The notes: generated by a model not told the origin, from the letters alone. Positions 1 to 64,000 are shown, numbered from the stretch's first letter. The stretch is DNA of 64,000 nucleotides from Bacteroidota bacterium (GCA_023957335.1 JAMLHC010000002.1:179441-243440), one strand, 5' to 3'. Numbers and translations: made by a program.

Positions 1-1
1 T

Positions 2-3000
2 GAGTTTTTCTATGATTTGAAACCTGATAATGAAATGATGAAAAAACTCATTATGGCAGGGAATGTTAAGGAAGCAGGTTATCATTTTATTATCAAAGCA
101 GGAAAAGAAGTTGGAGTAGGTGATACCACTTGGATAGAATTAAGGGGTTGGAATACTTGTATGCCTTTGTTTGATTTGGAAGCAAGAGATTTTGTTGGAA
201 TGATGGTGCAGGCTTTGCCTAGCGGATTTGGAAACGGATGTGAGTGTTTGACTTGTCCTCAGGTTCAGGAACATGTTGATTCCCTTTTTAAAGAATATCC
301 TGATTTGCAATATAATCATCCAAATTATGCTAGTGTGTTGACTACATTCTTGAATAAACACTTGAATACAAATCTGAGTTTTGCTGAATACCAAACTTTT
401 ATGGAGGGTTGTGGGATGTTTAGTAGAATTGATTTACGTTCTAGTACTTGTGATTACAGAATTAGTGTTGCTTCTGGGTCGGATTGTGTAGCGCATTTGG
501 ACACTCAGTTACGGCATTTGTATGTTCAAACTTCTGAAGCATTGATGTATAGCAAAACAAAGGTGAGTGCAGACAGTATTGTCTATTGCATTGACTTGAG
601 TATGTTTGATGCTACAGGAAGGTTGTGGGCTGCCGATACATTGGAAATGATTTTAGCAGAAACAGGAAATTGCAGTGGAGCAAATAATCAGGAGGATTTT
701 GTGGGTACTTTTAGTAGGTTGTTAATCTTGACACAAACTGAACCAGCCTGCGATGGTAGAACACTGTCGGAAGTAGTGACTAACCAATCCTATAGTGACA
801 GTATTTCAATAACTTCGTATTATAGTCTAGAATGGCTTAATTATTTGAATGATAAAGATACTGGATATTATTACCAGTGGAATCATGCAGAGTTGAGTTT
901 TGCTAAGAGAGCTGATTTTGCGGATACTCTACAAGTGTGGGCATTGGCTTGTGATGATGTGCAGGAATTAGTGTTTCCTTTCCACAAGAGTGGTTATGCA
1001 GAAGGGTTTGCAGAATATGGAATTTGTAGAATTGTGGAAGAAGATACTTTCTGTAATGACTGTGAAGAGATAAGGCATGAATTAATAAAGTACCAATATG
1101 CTTTAGGAACACCATCGAATGAAAGCCCATTAAGGTATTGGACAAGTAAAGATATACGAAAAGTTTTAAAGGATAGCTTGAATGCTGACTATAGGGTTGT
1201 ATTTGAGAATGATGGTTGTCAAAATTGCCCTGATAAGAAGTTGTTTGTTTGTGAGCAATTGAGCGAGGGTGGAAATGCTTTTGCAACACTTCTAAATAAC
1301 TTATTAGCAGATGGGAATCTTTTTGAAAATCATGACTTGACATCAGATACGGCATTGTTGCGAAAGATGAATTTTACTGGAGCATTTAATAGTCCACAAT
1401 TACTGTTTAGTTCTAATATGTCTATTGATACTATTGGAGAATCTCCTGGGTGGGTTTTTGATACATTAGCTAGTTTATGGAATCTACAAATTAAGTTTAA
1501 CCAAAAAACCACTTTGAAGTTTAGTATTGTACTTGAAGGAGATGGAACTAGTTTTAGTGATATTAAAAGAATATTAAGTCTTAAACCTAAGGCAAATAAC
1601 GGTGAAGTATATAGTTTTGAGCTGGTATTATTAACAGAAAACGATGTTTTAAATGCCATTGGAGAAAGCAATGGTTTGGTGATGAGCAATTGTTGTGAAT
1701 ATAGAGAGTTGTTGTTGTGCCCAAAAACTATGAGCAGAGAAGGTTTGTACCCTGTTGCTAAACCTTGCAAAGCTGATGAAATTGCCAATGCTTGGGAACA
1801 GTCTGGAATTATGTACTTACAATATAAAGATTCCTTGCGCAGAGATTTTAAGAATAAGTATGTGGAACACTGTCTGAACAATGCTAGTGAAAATGCATTG
1901 ATGAAATACCGTGAACAACAGTATCATTATACTCTCTATCATTATGATTTGGCGGGCAACCTTATTAAAACTGTACCTCCAGGGGGTGTTGAATATTTGG
2001 ATATGAATGCATTGAGAACGGATAGTATTGCAGATGCCAGAGATGATTATGATAAGGATTTGCATGTTTTCACTAAACACGGATTGGCAAGTTTGTATGA
2101 GTACAACAGTTTGAACCAACCTGTGTGGCAAGCCACTCCTGATGGGGGTGTAAGTAAGTTTTGGTATGACCGTTTGGGCAGGTTGGTGGTGAGCCAAAAT
2201 GCAAAGCAGAAGCTGTTAGGCGATGTGTATAGCTATACTGTGTATGACAGTCTAGGCAGAATTAGAGAGGTGGGTGAAATAACGGGAGATGCGATAAATG
2301 AAGTGAGTTTGCGAGCGGAAGACGGATATGAGGAGTATTATATGGGGTGGGTTGATGCAGGCTTAAAAACCCAGATTACGCGCACTTGGTATGATGCACC
2401 CATGAGCGAAGATATTGATGATGCGTTTGGAGTGGCAGGACAACAGTATTTGAGAAATAGGGTGAGCAGTACAGCTTATTTTGAATATGCTCCTACAGGT
2501 GAATGGGAAACTGAGTTTACTCGCGCTACTCACTACAGCTATGATATTCATGGAAATGTGCATACATTAATTCAGGATTTGCCAGAGTTGGCAAGTGTGG
2601 GTCATAGGTTTAAGTATGTGAGGTATGACTATGATTTGGTAAGTGGGAATGTGAAGCGAGTGAGGTATCAAGAGAATGCAGGCGATGCTTTTTACCACCG
2701 CTATGAATATGATGCAGACAATCGTCTTGTGTTGACAGAAACGAGTTTGGATGAACGTATTTGGGATAGGGATGCAGAGTATGAGTACTATTTGCATGGA
2801 CCATTAGCGAGGGTGTTGATTGGAGAAAAAATGGTTCAAGGGGTGGATTATGCTTATTCGCTACATGGTTGGTTGAAAGGTGTGAACTCTGTGAGTTTGA
2901 ATGCGAATAGGGATATGGGAAGAGATGGTGTAAGTGGAGGAAGAAGGTATGTTGCACGGGATGCGTTTGGCTTTGCGTTGAACTATTACTATGATGCAAA

Positions 3001-5992
3001 TAGTGAGGCAGACTATGAAGCAATTGCACCAGGTGCGAACTGGAATGGAGGAAGGTTGGAAACACAACTGACAAGCGGAGCTAACCAACTTTTTAATGGA
3101 AACATAAACAGTATGGTTACAAGTGTTACTCCATTTATGGAAGGTGGACCGATGGCAACGGTGTATAGGTACGATCAGTTGAACAGGATTAAGGGGATGA
3201 AAACCTACAGGAATTTTAATCAAAGTACGAATGTGTGGAACAGTGGAGGGACGAGCAATTTCTTTGCTACAAACTATAGTTATGATGCAAATGGAAATAT
3301 ACTTTCTTTGAACAGGAACAGTGGTGATGGAAGCAAACTGGGAATGGATGCGTTGACGTATCATTACAAGGCAGGAACAAATCAGTTGGAGTATGTGGAC
3401 GATGCGGTGACTGCGGGAGAACATGAGAATGATGTGGATGATCAGGAAGAAGATAATTATGTGTATGATGCAATTGGAAACTTGGTGCAAGATGTGGCAG
3501 AAGGGATTGAAGCAATTGAGTGGAATGTGTATGGAAAAGTGCGGAGAATAGTAAGAAGTTCTTCAGCAGTTGACAAACCCGACTTGGAATTTAGGTATGA
3601 CGCGGGAGGTCAACGAGTGGTTAAGATAGTGAAAGATGGAGCCAACGAGATTGACTGGAAGTATCAGTACTATGTGCGAGATGCGCAAGGGAATGTGATG
3701 GCTACTTATGACAAGAAAAGTGTGGTAAGCGGTGATACAAGTGTGTATAGGAAGATTAATGAATGGCTAATAACTAATGAGGGAGGAACTGCATTTGGCG
3801 AGTTTGTGGATGGGGAGTTGAAGGGCGGACAATTTGACGGGGCATTGATTGAAGCTATAGTAGAATGGAGTGAAACGGAGAATGTTCTTAGTGGCTATGA
3901 TGCGTCAGACTTTTGGGGTTGGGATGCAAATATGGCATCTCTTATTATGCAGCAGATTGTTTCGTATGCAAGCCCTCCAACCGAATACGAAGAAGTGTTT
4001 GACCTTGTGTGGAACGGTGGTCTGTTCCTTTCGGTAAACGCTGCCATTGTAAACAGTTGCGGAGTGAGCACTCAGAATATGCTGCAAAACCTGCTTATGT
4101 CTGACATGTTGAACAACCATTTGCTAATGGGCTTATATACCCAAAGCGCAGGTACGTTTATAGCCATGTACAGCTCAATGGGGGGATTGCCTCCTTACAA
4201 CGCTCCGGGAATGATAAACTGGATGTGGATGAACTCCACCAACATAGGGATTGCCACAGAGATACTGAATTTTTACAGCCCAACGCAAATACAAACGGCT
4301 TTGGACGGAATGCCTTATGTGGTGATGAAGGATTTTGCGATAAACAATTTCAGCGATTTTGTGAATACAATAAATCTGTGTATGATTGCTCTTCCGGGTA
4401 ATTTCTGGAGTGGGTTCAGCAACCAGGGCATGCTGCGGGATATTATTATGAATCACAGTGCGGCAGAGTACCTGCTTGCGCTGGCAATGAGCAACGACCC
4501 TGACTTTGTGAAAAATGTGGCGGAGAATTACAGCTACCTTGTGGCGGAGGCGGTGCGCAAGCTGGACGGCATGAGCGTGGACGCCTACCTTGCCTTGGTG
4601 AGAAACCACTACGGAGACGGAGTGCTGGCGGATTTGCTTGCCGCTTTGAGCGAAGACCTTATCTTTACGCAAAAGTTTGTGCTGGATGAGCACCACCTGT
4701 ACGGCAGTAGCCGTTTGGGCGTGAAAACCCACAGGAGGGTGCTGCTGCGCAAGGAGTTTAGTATTAGTGGATTTGAGGAAGATGGCACTTATATTACGGA
4801 TGAGGTGACAGATTCGCTTGTTTATGTGGCTTCGAGTGAATACTTTTGTAGGGTGTTGGCACAAAAGCAATATGAGTTGAGTAATCATTTGGGCAATGTT
4901 CTTGCAACAGTGCTTGACCGTAGAACAGGTGTTTTTGATGAGGGAGCTGATACGCTGATGTATTATGTGGCGGATGTTGTGAGTGCTACTTTGTATTATC
5001 CGTTTGGGCAAGCAATGTTGAGTTATTCTAATATTGAATTTGCTTTTACATACGGGTTTAATGGGAAAGAGAAAGATGAAGAAGGAATGGGCGGTGGTGG
5101 TGCGACATATGATTACGGATTTAGAATTTACAATCCTCAAATTGCACGGTTTTTAAGTGTTGACCCACTCAGTTCCTCATTTCCTTGGTACACTCCTTAC
5201 CAATTTGCTGGAAACATGCCAATAATCGCTATTGATTTAGATGGTTTAGAAGAATTTGTAATTATTAGATGGTGGGAAAACGGAAAGTACAAGGGCACAA
5301 CAGTGACATATTTGCCTAACAAAGGGAGTGTGAGATTTTATAGGAACAATCCTCAATATGTTAACCATACAATGTATTTAGATATGGAATACAGTGAAAG
5401 GCAATATAATTTAATGCATGGCGGAAAAATATTTAAAACAATGAAGGTCGGAGATAAAATTTTGATTAGTGCTCTTTCAGACGAAGCGAGATCTATAATA
5501 TACAATACAGATAATAACCAGACAAAACCCAAAGAAGGTTCAATATTGACCCCAACACCTGTTAATGAAAAAGAGAGAATTAAAGCAAATCAACAAAAAG
5601 CTGCATTTAGCCCTGAGAATAATAGGTGGGGTGGAAGCGAGATAACTCCAAAAGTCACTAATTTACATTATAATACTGACAATAGTGACCCACTTGTTCT
5701 ATCGCAGAGTGTTATTGACGGGTTTGCTGCTGCGCTTCTAATTAATCCAGATTATGTAATTAGAATTACTGGGCATACAGACAATGTTGGCACTGATCAA
5801 TATAATAGAGATCTAGGATTAAGAAGAGCAGAAGAAACTAGAGATTATTTAATATCAAAAGGAATATCCCCTGATAGAATTGTAGTTGAAACACAGGGTG
5901 AGTCAAATCCTATAAGTTCAAATGAGACTAGTGAAGGCAGAGCTCAAAACAGAAGAGTAGAAATTAGTATAGAACCCCAAAGATTAAATTAA
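2..5992 (+). CDS. Rhs/YD-repeat family polymorphic toxin, 5' end outside the window; Rhs core ends at DLDGL (5234-5248); the C-terminal tip carries an OmpA-like peptidoglycan-binding domain
   Basis: The frame is open from nt 2; the listed first codon at 17 is TTG and there is no upstream stop. Many YD repeats are present (YHYDLAGNLI, YEYNSLNQPV, WYDRLGRLV, YSYDIHGNV, YDYDLVSGNV, YEYDADNRLV, YRYDQLNRI, YSYDANGNIL, YVYDAIGNLV, FRYDAGGQRV). The Rhs-associated core tail reads YDYGFRIYNPQIARFLSVDPL..PWYTPYQFAGNMPIIAIDLDGLEE. It is followed by ITGHTDNVGTDQYNRDLGLRRAEETRDYL...NRRVEISI, an OmpA C-terminal type motif. Confidence 0.9.
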   Translation, partial: EFFYDLKPDNEMMKKLIMAGNVKEAGYHFIIKAGKEVGVGDTTWIELRGWNTCMPLFDLEARDFVGMMVQALPSGFGNGCECLTCPQVQEHVDSLFKEYPDLQYNHPNYASVLTTFLNKHLNTNLSFAEYQTFMEGCGMFSRIDLRSSTCDYRISVASGSDCVAHLDTQLRHLYVQTSEALMYSKTKVSADSIVYCIDLSMFDATGRLWAADTLEMILAETGNCSGANNQEDFVGTFSRLLILTQTEPACDGRTLSEVVTNQSYSDSISITSYYSLEWLNYLNDKDTGYYYQWNHAELSFAKRADFADTLQVWALACDDVQELVFPFHKSGYAEGFAEYGICRIVEEDTFCNDCEEIRHELIKYQYALGTPSNESPLRYWTSKDIRKVLKDSLNADYRVVFENDGCQNCPDKKLFVCEQLSEGGNAFATLLNNLLADGNLFENHDLTSDTALLRKMNFTGAFNSPQLLFSSNMSIDTIGESPGWVFDTLASLWNLQIKFNQKTTLKFSIVLEGDGTSFSDIKRILSLKPKANNGEVYSFELVLLTENDVLNAIGESNGLVMSNCCEYRELLLCPKTMSREGLYPVAKPCKADEIANAWEQSGIMYLQYKDSLRRDFKNKYVEHCLNNASENALMKYREQQYHYTLYHYDLAGNLIKTVPPGGVEYLDMNALRTDSIADARDDYDKDLHVFTKHGLASLYEYNSLNQPVWQATPDGGVSKFWYDRLGRLVVSQNAKQKLLGDVYSYTVYDSLGRIREVGEITGDAINEVSLRAEDGYEEYYMGWVDAGLKTQITRTWYDAPMSEDIDDAFGVAGQQYLRNRVSSTAYFEYAPTGEWETEFTRATHYSYDIHGNVHTLIQDLPELASVGHRFKYVRYDYDLVSGNVKRVRYQENAGDAFYHRYEYDADNRLVLTETSLDERIWDRDAEYEYYLHGPLARVLIGEKMVQGVDYAYSLHGWLKGVNSVSLNANRDMGRDGVSGGRRYVARDAFGFALNYYYDANSEADYEAIAPGANWNGGRLETQLTSGANQLFNGNINSMVTSVTPFMEGGPMATVYRYDQLNRIKGMKTYRNFNQSTNVWNSGGTSNFFATNYSYDANGNILSLNRNSGDGSKLGMDALTYHYKAGTNQLEYVDDAVTAGEHENDVDDQEEDNYVYDAIGNLVQDVAEGIEAIEWNVYGKVRRIVRSSSAVDKPDLEFRYDAGGQRVVKIVKDGANEIDWKYQYYVRDAQGNVMATYDKKSVVSGDTSVYRKINEWLITNEGGTAFGEFVDGELKGGQFDGALIEAIVEWSETENVLSGYDASDFWGWDANMASLIMQQIVSYASPPTEYEEVFDLVWNGGLFLSVNAAIVNSCGVSTQNMLQNLLMSDMLNNHLLMGLYTQSAGTFIAMYSSMGGLPPYNAPGMINWMWMNSTNIGIATEILNFYSPTQIQTALDGMPYVVMKDFAINNFSDFVNTINLCMIALPGNFWSGFSNQGMLRDIIMNHSAAEYLLALAMSNDPDFVKNVAENYSYLVAEAVRKLDGMSVDAYLALVRNHYGDGVLADLLAALSEDLIFTQKFVLDEHHLYGSSRLGVKTHRRVLLRKEFSISGFEEDGTYITDEVTDSLVYVASSEYFCRVLAQKQYELSNHLGNVLATVLDRRTGVFDEGADTLMYYVADVVSATLYYPFGQAMLSYSNIEFAFTYGFNGKEKDEEGMGGGGATYDYGFRIYNPQIARFLSVDPLSSSFPWYTPYQFAGNMPIIAIDLDGLEEFVIIRWWENGKYKGTTVTYLPNKGSVRFYRNNPQYVNHTMYLDMEYSERQYNLMHGGKIFKTMKVGDKILISALSDEARSIIYNTDNNQTKPKEGSILTPTPVNEKERIKANQQKAAFSPENNRWGGSEITPKVTNLHYNTDNSDPLVLSQSVIDGFAAALLINPDYVIRITGHTDNVGTDQYNRDLGLRRAEETRDYLISKGISPDRIVVETQGESNPISSNETSEGRAQNRRVEISIEPQRLN

Positions 5993-5993
5993 T

Positions 5994-6758
5994 ATGAAAA
6001 TAATACTTGTTTTAACTTCAATTTTTATTTCGTTTTTATTGGGATTTTCATTTCGAAATCACCACTTTAATAAATTAAGCGCTTCTAATTCTGCCAAAAT
6101 GCAAATTTCCAACGTTGATACAAGCAGGTTTGAAAACGTTTTAGAAATGTATGAAGATATATTCTCTGAAAACTTAAGGATAACTGATATCTATATTGAT
6201 AGTTTATTTTGTTACCCAAACATGAGAGACAGTGAAGACATAACATCAGACCCATATATGACTTTAGAAGACTACTTCTATAATAACTGTATCATTGCAT
6301 TAAAAATGGTTAATATTGACAATACTAAAGATATTTTTAGTATTAATAAAAACGGATTCTGTACATTGATAATTGAAAAGAATAAAGAAAAACTAAGGAA
6401 AATAACATATTTAAATAGTGGAATTGAAACAATCGTTAATATAGGAGAATTGGATGAAATAAGTGTGCATAACACTATAAATGGGGATACTGTTGGAAAT
6501 GCCCTATGGATTGATAAAAACTCAAAGCTTACTCGATTATATCAAAACAATTTAGATTCTTTCAGTATAAACTATGTTAAGGTAAATACAACATTTGATA
6601 CAGTGAAAAACAATAGCCCTTTTGTTGAAGTAAATACAACCACAATTGTAACAAATCCTATAAAATATGGCTTTGACTACTTTTTCGATAATAATAATAA
6701 TACTGTTAGAAAAAGAACTCATTTTAATGGCGATTCTATTTCTACTATTCAGAGGTGA
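5994..6758 (+). CDS. putative cognate immunity/partner protein of the resident Rhs tip (imm1), signal-anchored
   Basis: The ATG lies 2 nt after the rhs stop. The N-terminus is hydrophobic (MKIILVLTSIFISFLLGF). The ORF is very AT-rich and shows no enzymatic motif. Function is assigned by position only. Confidence 0.55.
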   Translation: MKIILVLTSIFISFLLGFSFRNHHFNKLSASNSAKMQISNVDTSRFENVLEMYEDIFSENLRITDIYIDSLFCYPNMRDSEDITSDPYMTLEDYFYNNCIIALKMVNIDNTKDIFSINKNGFCTLIIEKNKEKLRKITYLNSGIETIVNIGELDEISVHNTINGDTVGNALWIDKNSKLTRLYQNNLDSFSINYVKVNTTFDTVKNNSPFVEVNTTTIVTNPIKYGFDYFFDNNNNTVRKRTHFNGDSISTIQR

Positions 6759-6766
6759 AGGGGGTA

Positions 6767-6794
6767 GGTAGTGTTGTAGATGTGTTGATTTTAC
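6767..6794 (+). repeat. G/T-rich cassette-junction motif, type 1 (GGTAGTGTTGTAGATGTGTTGATTTTAC)
   Basis: 26 of 28 nt are identical to 8701-8728. It shares the 14-nt core GGTAGTGTTGTAGA with 6805-6818 and with the reverse complement of 12158-12171. Confidence 0.8.
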
Positions 6795-6801
6795 ATTTTA
6801 A

Positions 6802-6821
6802 CAAGGTAGTGTTGTAGATTT
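6802..6821 (+). repeat. G/T-rich cassette-junction motif, type 2 (CAAGGTAGTGTTGTAGATTT); left arm of a perfect 20-bp inverted repeat
   Basis: Its exact reverse complement, AAATCTACAACACTACCTTG, is at 12155-12174. Confidence 0.85.
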
Positions 6822-6892
6822 GGTGTTTTGAGAAAAACCAGAACTTAACCTACTAAAAACCAAAGAAAAGTATCTTTCAGCAATAACAAAAA

Positions 6893-6918
6893 AGCGGATA
6901 TAAAGTCCGCTCATTTTT
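6893..6918 (+). terminator. Rho-independent terminator after imm1
   Basis: The stem is AGCGGA / TCCGCT with loop TATAAAG, followed by CATTTTT. Confidence 0.6.
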
Positions 6919-6946
6919 CTAATAAAATCATTTAAGAAAAACTTTT

Positions 6947-7012
6947 TATCTTCGCTCTACCAAACATGAGAAATTACCATCAAAATACCGCCAGTTTTTA
7001 CAACCCGTTTGG
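6947..7012 (+). repeat. conserved class-A orphan leader plus first codons (TATCTTCG..ATG..SFYNPFG); inverted partner at 11923-11988
   Basis: Hand alignment against the reverse complement of 11923-11988 gives 55 of 66 identical positions. It contains TATCTTCG, one mismatch from the Bacteroidota -7 box TAnnTTTG, 11 nt upstream of the ATG. Confidence 0.75.
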
Positions 7013-8036
7013 TAGTAGTATGATGGGGTATTCTAATGAGGAATTTGCTTACTCCTATGACTTTAATGGTAAAGAGACAGACGATGAAACAGGATTGCAG
7101 GATTATGGAATGCGTATTTATAATAAAGCTTATGGTAAGTTTTTGAGCGTTGACCCTTTGACATCATCGTATCCTTGGTACACACCTTATCAGTTTGCAG
7201 GAAATAAACCGATTAGATATATTGATTTGGATGGTTTAGAGGAATATGATGTTATAATTTGGCTGGGAGCTGACGGAGTATATAGAACAAGAATGCACTT
7301 AATTAATGAAGAAGGGCCTTTGAAAGTAAATTATTATGCAAGAAAATTAGCACACACAGAACCAATGGACGGTCTTCCTGGGAAACCACCTTGTCCTGAT
7401 TGCGCACCGCAAAAGAAGCAATCTACAGATGAACTTATAGTCTCAAAAACTGTAGGTGAAAATGGTGTCACTGAGAATAATATTTGGGCGACTGATAAAA
7501 TGAAAAATCATACAGAAGGGGCTAATAGCGCAGCTAATCAATCTATTAACAATGGAGTAGTATTTTCAGACCCGGGTTTTAATGGAACAATAGTTACATC
7601 AATTCAAGTTAGACGCACTCTAAATACAATAGAAACACCAATTATTAAAAGATCTACTTGGGAAGAAAAAGGAGGTGGTACCTTTAGAAATGCAACAGAT
7701 AGTGAGATTAATAGTTTCTTTAATAATAATACACTTATGGATAAAGCTTTGAAAAAGGTTAATACTTACAAGAATCCCACAGTATATGTTGCAACAGAAG
7801 AACACTTGGTCGCACTTAAAAAACGAAATGATGAACTCGGATTAAATATCAAAATTGAAGTAAATCCTGCAAAGTTAACCCCGTCATTTACTAATGTAAC
7901 AAGTTATTATTTTGCTTTCGAATATGAAGAGGGAACTACAACTAGTACTACCACCACCACTACAACTACCACCACCACGGCTACAGTAACAGAAGAAGGA
8001 GTAACAAATAACACACCAACAACTAGAACAAGATGA
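6966..8036 (+). CDS. orphan Rhs C-terminal toxin cassette, class A (A1): short Rhs core tail plus unknown toxin domain with a poly-Thr tail
   Basis: The ORF opens MRNYHQNTASFYNPFGSSMMGYSNEEFAYSYDFNGKETDDE..YGMRIYNKAYGKFLSVDPLTSSYPWYTPYQFAGNKPIRYIDLDGLEE. This parallels residues of the resident Rhs core tail. About 260 aa with no motif I recognise follow, ending in TTTSTTTTTTTTTTTAT. Confidence 0.75.
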   Translation: MRNYHQNTASFYNPFGSSMMGYSNEEFAYSYDFNGKETDDETGLQDYGMRIYNKAYGKFLSVDPLTSSYPWYTPYQFAGNKPIRYIDLDGLEEYDVIIWLGADGVYRTRMHLINEEGPLKVNYYARKLAHTEPMDGLPGKPPCPDCAPQKKQSTDELIVSKTVGENGVTENNIWATDKMKNHTEGANSAANQSINNGVVFSDPGFNGTIVTSIQVRRTLNTIETPIIKRSTWEEKGGGTFRNATDSEINSFFNNNTLMDKALKKVNTYKNPTVYVATEEHLVALKKRNDELGLNIKIEVNPAKLTPSFTNVTSYYFAFEYEEGTTTSTTTTTTTTTTTATVTEEGVTNNTPTTRTR

Positions 8037-8713
8037 AAATGAAACTTATTATATTGTTTGGACTTGCGATTTGCAATTTAAACTGTCAAGGTTCTTTAGT
8101 ACAATCTATTTCAAAAGATACTAATAAAGAAGATAAATTAATATTTTACCATGCTGATTGGGCTGAGTTTGTCTTAATAATTGTGAAAAAATCACCTGTT
8201 TTAGACACTGAAATTCCTTTATCATGCAGAAATGGCAAAAGCAATAAAAGGCTCATAAATGAAGACAAAGGAGATACTACTTTTTTTTATGTATCTGAAC
8301 ATAAATTATCCTTTAAAGAAAGGGATATTCTTTTTAAAGATAGCTTGATTCAATTTAAGGGATATAGATTTGTTGATTTAAAAGAAATTGACACAGGTAT
8401 TATATCAGATAAACACAGGATGAGTGTTACCTGTTTTGAATGTATATTAGACACAATCTATGACTCTACATTTAAACTCAATTTTCAAGGCAACCACTAT
8501 GAAACTTATTTTTTAGAAAATATAGAATGTATATTTAAATCAAATGAAAGGTTTTTTATGTCAAGTTATCCAATTCAAAATTATTATCAAATACCTCTTT
8601 CAATTGGTTACTTACTTAATGTTGGATTATTCACAGGTTTGGTTTCTGTATCTGATGAAGAAGGGTTTTTTATAGATTGGAGCGAGTTGTCATGGAATTT
8701 GGTAGTGTTGTAG
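8033..8713 (+). CDS. putative immunity lipoprotein for A1 (imm2)
   Basis: ATGA start/stop overlap with A1. The signal peptide has a Cys (MKMKLIILFGLAICNLNCQG). Function is assigned by position only. Confidence 0.55.
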   Translation: MKMKLIILFGLAICNLNCQGSLVQSISKDTNKEDKLIFYHADWAEFVLIIVKKSPVLDTEIPLSCRNGKSNKRLINEDKGDTTFFYVSEHKLSFKERDILFKDSLIQFKGYRFVDLKEIDTGIISDKHRMSVTCFECILDTIYDSTFKLNFQGNHYETYFLENIECIFKSNERFFMSSYPIQNYYQIPLSIGYLLNVGLFTGLVSVSDEEGFFIDWSELSWNLVVL

Positions 8714-8728
8714 AGTTGTTGATTTTAC
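8701..8728 (+). repeat. G/T-rich cassette-junction motif, type 1 (GGTAGTGTTGTAGAGTTGTTGATTTTAC)
   Basis: 26 of 28 nt match 6767-6794. It contains the imm2 stop codon (TAG 8711-8713). It ends 5 nt before the stop of the first minus-strand gene. Confidence 0.8.
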
Positions 8729-8733
8729 CTTAC

Positions 8734-9291
8734 TCACCATTTATGAAAATAAGAATCAATTTGTTTTTTTGTTTTTATTATTCTCATCCCATTTATTCCT
8801 CCATAAAAACGAATATTTGGAATGCTGTCTAACTTTCCTCTTTTAAAATAATAGTAATCATTTGGAACAGTATCTTTATATTTACTTTCTATCCGCATTT
8901 TAGAATTTACTGAATCCTTGCTCATTTCAAATACATTGTCGTTATATATAAGACAAACATAAATCCATTCAGATGCAGTTTGATGAGTTTGAATAAAACA
9001 AAAAGTATCATTATTCTTTAATAAAACAGTATCTAAATCGGAAGTTTCTAAAGCATGATTTAAGACTTTGCTAAACTTACTAATTTCGTTTTTTTCTTGT
9101 TTTCTATTACTAAAAAAGTATCTTAGTCCTTTCCTTTTGGGTGAGATAGAACGAATATGCTTTTTGAAAATATTAATTGAAACATCTAATATGTCCCCTT
9201 CTTTTTTTTTCTCATTAATTTGTGAAGATGTAAGAGAAAAAAAACTTAAAGTCAATATTGTAATTAAGTAAAAAAAAAGTTTTTTAATCAT
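8734..9291 (-). CDS. putative immunity protein for B1 (imm3), secreted
   Basis: The longest ORF runs to 9345. The ATG at 9291 gives a typical signal peptide (MIKKLFFYLITILTLSFFSLTSSQ) and overlaps the B1 stop by only 8 nt. Confidence 0.5.
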   Translation of the reverse strand: MIKKLFFYLITILTLSFFSLTSSQINEKKKEGDILDVSINIFKKHIRSISPKRKGLRYFFSNRKQEKNEISKFSKVLNHALETSDLDTVLLKNNDTFCFIQTHQTASEWIYVCLIYNDNVFEMSKDSVNSKMRIESKYKDTVPNDYYYFKRGKLDSIPNIRFYGGINGMRIIKTKKQIDSYFHKW

Positions 9292-10357
9292 ATTTAAAAG
9301 GTGATTGAGAATGATAATTAACCCAAATAAATTCTTGAAATTCACTACCCATAGGAGAGTAATCTAGTAATCCATTATATCCAGGATTAACAATTTGAAT
9401 TAATGTGGTTGTATGTACATCAAAAGTAGAATAGCTACCTGTTGAAGTTTTTTGAACTAATTGACCTTTATAATTTCCTAGCTTATCTTTATCTAAACTA
9501 TAATGGGTTCTTAATGGGTAACCATGCTCCAGTCTAATTTGATTTTCAACATGAACTGCAAATACTTCTGAATATGGTATGGTCTCACTATTATATCCTT
9601 CTGTGGAATACCATATTTTATCTGGGTTAAGTCCGAAAACATTTTGTGATTTATTGTAATGATAATCCCAAGCATGCCCGAGTTCATGTCCTAGTACTAA
9701 AAAAGGATCCATTGGTGTATTTACAAAATCATCTCCTTTTGCTACAGGTACATTAACTACCACATTAGGATTCCACCCGACTGTTTTAGCATCTACATTA
9801 TAGTAATTTCTTCTTCCATTTTTACTCTGTCTCGTTATTAGTAATGAACTTTCCATTGAGTGTAAATCATCAATCATCATTTTACCTATTGGGCCAGTAT
9901 ATAACCTATTTAATGCCTGTACAGTTTCGCAAATTACATTATCATTTCCATCATAATCTATTCCTGGGGTATATATGTATGTTCCTGTCTTACTACTTGC
10001 ATCAGGAATTTTTATTGTATCACCCGCCACATCGCTAAACCAAATTGGATTATTCGCAAAGGCAGCATAAACAGAAATACTTGGATTAGGTTTTGGGTCA
10101 ACATTCCACCTCCTACCCAACCTAGCATCATACTGCCAATACTCCGCACTATAAGAATTTCCTTTCCCATAAATCTCATCATCTTTCTCTTGGGTATTCA
10201 TACCGTACGAGTAAGCAAATTCAGAGTTAGAATACCCCATCATACTCATACCGAACGGGTAATACATTACAGCCTCCCCCAACCCCTCCAAAGGAGGGGA
10301 GTATTTCCCCCTTTTGGGGGGATTAAGGGGGGCAGTTATTTGACCGCTTTTTTGCAT
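9284..10357 (-). CDS. orphan Rhs-tip toxin cassette, class B (B1): HExxH zinc-metallopeptidase-like toxin
   Basis: Rhs homology begins at VMYYPFGMSMMGYSNSEFAYSYG (in-frame ATG at 10267). The class-B core terminus is YDARLGRRWNVDPKPNPSISVYAAFANNPIWFSDVAGDT. The toxin part has LVLGHELGHAWDY (HELGH, 9674-9688). The first ~30 codons of the listed ORF run through a GC-rich hairpin element and are probably not coding. Confidence 0.7.
   Translation of the reverse strand: MQKSGQITAPLNPPKRGKYSPPLEGLGEAVMYYPFGMSMMGYSNSEFAYSYGMNTQEKDDEIYGKGNSYSAEYWQYDARLGRRWNVDPKPNPSISVYAAFANNPIWFSDVAGDTIKIPDASSKTGTYIYTPGIDYDGNDNVICETVQALNRLYTGPIGKMMIDDLHSMESSLLITRQSKNGRRNYYNVDAKTVGWNPNVVVNVPVAKGDDFVNTPMDPFLVLGHELGHAWDYHYNKSQNVFGLNPDKIWYSTEGYNSETIPYSEVFAVHVENQIRLEHGYPLRTHYSLDKDKLGNYKGQLVQKTSTGSYSTFDVHTTTLIQIVNPGYNGLLDYSPMGSEFQEFIWVNYHSQSPFKYD
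10273..10333. repeat. GC-rich nested-hairpin element (REP/MITE-like) immediately 5' of cassette B1
   Basis: Hairpin 1 is CCCCTCC-AAA-GGAGGGG (10283-10299). Hairpin 2 is CCCCC-TTTT-GGGGG (10307-10320). They are flanked by CCCCC (10276-10280) and GGGGG (10327-10331). The surrounding DNA is AT-rich. Confidence 0.6.
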
Positions 10358-10483
10358 GGTGTTTTCAATGTCAAAAGTAGGGATTTTTTGCCTTGCTTAT
10401 CATAGTAATCTCTTAATCACAAAAAATCACAGTTTAGACACTTCCACAAAACCCCCAATCTGATACATTACCTACATTACCCA

Positions 10484-10975
10484 TTACCATATTTTATGTA
10501 CATTCCTCCAATACAATATCATTGAATCATTATTATTGAATTTAAAGTATGCATTTTTATTACTTACATGTATGTTATACCACACATTTTTCTCGAATCC
10601 AAAACTCAAAGTGTCAGTAATAATATGCTTTCGTGTATCCGTCCACTTGTAATTAGAATTAGTCTTGAAGAAATGTATATATTTTTTCGCTTTATGATTT
10701 TCAGATTTCAGACTAGCAAAACACAATTTTACTATATCATATTTAGCAGGAACTCCTTGAAAACAAAAAGAATCAACACTAAGTTCACAAACTGTAACCC
10801 CTTCTAATTTGCAGTTGCTTTTAATATATTCTCTTGTTATTTCAAATGAGCAACTTTTTGCAAAATAGCCCATGTAAATAAGATAGCATGAACTAAGAGA
10901 GCAACACAAGAAAATTAAAATTATCTTATCTGGTCGCACTATCCTTAGCAACTTTAAGTATTTTTTGTTCTGCAT
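10484..10975 (-). CDS. putative immunity lipoprotein for A2 (imm4)
   Basis: The ORF is open to 11014. Plausible starts are the ATG at 10975 (MQNKKYLKLL..) or the GTG at 10939 (V-RPDKIILIFLCCSLSSC, lipobox-like). It overlaps the end of A2. Confidence 0.5.
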   Translation of the reverse strand: MQNKKYLKLLRIVRPDKIILIFLCCSLSSCYLIYMGYFAKSCSFEITREYIKSNCKLEGVTVCELSVDSFCFQGVPAKYDIVKLCFASLKSENHKAKKYIHFFKTNSNYKWTDTRKHIITDTLSFGFEKNVWYNIHVSNKNAYFKFNNNDSMILYWRNVHKIW

Positions 10976-11969
10976 TTCGTTTAAATTCATATCCTTTTCC
11001 TTTATAACTATCAATTGTTACTCTTGGGTCTAGCATATCCTTAGGATTGTTCTTATCTAATCCTAGTTTTTCCATTTCACTGATTTTCCATTCTTTGTAT
11101 CTTACTAACATGCCGAAAAACATGCTTGCAGTATACGCAGAATTAACAGCTTCGTCACTTGCAGGTCTTCCTGTTATATTATCAATTCCTCTTTTATGTC
11201 TTTGTTCTGTAACTCTATTATAGTAAGCATCCCAGCCTTCTATTGCTGCTTTATCACCCGGTAAAGTCCTTACATCTTCTAACCAACAAAAAGTTCCAAG
11301 GTCTTCTTGGTCGCGGTCGTGTGTGTATGCGATAGCATCAACTTCATCAATTGGGTTTATAGACCAGTCATAGCTGTTATAGGCTTGTACATCTTTATGA
11401 GGTCCAAAAATTGTTTTTGCCCCCTCGCCTTGAAAGAACCCATGTCTTCCTATAGCACTTATACTAAGTCCTCCTCCTTGAGCTATCTCCATTTCCTCAA
11501 CTTCATCATATATTTCACCATTTGCATTTTCAAATTGATAGATATATTTTACTCCCCTACCTTCGGGTCCAAAACTTTCCGAATACTTTTCATAATTAAA
11601 TCCTTCGATATCTCTGTAATCACACACGTCTATTATTACTGGAGCATTCCCATCAATTATTTTCACAGTATATGTAATATATTCTGCACCTTCCAAGTCG
11701 ATTCCGTCAATAGGTCTATTTCCTGCATATTGATAAGGTGTCCACCAAGGGAACTTGCCAGCTTTAGGGTCACGTGACTTGAATCTAATAATTCTAGGGT
11801 CATAATCCCTATATTCAAAAGCATAAGAATTTCCATCTCCTGCTATTTCGCTATCCATATATTGTCCACCGAACCCATAAGCATAGCTAAACTCCGCGTT
11901 GCTGTAAGCTTGCAGGGTGCTTCCGAACGGGTTGTAAAAACTGGTAGTATTTTGGCGTTGTTTTCTCAT
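10926..11969 (-). CDS. orphan Rhs C-terminal toxin cassette, class A (A2): Rhs core tail plus unknown toxin domain
   Basis: The ORF opens MRKQRQNTTSFYNPFGSTLQAYSNAEFSYAYGFGG..YRDYDPRIIRFKSRDPKAGKFPWWTPYQYAGNRPIDGIDLEGAE. About 250 aa follow, containing NPIDEVDAIAYTHDRDQ. Confidence 0.75.
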   Translation of the reverse strand: MRKQRQNTTSFYNPFGSTLQAYSNAEFSYAYGFGGQYMDSEIAGDGNSYAFEYRDYDPRIIRFKSRDPKAGKFPWWTPYQYAGNRPIDGIDLEGAEYITYTVKIIDGNAPVIIDVCDYRDIEGFNYEKYSESFGPEGRGVKYIYQFENANGEIYDEVEEMEIAQGGGLSISAIGRHGFFQGEGAKTIFGPHKDVQAYNSYDWSINPIDEVDAIAYTHDRDQEDLGTFCWLEDVRTLPGDKAAIEGWDAYYNRVTEQRHKRGIDNITGRPASDEAVNSAYTASMFFGMLVRYKEWKISEMEKLGLDKNNPKDMLDPRVTIDSYKGKGYEFKRNAEQKILKVAKDSATR

Positions 11970-11988
11970 GTTTTGTAAGGCGAAGATA
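11923..11988 (-). repeat. conserved class-A orphan leader plus first codons; inverted partner of 6947-7012
   Basis: 55 of 66 positions are identical to 6947-7012 after reverse complementing. It includes TATCTTCG, the ATG, and the block TTTTTACAACCCGTT. Confidence 0.75.
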
Positions 11989-12098
11989 TGGATTTATTTA
12001 GAAAGGCTCAATACAAGTTATTTCGGATGTTTTTTCTAAGAAAATGAGGGAGGTCGCAGGGGTTGTTATTCAAACCCTGATTTTTTGACACCAAGCAC

Positions 12099-12124
12099 AA
12101 AAAAAGCCCCGAACTGGCAGGGCT
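12099..12124 (-). terminator. Rho-independent terminator after imm5 (minus strand)
   Basis: On the minus strand the stem is AGCCC / GGGCT with a 10-nt loop, followed by a run of six T. On the plus strand it is followed by TAAAAA, so it is strand-specific. Confidence 0.55.
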
Positions 12125-12154
12125 TAAAAATATATTGATGTGTAATCTTTCCTA

Positions 12155-12174
12155 AAATCTACAACACTACCTTG
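12155..12174 (-). repeat. G/T-rich cassette-junction motif, type 2; right arm of the perfect 20-bp inverted repeat
   Basis: AAATCTACAACACTACCTTG is the exact reverse complement of 6802-6821. It spans the imm5 stop codon (12167-12169). Confidence 0.85.
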
Positions 12175-12997
12175 AAATTATCTGACATGCTTTGAATTCT
12201 ACAACATCAATTAAATGATAGTTAATATCCTTATTGTCAATGCCATAGTATTTTTTCTTATCATCGAAATATGAACTATCATAATTTATAAATTTCAGAA
12301 CATAAATACTGTCTTTAAAATAAATCAATATGGTGTTATTTTTAACGACTTCTGCTTTTAAGTATGATACCCATTGAGCATAATTTTTTGTATATACTAC
12401 ATCGTGATAGTTTTCTTCAATTACGTACTCACATGTAGCATTAAGATATTCATCTAAATAATATTCAAGAGTTGAAATTGAATCAATTAACTTTATTTCA
12501 CTGTAATTACGCATAACTTCGTTATGTCCTCGCATATATGAAAATAAGATGTCCTTTGATAACTTAATACTTTCGTTTGTAGGCAAATTCAGGTAATTTA
12601 TAATTTTCTCAATTTCTCTTGTTGCAAAAGAAAAACGAATGTTTTCAGAGCCACCAAATAAAGTAATATCAAAGTCGTTTTTGTAATACAATTCAGATAT
12701 ATCAGAGTCGAAATACAACATATTTGCTGAAAATATTGAAATATAATTCCAATTACTGTCCAATGCAATAAACAGGTTCGCAAAATAGCTATGACGAACA
12801 GTATCTGACATTTCAATAATTTTTAATTTGTCGTTGAACATGATAAGTGTGTCTGTCGGTGTAAATCTACTGACATACAAGCTGCAATAATCAGGTACTA
12901 CAATTTTTGATTCTTCTGAGACATGTTTAACCTTTTCGACACATGAAACCATGTTGAAACCAAGCACATAAATCAGTACGCAAATTTGAGTTTTCAT
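12167..12997 (-). CDS. putative immunity lipoprotein for B2 (imm5)
   Basis: It starts 12 nt after the B2 stop. The signal peptide has a Cys (MKTQICVLIYVLGFNMVSC). Function is assigned by position only. Confidence 0.55.
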   Translation of the reverse strand: MKTQICVLIYVLGFNMVSCVEKVKHVSEESKIVVPDYCSLYVSRFTPTDTLIMFNDKLKIIEMSDTVRHSYFANLFIALDSNWNYISIFSANMLYFDSDISELYYKNDFDITLFGGSENIRFSFATREIEKIINYLNLPTNESIKLSKDILFSYMRGHNEVMRNYSEIKLIDSISTLEYYLDEYLNATCEYVIEENYHDVVYTKNYAQWVSYLKAEVVKNNTILIYFKDSIYVLKFINYDSSYFDDKKKYYGIDNKDINYHLIDVVEFKACQIISR

Positions 12998-13009
12998 GAA
13001 GTTAAATTA

Positions 13010-13975
13010 TCAGTTCTGGTGCTTATAAATATTGATTGGTTCTGTTTTATACCTAAGTAAGTAAGCACTAAAATAATATTGATGAAAACCAATAAATAAA
13101 TACTTGTCCTTAATGTCCTTATATTTTGGGTCTTTACTTTTTCGCAAATCTGCATAAGACTTTGGCAATCCCTTTTCATAAGAACTTAAAAACCTTTCAG
13201 AACCTGATAACATTAAATTTTGTCCAACTTTAGACTCAACGGTATGGTCATCTCTATTTATTAACAGGCATTTATTATCAAGACCCCAATTGAACTTAAT
13301 TGCTTTTAGATAGCCATGCCCCGTTTCATGAACTATCGAATTAGACATGACAAGCGTTGAATTGTTTTTCATTGCTTCTGTAAATTCACTATAATAAATA
13401 ACACTTCTATTACTGAAATTCACGCCCCTCACTCCATGAGAATAAAAACTTTCAAAAGAAATATAGTGGTCTGTTTCGTTGAGTTTGATTTGGTCAAATG
13501 TCAAAGTTGTTTCTTCTACTACAACATTAAGATTATTATCCCTGTACATCAGCTCTAAATCCTTAAATAGTCGGTTTTTATAAGCATCAAAATTTTTATT
13601 CATCTGCTCTTCTGTCCAACCTTTATCTTTGTTTGCTTCCGAATATCCCTTTTTCAGTTCTATAGTATTTACAAAAACAGTTGTATCCCCCGCCACATCA
13701 GTAAACCAAATCGGATTATTCCCAAAACAAGCATAAACACTAACACTTGGATTTGGTTTTGGGTCGTTGTTCCAACGCCTTCCCAGTCTGCTGTCATACA
13801 TCCAGTATTCCGCACTGTATGCACCTTCAAAGATTTCATCATCTTTGAGTTGTCCGTTTTGTCCGAAGGAATATGAGAACTCCGCGTTGCTATAACTCAT
13901 CATAGAGCTTCCGAACGGATAATAAAGAAATCCGCTTTGAGCCTTAGGTAGATATGATGTTAGAGGATGCATCAA
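13010..13975 (-). CDS. orphan Rhs-tip toxin cassette, class B (B2): HExxH zinc-metallopeptidase-like toxin
   Basis: The Rhs homology reads GFLYYPFGSSMMSYSNAEFSYSFGQNG..YDSRLGRRWNNDPKPNPSVSVYACFGNNPIWFTDVAGDT. The toxin part has SIVHETGHGYL (HETGH, 13316-13330). The listed start is a TTG inside the 3' end of the integrase gene, so a genuine independent start is doubtful. Confidence 0.7.
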   Translation of the reverse strand: MMHPLTSYLPKAQSGFLYYPFGSSMMSYSNAEFSYSFGQNGQLKDDEIFEGAYSAEYWMYDSRLGRRWNNDPKPNPSVSVYACFGNNPIWFTDVAGDTTVFVNTIELKKGYSEANKDKGWTEEQMNKNFDAYKNRLFKDLELMYRDNNLNVVVEETTLTFDQIKLNETDHYISFESFYSHGVRGVNFSNRSVIYYSEFTEAMKNNSTLVMSNSIVHETGHGYLKAIKFNWGLDNKCLLINRDDHTVESKVGQNLMLSGSERFLSSYEKGLPKSYADLRKSKDPKYKDIKDKYLFIGFHQYYFSAYLLRYKTEPINIYKHQN

Positions 13976-15044
13976 TTGTCTGTTTATCTGACAAAATTAA
14001 CATTTTTTGCGCAAATTTATCATGTATTTTTGATAATTCTTCGTCCATATAACTTTGGCTATGCTCCACATATTTATAAAACTCTTTTGAACCTGGCGCA
14101 TGACCACTTATCTTCCTAACCAAATTTTCTTCTAGCCCTAACCTTAACAATGTTGTTACAGTTGTTCTTCGCATACAATGGCTAGAAATCAAATCACAAT
14201 AGCGGTAATGCTTTCTATTATTTCGTTTAATCTCAAATGGCTTACCTCTTCTCATTCTTATTTTTGGAACTTCGTGTGTCCAACCTGCTTGTTCTGTCAA
14301 CAGCTTTATATTCAAATTAAACAGGCTGAGTGCAGGGAAGGGAAATAGGGTTTTGCGTTTTTTATCTCTGTATTTCTCAATAATTTCTATTGCATAATCT
14401 GGAAGCATGATTCTTGTTAGGGTTTGTGTCTTTTGTGATAGGTTTACAATGTAATAACGATTACCAATTATTTCTAAATTATGGCTAGTTAACCTCTTTA
14501 AATCCGAATACCTTAACCCAACAGTACACCCAAACACAAAAAGATCCTTTGTCAAGCTCAGAGACATAGGTAAGCTTGATTCAAATTCTTTTGAATGAAT
14601 CAGGTAGTTCAACATTTCGGGTTCCAACACAATGATTGGAATGGCTTCGTTTGACACATAAAACTTTTTAAAGTATTGCCCTATAATCATACCCATATCT
14701 ATAGAAAGCCAATTTAAAAAAGCTTTTAGCAACTTAATATTCTGACCCACATAGTTGTCTGTATAGCCTTGTTTGTTGTACAAGAAGTCAGTAAATGAGG
14801 TATAGAATGATTGCCAATACTTCTGTACTTTTTTCTTTTCCCGTTCATTTGCCTTGCTTACTTCATAAACAAAAAGCTCAAACCCAGAATGGGCTACAAA
14901 CTTCTGTAATACCCTAGAAAGCATTTCATAGTTTAGATTTGTACTGGCAACTATGGAAGCACCATTGGTTTTTCTTCTTCTCTTAATTTGGTTGTGCCTA
15001 ATAAATTTTACTAATAGAGGCAACATTGCGTGTTCTTTAATCAT
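13944..15044 (-). CDS. tyrosine-type site-specific recombinase/integrase
   Basis: The C-terminal catalytic domain pattern is present: GLRYSDLKRL (Arg), SSHCMRRTTVT (HxxR), ISGHAPGS (His), EFYKYV (Tyr). The N-terminal part resembles Bacteroidota phage-integrase SAM-like domains. Confidence 0.85.
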   Translation of the reverse strand: MIKEHAMLPLLVKFIRHNQIKRRRKTNGASIVASTNLNYEMLSRVLQKFVAHSGFELFVYEVSKANEREKKKVQKYWQSFYTSFTDFLYNKQGYTDNYVGQNIKLLKAFLNWLSIDMGMIIGQYFKKFYVSNEAIPIIVLEPEMLNYLIHSKEFESSLPMSLSLTKDLFVFGCTVGLRYSDLKRLTSHNLEIIGNRYYIVNLSQKTQTLTRIMLPDYAIEIIEKYRDKKRKTLFPFPALSLFNLNIKLLTEQAGWTHEVPKIRMRRGKPFEIKRNNRKHYRYCDLISSHCMRRTTVTTLLRLGLEENLVRKISGHAPGSKEFYKYVEHSQSYMDEELSKIHDKFAQKMLILSDKQTIDASSNIIST

Positions 15045-15327
15045 GTTTTTTTGAATTTAAACTGAAGCCGCAAAATAGACTTCTTTGCTTAAATTGACTT
15101 TTCATGAAAATAAGAGAAGGGGATTGAAGCATTTAAAATGCTCTTAAGTACTGAACATCAACCTCATGGAGTTCTGGAATGCGTTTCTTCGGACTGCTTT
15201 TGAATTCAGGCATCGGGTTTAAGCCCCGAAACCGTTAGCTTTTGAAAAGATTTGAAACCATACAAACTTCTTGTAAGCCCTTAAAAGAGTTCGATAATGC
15301 GCTTAGAGGGCGCGCTCTACAAGAAAA

Positions 15328-15352
15328 GTCGTCAGAAATGGCGGCTTTTTTT
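15328..15352 (+). terminator. possible plus-strand Rho-independent terminator with no annotated upstream gene
   Basis: The stem is GTCGTC / GGCGGC (4 G-C pairs plus 2 G-U pairs, so it pairs only as plus-strand RNA). The loop is AGAAAT and seven T follow. Confidence 0.4.
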
Positions 15353-15565
15353 GTTTCAATGTGTGGAGGATAAATAGAATGAGTGGCTACTATCAATGTG
15401 TACCTTTGTTCTCAATTAGTAGAGAATTCACATAGTATAATTATTATCTTATTACGCTTGTCCATTTTGAATTTAATTCTACCCTACTCAAAAGCACTTG
15501 CAACACGAAATGAACAGTCATTGTAAAATAACTTTAACCCGTCTTTCAACTTTACATAGTTAAAC

Positions 15566-15573
15566 TATCTTTG
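15566..15573 (+). promoter_or_regulatory. candidate Bacteroidota -7 promoter box (TATCTTTG) for fabG
   Basis: It matches TAnnTTTG and lies 19 nt upstream of the fabG ATG at 15592. Confidence 0.35.
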
Positions 15574-15591
15574 CCCGCAAATTCAGCGAAT

Positions 15592-16341
15592 ATGAAATTA
15601 TTGGAAAACAAGACCATTCTCGTTACCGGAGGATCGCGAGGCATAGGCAAAGGAATAGCAGAGCGTATGGCAGAACAAGGAGCCAACATTGCTTTTACTT
15701 TTGTATCCAGCATAGAGAAAGCCAAATCTTTTGAAAACGAATTACAACAGAAATACAGTATCAAAGCCAAAGGATACCAGTCCAATGCAGCCGATTTTGA
15801 AGGTTCGCAAAAATTGGCAGATGAAGTAACTGCCGATTTTGGCAATATTGACGTGCTAATCAACAATGCAGGCATAACACGCGACACGCTTTTAATGCGT
15901 ATGTCTGAAGAACAATGGGACGAAGTCATCAATACCAATTTGAAATCCGCATTTAATATGACCAAAGCTTGCATGAAAACTTTCATGAAAAATCGTGCAG
16001 GTTCTATTATCAATATAACTTCTATTGTAGGTATCACAGGAAATGCAGGACAAGCCAACTACGCTGCTTCCAAAGCAGGTATGATTGGTTTTACAAAGTC
16101 AGTTGCCAAAGAGCTGGGCAGCCGTAATGTAAGATGTAACGCGATTGCACCCGGATTTATTGAAACTGAAATGACAGAAGCTTTGAGTGAAGAAGTACGC
16201 AACTCTTGGACACAAACCATCCCATTGAAGCGCGGAGGAACTCCAACAGAAGTAGCCAATGCTTGTATTTTCCTTGCCTCTGACTTATCCTCTTATGTAA
16301 CGGGGCAAACACTGAATGTGTGTGGCGGAATGGTAATGTGA
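15592..16341 (+). CDS. fabG: 3-oxoacyl-[acyl-carrier-protein] reductase
   Basis: SDR motifs are present: LVTGGSRGIGKGIA, NNAG, and YAASKAG. Length and sequence are typical of FabG. The ATG at 15592 is preferred over the upstream TTG at 15571. Confidence 0.9.
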   Translation: MKLLENKTILVTGGSRGIGKGIAERMAEQGANIAFTFVSSIEKAKSFENELQQKYSIKAKGYQSNAADFEGSQKLADEVTADFGNIDVLINNAGITRDTLLMRMSEEQWDEVINTNLKSAFNMTKACMKTFMKNRAGSIINITSIVGITGNAGQANYAASKAGMIGFTKSVAKELGSRNVRCNAIAPGFIETEMTEALSEEVRNSWTQTIPLKRGGTPTEVANACIFLASDLSSYVTGQTLNVCGGMVM

Positions 16342-16362
16342 GTCAACTAATAATGAAATAAA

Positions 16363-17202
16363 ATGCCGTTAGATCAAGGCTCCTCAGACGATTTTGACAA
16401 AAAAGAGATGTCATTTTTTGACCACATTGACTCGCTCAGAGGTCATATTATGCGTTCTCTTGTTGTCTTAGTCATCCTTATTGCTATTTGCTTCACCTAT
16501 ATTGAAACTCTATTTACAAAAATCATTATTGCCCCCATAAACCCTGATTTTCTTACCTATAGGTTAATTTGTAAATTCTCGCATTACGTCTATCATAGTG
16601 ACAAGTTTTGCATTGGCGAACTGAATATCAAGTTAGTGAACCTAACCATGCAAGGACAGTTTGTAGAAGCTTTCAAAATCAGCATAATTACCGCTATCGT
16701 TGTAGGCTTTCCCTATTTTTTATTTGAACTGTGGAGATTTATCAGACCGGCTTTGAAAAGTTCTGAGAAAAAAATTTCCAAAGGATTAATTGCAAGTTGT
16801 TCCCTTCTCTTCTTTTTGGGTGTATTGTTTGGATATTATATTCTATCTCCCATCAGTTTGAACTTTTTTGCTAATTTTTCTATCAACAGTCAAATTGAAA
16901 ACCAGCCCACTTTCCAAAGTATTGTAAGCTTAATTAGCTTTTTAGTGATTGGAACCGGTTTAATGTTTGAACTTCCTATTCTGATGTATTTTCTGGCTAG
17001 AATCGGGTTCATTTCATCCGGTACACTAAAGAAGTTCAGAAGATATGCGTTGTTAGTAATAATCGTTGTTGCAGCCATAGTTACACCACCCGATGTCTTT
17101 AGCCAAATCATTCTTACTATCCCGATATATTTCCTGTTTGAACTTGGAATAACATTAACCAAAAACGTTGAACGAAAACAAGCTAAAAATGATGAACAAT
17201 AA
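16363..17202 (+). CDS. tatC: twin-arginine translocase subunit TatC
   Basis: MSFFDHIDSLRGHI is followed by six hydrophobic segments. The size is typical of TatC. Confidence 0.85.
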   Translation: MPLDQGSSDDFDKKEMSFFDHIDSLRGHIMRSLVVLVILIAICFTYIETLFTKIIIAPINPDFLTYRLICKFSHYVYHSDKFCIGELNIKLVNLTMQGQFVEAFKISIITAIVVGFPYFLFELWRFIRPALKSSEKKISKGLIASCSLLFFLGVLFGYYILSPISLNFFANFSINSQIENQPTFQSIVSLISFLVIGTGLMFELPILMYFLARIGFISSGTLKKFRRYALLVIIVVAAIVTPPDVFSQIILTIPIYFLFELGITLTKNVERKQAKNDEQ

Positions 17203-17632
17203 TATATTTACCCATATTCATATTGGCTCCGACCATGCGGGGTTTAAACTTAAAGAAGAACTCAAAACATACCTTACGAGTCTTGGATATGAATATACCG
17301 ATCATGGCACATACTCGGATTCCTCAACCGACTATCCGGATTATGCGCATCCGGTTGCACAAGCAGTGGAATTGAACAAAACTCATGCAGGAATTTTAAT
17401 TTGTGGCTCCGGCAACGGTGTGTGTATGACTGCCAACAAACACGCCCATATCAGAGCAGCCTTGTGCTGGAACAAAGAAATAGCCGAATTGGGCAGACTC
17501 CATAACAATGCCAACATCATCTGCCTGCCTGCGCGTTATATTTCATTACAAGAAGCTCAAGAAATGACAAAAACCTTTCTGAACACTTCATTTGAAGGAG
17601 GAAGACACGAAAGAAGGGTGGAGAAAATCTAA
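17189..17632 (+). CDS. rpiB: ribose-5-phosphate isomerase B
   Basis: IHIGSDHAGFKLKEELKTYL..GILICGSGNGVCMTANKH..RHERRV is present. The ATG at 17189 is preferred to the TTG at 17168. Confidence 0.9.
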   Translation: MMNNNIFTHIHIGSDHAGFKLKEELKTYLTSLGYEYTDHGTYSDSSTDYPDYAHPVAQAVELNKTHAGILICGSGNGVCMTANKHAHIRAALCWNKEIAELGRLHNNANIICLPARYISLQEAQEMTKTFLNTSFEGGRHERRVEKI

Positions 17633-17705
17633 GATTATTCAGAAACAATCGAATTTATTTTCGTATTATTGCCGCTAATTAACACGTGTTAGCAGCACTT
17701 TCAAT

Positions 17706-19523
17706 ATGACATTTGCACACAACTTTCATATCCCTGTTATGGGAATAGCATATACCATTGATACGCCATTAAAAGTGGCTCAATATGGCATTTCTTCTGT
17801 ATTGTCACTTGGCGATGATATGTTGCTGGAGCGACTCAGAGAATACTATTCTCAGAAATTTAACCTTGCCTACACTCCTATCGGCAGAAATGATATTGAC
17901 CACAGAGCTAAAAGAATAACCGCATATCTGGATACAGTTAATGACATTGTTCATAAAAAATTCAATGAACTAAAAAGCACCGCATTTGAGAAAGCTTCTG
18001 AGATAACAAAGTATTTTGAAATGCTACCTGATTTTTCAACTTTGAAAAGAGAATACACCAGAATGTTGAATGAAAAGGAAGCATCAATCAAACAAAACAT
18101 ACAAAATTGGTTAAAAGAGCACATGTTCGTTGGCTCCATTGATGTCAACATTATGACCAAATTAGACAGAACCAATTATAATTCAAAAGGAGAACCCTAT
18201 CCAATCGAATTCAATGATGCACATGCAGCCGTAAGGGGTTTTGCCAATAGCAATGTACACTCGGGCTTGGTTTTATCGGCCGGGTTGAACCCAAGACTTT
18301 ACAGCTATATTGCCAATTTCGATTCGTTTTTTCCAAATGCACAAGGCAAATTAGAGAAGAAAATCATTCTAAAGGTAAGTGACTATCGCTCTGCAATTGT
18401 TCAAGGTAAGATGTTAGCAAAAAAAGGTATTTGGGTGTCCGATTATCGTATTGAGTCCGGTTTGAACTGCGGTGGTCATGCCTTTGTAAGTGATGGTAAC
18501 ACTATGGGGGCCATTTTGGAAGAGTTTAAACAAAACAGACAAGAACTTATTGACACCACACATCAAATATTGAATGATGCGCTGCGCGCCCTTGGAAAAC
18601 CCACTCTCGAAACCCCGCTTGAAATGAAAATATCTGCTCAGGGTGGTGTGGGAAATTTCACCGAACACAAGTTTCTGACCGAATACTATCAAATTGACAG
18701 TGTGGGTTGGGGTACACCGTTCTTGCTTGTTCCCGAAGTGGTCAATGTAGACAAAGAAACCTTAAACTTATTGAAAGAAGCCAAAGAGGATGATTTGTTT
18801 TTGAGTGGCATTTCTCCAATCGGTGTTCCATTCAACTCCATAAAAGGCAACTCCAAAGACATACAACGTCAGGAAAGAATCAAGAAGGGCAAACCGGGCA
18901 GCCCTTGTCCCAGCCAGTACCTTAAGTTATATAACACAGAATTTACCGAAAAACCTATTTGCGAAGCTTCAGGACAGTATCAAAAGCTTAAAATTAAAGA
19001 ATTAGATTCTAAAAACATCACAGATAAGGCAGAGTATCAAAAACTGTATAATAAAATCACTGAAAAGACCTGTCTTTGCACCGGTTTGGTTAGAACTGCT
19101 TATACTGTATTAGATATAGCAAAACGCTCAGATGAAGAGGGTGTTTCTATATGTCCGGGACCTAATTTGGCATATTTCTCCAAAGAATCAACTTTAACTC
19201 AAATGGTGAGTCATATTTACGGAAAAATAAATATTCTCAACAATTCATACAGACCTAACATGTATATCAAGGAATTTGGCATGTATGTTAACTATCTCCA
19301 AAAGGAAATCGAAGAATGTCCTGCTGCCGACCTAAACGACAAAAAGATTAAATATTTTAACTCATTTAAAACTAACCTATTAAACGGGCTTGAATATTAC
19401 CGGAAATCATTGCCTTTGTTCGACACTGACACTCAATGGGAAAGCGAATTAAATCAATACTTTGTTAGGTTGAATGAACTGTCAATTCCTACATCTGAGA
19501 TTACGCAAGCCGTGATAAATTAA
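17706..19523 (+). CDS. conserved hypothetical protein (605 aa), function not recognised
   Basis: This is a long, compositionally normal ORF between rpiB and kdsB. Motifs such as HIPVMGIAYTIDTPLKV and ESGLNCGGHAF are present, but I cannot assign a family. Confidence 0.6.
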   Translation: MTFAHNFHIPVMGIAYTIDTPLKVAQYGISSVLSLGDDMLLERLREYYSQKFNLAYTPIGRNDIDHRAKRITAYLDTVNDIVHKKFNELKSTAFEKASEITKYFEMLPDFSTLKREYTRMLNEKEASIKQNIQNWLKEHMFVGSIDVNIMTKLDRTNYNSKGEPYPIEFNDAHAAVRGFANSNVHSGLVLSAGLNPRLYSYIANFDSFFPNAQGKLEKKIILKVSDYRSAIVQGKMLAKKGIWVSDYRIESGLNCGGHAFVSDGNTMGAILEEFKQNRQELIDTTHQILNDALRALGKPTLETPLEMKISAQGGVGNFTEHKFLTEYYQIDSVGWGTPFLLVPEVVNVDKETLNLLKEAKEDDLFLSGISPIGVPFNSIKGNSKDIQRQERIKKGKPGSPCPSQYLKLYNTEFTEKPICEASGQYQKLKIKELDSKNITDKAEYQKLYNKITEKTCLCTGLVRTAYTVLDIAKRSDEEGVSICPGPNLAYFSKESTLTQMVSHIYGKINILNNSYRPNMYIKEFGMYVNYLQKEIEECPAADLNDKKIKYFNSFKTNLLNGLEYYRKSLPLFDTDTQWESELNQYFVRLNELSIPTSEITQAVIN

Positions 19524-19605
19524 CCATGACATTTCCTATCCGGTCATTGACTTTGTTTAATTCATCATCCTCTCTATTAAACACTAATTTTATTTTTGTG
19601 CAATC

Positions 19606-20355
19606 ATGCAAAAATTACTGATTGTTATTCCGGCACGCTACGCCTCAACCCGATTTCCGGGAAAACCCCTGATAGACATTGCGGGTAAAACCATGATTCA
19701 GCGCGTATGGGAACAAGCGAGTAAAGTCAGAGGATTTGACCTCAAAGTATTGGTCGCATCAGATGATAACAGAATCATTAGTGCTGCCGAAAATTTTGGA
19801 GCAAAGGTGATAACAACTTCATCAGCGCACCCTTCCGGAACAGACAGATGTTTTGAAGCTGCCGAAAAATCAGGCTATGATTTCGACTTACTGATAAACA
19901 TCCAAGGTGATGAACCGTTTATCCAACCTGAACAAATTGAAAAACTTGCACTTGGACTTTGGAAATCAAACGCAGAGATTGGTACGTTAAAACGCAAAAT
20001 AGATTCACAAGAAGACATCAATAACCCCAATGTAGTCAAAGTGGTGTGTGACATCAATCATAACGCTCTCTATTTCAGCAGAAGCTCTATTCCCTATGAC
20101 AGAGACAAATCCAGCAAGTCAGATTACTTTAAACATCTGGGTATTTATGCTTTTAAAAAGAAGATTATCAGCGAAATCAAGCATTTGCCAACCGGCAGTC
20201 TGGAAGAAATTGAAAAATTAGAACAATTAAGATGGTTACAAAACGGTTTTAAAATTTTGGTATTAGAAACCGACTTTCAAAGCCCTGCAATAGATAGCCC
20301 CGAGGATTTAAAATATGTTGAAATCTTTTTAAAAGACCATCCTCATTTTCAATGA
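19606..20355 (+). CDS. kdsB: 3-deoxy-manno-octulosonate cytidylyltransferase (CMP-KDO synthetase)
   Basis: IVIPARYASTRFPGKPLIDIAGKTMIQRV..NIQGDEPF is present. Confidence 0.9.
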   Translation: MQKLLIVIPARYASTRFPGKPLIDIAGKTMIQRVWEQASKVRGFDLKVLVASDDNRIISAAENFGAKVITTSSAHPSGTDRCFEAAEKSGYDFDLLINIQGDEPFIQPEQIEKLALGLWKSNAEIGTLKRKIDSQEDINNPNVVKVVCDINHNALYFSRSSIPYDRDKSSKSDYFKHLGIYAFKKKIISEIKHLPTGSLEEIEKLEQLRWLQNGFKILVLETDFQSPAIDSPEDLKYVEIFLKDHPHFQ

Positions 20356-20394
20356 GAGTGCAAGCGATATGGCTAACTTTGAAGCCCGTTATAA

Positions 20395-22026
<1,632 letters not shown>

Positions 22027-22037
22027 TAACCGCCTCT

Positions 22038-23147
22038 TTAAAAGTCTATTGTGTATGTATAATGCACCTTTGAGACCTGTGCTCCAAGGCTTTCCAGCAT
22101 ACTTAACATTTTAGGATTAAAATCTCCTATCCAAGCCAATTCTGTTTCTTTGATGTGTTTGAATTCAGGAAACTGCAAGTGTTCATAAAGTTTCATAATC
22201 ATCCCCACTTCTAATCCCAAATTTTGACATTCAGGTATAATGCCAAGCACAATTCCTCTTATCTTATTGATTTTAGATTTATACAAAAGAAAGCGGATTT
22301 TGGTCAGCCAATTAAACTTACCGTTAGCACCTTTAAAAAGTTGATTGATATTCAATACATTGATAAAAAAACCAGCAGGTTTGCCGTTAGAATACACAAA
22401 CCAGTTAAGTTTTTCGGGTGCAATGGGGAGCATGGCTTGCATCTGCTTGCGCACCTGTTCGACAGACATAGGCCTATAGAACTCATGTGTCTGCCAAGCT
22501 TCATTATATATTTCAGTAAAATCTCGCGCAAACCCTTCTTGTTTGGATTTGTCCAAATGTCTGAACTCATATTTAGGATTATTCAATACACGTGTAGCAA
22601 GTTTTGAAAAGCGCTCCAGATTAAAGCTGCCGCGCCTCAGCGAATAAGTAAGTTGTTCAAAATCCTTTTTGAATCCAAAGTTTTCAAATAGTTCTTTGTA
22701 ATAAGGCGGATTATAATTCTCTTTGTAAGAGGGGCTTTTGAAACCTTGTGTCATCAAGCCCCAGAAGCTATCCCTATCTCCAAAGTTGATGGGAGCAAGC
22801 GCAAAGGAAAAGCCCTTATCTCTCAGCCATTCTATTCCGGTTCTGAACAACAAATTGGCGGCTTCTTGATTGTTGACACAATCAAAAAAACCTAATCCGC
22901 AAAAGGGTCTTTCCTTATTTTCATGATGAAAAAAAGCCGCTATTTTACCGATGGTTTTATGATTAGATTGAAGCAGCCATCTTTTAGCTTCACCATACTT
23001 CAAAAAATGATTGAACTTATGGTCAAAAACCCCTTCAATATCACTATCAAGATGCCGAATAAATTCCGGTACATCTTTGTAATGCACAGTTGGAAACTCA
23101 AGAAACTCTTTAATTGCACGCTGAGTATTTACTTCTACAACTCTCAT
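22038..23147 (-). CDS. conserved hypothetical protein, possibly GNAT-like acyltransferase fold
   Basis: A 369-aa ORF with normal composition. The family assignment is only a recollection of similar Bacteroidota proteins. Confidence 0.5.
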   Translation of the reverse strand: MRVVEVNTQRAIKEFLEFPTVHYKDVPEFIRHLDSDIEGVFDHKFNHFLKYGEAKRWLLQSNHKTIGKIAAFFHHENKERPFCGLGFFDCVNNQEAANLLFRTGIEWLRDKGFSFALAPINFGDRDSFWGLMTQGFKSPSYKENYNPPYYKELFENFGFKKDFEQLTYSLRRGSFNLERFSKLATRVLNNPKYEFRHLDKSKQEGFARDFTEIYNEAWQTHEFYRPMSVEQVRKQMQAMLPIAPEKLNWFVYSNGKPAGFFINVLNINQLFKGANGKFNWLTKIRFLLYKSKINKIRGIVLGIIPECQNLGLEVGMIMKLYEHLQFPEFKHIKETELAWIGDFNPKMLSMLESLGAQVSKVHYTYTIDF

Positions 23148-23239
23148 TGGGGGATTAGCGACTGCAATATTAGATATTTTCTTTTGTGAGATACACCCTA
23201 ATTAACTTTATCAACTTTGATTTTCATTAATATTGCCCT

Positions 23240-24862
23240 ATGTTTTCAAACAGAACAAAACACGCGATATTATTTTTAATTAGTTTTTTCACGTTACAAC
23301 TTATCCAAGCCTATGATCTTGATTTGAGTACTCCATCCCAAACCATTTTCACCCATTCTCATTATCTCCAACCTGATTCATACGAGCCCGAGCGTGCAGC
23401 TAAGGCAATTTATGGGAAACATGGAAAAACAGCAGAAGCATTGGCAATCAAGCTCAAGCATTATATGGATGTTAAACTGCTCATTATTGACACCGCAGTT
23501 TATCCCAATGTTACTGACTATAAAGACAGTTCCACAAAAAAATATATTTATTTCCCGTTTAGTGACAACCGTGACATTTACCTGCAACGGATTGGCGGCA
23601 AATGGTATTACTCGCCCCATACAGTTTCGCAGATTCAAACATTATATGATGCAGCGGTACCGTTTGGCAGCGATTTCATCATTGACCTTTTTGGAAGTTT
23701 TGGGCAAAATATTTTCTTGGGGCTTCGAGTTTGGCAATGGTTGAGCTTAGTCATTCTCATTGCTTGTATTATTTTGATATACAGAATTCAAAGATGGTTG
23801 TTAAATGCTGTCATGAAAGGAATTTTGTACAGAAAAAAAACCATTTCACAAGAAGCACTCAAAACCATAAAATTATTTGGCAAATACGCAAGCGTATATT
23901 TGATAATGCACTATACACGCCTTTTCATCCCTTCGATTCAATTACCTGCAAAAATCAATATTTTTATTATCCGAGGTCTTGAATTTACAACCATCATTTT
24001 TCTTGTCATATTGCTTTTTGCAGCCATCGATTTGTTTATCGCCAGATATACAAAAATTACTTCTGCCAAAGCAAATCCTTTAGCAAATCAATTCAGACCC
24101 ATTCTGCAAGTGCTCCTCAAAACACTTTCTGTTGCAATTGGCACAGGCTTAATGCTCAAAACTTTGAATGTCAACATTGGCGCTTTATTAGCCGGAGTTT
24201 CCATTGCAGGATTGGCGATTGCGCTTGCAGCACAAGACACAGTAAAAAATGTACTTGGCTCTATTATTATCTTCTTTGATCAACCTTTCAAGATTGGAGA
24301 TGATATTTCAGTTGACAGCTTAGAAGGAACTGTGGAATTTGTTGGATTAAGAGCTACTCGGCTGCGTTCTTATGATAACTCATTAATATATGTCCCTAAT
24401 AGCAAACTAACCGATTCTTATATCAATAATAAAGGGTTGCGAGTTTACAGGAGATATTTCACCAATCTTGGCATCATGTATGGCACCCCCTCTTATCTGG
24501 TTGATGCATTTATTGCTGGTCTTAAAGAGATGATTCATACTCATCCAAACGCTCGCAAAGACTCTACCCAAGTCTCTCTTTACAGCTTAGAATCCAGCTC
24601 AATAAACATTCGTGTCAATATATTCTTTAGTGTACCGAGTTTTGATATAGAACTCAAAGCTAGAGAGGATATCATCAAGGGTATGATTGCACTGGCAGAC
24701 ACACTTGGGGTTCAGTTTGCCTTTCCGACCACCACAATTCATATAGAGAACCAACCCGGTCAACCGTCTTTAAGCCCGAAGTATCAACCTGATTCAACTC
24801 AGATTAAAAAAGCAGTTAGTGAGTTTGTGGAACAATATAAAAAACAATTTGAACAAAAATGA
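23240..24862 (+). CDS. mechanosensitive ion channel (MscS family) protein
   Basis: Several TM segments are followed by IIFFDQPFKIGDDISVDSLEGTVEFVGLRATRLRSYDNSLIYVPNS. Confidence 0.85.
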   Translation: MFSNRTKHAILFLISFFTLQLIQAYDLDLSTPSQTIFTHSHYLQPDSYEPERAAKAIYGKHGKTAEALAIKLKHYMDVKLLIIDTAVYPNVTDYKDSSTKKYIYFPFSDNRDIYLQRIGGKWYYSPHTVSQIQTLYDAAVPFGSDFIIDLFGSFGQNIFLGLRVWQWLSLVILIACIILIYRIQRWLLNAVMKGILYRKKTISQEALKTIKLFGKYASVYLIMHYTRLFIPSIQLPAKINIFIIRGLEFTTIIFLVILLFAAIDLFIARYTKITSAKANPLANQFRPILQVLLKTLSVAIGTGLMLKTLNVNIGALLAGVSIAGLAIALAAQDTVKNVLGSIIIFFDQPFKIGDDISVDSLEGTVEFVGLRATRLRSYDNSLIYVPNSKLTDSYINNKGLRVYRRYFTNLGIMYGTPSYLVDAFIAGLKEMIHTHPNARKDSTQVSLYSLESSSINIRVNIFFSVPSFDIELKAREDIIKGMIALADTLGVQFAFPTTTIHIENQPGQPSLSPKYQPDSTQIKKAVSEFVEQYKKQFEQK

Positions 24863-24904
24863 CACTTCTCTATCTAAACCTAAACCATAACTTTGCGGTC
24901 TAGT

Positions 24905-26440
24905 ATGAGCCAAGTTAGAGTAAGATTTGCACCCAGCCCCACGGGGGCATTACATATTGGAGGAGTAAGAACTGCCCTCTTCAATTATTTGTTTGCCAAA
25001 AAACATAATGGCATTCACATTTTAAGAATAGAAGATACAGACCAGACACGTTTCGTACCTGGAGCAGAAGAATATATTATCGAAGCATTACAATGGCTTG
25101 GAATCACTTTTGACGAGGGCGTACATCTCGGAGGTGAATATGGACCCTATCGCCAAAGTGATCGCAAACCTATGTATAGGCAATATGTTGACCAATTGAT
25201 TGAAGCAGGTCATGCCTATTACGCATTTGACACACCTGAAGAGTTGGATGAAATGCGTCAGCGATTAAAAGATGGTGGAATGAGTCCTCAATATGATGCC
25301 TCAAGCAGAATGAACATGAAAAACTCCTTAACACTGTCTTCTGACGAAGTAAATACTAAAATTACAGCTGGAGACCCCTATGTCATCCGCATTAAACTCC
25401 CCAGAAAGGAAGAAGTTAGATTTAACGACCTGATAAGAGGCTGGGTTAGCTTCAACACAGCTCAGTTAGATGACAAAGTGTTGATGAAAAATGACGGAAT
25501 GCCTACCTACCACATGGCAAACATTGTGGACGACCATTTCATGAAAATCACACATGTAATACGTGGCGAAGAATGGCTTTCGTCTGCACCATTGCATGTA
25601 ATGCTATACAAATACTTAGGTTGGGAAGACACCATGCCTCAATTTGCACATCTCCCATTGATTCTGAAACCAGAGGGCAATGGAAAATTAAGCAAGAGAG
25701 ATGGCGACCGATTAGGATTTCCTGTATTTCCGCTAGAATGGAAAGACCCAAACACAGGAGAAATTTCTTCCGGTTATAGGGAAACAGGGTATGAACCCGA
25801 AGCGGTTATTAACTTCTTGGCACTGCTTGGATGGCACCCTTCTGACAATCAAGAAATATTTAACATAGATGAATTGATTCAGGCTTTCAGTCTGGAACGC
25901 ATTAGTAAGAATGGAGCAAAATTTGACATTGACAAAGCGAAGTGGTTCAATCATCAGTATTTGATGAAAAGAGATAATTCAGCTATTGCAAACTCCCTCC
26001 TACCTTTGCTTAGCGAAAAAGGTATTGAGACAAATCTAGAGTTTCTAACCAAAGTGGTAAGTATAACCAAAGAGAAAGTAACTTTTTGGAAAGAAATTGC
26101 CGACATTTCAGAATATTTTTTCAAAACACCCACTCATTTTGATGCAAAAGTCATTGAGAAAAAATGGAAAAGTCCAATACCTGAAAATCTAAAAGCATAT
26201 TCATCCATCTTACACAATAGTTCCGATTTCAGTGCACAAAGTCTGGAAGCGGGCTTTCATTCATTTGCAGAAAAAAACGGAATCAACCCCGGTAGCATGA
26301 TGCAACCTCTCAGATTAGCAGTAAGCGGACAGGCAGGTGGTCCACCCCTGTTTGAAATGCTGGAACTAATAGGCAAAGACGCGGTAATCAAAAGAGTTGA
26401 ATGGGCTTGCGACAATCTCAAAGCCACCTCACAATCATAA
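24905..26440 (+). CDS. gltX: glutamate--tRNA ligase
   Basis: [22 protein letters not shown] and KLSKRDG (KMSKS-type) are present. The ATG at 24905 is preferred to the TTG at 24893. Confidence 0.95.
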
Positions 26441-26453
26441 AACACACCAAACA

Positions 26454-26849
26454 ATGAACAAACCCATCAGAGTATTAGTCGCTAAAGTAGGACTTGACGG
26501 TCATGACAGAGGTGCCAAAGTGATAGCTACCGCCTTACGCGATGCAGGCATGGAAGTTATCTATACCGGACTTCGCCAAACTCCTGAAATGGTTGTCAAA
26601 ACAGCTTTGCAAGAAGACGTGGACGTTATCGGAATCAGTATTCTGTCCGGTGCACATAACACAGTTTTCCCTCGCATTATTGAACTCATGAAAGAGAATG
26701 TTATGGAAGATGTGTTATTGATTGGTGGAGGTATTATCCCTGACGATGATTCACAAAGGCTCAATAAACAAGGTGTAGCAAGGCTTTTCCCTCCGGGCAC
26801 TTCCACAGAAGAGATTACTGAATACATTCAACACAAGGTTGTAAAATAG
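26454..26849 (+). CDS. stand-alone cobalamin (B12)-binding domain protein, methylmalonyl-CoA mutase C-terminal-domain type
   Basis: [41 protein letters not shown] is the DxHxxG B12-binding motif. The ATG is at 26454. Confidence 0.85.
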
Positions 26850-26851
26850 AA

Positions 26852-27358
26852 CTACTTTACGGGCTTAAATGCTTCGAATGTTTGTAGGCAATCCTTGCAA
26901 TAGTGGATGGAACGACACAAAGTAGGTCCGAATGGGCTTTTCATCTCCGTATTGGTGCTATTGCAATGAGGGCAAGGCATGTGTTTGAGTAATTCTGCAT
27001 AATCATTGCCCGTGGTGGGTGGAGGTGGTGCGAGTCCATGTTTTTTTAATGCAACCAAGCCTTCTGCAGTTATCATAGACGTATTCCATTGAACTTCAAA
27101 ACTTGTCTTTGCCTTTGGATTTGGAAAGCCTTTTTCTTTGAGTTTGTTCTCCACCAGAACTTCCATATAACGCAATGCAGGGCATCCCGCAAAAGTGGGT
27201 GTTAGAGTAACATTGGTTCCCAAATCTGAGACTTCTATATTAGTAACAATGCCTAAATCTATTATGGAAATAGTAGGTATCTCAGGGTCTGACACCTCGT
27301 ATAGAGCTTGCCTAACAACTTCTGTATTCATATTCTTACCATTCTGCAGCAGGGTCAA
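26852..27358 (-). CDS. paaD: 1,2-phenylacetyl-CoA epoxidase subunit PaaD
   Basis: A DUF59-like N-terminus (VSDPEIPTISIIDLGIV) is joined to a C-terminal Cys-rich ribbon (CPHCNS..CKDC). It is the last gene of the paaABCD run. Confidence 0.8.
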   Translation of the reverse strand: MTLLQNGKNMNTEVVRQALYEVSDPEIPTISIIDLGIVTNIEVSDLGTNVTLTPTFAGCPALRYMEVLVENKLKEKGFPNPKAKTSFEVQWNTSMITAEGLVALKKHGLAPPPPTTGNDYAELLKHMPCPHCNSTNTEMKSPFGPTLCRSIHYCKDCLQTFEAFKPVK

Positions 27359-28106
27359 TCCTAAACACCTCTGTCATTTCATCCAGCAAGGGTTGAAGAT
27401 AATTTGTATGTTTACCTTTTCTACCTCCTAAAGCAGGTGCCACAGAATTGTTTTCAGGTATTCTTAAGCCCGCTTTTGCTAATATACCCGAAACTGTTGA
27501 GAGCCATCTTCCTTTGAGAGCATCTTCACCTTCAAATATACCTTCTGCAATAAGTACATCTTCAAAATTCCCTTTTTCAAAAATACCCAAGGCAAGAGAC
27601 CAGGTTTCGTTCAAAGCGTTTTGCAGCTTGATTTTGCTTTCTTCGGAAGCACTGCCCAGCTGGGTAATCCAGACATCAGCATGCATAGTGTGATATTTGA
27701 TTTCGCCTTTAATTTTTCTTGATAAAAAAGTAAGAGGTTCGAAAGACGAATTTGCCAACATTTCAAAGCGAAGTAACTCAGCATTATCAAAGAAAAAATG
27801 ACGCATTAGGCTGAATTCATATTCGCCTATTGGATATTCAACAAGGTGGCAGCAATGAAATTGCTCTGCATTACGCATAAAAGCAATGGTATCCGAATCC
27901 CCTTCTCCCATTTGACTTAAGATATCATACAAAGCTTGTGCATGACCTAATTTGTCCTGCGCCATAGAAGAAAATGCAATATCTTCTTCCAATATTGGAC
28001 CCAAACCTGTCCATTCTGAGTTGCGATGACCTATAATCAGCTGATCGTCAGCCATTTTATAGAGCAAATCCTTGATTGCCTCAAATCCTTTTTCTGATAT
28101 GTTCAT
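27336..28106 (-). CDS. paaC: 1,2-phenylacetyl-CoA epoxidase subunit PaaC
   Basis: The ferritin-like fold signature LADDQLIIGHRNSEWTG..AQDKLGHA is present. It sits between paaB and paaD. Confidence 0.8.
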   Translation of the reverse strand: MNISEKGFEAIKDLLYKMADDQLIIGHRNSEWTGLGPILEEDIAFSSMAQDKLGHAQALYDILSQMGEGDSDTIAFMRNAEQFHCCHLVEYPIGEYEFSLMRHFFFDNAELLRFEMLANSSFEPLTFLSRKIKGEIKYHTMHADVWITQLGSASEESKIKLQNALNETWSLALGIFEKGNFEDVLIAEGIFEGEDALKGRWLSTVSGILAKAGLRIPENNSVAPALGGRKGKHTNYLQPLLDEMTEVFRIDPAAEW

Positions 28107-28480
28107 AATGTTTGTTGCTTTTCTTTATATACTTTAATTCTATCCATCACTTTGTAGTAACCCGGGTCGCGATAGGTTTTGACTTCTTCACTTTCAAAAA
28201 TGTCTGCATCATCATAATCCGATGCAAAAATATTGGATGATTTTGCCACCCAAAGATTCACGCATATTCCTCTGCGCCCATATACTTCTTTTGCAAATAA
28301 GAGCGCCATCTCTGCATTCGGTGCATGCACACATCCTACATGTTGGTGGTGCTGTCCACGTTTAGTTTGGTGAAAAACTTCATAAGTCTGCCACTGGTCT
28401 AATTCTTTGGCTTCATCAAAAGGTTTTTCTAAATCTATTTCGGAGCGTGTTATTCTGGGGTCTAATGATTTGATTTTCAT
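28103..28480 (-). CDS. paaB: 1,2-phenylacetyl-CoA epoxidase subunit PaaB
   Basis: WQTYEVFHQTKRGQHHQHVGCVHAPNAEMAL is typical of PaaB. The size is about 125 aa. Confidence 0.85.
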   Translation of the reverse strand: MKIKSLDPRITRSEIDLEKPFDEAKELDQWQTYEVFHQTKRGQHHQHVGCVHAPNAEMALLFAKEVYGRRGICVNLWVAKSSNIFASDYDDADIFESEEVKTYRDPGYYKVMDRIKVYKEKQQTL

Positions 28481-28500
28481 TTTATTTATCAGTTAAATAA

Positions 28501-29490
28501 TTAAACAAGTGGAGTTACATATTCAGCGTCTTTTTTCAATAAGGCTCTGCGCACCCAGCGCCCTTTTTCTTCTGCATATTTTCTAACGGCAAGTCTTTCT
28601 TTGTTGCACGGTCCATCACCATTAATGACTCTTTTGAAAACTTCCCAATCAGGTTCGGTATATTCCCACAAACCTGTGGATTCGTTCTTTTTCAATTTCG
28701 GGTCAGGAATGACCAAGCCTAAATCCCAAATTTTGGGCACATACATATTGAGAAACGTCTGGCGCATCTCATCATTGGTAGCCATTTTGACTTTCCATTT
28801 CATTAATGTTTTGGTATGAACAGAAATATTGTCGCTGGGTCCAAAAAAATGCATGATAGGTGGCCACCAACGTGTGAGTGCATCTTGCACCATGTCTCTT
28901 TGGGTCTTGGTACCTGTTGCCAAAAACACCACATTGTCATGACCATATTTCAAGTGAAAAGATTCTTCCACACAGATTCTATCCAATGCTCTGCAATAGG
29001 GTCCGTAACTGCCTTTAGAATTAGCTAATTGATTGACAATAGCACCGGCATCTATCAACCAAGATATAATAGCTGTGTCCGCCCATGTTTCAGCAGGATA
29101 GTTAAACACATTAGAATATTTTGATTTGCCACTAATCAGGTCATTAATCATGTCCTCTCGCGGTTTCCCCAATGTTTCTGCTGCGCTATAAAGCAACTGA
29201 GCATGTCCTACCTCATCTTGCACCTTAGCCATCAACGCAAGTTTGCGCCTGAAACCGGGTGCCCGAGTAATCCACGTCCCTTCGGGCAGCGCTCCTATTA
29301 TCTCAGAATGTGCGTGTTGTTCAATCATCCTGATGAGTTGTTTTTTGTATTCTTTTGGCATCCAATCTTTAGGCTCGATTTTGTCACCCCCTTCGATGCG
29401 AGCTTCAAACTCGGCAAGTCTGGCAGGGTCTTCATCTTGTGTAAATTTGTTTGCGGGTTGATCTGGGTCGATGTAAGCGTTTCCGTACAT
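28501..29490 (-). CDS. paaA: 1,2-phenylacetyl-CoA epoxidase catalytic subunit PaaA
   Basis: Di-iron motifs are present: [20 protein letters not shown], and EESFHLKYG. Confidence 0.9.
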
Positions 29491-29514
29491 GTTATTTAGT
29501 TTTTATTGTTAATG

Positions 29515-30084
29515 TTATTTTTTTAAGCCGGACAAAATGAAATCGGTAAGTTTGTCTGCAATTTCTTTTGGATTCATGTTGCCCTCTGGGCGATACCATT
29601 CAATTACCCAGTTAATAGCAGACAAAATCGTCAAAGTTGCAAATTTGATATCGCTTTCTTTGAACACCCCTTCATTTTCGCCTGTGGAGATAATTTCTCT
29701 ATACCCTTCTTGGTATTTGTGCCTTAACTCAATGAACCTGCTCAAGTGTGGTTCGCTGAGGTTTTGCCATTCGTACAGAAATATATGGGTGGCATTCAAA
29801 TGTGCGGTCAGAATTTCAATATGATTTCTAATTGCCATTCTAAGTTTCTCTTCACCATTAAAGTAAATATCATTGACTTCATCCAATGCTGTGATAAATT
29901 TATCCGCCATACCAAAACATGTCTCTTGCAAGATTTCCTCTTTGGAACTGATATGATTATAAAGACTTGGCGCCTCCATGTCTAAGGCTTTTGCCAACTC
30001 TCTCATCCCTGTTGCATGATATCCATTTTTTCGGATTAATTCTAATGCGGTATCTATGACCAACTGCCTCTTTCCAACTTTCAT
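29515..30084 (-). CDS. TetR/AcrR family transcriptional regulator, first gene of the paa operon
   Basis: The N-terminal HTH reads ALELIRKNGYHATGMRELAKALDMEAPSLYNHISSKEEIL. Confidence 0.85.
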   Translation of the reverse strand: MKVGKRQLVIDTALELIRKNGYHATGMRELAKALDMEAPSLYNHISSKEEILQETCFGMADKFITALDEVNDIYFNGEEKLRMAIRNHIEILTAHLNATHIFLYEWQNLSEPHLSRFIELRHKYQEGYREIISTGENEGVFKESDIKFATLTILSAINWVIEWYRPEGNMNPKEIADKLTDFILSGLKK

Positions 30085-30181
30085 AACTAACTAATGTTAG
30101 GTCAGGCAAAGATAAGTACAAAGGATTTGAATATCCAAACTGAATTCAGTAATTGATAATTAACTATTTCTCAACAAAAAA

Positions 30182-31516
30182 CTATCTGTCAAAATGCATG
30201 GCTATACCTGGTTTATGTCCTGTTAATTTATTATTTTCAAAAACACTGATTCCATTGACAAAAGTTTGCAATATCCGACCCCTAAAAGTGAAATCTTCCA
30301 ATGGGCTCCACGCACACTTATACAAGATATTTTGCGGAGTAACGGTATAACTTGTATTTGGGTCAAACAAAACCAAGTCAGCAAAGTATCCTTCTCTGAT
30401 AAAACCACGTTCTCTGACTTTAAAACACTTTGCCGGTGCATGGCTCATTTTTTCTACCACCCATTCAGGACTTGCCTTACCTTCCAAAGCCTTATGCATC
30501 ATCATATTCAAGGAGTGTTGAACCAGCGGCAAACCACTTGGACTTTGAGGATAAGGAAGCGCCTTTTCTTCCAACAAATGAGGGGCATGATCTGTGGCGA
30601 TAATATCTATTCTATTTTCTTTAAGTGCTTGCCAAATAGCTTCGCGGTCATTGATAGTTTTGACAGCAGGATTACATTGTATTTTGGAACCCAAAGTTTG
30701 ATAATCTTCTTCACTAAACCAAAGGTGATGCACACATGCTTCTGCAGTGATTCTCTTGCTTTCAATAGCCCCTGCTTCAAAATTCATGGCTTCTTGCGCT
30801 GTTGTGATATGCAAAATATGTAGTCGTGTATTGTGTTTCTTTGCAAGTGCCATTGCTTTTTGGCTGGACAAAATACAGGCTTCTCTGCTCCGTATAATAG
30901 GATGTTGTGTTATGGGTATATTTCCATGAAATTTTTCTTTAGCAAGTTCAATATTTCTTCGGATAGTGGGCTCATCTTCGCAATGGGTGGCAATCAACAT
31001 ATTACTGTTAGCAAACACCTTCTCAAGAGTATTTTCGTTATCCACCAACATATCGCCCGTGGATGAACCCATAAAGATTTTGATACCACATACTCTGTCA
31101 TCATCCAAAGCAAGGACTTCATCTGCATTTTTGTTGGTAGCACCAAAGAAAAAAGAATAATTAGCCGGACTGACTTGGGAGGCTCTTATAAATTTTTTTT
31201 CTAATTCTGCTTGATTGATGGTTTGGGGATTGGTATTGGGCATTTCCATAAAGGAAGTTACACCACCAGCCACTGCAGCCGCTGATTCTGTGGCAATTTC
31301 AGCTTTGTGTGTAAAGCCGGGTTCTCTGAAATGTACTTGGTCATCAATAACACCGGGTAAAAGCCATGCGCCTCTACCATCAATCACTTGATGAGATTTC
31401 GATAACACTCCTCCTCTTTCTATTCTGCTTATTCTGCCATTGGATATCTCAACATCAACCTCCTCTTTCTTGCCTTCATTTATGGCTATAATATTTGTAA
31501 TAATTATTTCAGACAT
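30182..31516 (-). CDS. pyrC: dihydroorotase (cyclic amidohydrolase family)
   Basis: PGVIDDQVHFREPG..KAEI..GGVTSFMEMPNT is present. The length is 444 aa. Confidence 0.8.
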   Translation of the reverse strand: MSEIIITNIIAINEGKKEEVDVEISNGRISRIERGGVLSKSHQVIDGRGAWLLPGVIDDQVHFREPGFTHKAEIATESAAAVAGGVTSFMEMPNTNPQTINQAELEKKFIRASQVSPANYSFFFGATNKNADEVLALDDDRVCGIKIFMGSSTGDMLVDNENTLEKVFANSNMLIATHCEDEPTIRRNIELAKEKFHGNIPITQHPIIRSREACILSSQKAMALAKKHNTRLHILHITTAQEAMNFEAGAIESKRITAEACVHHLWFSEEDYQTLGSKIQCNPAVKTINDREAIWQALKENRIDIIATDHAPHLLEEKALPYPQSPSGLPLVQHSLNMMMHKALEGKASPEWVVEKMSHAPAKCFKVRERGFIREGYFADLVLFDPNTSYTVTPQNILYKCAWSPLEDFTFRGRILQTFVNGISVFENNKLTGHKPGIAMHFDR

Positions 31517-31632
31517 GTGGCAAAGATATTAGTTTGATTTGGTCAACTGATAGATAAACTCCTGATTTTATCATATATCTGCCGAATATTTGACACCTAA
31601 ATAACTAACCTGATAACGCTTTACAACTACTT

Positions 31633-32574
31633 TTGCGAGGTAAATCTTATTTCATTTTGTCTTTTCATAATTATTATAAGCTATTAAATATTTCAGAGAA
31701 AGCAAGTCCGAAAGAAATTCAGACAGCTTATCATAAAATAGCTTTGCAATATCATCCGGACAAAATGCCCCAAGAACCCGGTGCAGAGGAATATTTCAAG
31801 ATAGTGACCAAGGGATATAATTTGCTCAGCAATCCTAAAGAAAAAATCAAATATGACATACTGCTTTATGGGATTTTGCAGGAGCAGAAAAAAAACAAAG
31901 AAGAAGAAAAAAGATACGGGAGAAAGTCTTCTGTTTCTGTTGACGAAGTCAAACAAAAGATTGAAAACAATCTGCGAAATGCAAAGTTAGAAGCTCTTCG
32001 TTTATTTAAAAATAGAGAAAGGTATCTCAATCACAGAATCCGATACTCTATTCTTGTACTGGCTGCCATTTCCGGCTATTTGTATGTTTTCAACAACTGG
32101 TTTGTCAACGAAGCCGGTATGGATTATTTCAAAATAATCCTCGGATTCTTTGTTTTTGGTATTTCAACATTCTTCTTTTTCAACCATTTATACATTCACC
32201 TGCGCGCCTGCAACTATATCGGCAAATCATTAAAATACCCTTTTGAAAAGACATCAGCGTCTTTTTTTATTATTATCATTATTTGTGCACCCATCAGCAT
32301 TATCGGATTCAATATCATTAAAAAGCAATACCATCTATCACATTACGGTGTATTAATTGAACCTTTAAAAATCAGCTATTCACAAAATAAAATCATCTAC
32401 TCTTACATTGCCAACAACGAAATTATTTATAAATCAAGCAGCGATTACCCCGAAGCCACGCTTGTTTATTATGCAATCCATAAAAAACCAATTGTGAGGG
32501 TTTCTAAATACAATCCAAAAATTTCACGACTTGAGTTTATTGATTTGAACGTATCTAAACACCCTAAAATTTAA
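31633..32574 (+). CDS. J-domain (DnaJ-like) membrane protein
   Basis: NYYKLLNISEKASPKEIQTAYHKIALQYHPDK is followed by several hydrophobic segments. There is no ATG near the 5' end, so the start is probably a TTG (31633 or 31657). Confidence 0.7.
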   Translation: MRGKSYFILSFHNYYKLLNISEKASPKEIQTAYHKIALQYHPDKMPQEPGAEEYFKIVTKGYNLLSNPKEKIKYDILLYGILQEQKKNKEEEKRYGRKSSVSVDEVKQKIENNLRNAKLEALRLFKNRERYLNHRIRYSILVLAAISGYLYVFNNWFVNEAGMDYFKIILGFFVFGISTFFFFNHLYIHLRACNYIGKSLKYPFEKTSASFFIIIIICAPISIIGFNIIKKQYHLSHYGVLIEPLKISYSQNKIIYSYIANNEIIYKSSSDYPEATLVYYAIHKKPIVRVSKYNPKISRLEFIDLNVSKHPKI

Positions 32575-32664
32575 CCCTCCAGCCTAACATCAACAAGATA
32601 TAAACAAGGCAGATAAAAAAAACTTGTTTGTGTAACTTTGCACGATTTTAAAATACAATTCTAA

Positions 32665-35490
32665 ATGCCTAAAAATAAATCTATAAAGTCAGTTCTCATA
32701 ATCGGTTCTGGACCCATTATCATTGGTCAAGCTTGTGAATTTGATTATTCCGGAAGTCAGGCTTCGCGCAGTCTTAGAGAAGAAGGAATCACCGTAACAC
32801 TTATTAACTCTAATCCGGCAACCATAATGACCGATCCAAGCACAGCAGACAACATTTATTTGTTGCCATTGACGGTTGAATCTATTGAGCAGATTTTAAA
32901 AGAAGTTAGAATTGATGCAGTCCTACCCACCATGGGCGGACAAACCGCTTTGAACCTATGTAAAGAAGCTGGAGATTTGGGGATTTGGGAAAAATACGAC
33001 ATCAAAATTATAGGTGTTGATTTAGCTGCTATTGATAAAACAGAAGACAGAGAAGAATTCAGACAATTAATGATAACACTTGGCGTTGGCATAGCCAAAG
33101 CCGAGACAGCAAACTCATTTCTGGAAGGAAAAGACATTGCGCAACGCGTAGGATTTCCATTGGTTATTAGACCGTCATACACATTGGGTGGATATGGAGG
33201 TGGGTTTGTGCACAGCAAAGATGAATTAGATGATGCACTTAAACGCGGTCTGGAAGCCTCTCCTACACACGAAGTTTTGGTAGAGCAAGCGGTTTTGGGT
33301 TGGATTGAATATGAATTGGAAGTGCTCCGAGATGCAAAAGACAATATGATTGTTGTTTGTACAATTGAAAATTTCGATCCGATGGGCATCCACACCGGAG
33401 ACTCTATTACTATCGCACCTTCTTTGACATTGAGTGAAGTTGCTTATCAAAAAATGAGAGACACCGCTTTCAAGATGTTGAAAGGTATCGGTAATTTTGC
33501 CGGAGGCTGTAATATTCAGTTTGCACTCAATCCCGAAAATGAAGAAATTATTGCTATCGAAATCAACCCACGTGTTAGCCGCTCCTCTGCACTTGCATCT
33601 AAAGCAACCGGCTATCCTATAGCAAAAATAGCTGCAAAATTGGCAATCGGATACACTTTGGATGAACTCAAAAACCCTGTAACAAAAACTACTTCTGCCT
33701 TTTTTGAGCCGGTTCAGGACTATGTCATTGTAAAAATCCCACGTTGGAACTTTGACAAATTTAAAGGCGCTGATACTACACTCGGACTGCAAATGAAAGC
33801 TGTGGGAGAGGTTATGGGTATAGGTAGAAATTTTCAAGAAGCCTTGCAAAAATCATGTCAATCATTAGAAATTCGAAAATTTGGGCTAGGTGCAGACGGA
33901 ACCATGAACAATATGAGTTTGGAAAAAATTGTGCATGGACTTGAAAATCCTTCTTGGGACAGACTTTTCTTGATTAAAGAGGCAATTGCGTTAGGGATAC
34001 CTTTGACAACGATTTATAAAATTACTAAAATTGATCGTTGGTATCTTGAACAAATCAAAGACTTGGTTGATACTGAGAAAGAAATCAAACGTTTTACACT
34101 CGAAAACATCCCTTACGATATGATGTTAGAAGCCAAACAAAAAGGCTATTCTGACTATCAATTAGCATATTTACTAAAGAACTGCACTGAGGATGAGGTA
34201 TATGCTAAACGACACCAAATGGGAATCAAACGCGTATTCAAGATGGTGGACACTTGTGCGGCTGAATTCACTTCACCCACCAATTATTACTACTCTACTT
34301 TTGAAGAAGGCGGTTTTAACGACAGCGTAAAATCAGATAAAAAGAAGGTTATCATCTTAGGTTCGGGTCCAAACCGCATTGGTCAAGGAATTGAATTTGA
34401 TTATTCTTGTGTTCACGGGATTTATGCTTGCCAAGAAATGGGATACGAAGCTATCATGATAAACTGCAATCCAGAGACAGTTTCTACCGACTTTAATACT
34501 GCGGACAAACTTTATTTTGAACCTGTATTTTGGGAAAATATTAAAGAAATCATTGAGTTTGAACAACCCGAAGGTGTGATAGTGCAATTAGGTGGGCAAA
34601 CTGCATTGAAACTGGCAGAAAAACTCAACGAATCAGGTATTAAAATCATTGGAACTTCATTTCACGATATGGATCTGGCAGAAGACAGAGGACGTTTTTC
34701 TGACCTATTGAAAGAACTTGACATACCCTACCCTAAATACGGTGTTTCAGAAACAGCTGACGAAGCCATTGCTATTGCCAATCAAGTGGGCTATCCTGTT
34801 TTGGTGCGACCTTCCTATGTATTAGGCGGACAAGGAATGAAAATCGTAATTAATGACGAAGAGCTTGAAAGTGCAGTAATTCATCTTTTGGGTGATTTGC
34901 CCGGCAATAGAGTCCTGATTGACCATTTCCTTGACCGTGCCGAAGAAGCCGAATGCGATGTTATCAGCGATGGTGAAGACAGTTTGGTTATTGGAATGAT
35001 GGAACATATTGAGCCGGCAGGAATTCATTCAGGTGATTCAAGTGCGGTGCTACCGTGTTATAGTCTTTCGGAACAAGTGCAAACAGACATGCGTGATTAT
35101 GCAATTAAGTTGGCAAATGCATTAAAAGTAAAAGGGCTGCTCAATATCCAATTTGCAATCAAAAATGAAAAGGTATATGTAATTGAAGCAAACCCAAGAG
35201 CATCCAGGACAGTGCCCTTTATTTGCAAAGCTTACAAGTACCCATATATCAATGTAGCTACCAAAGTCATGTTGGGAACTCATAAACTGAAAGATTTTAC
35301 AATTAAACACGATTTGGACGGATATGCAATTAAGCTGCCTGTCTTTTCATTCAATAAATTCCCGAACGTAAACATGGAGTTAGGACCTGAAATGAAATCT
35401 ACCGGTGAGTCAATCTATTTCATTAAACACCTGAAAGACCCTTATTTCAGAGAACTTGATAAGAAAAAGAGCATGTATTTAAGTCATTAA
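32665..35490 (+). CDS. carB: carbamoyl-phosphate synthase large subunit
   Basis: Duplicated ATP-grasp halves are present: VLIIGSGPIIIGQACEFDYSGSQA and VIILGSGPNRIGQGIEFDY. The length is 941 aa. Confidence 0.95.
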   Translation: MPKNKSIKSVLIIGSGPIIIGQACEFDYSGSQASRSLREEGITVTLINSNPATIMTDPSTADNIYLLPLTVESIEQILKEVRIDAVLPTMGGQTALNLCKEAGDLGIWEKYDIKIIGVDLAAIDKTEDREEFRQLMITLGVGIAKAETANSFLEGKDIAQRVGFPLVIRPSYTLGGYGGGFVHSKDELDDALKRGLEASPTHEVLVEQAVLGWIEYELEVLRDAKDNMIVVCTIENFDPMGIHTGDSITIAPSLTLSEVAYQKMRDTAFKMLKGIGNFAGGCNIQFALNPENEEIIAIEINPRVSRSSALASKATGYPIAKIAAKLAIGYTLDELKNPVTKTTSAFFEPVQDYVIVKIPRWNFDKFKGADTTLGLQMKAVGEVMGIGRNFQEALQKSCQSLEIRKFGLGADGTMNNMSLEKIVHGLENPSWDRLFLIKEAIALGIPLTTIYKITKIDRWYLEQIKDLVDTEKEIKRFTLENIPYDMMLEAKQKGYSDYQLAYLLKNCTEDEVYAKRHQMGIKRVFKMVDTCAAEFTSPTNYYYSTFEEGGFNDSVKSDKKKVIILGSGPNRIGQGIEFDYSCVHGIYACQEMGYEAIMINCNPETVSTDFNTADKLYFEPVFWENIKEIIEFEQPEGVIVQLGGQTALKLAEKLNESGIKIIGTSFHDMDLAEDRGRFSDLLKELDIPYPKYGVSETADEAIAIANQVGYPVLVRPSYVLGGQGMKIVINDEELESAVIHLLGDLPGNRVLIDHFLDRAEEAECDVISDGEDSLVIGMMEHIEPAGIHSGDSSAVLPCYSLSEQVQTDMRDYAIKLANALKVKGLLNIQFAIKNEKVYVIEANPRASRTVPFICKAYKYPYINVATKVMLGTHKLKDFTIKHDLDGYAIKLPVFSFNKFPNVNMELGPEMKSTGESIYFIKHLKDPYFRELDKKKSMYLSH

Positions 35491-35492
35491 TT

Positions 35493-35675
35493 ATGGGATT
35501 ATTAAGAACCGTTTTCTATGCAGTGATTATATATTTTGGATGGAAACTTGTAAAAAACATGTTTACCATCAAGGATAATAACAAAAACGACAATGCTCAA
35601 CCGCCATCAGGTGGTAATCCCAAGAGGAGTAATGACAGTGATGGCGAATATGTCGATTATGAGGATATAAAATAA
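35493..35675 (+). CDS. small membrane protein (DUF4834-like)
   Basis: One TM segment (LLRTVFYAVIIYFGWKLV) and an acidic tail (EYVDYEDIK). It lies 3 nt after carB. Confidence 0.5.
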   Translation: MGLLRTVFYAVIIYFGWKLVKNMFTIKDNNKNDNAQPPSGGNPKRSNDSDGEYVDYEDIK

Positions 35676-35712
35676 AAATCCTCATTTTTGCTTTCAATTC
35701 TTGCCTTCTTCA

Positions 35713-37203
35713 ATGCTCATTCATAACTACTTCTTTATTCGCGATTTTGTTACATCTATACAATCATCGATTGTGGGTATAAGGCTTAACTCTTGTTGGG
35801 GCATAAAACAAGAAGAACTTTATCTTCTCTTTGAAAATGACACCACAATTCAGTCAATTTTTTGTGAAGGAAACTGCCTGTATGCTCTGTTTGAAGACGT
35901 CCACTCAAATGTTAAAAATGCCAAACCGCGTTTTAGAACTTTGTGGGGTAAGAAAGTTACCGCAATCAAGACAATGCAATATGAAAGGATTTTTTATTTT
36001 GAATTTGAGGATAATTCAAAATTGGTTTTCATGCTCTATGGCAGACACTCCAACATATTGTACTTTGATATCATACCGGAACAACCTAAGGAGATTTTCA
36101 AATTCAGTATCGTATCGGATATGAAACGAGCTTTTCCAAACATTGTCGGACCTACACGTATAGATATTCAACAAAATACCTACTTAAGTTCCTTCAGATT
36201 TATTCCAAAAGAAATTGCAGATTTATATCCCAACTCCCAGTTCAACAAACCCGAAGAATTTTATGAATTCTTAAACAACATGCACCTTAATTGGCAATTA
36301 ATCAACAATCAGATTATGCCTACAACACAAAAATTACACAATAACGTATTTGATGTTCTTAGACAATACTATATTGCTTATTTGTCAGAAAATCGAAATA
36401 TCGAACTCAAGACCAACCTTATACGAATAAGAGAAAGTGATTTAAAGAGAAAAACCAAAGCCTTGGCAGCAGCACAAAAACATTTGCAACACCTGAAAAA
36501 TGCACGTTCATTAAAAGAAATTGCAGATCTGATTATGGCAAATTTACATGTGTTTGAGCAAGGGAAAAAACTAGCAGAAGTAGATGATTTTTATTTGGGC
36601 GGCAGAACCCTAATCAGCATACCTGACAACCATTCAGACCCGGTCAAATATGCAGAAAAACTTTACAAAAAGAGTCGCGGAATTCAACAAGAGATTGAAA
36701 TAGCTCTGAACAAAATTCAGTCTCTAAAATTGCTTACCTCTCAGCTCCAATCAGAACTCCAAGTTATTCAAGTTGCAACTTCATTTAAAGAACTTAAAAA
36801 ATACAGCACGAACATAAAAAAAGAACAACAAGCAGAACAAATGCCTTACCACGAATACTGTCTGGGAAAATACATCATTAGAATTGGAAAAAATGCCAAA
36901 TCGAATGATGAAATTCTGACACATTATTCCGGTAAAAATGACTTGTGGCTTCACGCAAAAGATTATTCCGGTTCGCACGTTTTTATTAAAAGAAATAATA
37001 AGAAAGAAAATATTCCTGAAGATGTAATTCAAAAAGCTGCATCTTGGGCTGCATGGTTTTCTAAAGGAAAAACTCAGACACTTTTGCCCGTAATTGTTAC
37101 AGAAAGAAAATATGTAAGGAAAGGCAAACACCTTAAACCGGGTCAAGTTATTGTCGAAAAAGAAAGAACAGTTATCGTCAAGCCTATTAAGCCAGATTCA
37201 TAA
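35713..37203 (+). CDS. NFACT-family RNA-binding protein (DUF814 domain)
   Basis: The C-terminal LWLHAKDYSGSHVFIKR..QKAASWAAWFSKGK is present. The ATG at 35713 is preferred to the TTG at 35701. Confidence 0.75.
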   Translation: MLIHNYFFIRDFVTSIQSSIVGIRLNSCWGIKQEELYLLFENDTTIQSIFCEGNCLYALFEDVHSNVKNAKPRFRTLWGKKVTAIKTMQYERIFYFEFEDNSKLVFMLYGRHSNILYFDIIPEQPKEIFKFSIVSDMKRAFPNIVGPTRIDIQQNTYLSSFRFIPKEIADLYPNSQFNKPEEFYEFLNNMHLNWQLINNQIMPTTQKLHNNVFDVLRQYYIAYLSENRNIELKTNLIRIRESDLKRKTKALAAAQKHLQHLKNARSLKEIADLIMANLHVFEQGKKLAEVDDFYLGGRTLISIPDNHSDPVKYAEKLYKKSRGIQQEIEIALNKIQSLKLLTSQLQSELQVIQVATSFKELKKYSTNIKKEQQAEQMPYHEYCLGKYIIRIGKNAKSNDEILTHYSGKNDLWLHAKDYSGSHVFIKRNNKKENIPEDVIQKAASWAAWFSKGKTQTLLPVIVTERKYVRKGKHLKPGQVIVEKERTVIVKPIKPDS

Positions 37204-37428
37204 ATTTCAGATTGAAACATGTCAAAACTATCCAATAAATTAAGGCAAATGTCCATTATTATAGATAATAGAATTGATGCAACCAAATGAATATCAATAC
37301 GTTTACAAAACGTAGAATGATTAACGATATTCAATGATAAAAAATAATGGAGATTCATTATGCAATGTAACAAAAAAAAGTATTTATTTTTGTGGTATAT
37401 AATTTGCAACCTAAATTGGTGAAAGCTT

Positions 37429-37791
37429 ATGATAAAAAAAGTACTATATAAAACTCTCATTTTATTTGCATTGATGTTTGTTGCGTATACCCCTAAAACC
37501 TTTGCACAGCAACCAACTCAAGTTTCAAATGAAGATTTAAGAGCAAAGATTTATCCGTCTGAAATCAAAGAAGGATATTTTTTCATTACCATTCAGGAAC
37601 CAACCGAAATCAATGAATTAGACATAAAAATTGTCAACCTTATAGGAAGTAAAACAGATTTTACGGTTGAAAAAATGATAGATGGTAGATTTCGTATTGA
37701 TTTGGAAAATATCCCCAGTGGTATTTATATTGTGCGTATGACAAAAGGCCACAAACAATCTACTCAACGCATTATTGTCAGAGGAAATTAA
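37429..37791 (+). CDS. small secreted protein consisting of a signal peptide plus a T9SS C-terminal sorting domain
   Basis: The signal peptide ends at TFAQQ. The C-terminal IYPSEIKEGYFFITI..IKIVNLIGSK..IPSGIYIVRMTKGHKQSTQRIIV is a typical Por secretion tail. Confidence 0.7.
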   Translation: MIKKVLYKTLILFALMFVAYTPKTFAQQPTQVSNEDLRAKIYPSEIKEGYFFITIQEPTEINELDIKIVNLIGSKTDFTVEKMIDGRFRIDLENIPSGIYIVRMTKGHKQSTQRIIVRGN

Positions 37792-39467
37792 TTGCTTTTT
37801 GCAAGCAATTCTTCGGCATTTTTAATTGCTTTTTCACCGGGAGTTTTTCCGCTTAAAAGCCTTGCTATTTCCAATATTCTTTTCTCACCTGAAAGCTTTG
37901 TTAATACTGACATTGAATTCTCTTTATCTGTGATTTTGTGAATACAGAAATGACTGTCCCCCTTTGAAGCAACCTGCGGAAGGTGTGTAATGACAAGAGT
38001 TTGTGTGTGTTTCCCCATTTTACTAATTAAGCTCCCTACTTTCATGGCGGTTTCACCTGACACACCTGTATCAATTTCATCAAATATGGTCAAGTAATCT
38101 TCACCATCAGAAATTGACTTAAAACTCAACATCAATCTTGACAATTCGCCACCTGAAGCCACATTTTCAAGACTTTGCATAGCAACACCCGCATTTGCAG
38201 AAAACAAGAAACTTATTTTATCACCTCCCAATACTGTCCAGTTATTTCTATCTAATGATTCAATATGAATTTCAAAAGACGCGGAAGGAATCTCAAGTTC
38301 CTTCAATGTAGCAACAACTTTGGAAGCTAACTCTCCGGCATGTTTTTTCCGTCCCGAACTAAGTTCAGAAGCGAGTTGCAGCAACTTGTAATCTAATTTT
38401 TGAAGTTTACTTTCATAATTCATTATTTCAGTTTCGAGAGAGGCGAAATTCTGCAAATTACTTTCCAAACTATCCCTCATATCAATTAATTCTTGTAACG
38501 ACATTGCATTATGTTTACGTTTCAAGTTCTGAAATAAAGACAACCTTTCTTCTGTTTCAAGCAGTCTCTGTGGGTCAACCTGTATGCGCCCGCCCTTTCT
38601 ACCCACATCCTTTGCTACTTCTTTCAATTCTAACCAAGCACTCTCAAAACGCTTGAAATCATCTGCAAATGTTTGACTAATCTGGGAAAGGCTCTTAAAC
38701 TGATTGCGAATTTCTGAAATCATACTTTCTACACTCTGCTCACCACCGTCAACACCATAACCAATGGCTTCGGATAAATTCATAATTTCAGAGGCATTTG
38801 ACAATATTTTCTGCTCATCTTCCAATGCTTTTTCTTCTTCAATATCTGCAATATTTGCTTTGATTAGCTCATCCAAAAGGTATTTTTGAAAATCCTGTTC
38901 TTTGACAGCATTCGCTTGCTTTTGCTTAAGTTCAGCCAATATAGTCTGTGTTTTCTTGACCTCATTATATGTTTCTTTAAATGCAATCCGAGTTTCAAAA
39001 GTCTTTGCATAATTATCTAAAAGGTCAATCTGATAGCTATTGGATTTAATAAAAGTAGTTTCATGCTGACTGTGCACCTCACACAATGTTTCTCCTAACT
39101 CTTTCAATATTTGTACACTCACAGGAGTATCATTCACAAAGCATCTGCTCTTGCCTGCAGTGGCAATTTCACGTCTGATGATCAGTTCTGAGTTCACATC
39201 TAATTCATTTTCTTGCAAAAATTCTCTTATAGCAATATTGTCACCTATTTCAAAAATGCCTTCTAAAATTGCTTTGTCTTTAAGCCCGGCAACAAGGCTA
39301 CTATCCAACCTAGCTCCTATAAGCAGATTGACTCCTTCCAAGAATAGAGACTTGCCAGCCCCTGATTCTCCCGTTATAATATTTAACCCAGTAGAGGGTT
39401 CAAAATCCAAATGATTAAAAAGGAAAAAGTTTTTATATGTTAATTTTTTCAGTACAGTCATACTCAC
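37788..39467 (-). CDS. recN: DNA repair protein RecN
   Basis: The Walker A motif ITGESGAGKS, a long coiled-coil middle, and the C-terminal ASGGELSRLML..LIFDEIDTGVSG pattern (here FDEIDTGVSGE) are present. Confidence 0.9.
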   Translation of the reverse strand: MSMTVLKKLTYKNFFLFNHLDFEPSTGLNIITGESGAGKSLFLEGVNLLIGARLDSSLVAGLKDKAILEGIFEIGDNIAIREFLQENELDVNSELIIRREIATAGKSRCFVNDTPVSVQILKELGETLCEVHSQHETTFIKSNSYQIDLLDNYAKTFETRIAFKETYNEVKKTQTILAELKQKQANAVKEQDFQKYLLDELIKANIADIEEEKALEDEQKILSNASEIMNLSEAIGYGVDGGEQSVESMISEIRNQFKSLSQISQTFADDFKRFESAWLELKEVAKDVGRKGGRIQVDPQRLLETEERLSLFQNLKRKHNAMSLQELIDMRDSLESNLQNFASLETEIMNYESKLQKLDYKLLQLASELSSGRKKHAGELASKVVATLKELEIPSASFEIHIESLDRNNWTVLGGDKISFLFSANAGVAMQSLENVASGGELSRLMLSFKSISDGEDYLTIFDEIDTGVSGETAMKVGSLISKMGKHTQTLVITHLPQVASKGDSHFCIHKITDKENSMSVLTKLSGEKRILEIARLLSGKTPGEKAIKNAEELLAKSN

Positions 39468-40435
39468 AAACTCAATGTTTCAGCTAATTTCATAAATTCA
39501 AAATTAAATACTTTTTTCATGCTGATTGCATCTGCAAATGTTGTAAAAATCAATTTGTTATCTACTATACCTAATGCTACATTAGTTTTGTTATTAAGCA
39601 ATGCTTCTACTGCGGCAGAACCTAAGCGAGAAGCCAATATGCGATCGTTTGCAGATGGCGAACCTCCTCTCTGAATATGTCCCAATACAGTTACTTTAGA
39701 CGTAAAGTCAGGGAATTGACCCTGAAACTTGGTCGCAATTTGAATCGCATTTCCCTCTTCCTCCCCTTCTGCCACAATCACAATGGAGAATCTCTTTTTG
39801 CGTTTTGATTTATTCTTAAACTTTGCTATAAAATCTTCATAATCATTCGTAATTTCAGGCAACAAAATGGATTCTGCTCCACTTGAAATACCTGAGTACA
39901 AAGCAATATGTCCTGAATGTCGTCCCATCACTTCTACAAAAAAAACATTGTTATGCGATTCCGCTGTATCTCTTATCTTATCAACAGCTTCAACAACTGT
40001 ATTGATTGCCGTATCAAAACCTATAGTAAAATCGGTTCCATAAATGTCATTGTCAATAGTCCCCGGACACCCAACAGCAGGGATACCAAATTCTTCGCTG
40101 AACACTTTCATGGCGGTATAACTACCATCTCCTCCAATACAAATTAAGCCTTCAATACCATGATTTTGGATATTATGAAAAGCCTTTCTCCTTCCTTCTA
40201 TGGTTTTAAACTCATCACTTCTTGAACTTTGGAGGAAAGTACCGCCTCGCTGTATGATGTTGGCTACATCATGGGTTTGTATTAAATTAATTTTGTTCTC
40301 AATCAACCCTTGGAGTCCTTCTTTCACTCCTAATACCTCAATTCCTTTAGCACAAGCAGTTCTGACAACGGCTCTAATACAAGCGTTCATACCGGGCGCG
40401 TCACCTCCACTTGTAAGCACTCCTATTATTTTCAT
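39464..40435 (-). CDS. pfkA: ATP-dependent 6-phosphofructokinase
   Basis: GVLTSGGDAPGMNA, GGDGS, PGTIDND and MGR are all present. Confidence 0.95.
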   Translation of the reverse strand: MKIIGVLTSGGDAPGMNACIRAVVRTACAKGIEVLGVKEGLQGLIENKINLIQTHDVANIIQRGGTFLQSSRSDEFKTIEGRRKAFHNIQNHGIEGLICIGGDGSYTAMKVFSEEFGIPAVGCPGTIDNDIYGTDFTIGFDTAINTVVEAVDKIRDTAESHNNVFFVEVMGRHSGHIALYSGISSGAESILLPEITNDYEDFIAKFKNKSKRKKRFSIVIVAEGEEEGNAIQIATKFQGQFPDFTSKVTVLGHIQRGGSPSANDRILASRLGSAAVEALLNNKTNVALGIVDNKLIFTTFADAISMKKVFNFEFMKLAETLSL

Positions 40436-40474
40436 AATTGCAACAAAAATATTGTTTATTCTAATCCCATAAAA

Positions 40475-40503
40475 ACAAAAAAGGCGACCTCAACAGCCGC
40501 CTT
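40475..40503 (-). terminator. Rho-independent terminator after the lipoprotein gene (minus strand)
   Basis: The stem is AAGGCG / CGCCTT with an 11-nt loop, followed on the minus strand by TTTTTTGTTTTT. Confidence 0.55.
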
Positions 40504-40525
40504 CTCTATTATCTTAAAATATTAC

Positions 40526-41422
40526 TTATTCTATCACTCCTGAATAGTCAAATTCAACGTGGTCAGTTTCAACTATATATATTTGAATGATATATACTCT
40601 TTGATTCTGTGAAGATTTGATTAATAGAAACTTGTATTCAGTAGATTCTTCAAGTATCTGAGGAGTTTCTGTTAATTCTGCACCACTTGTAGTCCAAGCA
40701 TTATCAATGTCCTCGTACTTGCCAAATCTATCAAGTCCAACGGCAGAACCGGTGTATAATTTAAATTTACTTCCATTACCTGAAACAAACTTAAATCCAT
40801 TCCCTGATTTAGCTAATTCGATATCATGTGTGGCTTTTGCAACCGACTTATCCACAGACACGGCATGAGTTAAATCGAAAGCGTTGTCTTGGTCTCTGTC
40901 CCATACAGTGCCTGTTCTTTGATCTACACTGATACTTGGGCTTACCTCAACTGATACTTCAGTTATATTTCCATCTTCATCAGTAGCTTTAAGTGTAAAA
41001 ACAGCAATCTCTGCAACCACAACTCCATCCGTTCTAAACTGCTGTTTAACAAGTGTTTTTGTAGGATAAGCTTCGTTCAAAGTTGTATCAAAGAGAGTGG
41101 TTTTAACGCCTTTACTTGGCCCGGCAATATTTTCTCTGATTATTTGCAAGCTCTTAACTTTCTTACTGTGTGTAATATTAACTCCAATATTTATTTTTAC
41201 ACCTATATCCAGTGTTCTGTTTTGATATGTCCAATACAAATCACCCACCGTTCCGGTTGTGTAAAATTCAAGCTTAGGTCCTTTTCCATTGTTTGTAGTT
41301 CCTCCACCCCCATTGTTATTATTGCCGTTTCCGTTGTCTTTGTCTTTTTTACATCCGGATACAGAAAAAGCAACAGCGGTTGCTAACGCAAAAACAATTA
41401 ATGTTAGTTTCTTTAATTTCAT
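40526..41422 (-). CDS. hypothetical lipoprotein
   Basis: The lipobox is AFSVSGC, followed by an N/G-rich linker (KDKDNGNGNNNNGGGG). No family was recognised. Confidence 0.6.
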   Translation of the reverse strand: MKLKKLTLIVFALATAVAFSVSGCKKDKDNGNGNNNNGGGGTTNNGKGPKLEFYTTGTVGDLYWTYQNRTLDIGVKINIGVNITHSKKVKSLQIIRENIAGPSKGVKTTLFDTTLNEAYPTKTLVKQQFRTDGVVVAEIAVFTLKATDEDGNITEVSVEVSPSISVDQRTGTVWDRDQDNAFDLTHAVSVDKSVAKATHDIELAKSGNGFKFVSGNGSKFKLYTGSAVGLDRFGKYEDIDNAWTTSGAELTETPQILEESTEYKFLLIKSSQNQRVYIIQIYIVETDHVEFDYSGVIE

Positions 41423-41519
41423 AATATGTTTCTATTTAGATTAGTTTGCAAAGATAAATATTTACTCTACCTATACAACAACAAACGAAATTTTCACCCC
41501 CAAATTAATTTATAAATAT

Positions 41520-43247
41520 ATGGAAGACATTACTATTATTGACTGGCTTTTCATTGCAGCCGTTATTCTCGGCACGGTAGGAATTGGTATTTTCTATGGA
41601 CGAGGTTCAGGTAAAAATTACGATAGTTTTTTTCTGGGTGGTAGAAATATGGGGTGGATTGCTGCCGGTATTTCGATGGTGGCAACGACCTTTGCAGTGG
41701 ACACTCCTTTGGCGGTAACAGAAATGGTAGCGGGTTATGGGATTGCAGGAAATTGGCAATGGTGGAATTTTGTAATTGGTGGAATGTTAACTGCTTTTTT
41801 CTTTGCCAAACTCTGGTATCGCTCAGGTGTAAAGACTGAAGCGGAACTAATTGAACTCCGATATTCAGGCAAAAATGCGCGTGGGCTGAGAATCTTCAAG
41901 TCTGCTTATTTGGGCTTGTTTATCAATGTATTTATCATGGGCTGGGTAAACCTTGCTTTTGTAAGTATTCTCAAAGTCTTCTTTGATGTTGACGAGACCC
42001 AATCATTGATTATTTCTTTTGTCATGATGTTGCTCATTGCCATATACAGCACTTATGTCGGGTTAAAAGGAGTTATTATTTCTGATAACTTTCAGTTTAT
42101 TACTGCGATGATTGGTTGTATTGTGCTGGCGTTTCTAGTGGTACGTTCTCCCGAAATTGGCGGGCTATCAGGCCTCAAAGAAAAGATACCTGCCGAAACC
42201 CTATCCTTTTATCCTGATTTTACATCCAATGGTGCAAACCCCTCATTACCCTTATTATCTTTTATCACTTTTTTAGGTTTTGCATGGTGGGCAACTTGGT
42301 ATCCCGGTAATGAACCCGGTGGAGGCGGCTATGTAGCACAAAGAATTTTGAGCACAAAAAGTCAAAAGGATGCCGGACTTTCTGTTTTTCTTTTTCAAGT
42401 ACTTAACTTGTGTATTCGTCCCTGGCCTTGGATTATCGTAGCTCTTTGTGCATTTGTGTTGTATCCGGGCAGTGGCAAGGAAGGTTATGTTATGGCAATG
42501 AGAGATTTTATGCCGGAGGGTATTAAGGGATTGATGCTGGCTGCTTTCTTCTCTGCATATATGAGTACTATAAGCACACATCTGAATTGGGGCTCCGGCT
42601 ATTTGGTAAATGATGTTTTGCCTGCACTTAAAAAAAATCTTAGCGAAAAGCAAAAGGTAGGTTATGGACGATTGATTATTCTTTTTTTTATGGTAGCCTC
42701 ATGTATTATTTCATTGTTTATGAATTCTATTGCCGGTGCTTGGATTTTCCTAATGGAATGTGGTGCAGGTTTAGGCTCTGTCTTAATTCTGCGTTGGTTT
42801 TGGCATCGGATTAATGTCTGGTCTGAAATTACAGCAACTTTTGCTCCTTTTTTGGTCATGATTATAATTACCATTCTCAATCATACGGGTAATGTAAAAA
42901 TTGAATTTCCCAACACATTTTTCATCACATTCAGTTTCACAACTGTGGCGTGGTTAATTGTTACTTTTCTCACCAAACCTGAGGATAATCAAACTCTTGC
43001 TAATTTTTTTGAAAGAGTGCAACCGCCATTAGGTTGGAAAAAATTCAGAGTTGAATCAAAAGACAAAAAAGAATTTTATTATTTGGTGCTCACATGGTTT
43101 TTTGCAGTCATAATGTCATATTCATTCCTTTTTACCATTGGCAGCATTATGCTTAAACCACTTCAAGAAACAATCATTTACTCAATAGTACTCGTGTTAT
43201 CAACCACCGGCTTGGTGTTTTTTGGCAGAAAAAGTTTCTTTCAATAG
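41520..43247 (+). CDS. sodium:solute symporter family transporter
   Basis: About 13 hydrophobic segments are present, with FFLGGRNMGWIAAGISMVATTFAVDTPLAVTE at the N-terminus. Confidence 0.8.
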   Translation: MEDITIIDWLFIAAVILGTVGIGIFYGRGSGKNYDSFFLGGRNMGWIAAGISMVATTFAVDTPLAVTEMVAGYGIAGNWQWWNFVIGGMLTAFFFAKLWYRSGVKTEAELIELRYSGKNARGLRIFKSAYLGLFINVFIMGWVNLAFVSILKVFFDVDETQSLIISFVMMLLIAIYSTYVGLKGVIISDNFQFITAMIGCIVLAFLVVRSPEIGGLSGLKEKIPAETLSFYPDFTSNGANPSLPLLSFITFLGFAWWATWYPGNEPGGGGYVAQRILSTKSQKDAGLSVFLFQVLNLCIRPWPWIIVALCAFVLYPGSGKEGYVMAMRDFMPEGIKGLMLAAFFSAYMSTISTHLNWGSGYLVNDVLPALKKNLSEKQKVGYGRLIILFFMVASCIISLFMNSIAGAWIFLMECGAGLGSVLILRWFWHRINVWSEITATFAPFLVMIIITILNHTGNVKIEFPNTFFITFSFTTVAWLIVTFLTKPEDNQTLANFFERVQPPLGWKKFRVESKDKKEFYYLVLTWFFAVIMSYSFLFTIGSIMLKPLQETIIYSIVLVLSTTGLVFFGRKSFFQ

Positions 43248-43288
43248 TTTTGGCACATTGATTGAATCTTCATTGACCACCGAGAATT

Positions 43289-45793
43289 ATGAAACACATG
43301 TTTGACGAGAACCCCATAAGTTTTATTACTGAAGAGTCTGAGAATCAAGAGTTTTTACCACTTCTATCCCAACAAGAAGAGGATGAAATGAATAAACAAC
43401 CTATTCCCGACACCCTGCCAATTTTACCGATTAGAAACACTATTCTCTTTCCGGGTGTAATTTTCCCTATTACTGTTGGCAGAGACAAATCCATAAAACT
43501 GATAAAAGATGCCAATCGAGGCAGCAAAATCATAGGTGTTTGCGGACAAATCAACCCCAATCAAGAAGACCCTGAAATTTCTCAGTTATATAATATTGGG
43601 ACTGTTGCCCAAATCATGCGTGTATTGCGAATGCCCGATGGTAACACTACTGTCATTATTCAAGGTAAGCGCAGATTTACGATAACAGAAGAAATAAAAT
43701 CTGAACCTTACTTAGTTGCAAAAGTTCAAGCTATTGAAGGTGAAATTGTAAAAGATTCACGCGAACTCAAAGCATTGATTTCTTCAACCAAGGATATCGC
43801 ATTAAAGATTATCGAACTTTCTCCCAATATCCCTTCTGAAGCTGCTTTTGCTATCAAAAATATTGACAGCAATCAATTTTTAGTTAACTTTATCGCAAGC
43901 AATCTGAATATTTCAATAGCTGAAAAACAGGTTTTACTTGAAAAAAACAACCTCATTGACAGAGCGACTTTAGTACTTGAGCATTTGACCAAAGAGATGC
44001 AGATGCTTGAGCTCAAAGACAAGATACAATCCAAAGTAAAATTTGATATTGACAAACAACAACGCGAATATTTCCTTCAACAACAAATTAGAGCCATACA
44101 CGAAGAATTAGGTAGTGATTCTCCCGATAAAGAAGTGGAAAGCCTACGCGCAAAAGGCAAAAAGAAAAAATGGTCTAAAGAGACAAAAGATGCCTTCGAT
44201 AAAGAATTGGAAAAACTACTTCGAATCAACCCTGCTGCACCGGATTATTCTGTTTCGCTCAATTATGTTCAACTCATGCTGGATTTGCCCTGGGACGAAT
44301 GCAGTGAAGACAAATTTAACTTAAAGTCTGCACGGGAACAGTTGGACAAAGACCACTTTGGTTTAGAAAAAGTTAAAAAAAGAATCTTAGAATACTTGGC
44401 AGTTCTGAAGCTCAAAGGTGACATGAAAAGCCCAATTCTTTGCCTTGTAGGACCTCCCGGTGTGGGAAAAACTTCCTTAGGCAAAAGCATAGCCAAAGCC
44501 ATTGGCAGGAAATATGTTCGTATGTCATTGGGCGGTTTACACGATGAATCAGAAATCAGAGGGCACCGCAAAACATACATAGGTGCAATGCCGGGACGAG
44601 TGATTCAAAACATTAAAAAAGCTAAAACATCTAACCCTGTTTTTGTACTTGACGAAATTGACAAAGTGGGAAGAGATTTCAAAGGCGACCCATCATCTGC
44701 TTTGCTTGAGGTATTAGACCCCGAACAAAACAACGCCTTCCATGATAATTATCTTGAACTTGACTATGATTTATCCAAAGTTATGTTTATTGCCACCGCA
44801 AACTCACTTGACACCATTCAATCAGCCTTGTTGGACAGGATGGAAATCATTGAAATCAATGGGTATACAGTAGAAGAAAAAATTGAAATTGCAAAAAAAT
44901 ACCTCATTCCTAAACAACGCAAACTACATGGATTAAAAGCCACAGAACTCAAGGTTTCAGAGAAAGTGCTTGAAAAATTGACAGAAGAATACACACGCGA
45001 ATCCGGTGTGCGAGGTTTGGACAAAAAAATTGCTTCTTTAGCCCGTCATAATGCTAAAAGTATTGCTATGGAAGAAACATACAATCCCAATGTTACGTCA
45101 GAAGACCTTGAAAAAATTCTGGGTACAGAAAAACTTGAAAAAGAAAATTACGAAAACAATGATATTGCAGGATTGGCAACCGGTTTGGCTTGGTCTCCGG
45201 TAGGTGGCTCGATTTTATTTGTTGAAACTGCATTAGCGCGTGGAACCGGCAAAATCACGCTCACCGGACAATTGGGTGATGTCATGAAAGAATCCGCAAC
45301 AACCGCCTTAACCTACTTGAAATCAAATAGCGATTTACTAGAAATTGACTATCGCACATTCTCTTATTGGGATATTCATATACATTTCCCTGCCGGGGCA
45401 ATTCCTAAAGATGGACCCAGCGCTGGTATTACTATTTTGACTGCATTAGCTTCGTTATTTACCCAAAGAAAAGTTAAATCTCATCTTGCTATGACAGGCG
45501 AAATTACCTTGCGTGGGGCTGTACTGCCTGTAGGTGGAATCAAAGAGAAAATATTAGCAGCCAAACGCGCAGGAATCAAAGAAATCATTATGTGTAAGAG
45601 CAATCAGAAAGATGTTGAGGATATTCCTGCGAGCTATTTGGAGGGTTTGAAATTCAATTATGTCAAAACAATGAAGGACGTCTTAGAATTAGGTTTAACA
45701 AAGGATAAAGTAAAAAATGCCAGAAATCTATTTGCCCCTGTTCAAGAAGCTCTTGACAAAGAGAAACAACAGAAACAAGTTTTGGTGAATTAA
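43289..45793 (+). CDS. lon: ATP-dependent Lon protease
   Basis: The Lon N-domain ([15 protein letters not shown]), the AAA+ motif GPPGVGKTS, and the protease motif DGPSAGIT are present. Confidence 0.95.
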
Positions 45794-45855
45794 TTTCAAA
45801 ATACAATCTGTATTTGCATGAACTAAGTTAAGCTAATAATCCCTAAGTTTGGCCT

Positions 45856-46917
45856 GTGATTCAACACAAATCCTTTTTGAAGAAATTTCTTTTAATCACA
45901 TTCCTCTTTGCAGGCTCGCAAGTACATGCACAATTAGCCGGCAATTCAGTTTTCCCATTTCTTAAACTTGACCCAAGTGCCCATGCGACAGGGATGGGAG
46001 GCACTATTATCTCGATTCCCAATGCCGACTTATCTACCGCTTTGACAAATCCTTCCGTGCTTAACCATCAACATGACAATAATATATCGTTAAACTACAA
46101 TAATTATTTCTCGGATATTAATTACGGACACTTCTCTTATGCAAAAAAGTTGAATTCCACAGACAAAGCTTGGACCTTTGCAGGACAAGTTCTTTATTTG
46201 AATTACGGAAAATTTGACGGATATGACTATACCGGAGAAAGTACCGGCAGTTTCAAAGCCAATGATTTGATGTTTGGACTGAGTGCTGCCAAGCCACTGA
46301 ATGATAAATTCAGTGTGGGAAGTACATTCAAAGTTATTTATTCCACCTTGGAAACCTATACCGGCACCGGTATAGCATTTGACTTAGGTGGATTTTATAA
46401 TGATACTGCCAACGGATATTCCATGGGAATTGTAATGCGGAATCTCGGGTATCAGCTACTTTCATATAGAGGGACTGAGCGTGCATCACTACCATTTGAT
46501 TTTAATTTTGCTACTACATTCAAACCCAAACATGCTCCGTTTAGGGTGAGTGTTTTGCTGCATGATTTGCAAAAGTTTGATTTAACTTATGATTATACTG
46601 ACCCTTTCAACCGTAAAATAGATGAAAATAATCAAGTTGTAAACCACAAACCTTCATTGGCAGATAAGATAATCAGGCATATTACAGTTGGAGGAGAAAT
46701 CCTGCTTAGCGAGAATTTTAACATTCGCTTTGGCTATAATCATCAACGAAGACAAGAATTAGGAACCGAAGTAAAAAAAGGTGTTGCAGGTTTTTCATGG
46801 GGCTTCGCTTTTAAAATTAAAAAAATAAGATTTGAATATGGTAGTGCCGGATATTTCCCGGGATACAATTCCAACCTTTTCTCTGTCATCCTTGACCTCA
46901 ACGAATTTTATCATTAA
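45856..46917 (+). CDS. porQ: type IX secretion system protein PorQ-like outer-membrane protein
   Basis: A signal peptide is followed by GNSVFPFLKLDPSAHATGMGG. The composition is beta-barrel-like. It lies just upstream of cmk, as I recall for porQ. The start is a GTG. Confidence 0.65.
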   Translation: MIQHKSFLKKFLLITFLFAGSQVHAQLAGNSVFPFLKLDPSAHATGMGGTIISIPNADLSTALTNPSVLNHQHDNNISLNYNNYFSDINYGHFSYAKKLNSTDKAWTFAGQVLYLNYGKFDGYDYTGESTGSFKANDLMFGLSAAKPLNDKFSVGSTFKVIYSTLETYTGTGIAFDLGGFYNDTANGYSMGIVMRNLGYQLLSYRGTERASLPFDFNFATTFKPKHAPFRVSVLLHDLQKFDLTYDYTDPFNRKIDENNQVVNHKPSLADKIIRHITVGGEILLSENFNIRFGYNHQRRQELGTEVKKGVAGFSWGFAFKIKKIRFEYGSAGYFPGYNSNLFSVILDLNEFYH

Positions 46918-46920
46918 AAA

Positions 46921-47628
46921 ATGGCAAGGACACACAAGAAAATAAACATCGCGATTGATGGTTGGTCTGCATGTGGCAAAGGAACTATGGCAAAAAGCCT
47001 TGCAAAACATTTTAACTATCTCTTTATTGATACAGGCGCAATGTATCGCGCATTTACATTGAACGCTCTTCAAAACAATATTTCATCAGATAACAACATA
47101 GCGATTGATGAACTCATTCGCAATTCTACCATTACATTTAAACAAAACCCAAAGACTCTTGATTTTGAAATTTATCTCAATGGAAATAATGTTGAATCCC
47201 TTATTAGAAGCCAAGAAATCAACAAGCATGTCAGCCGTTATAGCGAATTGTCTTCTGTGCGTAAATTTTTGGTCAAACAGCAACAACAAATTGCCATAGA
47301 CAAGGGTGTGGTAATGGATGGGCGTGATATAGGAACTGTTGTTCTGCCGGATGCGGAGCTGAAAATATTTATGACCGCTTCACCCGAAATAAGAGCACAA
47401 AGAAGGTTTTTGGAGCTCAAAGAAAAACACAGTGATATTACCCTTGAAGAAATAGCGAAAAGCCTGCGAGAGCGCGACCATATTGACTCTACAAGAGAAG
47501 ACAGTCCATTAAAACAAGCAAAGGATGCACGTGTGCTGGACAATAGCAACCTGACTCGCGATGAGCAACTGCAAATCGCATTGGAGTGGGCAAATGAAGC
47601 ATTGGCAAAGTCATCTTGGTTGCCTTAG
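46921..47628 (+). CDS. cmk: cytidylate kinase
   Basis: INIAIDGWSACGKGTMAK, GAMYRA, and DGRDIGTVVLPDAELKIF are present. Confidence 0.9.
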   Translation: MARTHKKINIAIDGWSACGKGTMAKSLAKHFNYLFIDTGAMYRAFTLNALQNNISSDNNIAIDELIRNSTITFKQNPKTLDFEIYLNGNNVESLIRSQEINKHVSRYSELSSVRKFLVKQQQQIAIDKGVVMDGRDIGTVVLPDAELKIFMTASPEIRAQRRFLELKEKHSDITLEEIAKSLRERDHIDSTREDSPLKQAKDARVLDNSNLTRDEQLQIALEWANEALAKSSWLP

Positions 47629-47633
47629 AATAA

Positions 47634-47663
47634 TTGCGCCAATACCCTGAGGCATTGGCGCAA
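47634..47663. terminator. 10-bp-stem hairpin between convergent cmk and pruA (bidirectional terminator candidate)
   Basis: The stem is TTGCGCCAAT / ATTGGCGCAA, a perfect 10 bp, with a 10-nt loop. Confidence 0.6.
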
Positions 47664-47692
47664 ACAATACAAGCAATAAGTTTGAAATTAAA

Positions 47693-49324
47693 TTATTCTT
47701 CTTCCAAAAAAGGATATTTATAATCTATTGGAGGCGTAAATGTTTCTTTAATGGTTCTTTGTGAAGTCCATCTTAGCAAATTAACCTTAGCACCTGCTTT
47801 GTCATTTGTTCCTGATGCTCTTGCGCCACCAAATGGCTGTTGCCCCACAACAGCTCCGGTTGGTTTGTCATTTATATAAAAATTACCCGCAGCATGTCTC
47901 AATTTGGTCGTTGCTAATTCAAGCGCGTATCGATCTTGTCCCATAATACTACCCGTCAATGCATAAGGTGAAGTATTATCCACTAGTTCAAGCGTTTCTT
48001 CAAACTTGTTTGCATCATAAACATATATAGTCAAAACAGGTCCAAAAATTTCCTCGCACATGGTGACATACTTTGGATTTTTGGCTAAAAGAACGGTAGG
48101 GTCTATAAAGTAACCTTTGCTTTTATCATGATTACCTCCAAAAACTAGTTCAACATCAGAAGAAGACTTAGCATTGTCTATATAATTTGCAATCTTATTA
48201 AAAGCCTTTTCGTCAATCACAGCATTAATAAAATTGCTAAAATCTTCAACCGGACCCACCTTCATTGATTTAAGTTGTGATACCAACTCAGTTTTAACTT
48301 CACTCCAAATGTTAGAGGGAATATATGCACGTGAAGCAGCAGAGCATTTTTGACCTTGAAATTCAAATGCGCCTCTTGCCAGGGCAGTAGCCACTTCTTT
48401 TGCTTTTGCAGAAGAGTGTGCTATTACAAAGTCTTTGCCACCGGTCTCTCCAACTATTCTTGGATAAGATTTGTATTTTGAAATATTATCTCCGATTTGC
48501 TTCCAAACAGACTGAAACACACCGGTAGAACCCGTAAAATGAATACCGGCAAAGTCAGGATGACTGAAAATCACATCCCCTGCAGATGGTCCATCAACGA
48601 AAATCAAGTTAATAACACCATCAGGGAGTCCGGCTTCGCGGAAAATTTCCATCAGTACTTGTGCGGAATAAATTTGTGAATTTGCAGGTTTCCAAACTGT
48701 CACATTACCCATCAATGCTGGGCTTGTTGGCAAATTACCTGCAATAGACGTAAAATTAAAAGGTGTTAATGCAAACACAAATCCTTCCAGAGGTCTATAT
48801 TCCAATCGATTCCATATACCCTTGCTGTTTACAGGTGGTTGTTCACTGTATATTTCAGTCATATACTGTATGTTGAATCTCAAGAAGTCAGCAAATTCAC
48901 ACACTGCATCAATTTCAGCTTGAAAAGGGTTCTTGGATTGTGCTAACATCGTTGCAGCATTCAATTTTGCCCTATATGGACCGCTGATAAGTTCGGCTGC
49001 TTTCAGAAAAATAGCAGAGCGTTGCTCCCATGCCATTGCTTCCCACTTTGGTTTGGCAGCCAATGCAGCATTGATAGCTTGTTCTACATGAGATTTATCT
49101 CCCGAATGGAAAACTCCTATTTTGTGATGCAAATCATGTGGAGGAAAAATGTCTTTGGTTTTGCCGGTTCTAATTTCTTTACCTCCTATAAACATAGGAA
49201 TATCAATAACCTGATTTCTCAATTCGGCTATTGCAGCTTTCAATTCTTTTCTTTCTTTAGACCCCGGTGCATAGTTGAGCACGGGTTCATTTTGAGGTGT
49301 AGGTACTTTAAAAAATCCGTTCAT
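47693..49324 (-). CDS. pruA: L-glutamate gamma-semialdehyde (1-pyrroline-5-carboxylate) dehydrogenase
   Basis: Aldehyde dehydrogenase motifs are present: VGETGGKDF and FEFQGQKCSAASR. The length of 543 aa is typical of PruA. Confidence 0.85.
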   Translation of the reverse strand: MNGFFKVPTPQNEPVLNYAPGSKERKELKAAIAELRNQVIDIPMFIGGKEIRTGKTKDIFPPHDLHHKIGVFHSGDKSHVEQAINAALAAKPKWEAMAWEQRSAIFLKAAELISGPYRAKLNAATMLAQSKNPFQAEIDAVCEFADFLRFNIQYMTEIYSEQPPVNSKGIWNRLEYRPLEGFVFALTPFNFTSIAGNLPTSPALMGNVTVWKPANSQIYSAQVLMEIFREAGLPDGVINLIFVDGPSAGDVIFSHPDFAGIHFTGSTGVFQSVWKQIGDNISKYKSYPRIVGETGGKDFVIAHSSAKAKEVATALARGAFEFQGQKCSAASRAYIPSNIWSEVKTELVSQLKSMKVGPVEDFSNFINAVIDEKAFNKIANYIDNAKSSSDVELVFGGNHDKSKGYFIDPTVLLAKNPKYVTMCEEIFGPVLTIYVYDANKFEETLELVDNTSPYALTGSIMGQDRYALELATTKLRHAAGNFYINDKPTGAVVGQQPFGGARASGTNDKAGAKVNLLRWTSQRTIKETFTPPIDYKYPFLEEE

Positions 49325-49359
49325 TTCTTTAATATTATTATCTGTTAAAAATCAATCAA

Positions 49360-50133
49360 TTACTTTCCTTTAAAATTGGCTTTACGTTTTTCGACAAAGG
49401 CAGCCATTCCTTCCTTTTGATCTTCGGTAGCAAATAGCATATAGAAATTTTTGCGTTCAAAAAATAACGCTTCCTGCAAAGGCATTTCAAATGCTTTTAA
49501 AACACTTTCCTTAGCCATCTGTACTGCAATCGGTGACTTTTCAGCAATCTTTGCTGCTAATTTCAAAGCCTCATCAAGATACACTTCCACCGGCACTATT
49601 TTGTTTACTAATCCGTATTTCAATGCTTCGTCAGCAGAAATAAAAGTTCCTGTAAGTACTAATTCCATTGCCTTAGCTTTACCTATTGCTCTTGTAAGCC
49701 TTTGAGTTCCGCCTGCACCCGGCATCACGCCTATATTAATTTCAGGCTGACCAAATTGAGCGGTTTCTGACGCAATAATCATGTCGCAAACCATGGCAAG
49801 TTCGTTTCCGCCTCCGAGACAGAACCCACTGACAGCAGCTATAATTGGCTTCTTTGTTTTTCGGATAGTATCCCAAGTAGTAAACTGGTCTATTTTCAGC
49901 ATATCAACTGCACCCCTGCCCGCCATTTGTTTAATGTCAGCACCGGCAGCAAATGCACGCTCATTTCCCGTAATAACAATAACCCTTGTATCTTCATCTT
50001 CGTCCAAGTCCAAGAGTGCATTTTTTATCTCCTGCATAAGTTGAAGATTGAGCGCATTCAACTCTTTTGGACGGTTCAGTCTAATGAGGGCAATATAAGG
50101 TCGGATGTTCTTTTCTACTTGTATAAACTCCAT
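49360..50133 (-). CDS. enoyl-CoA hydratase (crotonase family)
   Basis: FAAGADIKQM, GFCLGGGNELAMVCD, and PEINIGVMPGAGGTQRL are present. Confidence 0.9.
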   Translation of the reverse strand: MEFIQVEKNIRPYIALIRLNRPKELNALNLQLMQEIKNALLDLDEDEDTRVIVITGNERAFAAGADIKQMAGRGAVDMLKIDQFTTWDTIRKTKKPIIAAVSGFCLGGGNELAMVCDMIIASETAQFGQPEINIGVMPGAGGTQRLTRAIGKAKAMELVLTGTFISADEALKYGLVNKIVPVEVYLDEALKLAAKIAEKSPIAVQMAKESVLKAFEMPLQEALFFERKNFYMLFATEDQKEGMAAFVEKRKANFKGK

Positions 50134-50364
50134 GTTTCTGCGTTAAAAAAAGGACTGCAAAGCTAAGAAAAAATAGGGACAAAAAGGACAACAAACTCAC
50201 TGATTGACCGCATGAATAGAATAAATTGCAATCTATTTACAAGATACAATGAATACCAATTAGACGGAGTTTTCATTGAGAAACAAACCCAATCTGAACA
50301 CAAATAATAAGATTGCCGTGTAGCGCAAGTAGCTACGCTCAGATATTTAACAAAAAATAAATGA

Positions 50365-51654
50365 TTAGATATCCAACAGGGCAACTGCGGGATTGCTTCC
50401 ATTGAGCAACATTTCAGGGTTTTCCAATAATGTTTTAACCATGTAGAGGAAGCTGACAGACTCACGCCCATCAATCACTCTGTGATCATAGGAAAGGGCA
50501 ATATACATAATGGGGCGAATTTCAATTTTGCCATTCTCTACCCAAGGTCTTTCAACAATATTATGCATTCCCAAAATGGCGGATTGCGGAGGGTTAATAA
50601 TCGGTGTGGACATCATTGAGCCGAAAACCCCACCATTGGTGATTGTGAAAGTACCTCCGGTCATTTCTTCTATTGAAAGTTTATTATCACGTGCTTTGAC
50701 AGCCAGTCTTTTTACCTCGCTTTCTATTTCGGCAAGTGTTAATGTTTCTGCATTTCTGATAACGGGCACAACCAATCCGCGAGGACCCGAAACTGCAATA
50801 GAAATATCATAAAAATCATTCAAAACAATTTCATCTCCATCTATAAATGAATTGACCGCAGGCCATTTTTGGAGTGCTAATACACAAGCGCGGGTAAAAA
50901 ATGACATGAAGCCCAAGTTGACATTGTGCTTTTCTTTGAATGCATCTTTATATTTTGCTCTCAAATCCATGATAGGCTTCATGTTTACCTCATTGAAAGT
51001 GGTTAGCATCGCGGTTTCATTCTTAGCCATCACCAGACGTTTTGCAATGGTTTTGCGCAGATTGGACATTTTTTCTCTTTTCGCGTCTCTGCCACCGTCT
51101 CCTTTTAAATAGCCTGCACCCTTTGCACTTCCTCCACCATGTTCAACAGCAGCCTGCAACACATCCATTTTGGTAATTCTTCCATTGAGTCCACTGCCTT
51201 TTACTTGTGATGCATTTAACCCATATTCTTTTAAAAGTTGTTCGGCTAAAGGACTTGCAGAATAGATTGCTTTTGCAACCGGTTGTTCTTGTTTGGGTGC
51301 AGATTTGCTTTGGGTTGTCAAATCTTTTGCAGGAGTCTCAACAGTTGTTTTTACAGCTTCCGGCTTGATGACTGCCGCTTTCACTTCGGTATTTACTGCT
51401 TTTTCAGGAGCTTTTGCAGTGGTATCAATCTTCGCCACCACATCGCCCACTTTAACGGTATCACCTTCCGCTGCAGTAAATTTTTCGATTATACCTGCTT
51501 TTTCAGCATTAATTTCGAGCGTAGCTTTTTCGGATTCAACCTCAATGATAGGCTGATCTAATTCAACGTAATCGCCTACATTTACAAGTAGTTTTGATAT
51601 GGTTACTTCACTGATTGACTCTCCTGGCGAAGGAACTTTTATTTCTAATGACAT
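50365..51654 (-). CDS. sucB: dihydrolipoyllysine-residue acyltransferase, E2 of a 2-oxoacid (probably 2-oxoglutarate) dehydrogenase complex
   Basis: The lipoyl domain ([10 protein letters not shown]), an E3-binding segment, and the catalytic motif [13 protein letters not shown] are present. No E1 gene is adjacent, so complex specificity is uncertain. Confidence 0.75.
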
Positions 51655-51772
51655 TTTTATTTTGACTAATTAAAGTATTTGAAAGTTACCGTGCAAAATT
51701 AGGGATAATTTGTGTATCGAGTAATTAAGTTTGAAAGGTTTGCAATCAGAAGATTCTTCTTAATTTTCAGGC

Positions 51773-53884
51773 GTGAAAACGGACTTGTCTGAATTTGAGA
51801 AATTAAACATCAGTGCGCTGGGCAATTACAGCACTTCACGACTTAGCTTATTACAAAAAGAAATTGGAATCATTACAATAGGCGACCTGTTAAATCACAC
51901 TCCCATTCGCTATTTGAACAAAACCTCCCATGTGAATATCGCTGATTTGCAACCAGGTTCGGAACAAGTACAGGTTCGCGGCAGAATTGAATCTGTAGAA
52001 GTGTTAGGTACTAAAAATGCACAGAGGTTGAAAGCTGTTTTCTGTGATGCCACCGGTTGTATGGAACTTGTCTGGTTTCGTTCCATTCCTTGGGTAAAGA
52101 AATCCTTGACTATAGGTCAAGTTTACACCGCTTTTGGCAGAGTAACTGAATTCAAGACTGTACTGTCAATGTCGCACCCCGAACTACAAGTCTATGATCC
52201 CAATAAAAAAGAGGAATCTAAAGGATTTATTCCAATATACCCTCTCACCGAAAAGTTAAAAGCGTCCAAGATTGACTCAAAATTTATTTCAGAGCTGAGC
52301 AAAACAGCAATCAACCATGTAAATTTCGATATGCCGGAATTTATTCCAAAGAAAATTATTGAAAAAATGGAACTTCCTTCTCGTGCAGATGCCTATAAAT
52401 CTCTTCATTTTCCTGTCACATTGGAACTTGCACAGAAAGCGTTTGATCGCTTTAAATTTGAGGAAATTTTCCTATTTCAGTTGCGAAGCGAAAGAACCCG
52501 ACTCACCAGAATAAAAAGTTCTGTTGGTCCCAATATTATTAAACCGGGTTATTTTTTCAATGAGTTCTACAACAAACACCTTCCTTTTTCCTTGACAGAT
52601 GCACAAAAGCGCGTTATTAAAGAAATTTGGACAGATATGAAAAGCGGTGCACAGATGAACCGCCTTTTGCAGGGAGATGTGGGCAGCGGTAAAACCATAG
52701 TGGCATTTATCTCCATGTTACTTGCTATTGACAACGGTTTTCAGGCTTGTATGCTAGCACCTACAGAAATCCTATGCCAGCAACATTATGAATCACTCCA
52801 AGAATGGGCTATTCCGCTCGGGCTTAAGGTTGCACTGCTAACAGGTTCCACACCTAACAAAGAACGCGAAGATATGTTGCAAGACCTTGCCGAAGGAAAA
52901 TTGTCTCTCATAACAGGAACACATGCTATATTAGAAGACAGGGTAGTTTTTAATAAACTCGGTTTGGTTGTCATTGATGAACAACACCGATTTGGAGTAG
53001 CTCAAAGATCGAAACTTTGGCTCAAGTCAAATCCTTCGCCACATATTCTTGTAATGACCGCCACTCCTATTCCTCGAACACTTGCCATGACTGCTCACGG
53101 AGAGTCCGACCACAGCATTTTGGACGAACTTCCGGCCGGTCGCAAACCCATAGTGACAGTGCACAAAGAAGAAAAAGACAGATTGGGTATTATGTCCTTT
53201 ATCAAAAATGAAATTGAGAAAGGAAGACAAATTTACTTCGTTTTTCCATTGATAAATGAAAGTCAGGCATTAGACCTCAAAAACCTCATGGAAGGATATG
53301 ATATGGTGGAGAGCTATTTCCCCACACCTCAATACAGGATTGCAATAGTACACGGTCAGATGCGACCTGAAGAAAAAGAGAAAGAGATGCAACGTTTTAA
53401 AGACGGGATTGCACATATCATGGTTGCCACCACCGTGATTGAAGTTGGGGTTAATGTTCCTAATGCCAGTGTTATGATAATTGAAAATGCAGACAGATTT
53501 GGATTATCGCAACTTCACCAACTACGAGGGCGCGTAGGGCGTGGAGCAGAACAGAGTTATTGCATTTTAATGACTGAAAATGAACTTGGCAAAACAGCCA
53601 ATGAACGCATGAACGCCATGGTGCGTCACAACGATGGGTTTGAGATTGCCAAAATTGACTTGAAACAAAGAGGACCGGGAGATTTGCTTGGCACCAAACA
53701 AAGTGGTCTGCCGGACTTTAAGTTTTTAGACCTGGCAAAAGACGATTATTTTATATTTCTTGGAAAACAAGCGGCTGCTTATGTTTTGCGCGAAGATTCC
53801 ACACTGGGCAAGCCTGAGAATGCAATGCTTAAAAGCTATTTACTTTCACATAGCAAAGACAATTTTTGGAGTAAAATATCTTAA
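51773..53884 (+). CDS. recG: ATP-dependent DNA helicase RecG
   Basis: Helicase motifs are present: LLQGDVGSGKT, VIDEQHRFGV, and QLHQLRGRVGRG. The start is a GTG. Confidence 0.9.
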   Translation: MKTDLSEFEKLNISALGNYSTSRLSLLQKEIGIITIGDLLNHTPIRYLNKTSHVNIADLQPGSEQVQVRGRIESVEVLGTKNAQRLKAVFCDATGCMELVWFRSIPWVKKSLTIGQVYTAFGRVTEFKTVLSMSHPELQVYDPNKKEESKGFIPIYPLTEKLKASKIDSKFISELSKTAINHVNFDMPEFIPKKIIEKMELPSRADAYKSLHFPVTLELAQKAFDRFKFEEIFLFQLRSERTRLTRIKSSVGPNIIKPGYFFNEFYNKHLPFSLTDAQKRVIKEIWTDMKSGAQMNRLLQGDVGSGKTIVAFISMLLAIDNGFQACMLAPTEILCQQHYESLQEWAIPLGLKVALLTGSTPNKEREDMLQDLAEGKLSLITGTHAILEDRVVFNKLGLVVIDEQHRFGVAQRSKLWLKSNPSPHILVMTATPIPRTLAMTAHGESDHSILDELPAGRKPIVTVHKEEKDRLGIMSFIKNEIEKGRQIYFVFPLINESQALDLKNLMEGYDMVESYFPTPQYRIAIVHGQMRPEEKEKEMQRFKDGIAHIMVATTVIEVGVNVPNASVMIIENADRFGLSQLHQLRGRVGRGAEQSYCILMTENELGKTANERMNAMVRHNDGFEIAKIDLKQRGPGDLLGTKQSGLPDFKFLDLAKDDYFIFLGKQAAAYVLREDSTLGKPENAMLKSYLLSHSKDNFWSKIS

Positions 53885-53913
53885 GTCGTATCGTTTTAAA
53901 AATCTCGAGAACA

Positions 53914-55869
53914 TCATCCTCGCTTGTCATTCGCTTCATTTGTCATAAATCCACCGGCTTCCAATCTTTGTTTCCAATACTCATAAAGAGATGGTCTATT
54001 TCCACTTGCATCTGCAATCCGTATCAAGATTTCCAACGCTATGGCGTTATCAGGATTGAGTTTTAACGTCCTAAGTGCAGTTTGATTTGCATTTTTAATA
54101 TCACCTGTCAGATAGTAAAGCTTGGATTGTAACCCCATCGCAATATCATCTCGCGCATCGAGTTTGAACAAAGCAGTCAAATCTGATTGTGCTTTTCCAT
54201 AATGTTTCAAGTCAATCTCAAGTGATATCAGCGCATCCATAAAGGGTGAAAAATGTGGTTTAATTTTTACAGCTTCTTTCATCCATTCCAATGCAAGAAG
54301 TTTGTTATTTATATTTTCAAAAGACTTTGCAATTCGATAAAAAGTCCATGCATCCGAGACAGAGTCTCGATTAATCTTGCCGGCAAGTGCAGGTATTTGA
54401 ACAAACTCGTTAGCAGTATAATGAAAATAGATTTTGAGAATGATAGCATACTGCGAATTTCCAAGTTGGTTATAGAGTGTTTTTGCCTTTTGCAGATAGA
54501 AAGGATTGTGTTCAAATTTTTCATAATAAGACACATATCCTGCAAAAGTGCTTGTCACATCTGCTTGCTTAATATTGACAGAGCGCAAACCCAACAATTT
54601 CCCTTGCCCATGTGTGCTCTTGCGGTCATAATTTTTTCTAATAAAATGGTCATGCACAGTAACATGAGGAATATCAACGGCTCCGCTTCTGGGCATGTGA
54701 CAGGAAACACAGTTATTGTTTTGCAATTTTATTTTGTTCTTATCTTCAGAACATACGGTTTTGGGAGTTGTATGACAGCTTTGACAAGTTTGATTAAAGT
54801 GTGCATCCGTCATTGAACGTACGCTTACATGCGGGTCGTGACAGGTGATACAAGTGAAACTCATATTAGAATTAAAGTTTTCTTCGTTGCCTTTATTGCT
54901 TTGAATAAAACACTGACTCATTTGCAAACGCTCGGAATGAGCCCCCATACGAAATTCCTCATCTTCACTGTATTCCGGCATAAACACCGTAAAAATTGAA
55001 CTCAGTGGCATACCTGGTCTGAAATCATAAAAAGTTTTTCCGGGTTTGAGCACATTATCTCCCTGCAAATGACATCTTTGACAAACATCGGTCTGTAACT
55101 TATAAGGAAGTTTGCGTGGATTGACAATAGAAGAGTCAAACTGATAGGGGTCTTGAACAAATCTGCTTGTCAGCCTGCGAGCAACATGCAATTCCCCCGG
55201 ACCATGACATCGTTCACAATTAATACCTTCGGGAATTTCAAAATATCGATTATCTGATAGCTGGTCGGGTGTTGGGTACGCATTGTGACAGGTCATGCAC
55301 TCGGATTCGATTCTTCTTTCAAAACGAGGATTATTACCTCTGAATCCCGGTGGCAAATCCCACATTCCGCTTTGGGTGTAAAATGTCATGGGTGCCTGAA
55401 AAAGAAATCCGTTTCTAATAATCATGTGTGAGTTGGTATGATGTCCGGACCCGATGATATAATCAATCTTTTCTTTGCGCTGATAGACAGTATCGTCATT
55501 CAACAGTCTGAATTCTTTGATAAAGAAAATATCCCCTTCCCAAAATGAGGTATAGTGCAAATCTTTGAGTGTATCATACACGTGACCATCACCATGTCCA
55601 AAACTTGCACTCTTTTGTTTTGTTGCTTTCCCAAAAGACATTCCCATTTCGGTATGAGAAAATTGTTCAAACTTGTCTTCATGACATTGTCTGCAAACCT
55701 GGCTGCCAACATATTTTACAGAGTCATGTGTATTCAGATATGGACTTTCAAAGTTTGCGGCATTTGATTTATCGTGCGACTTAATACTCCCTGTGCATTG
55801 TGTAAGCACAAAGAATGAAGCAATAATAACGCATAGTACCAAAAATTGAGCTTTGTTATTTGCGAACAT
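53914..55869 (-). CDS. seven-heme c-type cytochrome fused to C-terminal TPR repeats
   Basis: There are seven CxxCH motifs (CRQCH, CMTCH, CERCH, CQRCH, CITCH, CQSCH, CVSCH). The C-terminal helical repeats are TPR-like. The ATG at 55869 gives a signal peptide (MFANNKAQFLVLCVIIASFFVLTQC); the ORF is open to a TTG at 55884. Confidence 0.75.
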   Translation of the reverse strand: MFANNKAQFLVLCVIIASFFVLTQCTGSIKSHDKSNAANFESPYLNTHDSVKYVGSQVCRQCHEDKFEQFSHTEMGMSFGKATKQKSASFGHGDGHVYDTLKDLHYTSFWEGDIFFIKEFRLLNDDTVYQRKEKIDYIIGSGHHTNSHMIIRNGFLFQAPMTFYTQSGMWDLPPGFRGNNPRFERRIESECMTCHNAYPTPDQLSDNRYFEIPEGINCERCHGPGELHVARRLTSRFVQDPYQFDSSIVNPRKLPYKLQTDVCQRCHLQGDNVLKPGKTFYDFRPGMPLSSIFTVFMPEYSEDEEFRMGAHSERLQMSQCFIQSNKGNEENFNSNMSFTCITCHDPHVSVRSMTDAHFNQTCQSCHTTPKTVCSEDKNKIKLQNNNCVSCHMPRSGAVDIPHVTVHDHFIRKNYDRKSTHGQGKLLGLRSVNIKQADVTSTFAGYVSYYEKFEHNPFYLQKAKTLYNQLGNSQYAIILKIYFHYTANEFVQIPALAGKINRDSVSDAWTFYRIAKSFENINNKLLALEWMKEAVKIKPHFSPFMDALISLEIDLKHYGKAQSDLTALFKLDARDDIAMGLQSKLYYLTGDIKNANQTALRTLKLNPDNAIALEILIRIADASGNRPSLYEYWKQRLEAGGFMTNEANDKRG

Positions 55870-56032
55870 GAGTAACCACTGCAATGTTAATACAATCTAT
55901 TAAACTTTATAGACACAGTGATGTTGTTACCTTATGTGTTTGCGATATTTTTTGAACAATAAAATACATTCAGCTTTCTACACAAGGTTCTTAAAGTGTT
56001 CTGCGTAATGATTAGATTGCGTGTATAAAACA

Positions 56033-56052
56033 AGTTGACAGAATTGTCAACT
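56033..56052. other. perfect palindrome AGTTGACA-GAAT-TGTCAACT
   Basis: It has 8-bp arms and a 4-nt spacer. It lies about 110 nt downstream of the T9SS-protein gene and about 165 nt upstream of the cytochrome gene start. Confidence 0.5.
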
Positions 56053-56159
56053 CAACTATCTAAAAACAATTCAAAAAAAATCAAATACCAAGTAAAGGCA
56101 GTGAAAGTCAAGGCGGAGTCACATGCAGATAGCTCTCCAACACCGCAACATAAGGTTAA

Positions 56160-57476
56160 TTACTGCTTAATTACTCTGTGAATAGTGGATTTGCCTTCTC
56201 CTATACCATGAGTTATTTCAACAAAATACACACCCGGTGGCAAATCTGTCATATCAACAGACTGGGTTTTATATTGCTCAAGTACAAGGTTGCCAAGTGC
56301 AGAAAATATTTTGATATTAGGCTCGTGCACCCCTGCAATATCAAATCTATCAGAGGTGGGGTTAGGAGAAATTGAAACTCCCATTTCATTCCCTGACCAA
56401 TAATATTTAACTATGGGTGAATACTGAAATTTATTATCCATATCCACCTGTTTGAGTCGGTATAAATTATAGCCGTTAAAAGGAGACTCATCAATGAATC
56501 TGTATGCAGCACTTTCGCAGGAACCACATCCGTCAACCTTGCCTATTTTCTGCCAAAATACACCATCTGTAGATTTTTCAACATCAAAATAATTGTTATT
56601 CTGCTCAGAAGCCGTTACCCAATCATATATAATCTGGGTTTCTGTGCCTGTCAAAGTTTGACTCTCATAGTGTACGGGCAGATAGACTGTCAATGAGTCA
56701 AAAGGTCTGAGCCAAAAAGAATATTGTCTTTCGGTAGGGTTATTTCTCCTTTTACCTATCACACCTGCCCTCATGTAAAAATATTGGACATTCGAAAAGT
56801 TCATCTGAACCATAGCCACTTTGTTTATGGTGTCAATATTGTTAAATACGGGGAAGTCGCTCACATTTACAACCCAACTTCCAATTATACCGGATGAAAT
56901 GGTAGAACCGGGTATCCCAAAGGGCATTGAGGGAGCGCTCACATAATTAATTTCCTGAAAAGCATTATTTCCCGTACTGCTTCCACTTCCATCCAAGTCA
57001 ACTACCGTAACCGGCAGACAAGCTAAAGTATCCAGATTATTATCAAAGCTATTAGAACCGCTGCCGTTTTTAGATGCAAATTCCACAAAAAATTCAGCCC
57101 AAGCTGTGTCAGTCGCTGAGGAAGAACTCGGAAATCTGACCATCGGCTGCCAAGGTTCATTATATCCTCTTGTTTTGTCTAAAGGACCTGCAGGTGTTTG
57201 ATCCCAATTTGAAAGCGTAACAGAGGAAGAAGAGCGTGCAACCCATGTAATCCTCATAAACACATCCGGACTCGAATGAATTTGTACTACTCTCTGTCTT
57301 GTTCCTCCCGTAACTCCACTGCCACTGGGTGTCCAACTCACCCCAGTCGTAGGAGTCCCGATGACAACATCATAGGTGGGTAGCACACACTGAGCCTTAA
57401 CAAGAGAAGTACCGAATAATAACAATATTACCAGTAATATCAACTGAGCATACCTTTTATAACTAATATATACCAT
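56160..57476 (-). CDS. secreted protein with T9SS C-terminal sorting domain
   Basis: The signal peptide ends at VKAQ. The C-terminal ISPNPTSDRFDI..IKIFSALGNLV..LPPGVYFVEI is a Por secretion tail. Confidence 0.75.
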   Translation of the reverse strand: MVYISYKRYAQLILLVILLLFGTSLVKAQCVLPTYDVVIGTPTTGVSWTPSGSGVTGGTRQRVVQIHSSPDVFMRITWVARSSSSVTLSNWDQTPAGPLDKTRGYNEPWQPMVRFPSSSSATDTAWAEFFVEFASKNGSGSNSFDNNLDTLACLPVTVVDLDGSGSSTGNNAFQEINYVSAPSMPFGIPGSTISSGIIGSWVVNVSDFPVFNNIDTINKVAMVQMNFSNVQYFYMRAGVIGKRRNNPTERQYSFWLRPFDSLTVYLPVHYESQTLTGTETQIIYDWVTASEQNNNYFDVEKSTDGVFWQKIGKVDGCGSCESAAYRFIDESPFNGYNLYRLKQVDMDNKFQYSPIVKYYWSGNEMGVSISPNPTSDRFDIAGVHEPNIKIFSALGNLVLEQYKTQSVDMTDLPPGVYFVEITHGIGEGKSTIHRVIKQ

Positions 57477-57666
57477 ATTGATTCCAAGCTAAATAAATGA
57501 AAAATTCAAACAAAGACCATCAAAAATAAAAGTATAAAATCAAATTTCCCTTACGCAAAGATAACTCCTTTTTTATTTTACACAAATTATTATACAAAAA
57601 AAAACAGCCTTCACCCTTTTTTCACCTCTAAGTTTTCTTACAAATTAATTACGTTTGCATACGACA

Positions 57667-60312
57667 ATGCAAGTTACACAAGCCAAAATATCCCCCCTGT
57701 TATTTGCATTGCTTGCATGGGTGTTTTGTTTTGAATCAAAGGCGCAATCCTTGCCGGACTCTATTGCTCAGAAAACATTCACACTCAACCTCAACAAGGT
57801 TCAGATGTCAGATATCTTGAACGACATCAGTAAACAAACAGGCATGCTTTTCAGTTACAAAAATGCCACTGTTGTCAAATTGGGGAAATATTCATTTTCA
57901 AACAAGCAGCTTACCTTAGCTGTGTTTTGCAATGAATATTTAAAGTCCAGAGATATTAATTATGTTTTTATCCCACCCAATATCATTGTTCTAAATCCAT
58001 TCAAACCAACTATTCCCAAAGCCTTTACAATCAATGGATTTGTTTCGGATAGTGCGAGCGGAGAAAAATTAATCGGCAGTAATATATTATTACCTAAAGA
58101 AAATGTAGGGGTAGCAAGCAATTACGAAGGTTTTTTTTCTATTCAAACTCATAACGATACATTGCGTATGCAGATTTCATATATAGGTTATCAAACTAAA
58201 TCTTTAGAACTGCCCATTTCTGAAAACCTGAGACTTGATATTAAACTGTCACAGTCTCTTAGCCTACCTATTGTTATTGTTACCAACAAGGAAGATAAAA
58301 ACTCTCTTACACAAGAGAACGGTAATCTTATCACATTAAAAGGTAAAAAAATTACTGATTTATCACCGTTATTCGGAGAGTCTGATGTGTTCAGAACCCT
58401 TCAATTATTACCGGGTATCCAATCCGTAGGAGAAGGCGCACCGGGTTTATTTGTCAGAGGCGGCAGTCCTGACCAGAATCTTGTGTTGTTAGATGGTATC
58501 CAAATTTACAATCCTATTCACATTTTCGGTTTTTACTCAATTTTTAATCCAGGGATTGTAAAGAATGTTGCATTAAACAAAGGATCATTTCCTGCTAAAT
58601 ATAGTGGAAGATTATCTTCAGTTATAGATGTTATCACCGTTGATGGAAATAGTCATAAAATCCAAGGAGAAGCAATGTTGGGAATAATGGGATCAAGATT
58701 GAGCATAGACGGGCCTATAGGTAAATCACATAAAACAACTTTTATGGTATCCGGACGTAGGTCTCATATTGATTTATTATTGGCTCCATTTCTCAAAGCA
58801 AACCTATCTACACAAAATGCGGGATTTCTCACCGCCTATTACTTTTATGATATTAATGCTAAAATAGTTCACCGCTTTAACAAGAACGCAAAAATCACAC
58901 TCAGTTTTTATAACGGGGGCGATAATATTTCCTTAAACAACTCATTCAAACTTGACAACCTGCAACATAAAATAAAAGAAAAAGACAGACAGAGTTTTGC
59001 ATGGGGCAATAAAGTTGCGGCAATCCGATGGGGGCAAATTTTATCATCAAAAACAATTCTAAAAACAACCGCATGGTATTCTTCTTATGATTTTGGTAAC
59101 ACAAGCAGATACTCTTTTGAAGAGACAACCAAAGACAGTTCATCGGAGAACTTTTTTGACTACCGTTTTGAATCTTTTATCAGGGACATTGGTGTTAATT
59201 CTGATATAGAATACTTTATTACAGAAAAGTGGAAATTGAATGGAGGAGTGCAATTCATATCTCACATGTTCCAACCCGGTGTAACCAGTTTAACGAGCAA
59301 TCTCCCTAATCTCGAGCCGGCAGTCAACATTACTGAAACGAGTATGGGTAATGAAGCATCAGTCTATATAGACAACGGATTTAATGTCGGGAAAAAAATT
59401 AAAGTAAACCTAGGATTAAATTATACAGAGTTTTTAGTCCAATCTAAACAATACCCATCGCTTCAACCACGGGTTTCGGTAATGTATAATCTGAATAAGC
59501 GCTTTATTATCAGTGTAGGATATGCACAAATGCAACAATACCTGCACTTACTGGCTAACTCTTCGATCGGGATACCACAAGATCTATGGATATTATCTAG
59601 TGATAAAATCATGCCTCAGAATAACAGCCTGTACAATCTCAGTTTCAAGCAAGAATTAAAGTTTGTCGATATCGGACTTGATTTGTTTTATAAGAATATG
59701 AACAATGTGATTGATTATAAAGATGGAGAAAATTATCTGAAAAACACAAATAATTGGGAAGATAAAATCACCATTGGCACCGGCAAAGCAATGGGAATAG
59801 AGTTGTTTATAGAAAAAGAAATAGGTCGTTTTACAGGTTGGATTGGATATTGTTTGTCAAACAGTACAAGACAATTTGCTGACATAAATGAGGGTAAGCC
59901 TTTTTTATATAGGTACAACCGTACACATGATTTAAGTTCAACAGCATCCTATAAAATCAATGATAGAAACACTATTTCCATAAACTTTATTTATGCAACC
60001 GGCACACCAATCACCATACCCGAACAAATATATTCAGGACTTTCCGCCTCCACCCCAACTGTTGATATTTTCATCCCCGGCAAAAGGAATAACTTTATCA
60101 TGGCAGACTATAACCGATTGGATATCAATTACAGTAATTACAAAAAGAATAAGTTAGGAATAAGAGTTTGGTCATTTGGCTTTTACAATGTTTATAATAA
60201 ACAAAATCCATTTTTTATCTCACCTGGATACAATGACAATGGTGAACGCGTCTTGAGACAAGTAACACTTTTCCCCATCATCCCATCCATCACATACAAA
60301 CAAGAATTTTGA
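57667..60312 (+). CDS. TonB-dependent receptor with N-terminal STN-like and carboxypeptidase-regulatory-like domains
   Basis: A signal peptide is followed by INGFVSDSASGEKLIGSNI. The plug reads DVFRTLQLLPGIQSVGEGAPGLFVRGGSPDQNLVLLDG. The C-terminus is beta-barrel-like. The ATG at 57667 is preferred to the TTG at 57655. Confidence 0.85.
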   Translation: MQVTQAKISPLLFALLAWVFCFESKAQSLPDSIAQKTFTLNLNKVQMSDILNDISKQTGMLFSYKNATVVKLGKYSFSNKQLTLAVFCNEYLKSRDINYVFIPPNIIVLNPFKPTIPKAFTINGFVSDSASGEKLIGSNILLPKENVGVASNYEGFFSIQTHNDTLRMQISYIGYQTKSLELPISENLRLDIKLSQSLSLPIVIVTNKEDKNSLTQENGNLITLKGKKITDLSPLFGESDVFRTLQLLPGIQSVGEGAPGLFVRGGSPDQNLVLLDGIQIYNPIHIFGFYSIFNPGIVKNVALNKGSFPAKYSGRLSSVIDVITVDGNSHKIQGEAMLGIMGSRLSIDGPIGKSHKTTFMVSGRRSHIDLLLAPFLKANLSTQNAGFLTAYYFYDINAKIVHRFNKNAKITLSFYNGGDNISLNNSFKLDNLQHKIKEKDRQSFAWGNKVAAIRWGQILSSKTILKTTAWYSSYDFGNTSRYSFEETTKDSSSENFFDYRFESFIRDIGVNSDIEYFITEKWKLNGGVQFISHMFQPGVTSLTSNLPNLEPAVNITETSMGNEASVYIDNGFNVGKKIKVNLGLNYTEFLVQSKQYPSLQPRVSVMYNLNKRFIISVGYAQMQQYLHLLANSSIGIPQDLWILSSDKIMPQNNSLYNLSFKQELKFVDIGLDLFYKNMNNVIDYKDGENYLKNTNNWEDKITIGTGKAMGIELFIEKEIGRFTGWIGYCLSNSTRQFADINEGKPFLYRYNRTHDLSSTASYKINDRNTISINFIYATGTPITIPEQIYSGLSASTPTVDIFIPGKRNNFIMADYNRLDINYSNYKKNKLGIRVWSFGFYNVYNKQNPFFISPGYNDNGERVLRQVTLFPIIPSITYKQEF

Positions 60313-61211
60313 GAAAAATACCATTCTATATTGCTCTTTTCTTATTGAGCTCTTGTACAAAGGATCTCCCCTTTCCAAATCTCAAATCGGAAAAAAAGAT
60401 GGTTGTAAACTGCTTTGTTTCAGTTGGCGAACCTATTAGGGTACAAGTCAGTGAAACCTATGCACCTTCTGAAGACGGAAAAAACAATTTTATAATTGGG
60501 GCAACAGTAACCCTTCTGGATTCCATAGGCGGCATTTTAGATGTTTTGATGAGCGATACGACAAACGGTAGTTATATTTCATCAATTATCGCACTTCCTT
60601 CAACAACTTATTCTATTGAGGTTAGAGATGATTCTAAATCATATTATTGTACATCACAAAGCAGAACCCCCGGTTCCAAACCTTCATTTACCTCAGATAC
60701 CTCACATATATTTTATCAAGGACGTCCGGATTTTTTTCAATTTAAAATTAAACTATCCGATAAGCCCGCAGAAGACAACTATTATTTATTTTATTGTTCC
60801 CGAACATACTATGAATACGTATACACTCATGGGCAACTCACTGATTCTTCACTCAAGACAGAATTTTTGAACCTCAATACAAATGATTATTGGTTTATCA
60901 GAAATAACAACACGCAATACTCAAAAAAAGAGTTATTGTTAGTCGATGACGGATTTAAAGGCTTGGTGGCTTATCCCAAATTTGGGACATTCTTAGCACC
61001 AACCAAAACCGCAGATGAACGCACAGTAATGATTACGTTGTATGTAAGTTCTTTATCCAAGGAGCGATACCTTTACACCAGTTCACTGAACGAATACCTT
61101 TTTTATCAATCAGACCCATTTTCTCAGAACACATCTGTTTTCTCCAACATAGCTTCCGGTTATGGCATCTTCGCTTCAGATTTTACCGATAAGATTGAAT
61201 ACCATTACTAA
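60309..61211 (+). CDS. DUF4249-like lipoprotein (usual partner of this TonB-receptor type)
   Basis: The lipobox is ALFLLSSC. It overlaps the receptor stop. The start is a TTG. Confidence 0.6.
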   Translation: MRKIPFYIALFLLSSCTKDLPFPNLKSEKKMVVNCFVSVGEPIRVQVSETYAPSEDGKNNFIIGATVTLLDSIGGILDVLMSDTTNGSYISSIIALPSTTYSIEVRDDSKSYYCTSQSRTPGSKPSFTSDTSHIFYQGRPDFFQFKIKLSDKPAEDNYYLFYCSRTYYEYVYTHGQLTDSSLKTEFLNLNTNDYWFIRNNNTQYSKKELLLVDDGFKGLVAYPKFGTFLAPTKTADERTVMITLYVSSLSKERYLYTSSLNEYLFYQSDPFSQNTSVFSNIASGYGIFASDFTDKIEYHY

Positions 61212-61236
61212 AGCCTAATATTTGAAATATTCCGGA

Positions 61237-61911
61237 TTACTTGATTTCTACATCATAAATTTTGGCTTCAAGCCCCGGCAACTCTGTTTCCGACTTTTCA
61301 ATTTCGTCAGCATTGTCGTCAAACTGAGCTCCATTAGTTGTTACGCGCAGCAGCCCTTTATCTATTTTTTCAAAACTTGTGGGCAGGGTTTCATCACAGC
61401 TATTGTAATCAATAGATCTGACTAAATTCCATTTTTGATTTGAGAAACTAAATACATCCATTCTGGACCAGCAGCTTTGAAACCAATAAGGAAAAAACAC
61501 AAGTTCATTATATCCATCCTCATTGATATCATCCAGCACTTTCACTTCGCCACCTAAACTTTGTTGAATATAGATAGGTGGAAGAGTATTGCCAAAACTA
61601 ACTTTGGTGATGCAGGGTCCATTGCAATCTTGCGGATTGTCTTCATTAGAATCATTCACAATAGGTGGTGTAATGAATATAGAATCCTGAATACTGTCAT
61701 TATTAATATCTGAAATAACTATGTTTCCAGTATTCAATCCTTCAACTTGAGACTCATTCCGATTCATGACCTGAGAAGCAGAGTCCGCGCTGCCACTTTC
61801 GTCATCTATTGTTGAATTATATTTTCCATTAATACAAGATTGTAGTCCAAAATTGCAAAGCAATAAGAATGCTGTTAGCAATCGAAAAGCCGATTTTTGC
61901 ATAATAAACAT
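61237..61911 (-). CDS. hypothetical lipoprotein
   Basis: The lipobox is FGLQSC. There is one FG-GAP/VCBS-like segment (DINEDGYNELVFF). Confidence 0.55.
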   Translation of the reverse strand: MFIMQKSAFRLLTAFLLLCNFGLQSCINGKYNSTIDDESGSADSASQVMNRNESQVEGLNTGNIVISDINNDSIQDSIFITPPIVNDSNEDNPQDCNGPCITKVSFGNTLPPIYIQQSLGGEVKVLDDINEDGYNELVFFPYWFQSCWSRMDVFSFSNQKWNLVRSIDYNSCDETLPTSFEKIDKGLLRVTTNGAQFDDNADEIEKSETELPGLEAKIYDVEIK

Positions 61912-61915
61912 CTGA

Positions 61916-62872
61916 TTATCTAACCCTTACACGATTTCCGGCACGGATTGTTGCATTTTGAGAAATTCCATTCAGTCTGCAAATCTGACTGATGGTGGTT
62001 CCATATTTCTTAGATATGCTATATAGTGTTTCACCATGCTGAATAGTATGGTACTTCCCTCCACCTCCGTTAGTTGAGCGCTTAGTCGGTTTGTATTTAA
62101 GGTAATTAAACAATGTAGGTTCAATCGTTAATTCATCACTGGCAATGTCTGCATACTCAAAATCAAAGATGTTTTCCGGATCAAACGCAACACCTCTAAA
62201 ACGTATTTCAAAATGGAGATGAGGACCGGTCGAACGTCCGGTATTACCACCCAAACCAACACAATCACCTGCTTTCACGATATCACCTATAGCCACATTA
62301 CGTTCGGACATGTGTGCATATATGGTTTCTAAGCCATTGAAATGCCTCACTACAACAAAATTACCAAAAGTAGGACTGTAGGTAGAAATTCTGACCATGC
62401 CATCAAACATATTCAATACAGTATCGCCAATATTGAGTCCAAAGTCTATGCCCTTGTGATGCCTTCCCCAACGTGGACCAAATGGAGAGGTTTTATATAA
62501 ACTTTTTAGTGGGAGTGAATATTCATCATTTGGACTTATAAACAGACAAACCGGAAAATCGTAAGTAATCTCTTTGATGTCAAATTGATATGGGTCTACC
62601 ACTGAAGTATCCCAATCAATAAAAAACTCATCAACCGGTCCAAATCTGAAGTTTTCATCTGAATTGTCTGATATAATGGGTTCGGAATAGGACGAGTTTT
62701 GAGCAGAATCTTTATCAATCGCCTTCCAAAAAGAGTGTGAATTATTGGCAGCAGTTGTATCAATCATTACGTTGAATGCTTTTGCCGAGTGAATTGATAA
62801 TAGCGCAAAAAGCACTATTGAAAACAAATTAATGAGGTTTATAGAGTATATTTTCTGCTTCAATCTTATCAT
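61916..62872 (-). CDS. M23 family metallopeptidase with C-terminal LysM domain
   Basis: HKGIDFG and GNTGRSTGPHLHFEIR are present. The LysM segment reads YHTIQHGETLYSISKKYGTTISQICRLNG. Confidence 0.85.
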   Translation of the reverse strand: MIRLKQKIYSINLINLFSIVLFALLSIHSAKAFNVMIDTTAANNSHSFWKAIDKDSAQNSSYSEPIISDNSDENFRFGPVDEFFIDWDTSVVDPYQFDIKEITYDFPVCLFISPNDEYSLPLKSLYKTSPFGPRWGRHHKGIDFGLNIGDTVLNMFDGMVRISTYSPTFGNFVVVRHFNGLETIYAHMSERNVAIGDIVKAGDCVGLGGNTGRSTGPHLHFEIRFRGVAFDPENIFDFEYADIASDELTIEPTLFNYLKYKPTKRSTNGGGGKYHTIQHGETLYSISKKYGTTISQICRLNGISQNATIRAGNRVRVR

Positions 62873-63764
62873 TTATAAGCTGTGCTTTAAGCTCATCTAA
62901 ACTGTCAAACTTTCTTTCTTCTCTCAAAAGGTGCACAAAATTCACTTGAATTTCCTCACCATAAATTGAGTTTGCAAAGTTAAAAATATTTACTTCAATT
63001 GAAAATCCTTTTTCAACAATAGTCGGATTGGCTCCAATACTCGACATTCCAAAGTATTTTTTTCCATGAATAACAATGCTCACTGCATACACTCCATGAG
63101 CCGGAATTAGCTTATGCATGTCCTTGATTTGTAAGTTTGCCGTAGGAAAACTCAAAGTTCTGCCAAGTTTTAGACCGTCAACTACTTCAGCAATCATAAT
63201 ATAAGGGCGCCCTAGTAAGTCATTGGCGGTTTTTAGATCTCCATTCAACAATGCTTTCCTAATATTGGTTGAGCTAACCGTCATTTCATCTGCTTCTTGG
63301 GCTCCGATTTGAACCAGATCAAATTGGTATTTTTCTTTTAATGAATTTAACAAACTATAATCCCCGCGCCTATGCTTGCCAAAGCGATGGTCATATCCAA
63401 CAACAAACGTATTTACATTAAACCTTTCAAATAAGATATCACGTACAAAATCCTCCGGTTCGATAGAAGCAAACTCCGGATTGAAAGGAATCATCACAAG
63501 ATTGTCAAGTCCGGCTTCCTCAAGCAATACAATCTTTTCTTCCATAGTAGAAAGTAATTTTAATTCACTTGGATGTGTATTCAAAACATGGCGGGGATGC
63601 GGATAGAAAGTCAATAGCACTGTCTCCCCTCCTACTTTAGAAGCTATTTCTTTCATGCGTTCAATAATTTTGCGATGTCCCAAATGGACACCATCAAAAG
63701 TGCCTTGGGTTAGCACAGCATTCTTAAAAGTATCTTTGAACGGAAGTGAGGTAAATAGTTTCAT
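62829..63764 (-). CDS. ribF: bifunctional riboflavin kinase / FMN adenylyltransferase
   Basis: LTQGTFDGVHLGHRKII, TFYPHPR, and the C-terminal kinase motif PTANL..GVYAV are present. Confidence 0.9.
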   Translation of the reverse strand: MKLFTSLPFKDTFKNAVLTQGTFDGVHLGHRKIIERMKEIASKVGGETVLLTFYPHPRHVLNTHPSELKLLSTMEEKIVLLEEAGLDNLVMIPFNPEFASIEPEDFVRDILFERFNVNTFVVGYDHRFGKHRRGDYSLLNSLKEKYQFDLVQIGAQEADEMTVSSTNIRKALLNGDLKTANDLLGRPYIMIAEVVDGLKLGRTLSFPTANLQIKDMHKLIPAHGVYAVSIVIHGKKYFGMSSIGANPTIVEKGFSIEVNIFNFANSIYGEEIQVNFVHLLREERKFDSLDELKAQLINDKIEAENILYKPH

Positions 63765-64000
63765 TTTACTTTCATATAATCTCCCAAGCCTTCGATTGTA
63801 AAAGCATCTTCTAATCTAAAATCTCCGATTTGGGTACGGCATAAACTGTTCAGGTAAGCTCCGGTTCCTAATATTTCTCCCAAGTCATGGGCAATGCTGC
63901 GAATATAGGTTCCTTTGCTACATCTAATCATAAAGCCTATTAACGGAAAATTAAATTCAGTAATTGCAAATTCATGCACTGTAACTTGACGCGATTTCAA
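63761..64000 (-). CDS. truB: tRNA pseudouridine(55) synthase TruB, C-terminal part only (gene continues beyond the window)
   Basis: CSKGTYIRSIAHDLGEILGTGAYLNSLCRTQIG is present. The ORF is open to the window edge. Confidence 0.85.
   Translation of the reverse strand: MKSRQVTVHEFAITEFNFPLIGFMIRCSKGTYIRSIAHDLGEILGTGAYLNSLCRTQIGDFRLEDAFTIEGLGDYMKVK

Follow-up and report, generated by a model that had tools for sequence, protein, structure and literature searches.

A putative toxin-tip shuffling locus of Rhs genes beside a tyrosine recombinase gene in a Bacteroidota genome

The window, a 64,000-nt stretch of Bacteroidota DNA, contains two arrays of toxin and immunity genes that converge near position 8720. 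The plus-strand array consists of a full-length rhs gene with its current tip and immunity gene (CT1-imm1), followed by the orphan pair A1-immA1, while the minus-strand array begins with a tyrosine recombinase gene and continues with B2-imm5, A2-immA2 and B1-immB1. The genes and associated elements are as follows.

1-5992, plus: rhs, 3′ two-thirds of the full-length gene (ORF 17-5992, running off the left window edge)
5994-6758, plus: imm1, which presumably confers immunity to the current rhs tip
6893-6918, plus: hairpin and T-run, terminator-like on both strands
6947-6998, plus: A-type leader with the A1 ATG at 6966, about 83% identical to 11937-11988
6966-8036, plus: orphan tip A1, Rhs_assc_core (TIGR03696 from residue 12), then an unknown C-terminal domain
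8033-8713, plus: immA1, whose stop is the second TAG of motif M (below)
8734-9345, minus: immB1, with a 185-aa version in four public contigs
9284-10357, minus: orphan tip B1, Rhs_assc_core, then a Peptidase_M91/XopG-like domain
10484-11014, minus: immA2, start codon uncertain
10926-11969, minus: orphan tip A2, TIGR03696 from residue 12
12099-12125, minus: hairpin and T-run, terminator-like
12167-12997, minus: imm5
13010-13975, minus: orphan tip B2, the cassette adjoining the recombinase
13944-15044, minus: tyrosine recombinase of a divergent subfamily (PF00589, 30.3 bits)

The rhs gene matches RHS_repeat (PF05593) and OmpA in Pfam, with the current tip ending in the OmpA-like domain, and its counterpart in GCA_019638055.1 is the same gene, called as 3705 aa. 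The locus thus has the composition of an Rhs orphan array, in which a full-length rhs with repeats and core is followed by core-retaining tips with divergent ends. The TIGR03696 score is over the cut-off in A1 and A2 and under it in B2 and B1, and A1 is 61% identical to the rhs C-terminal region over 97 aa. The immunity ORFs are unrelated when compared with one another, and imm1 has no Pfam match. The array (6759-13943) has a GC content of 32.8% vs 37.9%, and six co-directional ORFs lie behind the recombinase.

The recombinase looks active, as judged from candidate catalytic residues (R178, K205, H289, R292, H315 and Y325) that are invariant in 18 homologues. The identical protein is encoded in 18 public contigs, where its outer flank is a housekeeping neighbourhood with 100% identity across strains and the inner side alone varies. 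The family profile has no match in the PDB. Among the top 120 homologues, a minority of which are named, the named members belong to Chitinophagales, Chitinophagaceae, Cytophagaceae, Xanthocytophaga, Puia and unclassified Bacteroidia/Bacteroidota, with no Bacteroidales among them.

Every tip opens with a 14-nt sequence, site S (TAYWAYCCGTTYGG), which is in codon register, encodes YYPFG or YNPFG, with which the Rhs-associated core domain opens, and aligns to position 1 of the TIGR03696 profile. Exactly five copies are present in the 64 kb, two plus and three minus, one at the start of each Rhs-core copy, a count reached in 0 of 100 shuffles.

S0, 4994-5007, plus: TATTATCCGTTTGG (YYPFG), within the rhs gene where the Rhs-associated core begins
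S1, 6999-7012, plus: TACAACCCGTTTGG (YNPFG), with strain junctions at this site
S2, 10251-10264, minus: TATTACCCGTTCGG (YYPFG), junction relative to contig L004
S3, 11923-11936, minus: TACAACCCGTTCGG (YNPFG)
S4, 13911-13924, minus: TATTATCCGTTCGG, 19 nt past the recombinase stop codon

Position 12 of S is T in the plus sites and C in the minus sites, a mismatch that could lower the efficiency of exchange. The repeats flanking S in the window are 74-83% identical and have only the 14-nt core in common, as opposed to the near-perfect arms in other genomes described below. In silico, all six plus-by-minus inversions between S sites give in-frame ORFs, and S0 fuses in frame with each minus-strand tip. 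Read from position 17, the rhs ORF, which opens upstream of the left edge, would then be 1963-1995 aa long with a B1, A2 or B2 tip.

On the toxin side, all mappable junctions between strains fall in S and none in the 20-mer inverted repeat considered below. Other strains carry the identical recombinase followed by different cassettes, and at S4 the identity of 200/200 upstream drops to 40-59% directly after the site (L004, L005, L007 and L013). In L007, the A1 tip of the window is fused behind S4, with 114/114 identity after the site and unrelated upstream flanks (29%). The leaders of L102 and L103 have diverged upstream of S1 (81% and 63%, respectively) and are followed by 186/186 identity to A1, while at S2 the leader is common to the window and L004 (98%) and the tip is different. 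The bases at the polymorphic positions 9 and 12 of S go with one flank or the other, which confines the crossover to a stretch of about 5 nt. Public contigs also repeatedly end in or just past S (L007-L012, L103, L104, L110 and L112), with L104 ending at 7013 (S1) and L103 at 10258 (S2); such breaks need not reflect mixed arrangements, as repeats of at least 31 nt in the conserved core-coding sequence could also produce them. The support for exchange at S is comparative throughout: the differences lie between strains, no assemblies of one clone in opposite orientations were found, and inversion itself is therefore unobserved.

The association of this recombinase family with Rhs cores extends well beyond the source species. 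Homologues of the recombinase with 41-54% identity were compared at 80 genome loci, spanning Chitinophagaceae, Flavobacteriales, Cytophagales and Sphingobacteriaceae. At 56 of these loci, an Rhs-core ORF lies within 450 nt of the recombinase and is directed away from it, and 24 lack an adjacent Rhs core; on the opposite strand, which serves as control, the count is 0/80. At many of these loci, rhs and the recombinase-adjacent orphan are joined by inverted repeats that start at or a few bases from S, including 78 nt at 100% identity (L040), 169 nt at 95% (L052) and 337 nt at 96% (L053). The two-array layout of the window recurs in the isolate Limnovirga soli KCS-6 (L062), and some arrays have directly repeated S sites alone, e.g., L094 and L043.

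Taken together, these data suggest that the two arrays belong to a locus in which the recombinase exchanges toxin tips. An earlier note on this DNA had proposed an inversion of the 5.3-kb interval bracketed by an inverted 20-mer, and its description of the sequence is largely borne out. The 20-mer CAAGGTAGTGTTGTAGATTT at 6802-6821 on the plus strand has a perfect reverse complement at 12155-12174, and 0 of 100 dinucleotide-preserving shuffles contain any match with up to three mismatches permitted. The left arm begins 43 nt past the imm1 stop (6758), the imm5 stop codon (12167-12169) lies inside the right arm, terminator-like hairpins with T-runs are present at both claimed positions (6893-6911 plus; 12125-12104 minus), and inversion of 6822-12154 would cut no ORF. 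The conserved leader recognized in that note extends over 69 nt at 83% identity by pairwise alignment (6947-7015 vs 11920-11988) and contains S1 and S3. With a tyrosine recombinase gene at the end of the array, a programmed inversion is a reasonable idea and right in spirit, but the 20-mer is probably the wrong site for it. Likewise, the interval is indeed bounded by mirror images within a toxin/immunity cassette locus, a consequence of two cassette arrays facing each other, but the 20-mers are not a lone pair.

The 20-mer arms are the two best-preserved copies of a short motif, M (AGGTAR|TGTTKYAGATTKGG...), which has at least five copies in the window. Its 14-nt core GGTAGTGTTGTAGA occurs four times (6767 plus, 6805 plus, 8701 plus and 12158 minus), with a fifth, degenerate copy at 10473 on the minus strand, and the 20-mer pair thereby belongs to a family with directly repeated members.

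6767-6797, plus: M copy 1 (type I), 28/31 identical to 8701-8731
6802-6821, plus: M copy 2, the left 20-mer arm (core 6805-6818)
8701-8731, plus: M copy 3 (type I), where immA1 and immB1 converge
10450-10473, minus: degenerate M copy, 6 mismatches in 24, directly past the immA2 stop and heading a B-type tail (10265-10483)
12155-12174, minus: M copy 4, the right 20-mer arm, whose first TAG is the imm5 stop codon

Three of the good copies are in direct orientation, and the two 20-mers are inverted only because they are members of opposing arrays. Every copy lies on or just past the stop of an immunity gene, five in the window and more in L004 and L105, although these genes are non-homologous. 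Between strains, M forms the border between variable immunity genes and conserved tails; the B-tail of the window is 100% identical to that of L004 while the immunity genes upstream differ. M caps the 3′ end of tip-immunity modules in the source species, and it may act as a module-end boundary supplying stop codons or as a secondary exchange point.

According to the earlier note, an inversion of 6822-12154 as a unit would exchange the class-A orphan behind rhs-imm1 with the one behind B2-imm5. Under such a model, the crossover would take place in the 20-mer pair itself, whether through this recombinase or through general recombination. The 20/20 identity amid unalignable spacers favors such a role, as do the position of M between variable immunity genes and conserved tails and a 31-nt direct repeat (6767-6797 and 8701-8731) that flanks one tail-plus-cassette unit in the manner of an insertion footprint at M. 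Against this, M is dissimilar to S and lacks dyad symmetry, and it is missing from the arrays of the 80 other genomes with homologous recombinases. The public contigs that cross a 20-mer copy (L001, L002 and L003) all have the linkages of the window, imm1-A1 and imm5-A2; the predicted imm1-A2 and imm5-A1 linkages of an inverted isoform are not found among them, and none ends at the 20-mer. RecA-dependent exchange usually requires a minimum length that 20 bases equal or fall short of, and a flip would leave every protein as it is, since a terminator precedes each of the two orphans. We therefore regard a flip at the 20-mer as very unlikely. The behavior of M as a border between strains is nevertheless left unexplained by a model with exchange at S only, and exchange may occur at M as well.

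Ordinary displacement of Rhs C-termini would instead combine RecA-dependent homologous recombination with horizontal transfer, leaving the recombinase as a bystander, e.g., the remnant of an integrated element, and S and M as edges of homology. Displacement is an established source of orphan tip arrays in rhs loci (Jackson et al. 2009, as cited in PMC13183296), the conserved tails of about 200 nt with 100% identity could support homologous exchange, and the long inverted repeats in other genomes would permit RecA-dependent inversion. Homologous exchange in a core region of about 250 nt should, however, scatter the junctions, whereas L007 joins its unrelated upstream flanks exactly at S. The outward-reading Rhs core beside the recombinase in 56 of 80 distant genomes, compared to none on the control strand, and the fixed housekeeping neighborhood at the recombinase flank, which is not that of a mobile element, also argue against a bystander, making displacement an unlikely explanation. 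Alternatively, the recombinase and array could constitute a mobile island whose attachment site is the YYPFG-coding sequence of rhs, with insertion bringing a replacement tip by analogy with some phages that reconstitute a tRNA gene at its 3′ end, and with any inversion incidental. S lies directly after the recombinase gene, as an att site would, some arrays have directly repeated S alone, and the lower GC of the array is in keeping with such an origin. The recombinase-proximal S is, however, inverted relative to the S of rhs in the window and at many homologue loci, which is not a simple integration product, and the strains share one and the same outer recombinase flank, with variation confined to the inner side; an integrative element is accordingly improbable.

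Exchange of tips at S by the adjacent recombinase would resemble several known systems. One that is close in layout is the R64/IncI1 shufflon of alternative pilV C-termini with the tyrosine recombinase Rci, where the recombinase gene likewise adjoins the segments, both orientations are represented among several short sites, alternative C-terminal ends converge (here A1-immA1 faces immB1-B1 between S1 and S2), and one constant N-terminal gene would take a tip in frame. The present locus shares the defining arrangement of a recombinase gene adjoining variable segments and inverted short sites bounding in-frame alternative C-termini. It differs in that the target is an Rhs polymorphic toxin, each tip is accompanied by a cognate immunity gene, a conserved codon block (YYPFG) contains the site, and directly repeated sites occur too. 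In hsdS shufflons of Type I restriction systems and the G segment of phage Mu (Gin), inversion similarly swaps a variable, target-specifying C-terminal part while the constant part stays, as it would here; the protein class and recombinase subfamily are different, and here the cognate immunity gene would be switched with the tip.

The rAID-1 loci of gut Bacteroidales are described as arrays of orphan immunity genes with no toxin-arming role (Ross et al. 2019, bioRxiv 10.1101/471110; PMC12247911), and the criteria for them include a recombinase with over 44% identity to B. fragilis BF9343_RS08045 (criterion i) and two or more co-directional genes downstream at 41% GC or lower (Ross et al. 2019). 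As in rAID-1, a tyrosine recombinase heads a co-directional, low-GC toxin-defence array (six ORFs, 32.8% GC), intergenic motifs recur, and a conserved motif lies directly 3′ of the recombinase stop. The units here are complete Rhs-core tips, each paired with an immunity ORF, and the array faces a full-length rhs with a common in-frame site; the locus differs from rAID-1 in this content, and no Bacteroidales are found among the named recombinase homologues. Recombinases (XerC/D) have also been described beside polyimmunity loci (Zhang et al. 2012, PMC3482391). Rhs displacement arrays (Jackson 2009) similarly have a full-length rhs followed by silent tip/immunity modules retaining part of the core; they are attributed to homologous recombination, with variable junctions and same-strand orphans, whereas here the junctions are confined to a single stretch of about 5 nt, three of the four orphans point the opposite way to rhs, and a dedicated recombinase family co-occurs. 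Integrons (IntI, attI/attC) likewise have a terminal recombinase gene that adjoins a site, a cassette array that varies between strains and a recurrent element after each cassette ORF. The crossover site here is within coding sequence and the arrays occupy both strands, and the recombinase has no IntI signature (22.2 bits against a cut-off of 220 with the NCBIfam integron-integrase model NF040815). No consistent attC-like fold is found, with tail Z-scores of -2.4 and -0.65 and differing pairings.

The explanation we favor, with moderate confidence, is that the 5.3-kb interval is the middle of a shufflon-like or integron-like locus for Rhs toxin tips, with exchange at S carried out by the adjacent recombinase. 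The arrangement of the sequence, the junctions between strains at S and the family-wide link of recombinase and Rhs core are observed directly, and from these we infer both the catalysis and the occurrence of inversion within a lineage. The recombinase would exchange strands inside S, at approximately positions 8-13 (C|GTTY|G), such that pairing of a plus site (S0 or S1) with a minus site (S2, S3 or S4) would invert the intervening DNA, while directly repeated S sites could allow excision or insertion of cassettes. With S0 as partner, a new tip would be placed in frame on the full-length Rhs protein together with its immunity gene. The locus is thus probably an Rhs toxin-tip shufflon, apparently of a kind not previously described, in which a giant Rhs toxin gene appears to receive alternative tips from a dedicated recombinase, by exchange at S and not at the 20-mer.

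The locus, whose anatomy is demonstrated here, consists of an rhs gene, four orphan tip/immunity modules and, at the far end, a recombinase gene. On the plus strand it comprises, in order, rhs (to 5992), imm1 (the presumed immunity ORF for the current rhs tip, CT1), the orphan Rhs tip A1 and its immunity partner immA1. Converging on this array, the minus strand carries immB1, B1, immA2, A2, imm5 and B2, and three of the four orphan modules are thus inverted relative to rhs. A1, A2, B1 and B2 each fit the Rhs-associated core model TIGR03696 from profile position one and then diverge. The large ORF contains RHS repeats and at present has an OmpA-like end, its current tip (5700-5992, residues ~1902-1984) terminating in an OmpA-family peptidoglycan-binding domain (PF00691, 1.6e-18) with no recognisable toxin fold. 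The B1 tip (9284-10357, minus strand) includes a Peptidase_M91 domain (8.3e-14) and weakly matches the XopG/HopH type III effector metallopeptidases. GC content is 32.8% in the cassette region (6759-13943) versus 37.9% in 15045-64000, and is lowest in the immunity genes at about 28-30% per kb.

All five copies of the Rhs core in the window start with the same 14-nt site, TAYWAYCCGTTYGG, which encodes YYPFG or YNPFG and is referred to here as S. The window has exactly five occurrences of the pattern, a number reached in none of 100 shuffles.

Recombinase gene and S sites in the window
4994, plus strand: S0
6999, plus strand: S1
10264, minus strand: S2
11936, minus strand: S3
13924, minus strand: S4, starting 19 nt past the recombinase stop
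13944-15044, minus strand: recombinase ORF, 366 aa, Phage_integrase family match

An identical recombinase protein is encoded on 18 public contigs, and comparison of public contigs (L-numbers) with the window demonstrates the positions of several junctions at S. At S4, the upstream 200 nt are 100% identical to the window in L004, L005, L007 and L013, and identity is only 40-59% just past the 14-nt site. In L007 (GCA_039810705.1), S4 is followed by the window's A1 tip (114/114 identical), and the sequences upstream of S4 and of S1 are unrelated; this linkage is exactly what an S1-by-S4 inversion of a window-like array would yield. At S1, the leaders of L102 and L103 have diverged (81% and 63%, respectively) before 186/186 identity to A1, while at S2 the B-type leader is shared with L004 (98%) and the tip is different. 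Within the site itself, TATTATCC always accompanies the recombinase side and GGTAGTAG accompanies A1, and the bases at S positions 9 and 12 are found with either, which confines the exchange to about C|GTTY|G, a size that suits a tyrosine-recombinase overlap region. The B-type leader (10265-10357) also contains G/C-rich self-complementary runs, CCCCCCAAAAGGGGG and CCCCTCCTTTGGAGGGG, within the nominal B1 N-terminus, and with these runs is 100% conserved in L004 despite the different tip behind it.

Short-read public contigs often end in S or a few bases after it (L007-L012, L103 at 10258, L104 at 7013, L110-L114), the end of L112 falling exactly on the last base of the site. As contigs end at S repeatedly, loci of this type are systematically fragmented in metagenome assemblies. 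These ends fit mixed arrangements, with S-type sites as an account of assembly breaks at such loci, and core-coding repeats could also cause them. The S1-S2 segment, with its convergent A1-immA1 and immB1-B1 pairs, is kept as a unit in other samples. For the P0046 and P0001 recombinase clusters, look-ups showed arrays that vary and contigs that stop at S, with no inversion pair.

These junctions suggest a recombinase acting at S, a model of the locus that we consider moderately probable overall. If S0 exchanged with one of the minus-strand sites S2, S3 and S4, the DNA between the two sites would be inverted, the B1, A2 or B2 tip would be joined in frame to the Rhs shell, and the matching immunity gene would be placed directly downstream of the new tip. 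Exchange of S1 with a minus-strand site would reshuffle the orphans, and directly repeated S sites would make excision and insertion possible.

A different crossover had been proposed in the earlier note, which took 6822-12154 to be an invertible segment bounded by a 20-bp inverted repeat and exchanging A1 and A2 behind imm1 and imm5. The description of the sequence on which this rested is accurate. The 20-mer CAAGGTAGTGTTGTAGATTT at 6802-6821 has its exact reverse complement at 12155-12174, and the pair is non-random, as 100 dinucleotide-preserving shuffles yielded no 20-mer match at up to three mismatches. Both arms are followed on the inside by terminator-like hairpins with T-runs (6893-6911, plus strand; 12125-12104, minus strand), by a conserved leader (6947-7015 versus 11920-11988, 69 nt, 83%) and then by class A ORFs, which are homologous to one another. 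The left arm starts 43 nt past the imm1 stop, the imm5 stop codon lies inside the right arm, and inversion of 6822-12154 would cut no ORF. Nor is the 20-mer a common dispersed repeat, the outcome against which the note had wished it checked, since its exact matches in the JGI metagenome collection number only four, a chance-level count, and none is near toxin genes; three fall in one conserved sequence that translates stop-free and that we take, on our own reading, to resemble an ABC-transporter ATPase, and one falls in unrelated sequence. The specific mechanism, with the 20-mer as crossover of a flipping segment, is not supported: exact-protein look-ups of imm1, imm5, A1, immA1 (with two start codons) and immB1 gave the window's linkage only, and those of A2 and immA2 gave no record. 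The mirror image is explained by CT1-imm1 and B2-imm5 facing each other, each with the short immunity-gene motif M at its end, followed by terminator, A-type leader and S site. Site S is the better-supported recombination site, and it is unlikely that the 20-mer pair itself serves for inversion.

The 20-mer includes one instance of M, whose 14-nt core, GGTAGTGTTGTAGA, has four copies in the window (6767, 6805 and 8701 on the plus strand and 12158 on the minus strand); a looser scan of the window adds a fifth at 10473 on the minus strand, and the consensus is AGGTAR|TGTTKYAGATTKGGKGTTTTG. Every copy either overlaps the stop of a small ORF at the immunity position or follows that stop within ~45 nt.

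Position of M at the immunity genes of the window
imm1: two tandem M copies, 3′ of the stop
immA1: M overlapping the stop
immA2: degenerate M copy, 3′ of the stop
imm5: M overlapping the stop

Several simple accounts of this motif fail. The immunity proteins beside the M copies show no significant similarity when compared with each other, which rules out that M is an end conserved among immunity-gene paralogues, and the immA1 and imm5 stops are two different TAGs of M in different frames. A reverse-complement relationship to S is ruled out, with TACAAC alone in common, and an attC-like fold in which M pairs with S in the inter-cassette tails gives no consistent structure, the two tails sharing no fold. 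The Bacteroidetes promoter −7 box has the consensus TAnnTTTG, and direct reading rules out a mainly promoter function for M, as only the 6805 copy fits this box, the invariant part of M lies elsewhere and a terminator follows; a sigma-70 scan gave background level.

In strain comparisons, M is a boundary. It stands at the head of both the A-type and the B-type inter-cassette tails, which are otherwise dissimilar, and from immediately past M through S2 the B-type tail of L004 is 100% identical to that of the window, with different immunity genes upstream. Further M copies follow other immunity genes in other strains of this species (e.g., L004 imm274 and L105 imm144), and the arrays of 80 other genomes with homologous recombinases lack M. 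A 31-nt direct repeat (6767-6797 and 8701-8731, 28/31) brackets a unit of M, A-type tail, S1, A1 and immA1, and together with the tandem M copies at 6767 and 6805, 38 nt apart, looks like the footprint of insertion or deletion at M. The step in B-type tail identity and the direct repeat would fit a role of M as second boundary of the cassettes or as minor exchange site; alternatively, M may merely supply stop codons and insulation.

The association of the recombinase with Rhs genes is demonstrated beyond this species. A search returned more than 1,200 relatives, the best 120 of which are listed, and a scan in which each species was represented by a single genome gave 344 loci. Across 18 homologues, R178, K205, H289, R292, H315 and Y325 are invariant, and these residues presumably form the candidate tyrosine-recombinase catalytic set. 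The family profile has no sequence match to solved structures and its Pfam matches are barely over threshold, indicating a divergent subfamily. Eighty loci with recombinases of 41-54% identity, from Chitinophagaceae, Flavobacteriales, Cytophagales and Sphingobacteriaceae, were examined with a profile derived from the five core copies of the window for an ORF pointing away from the recombinase within 450 nt. Such an Rhs-core ORF is present at 56 of them (25 downstream, 31 upstream), and the same profile on the opposite strands gave 0 of 80. An all-against-all comparison of the 80 loci for opposite orientations among related species gave no informative pair.

Many homologue loci have simple two-state layouts, as in L052.

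Features of locus L052
23-7486, plus strand: rhs
7539-8300, plus strand: immunity ORF
8329-8892, minus strand: immunity ORF
8828-9874, minus strand: orphan tip
9977-11059, plus strand: recombinase

The inverted repeats of L052 start at S and extend over 169 nt (95%), and the corresponding arms measure 78 nt (100%) in L040 and 337 nt (96%) in L053. Two opposed arrays, as in the window, are found in L043 and in the isolate Limnovirga soli KCS-6 (L062; NZ_WHPF01000004.1, 9986-20903, four S sites at 11152, 13179, 15726 and 18047), where two co-directional tip/immunity cassettes come after the recombinase and converge on an orphan and a full-length rhs on the other strand. In at least 17 genomes (L022-L087; e.g., on the minus strand at L024 9871, L053 9876 and L077 5198), a conserved box, AGTTCTTTGA, stands upstream of the recombinase-adjacent S at a constant distance of 44-48 nt, and it also precedes some internal orphan S sites (e.g., L062 13179); it may serve as a signal for expression or as an accessory binding site.

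Mechanistically, the R64 shufflon comes closest to this locus, and the S1-S2 segment has the form of a shufflon segment; likeness to integrons fails on both integrase and attC. [quoted passage not shown] XerC/D genes adjoining polyimmunity loci have been noted (Zhang et al. 2012), and Rhs is absent from the main text of Milman et al. 2023. The locus to which the earlier note drew attention has the appearance of a programmed switch for toxin tips, in which a recombinase-associated array like that of a shufflon is put to use in Rhs toxins. A full-text literature search of incomplete coverage found rAID-1 and polyimmunity loci and no description of recombinase-driven Rhs tip inversion or switching, and novelty is for that reason provisional.

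Rhs and other polymorphic toxins diversify by swapping of their C-terminal tips, which is usually put down to homologous recombination as a rare event, with the orphan tips regarded as a passive archive. We give roughly even chances to a broader reading, in which a widespread, undescribed and Rhs-dedicated family of Bacteroidota tyrosine recombinases would cut and rejoin within the YYPFG codons at the core start and would invert or insert silent tip and immunity cassettes in frame onto a full-length Rhs, giving programmed, reversible switching of an interbacterial weapon plus antidote, with M as second cassette boundary. The S model predicts specific junctions that can be searched for in existing read sets, and the cultured Limnovirga soli KCS-6, with the same layout, is a ready experimental model. 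If this is true, recombinase action at one invariable in-frame position would turn tip switching into a programmed process, possibly reversible and regulated; a single clone could deploy several toxins together with the immunity gene that matches each; and there would be a mechanistic account of the recombinases that adjoin toxin/immunity arrays in Bacteroidota, rAID-like loci included.
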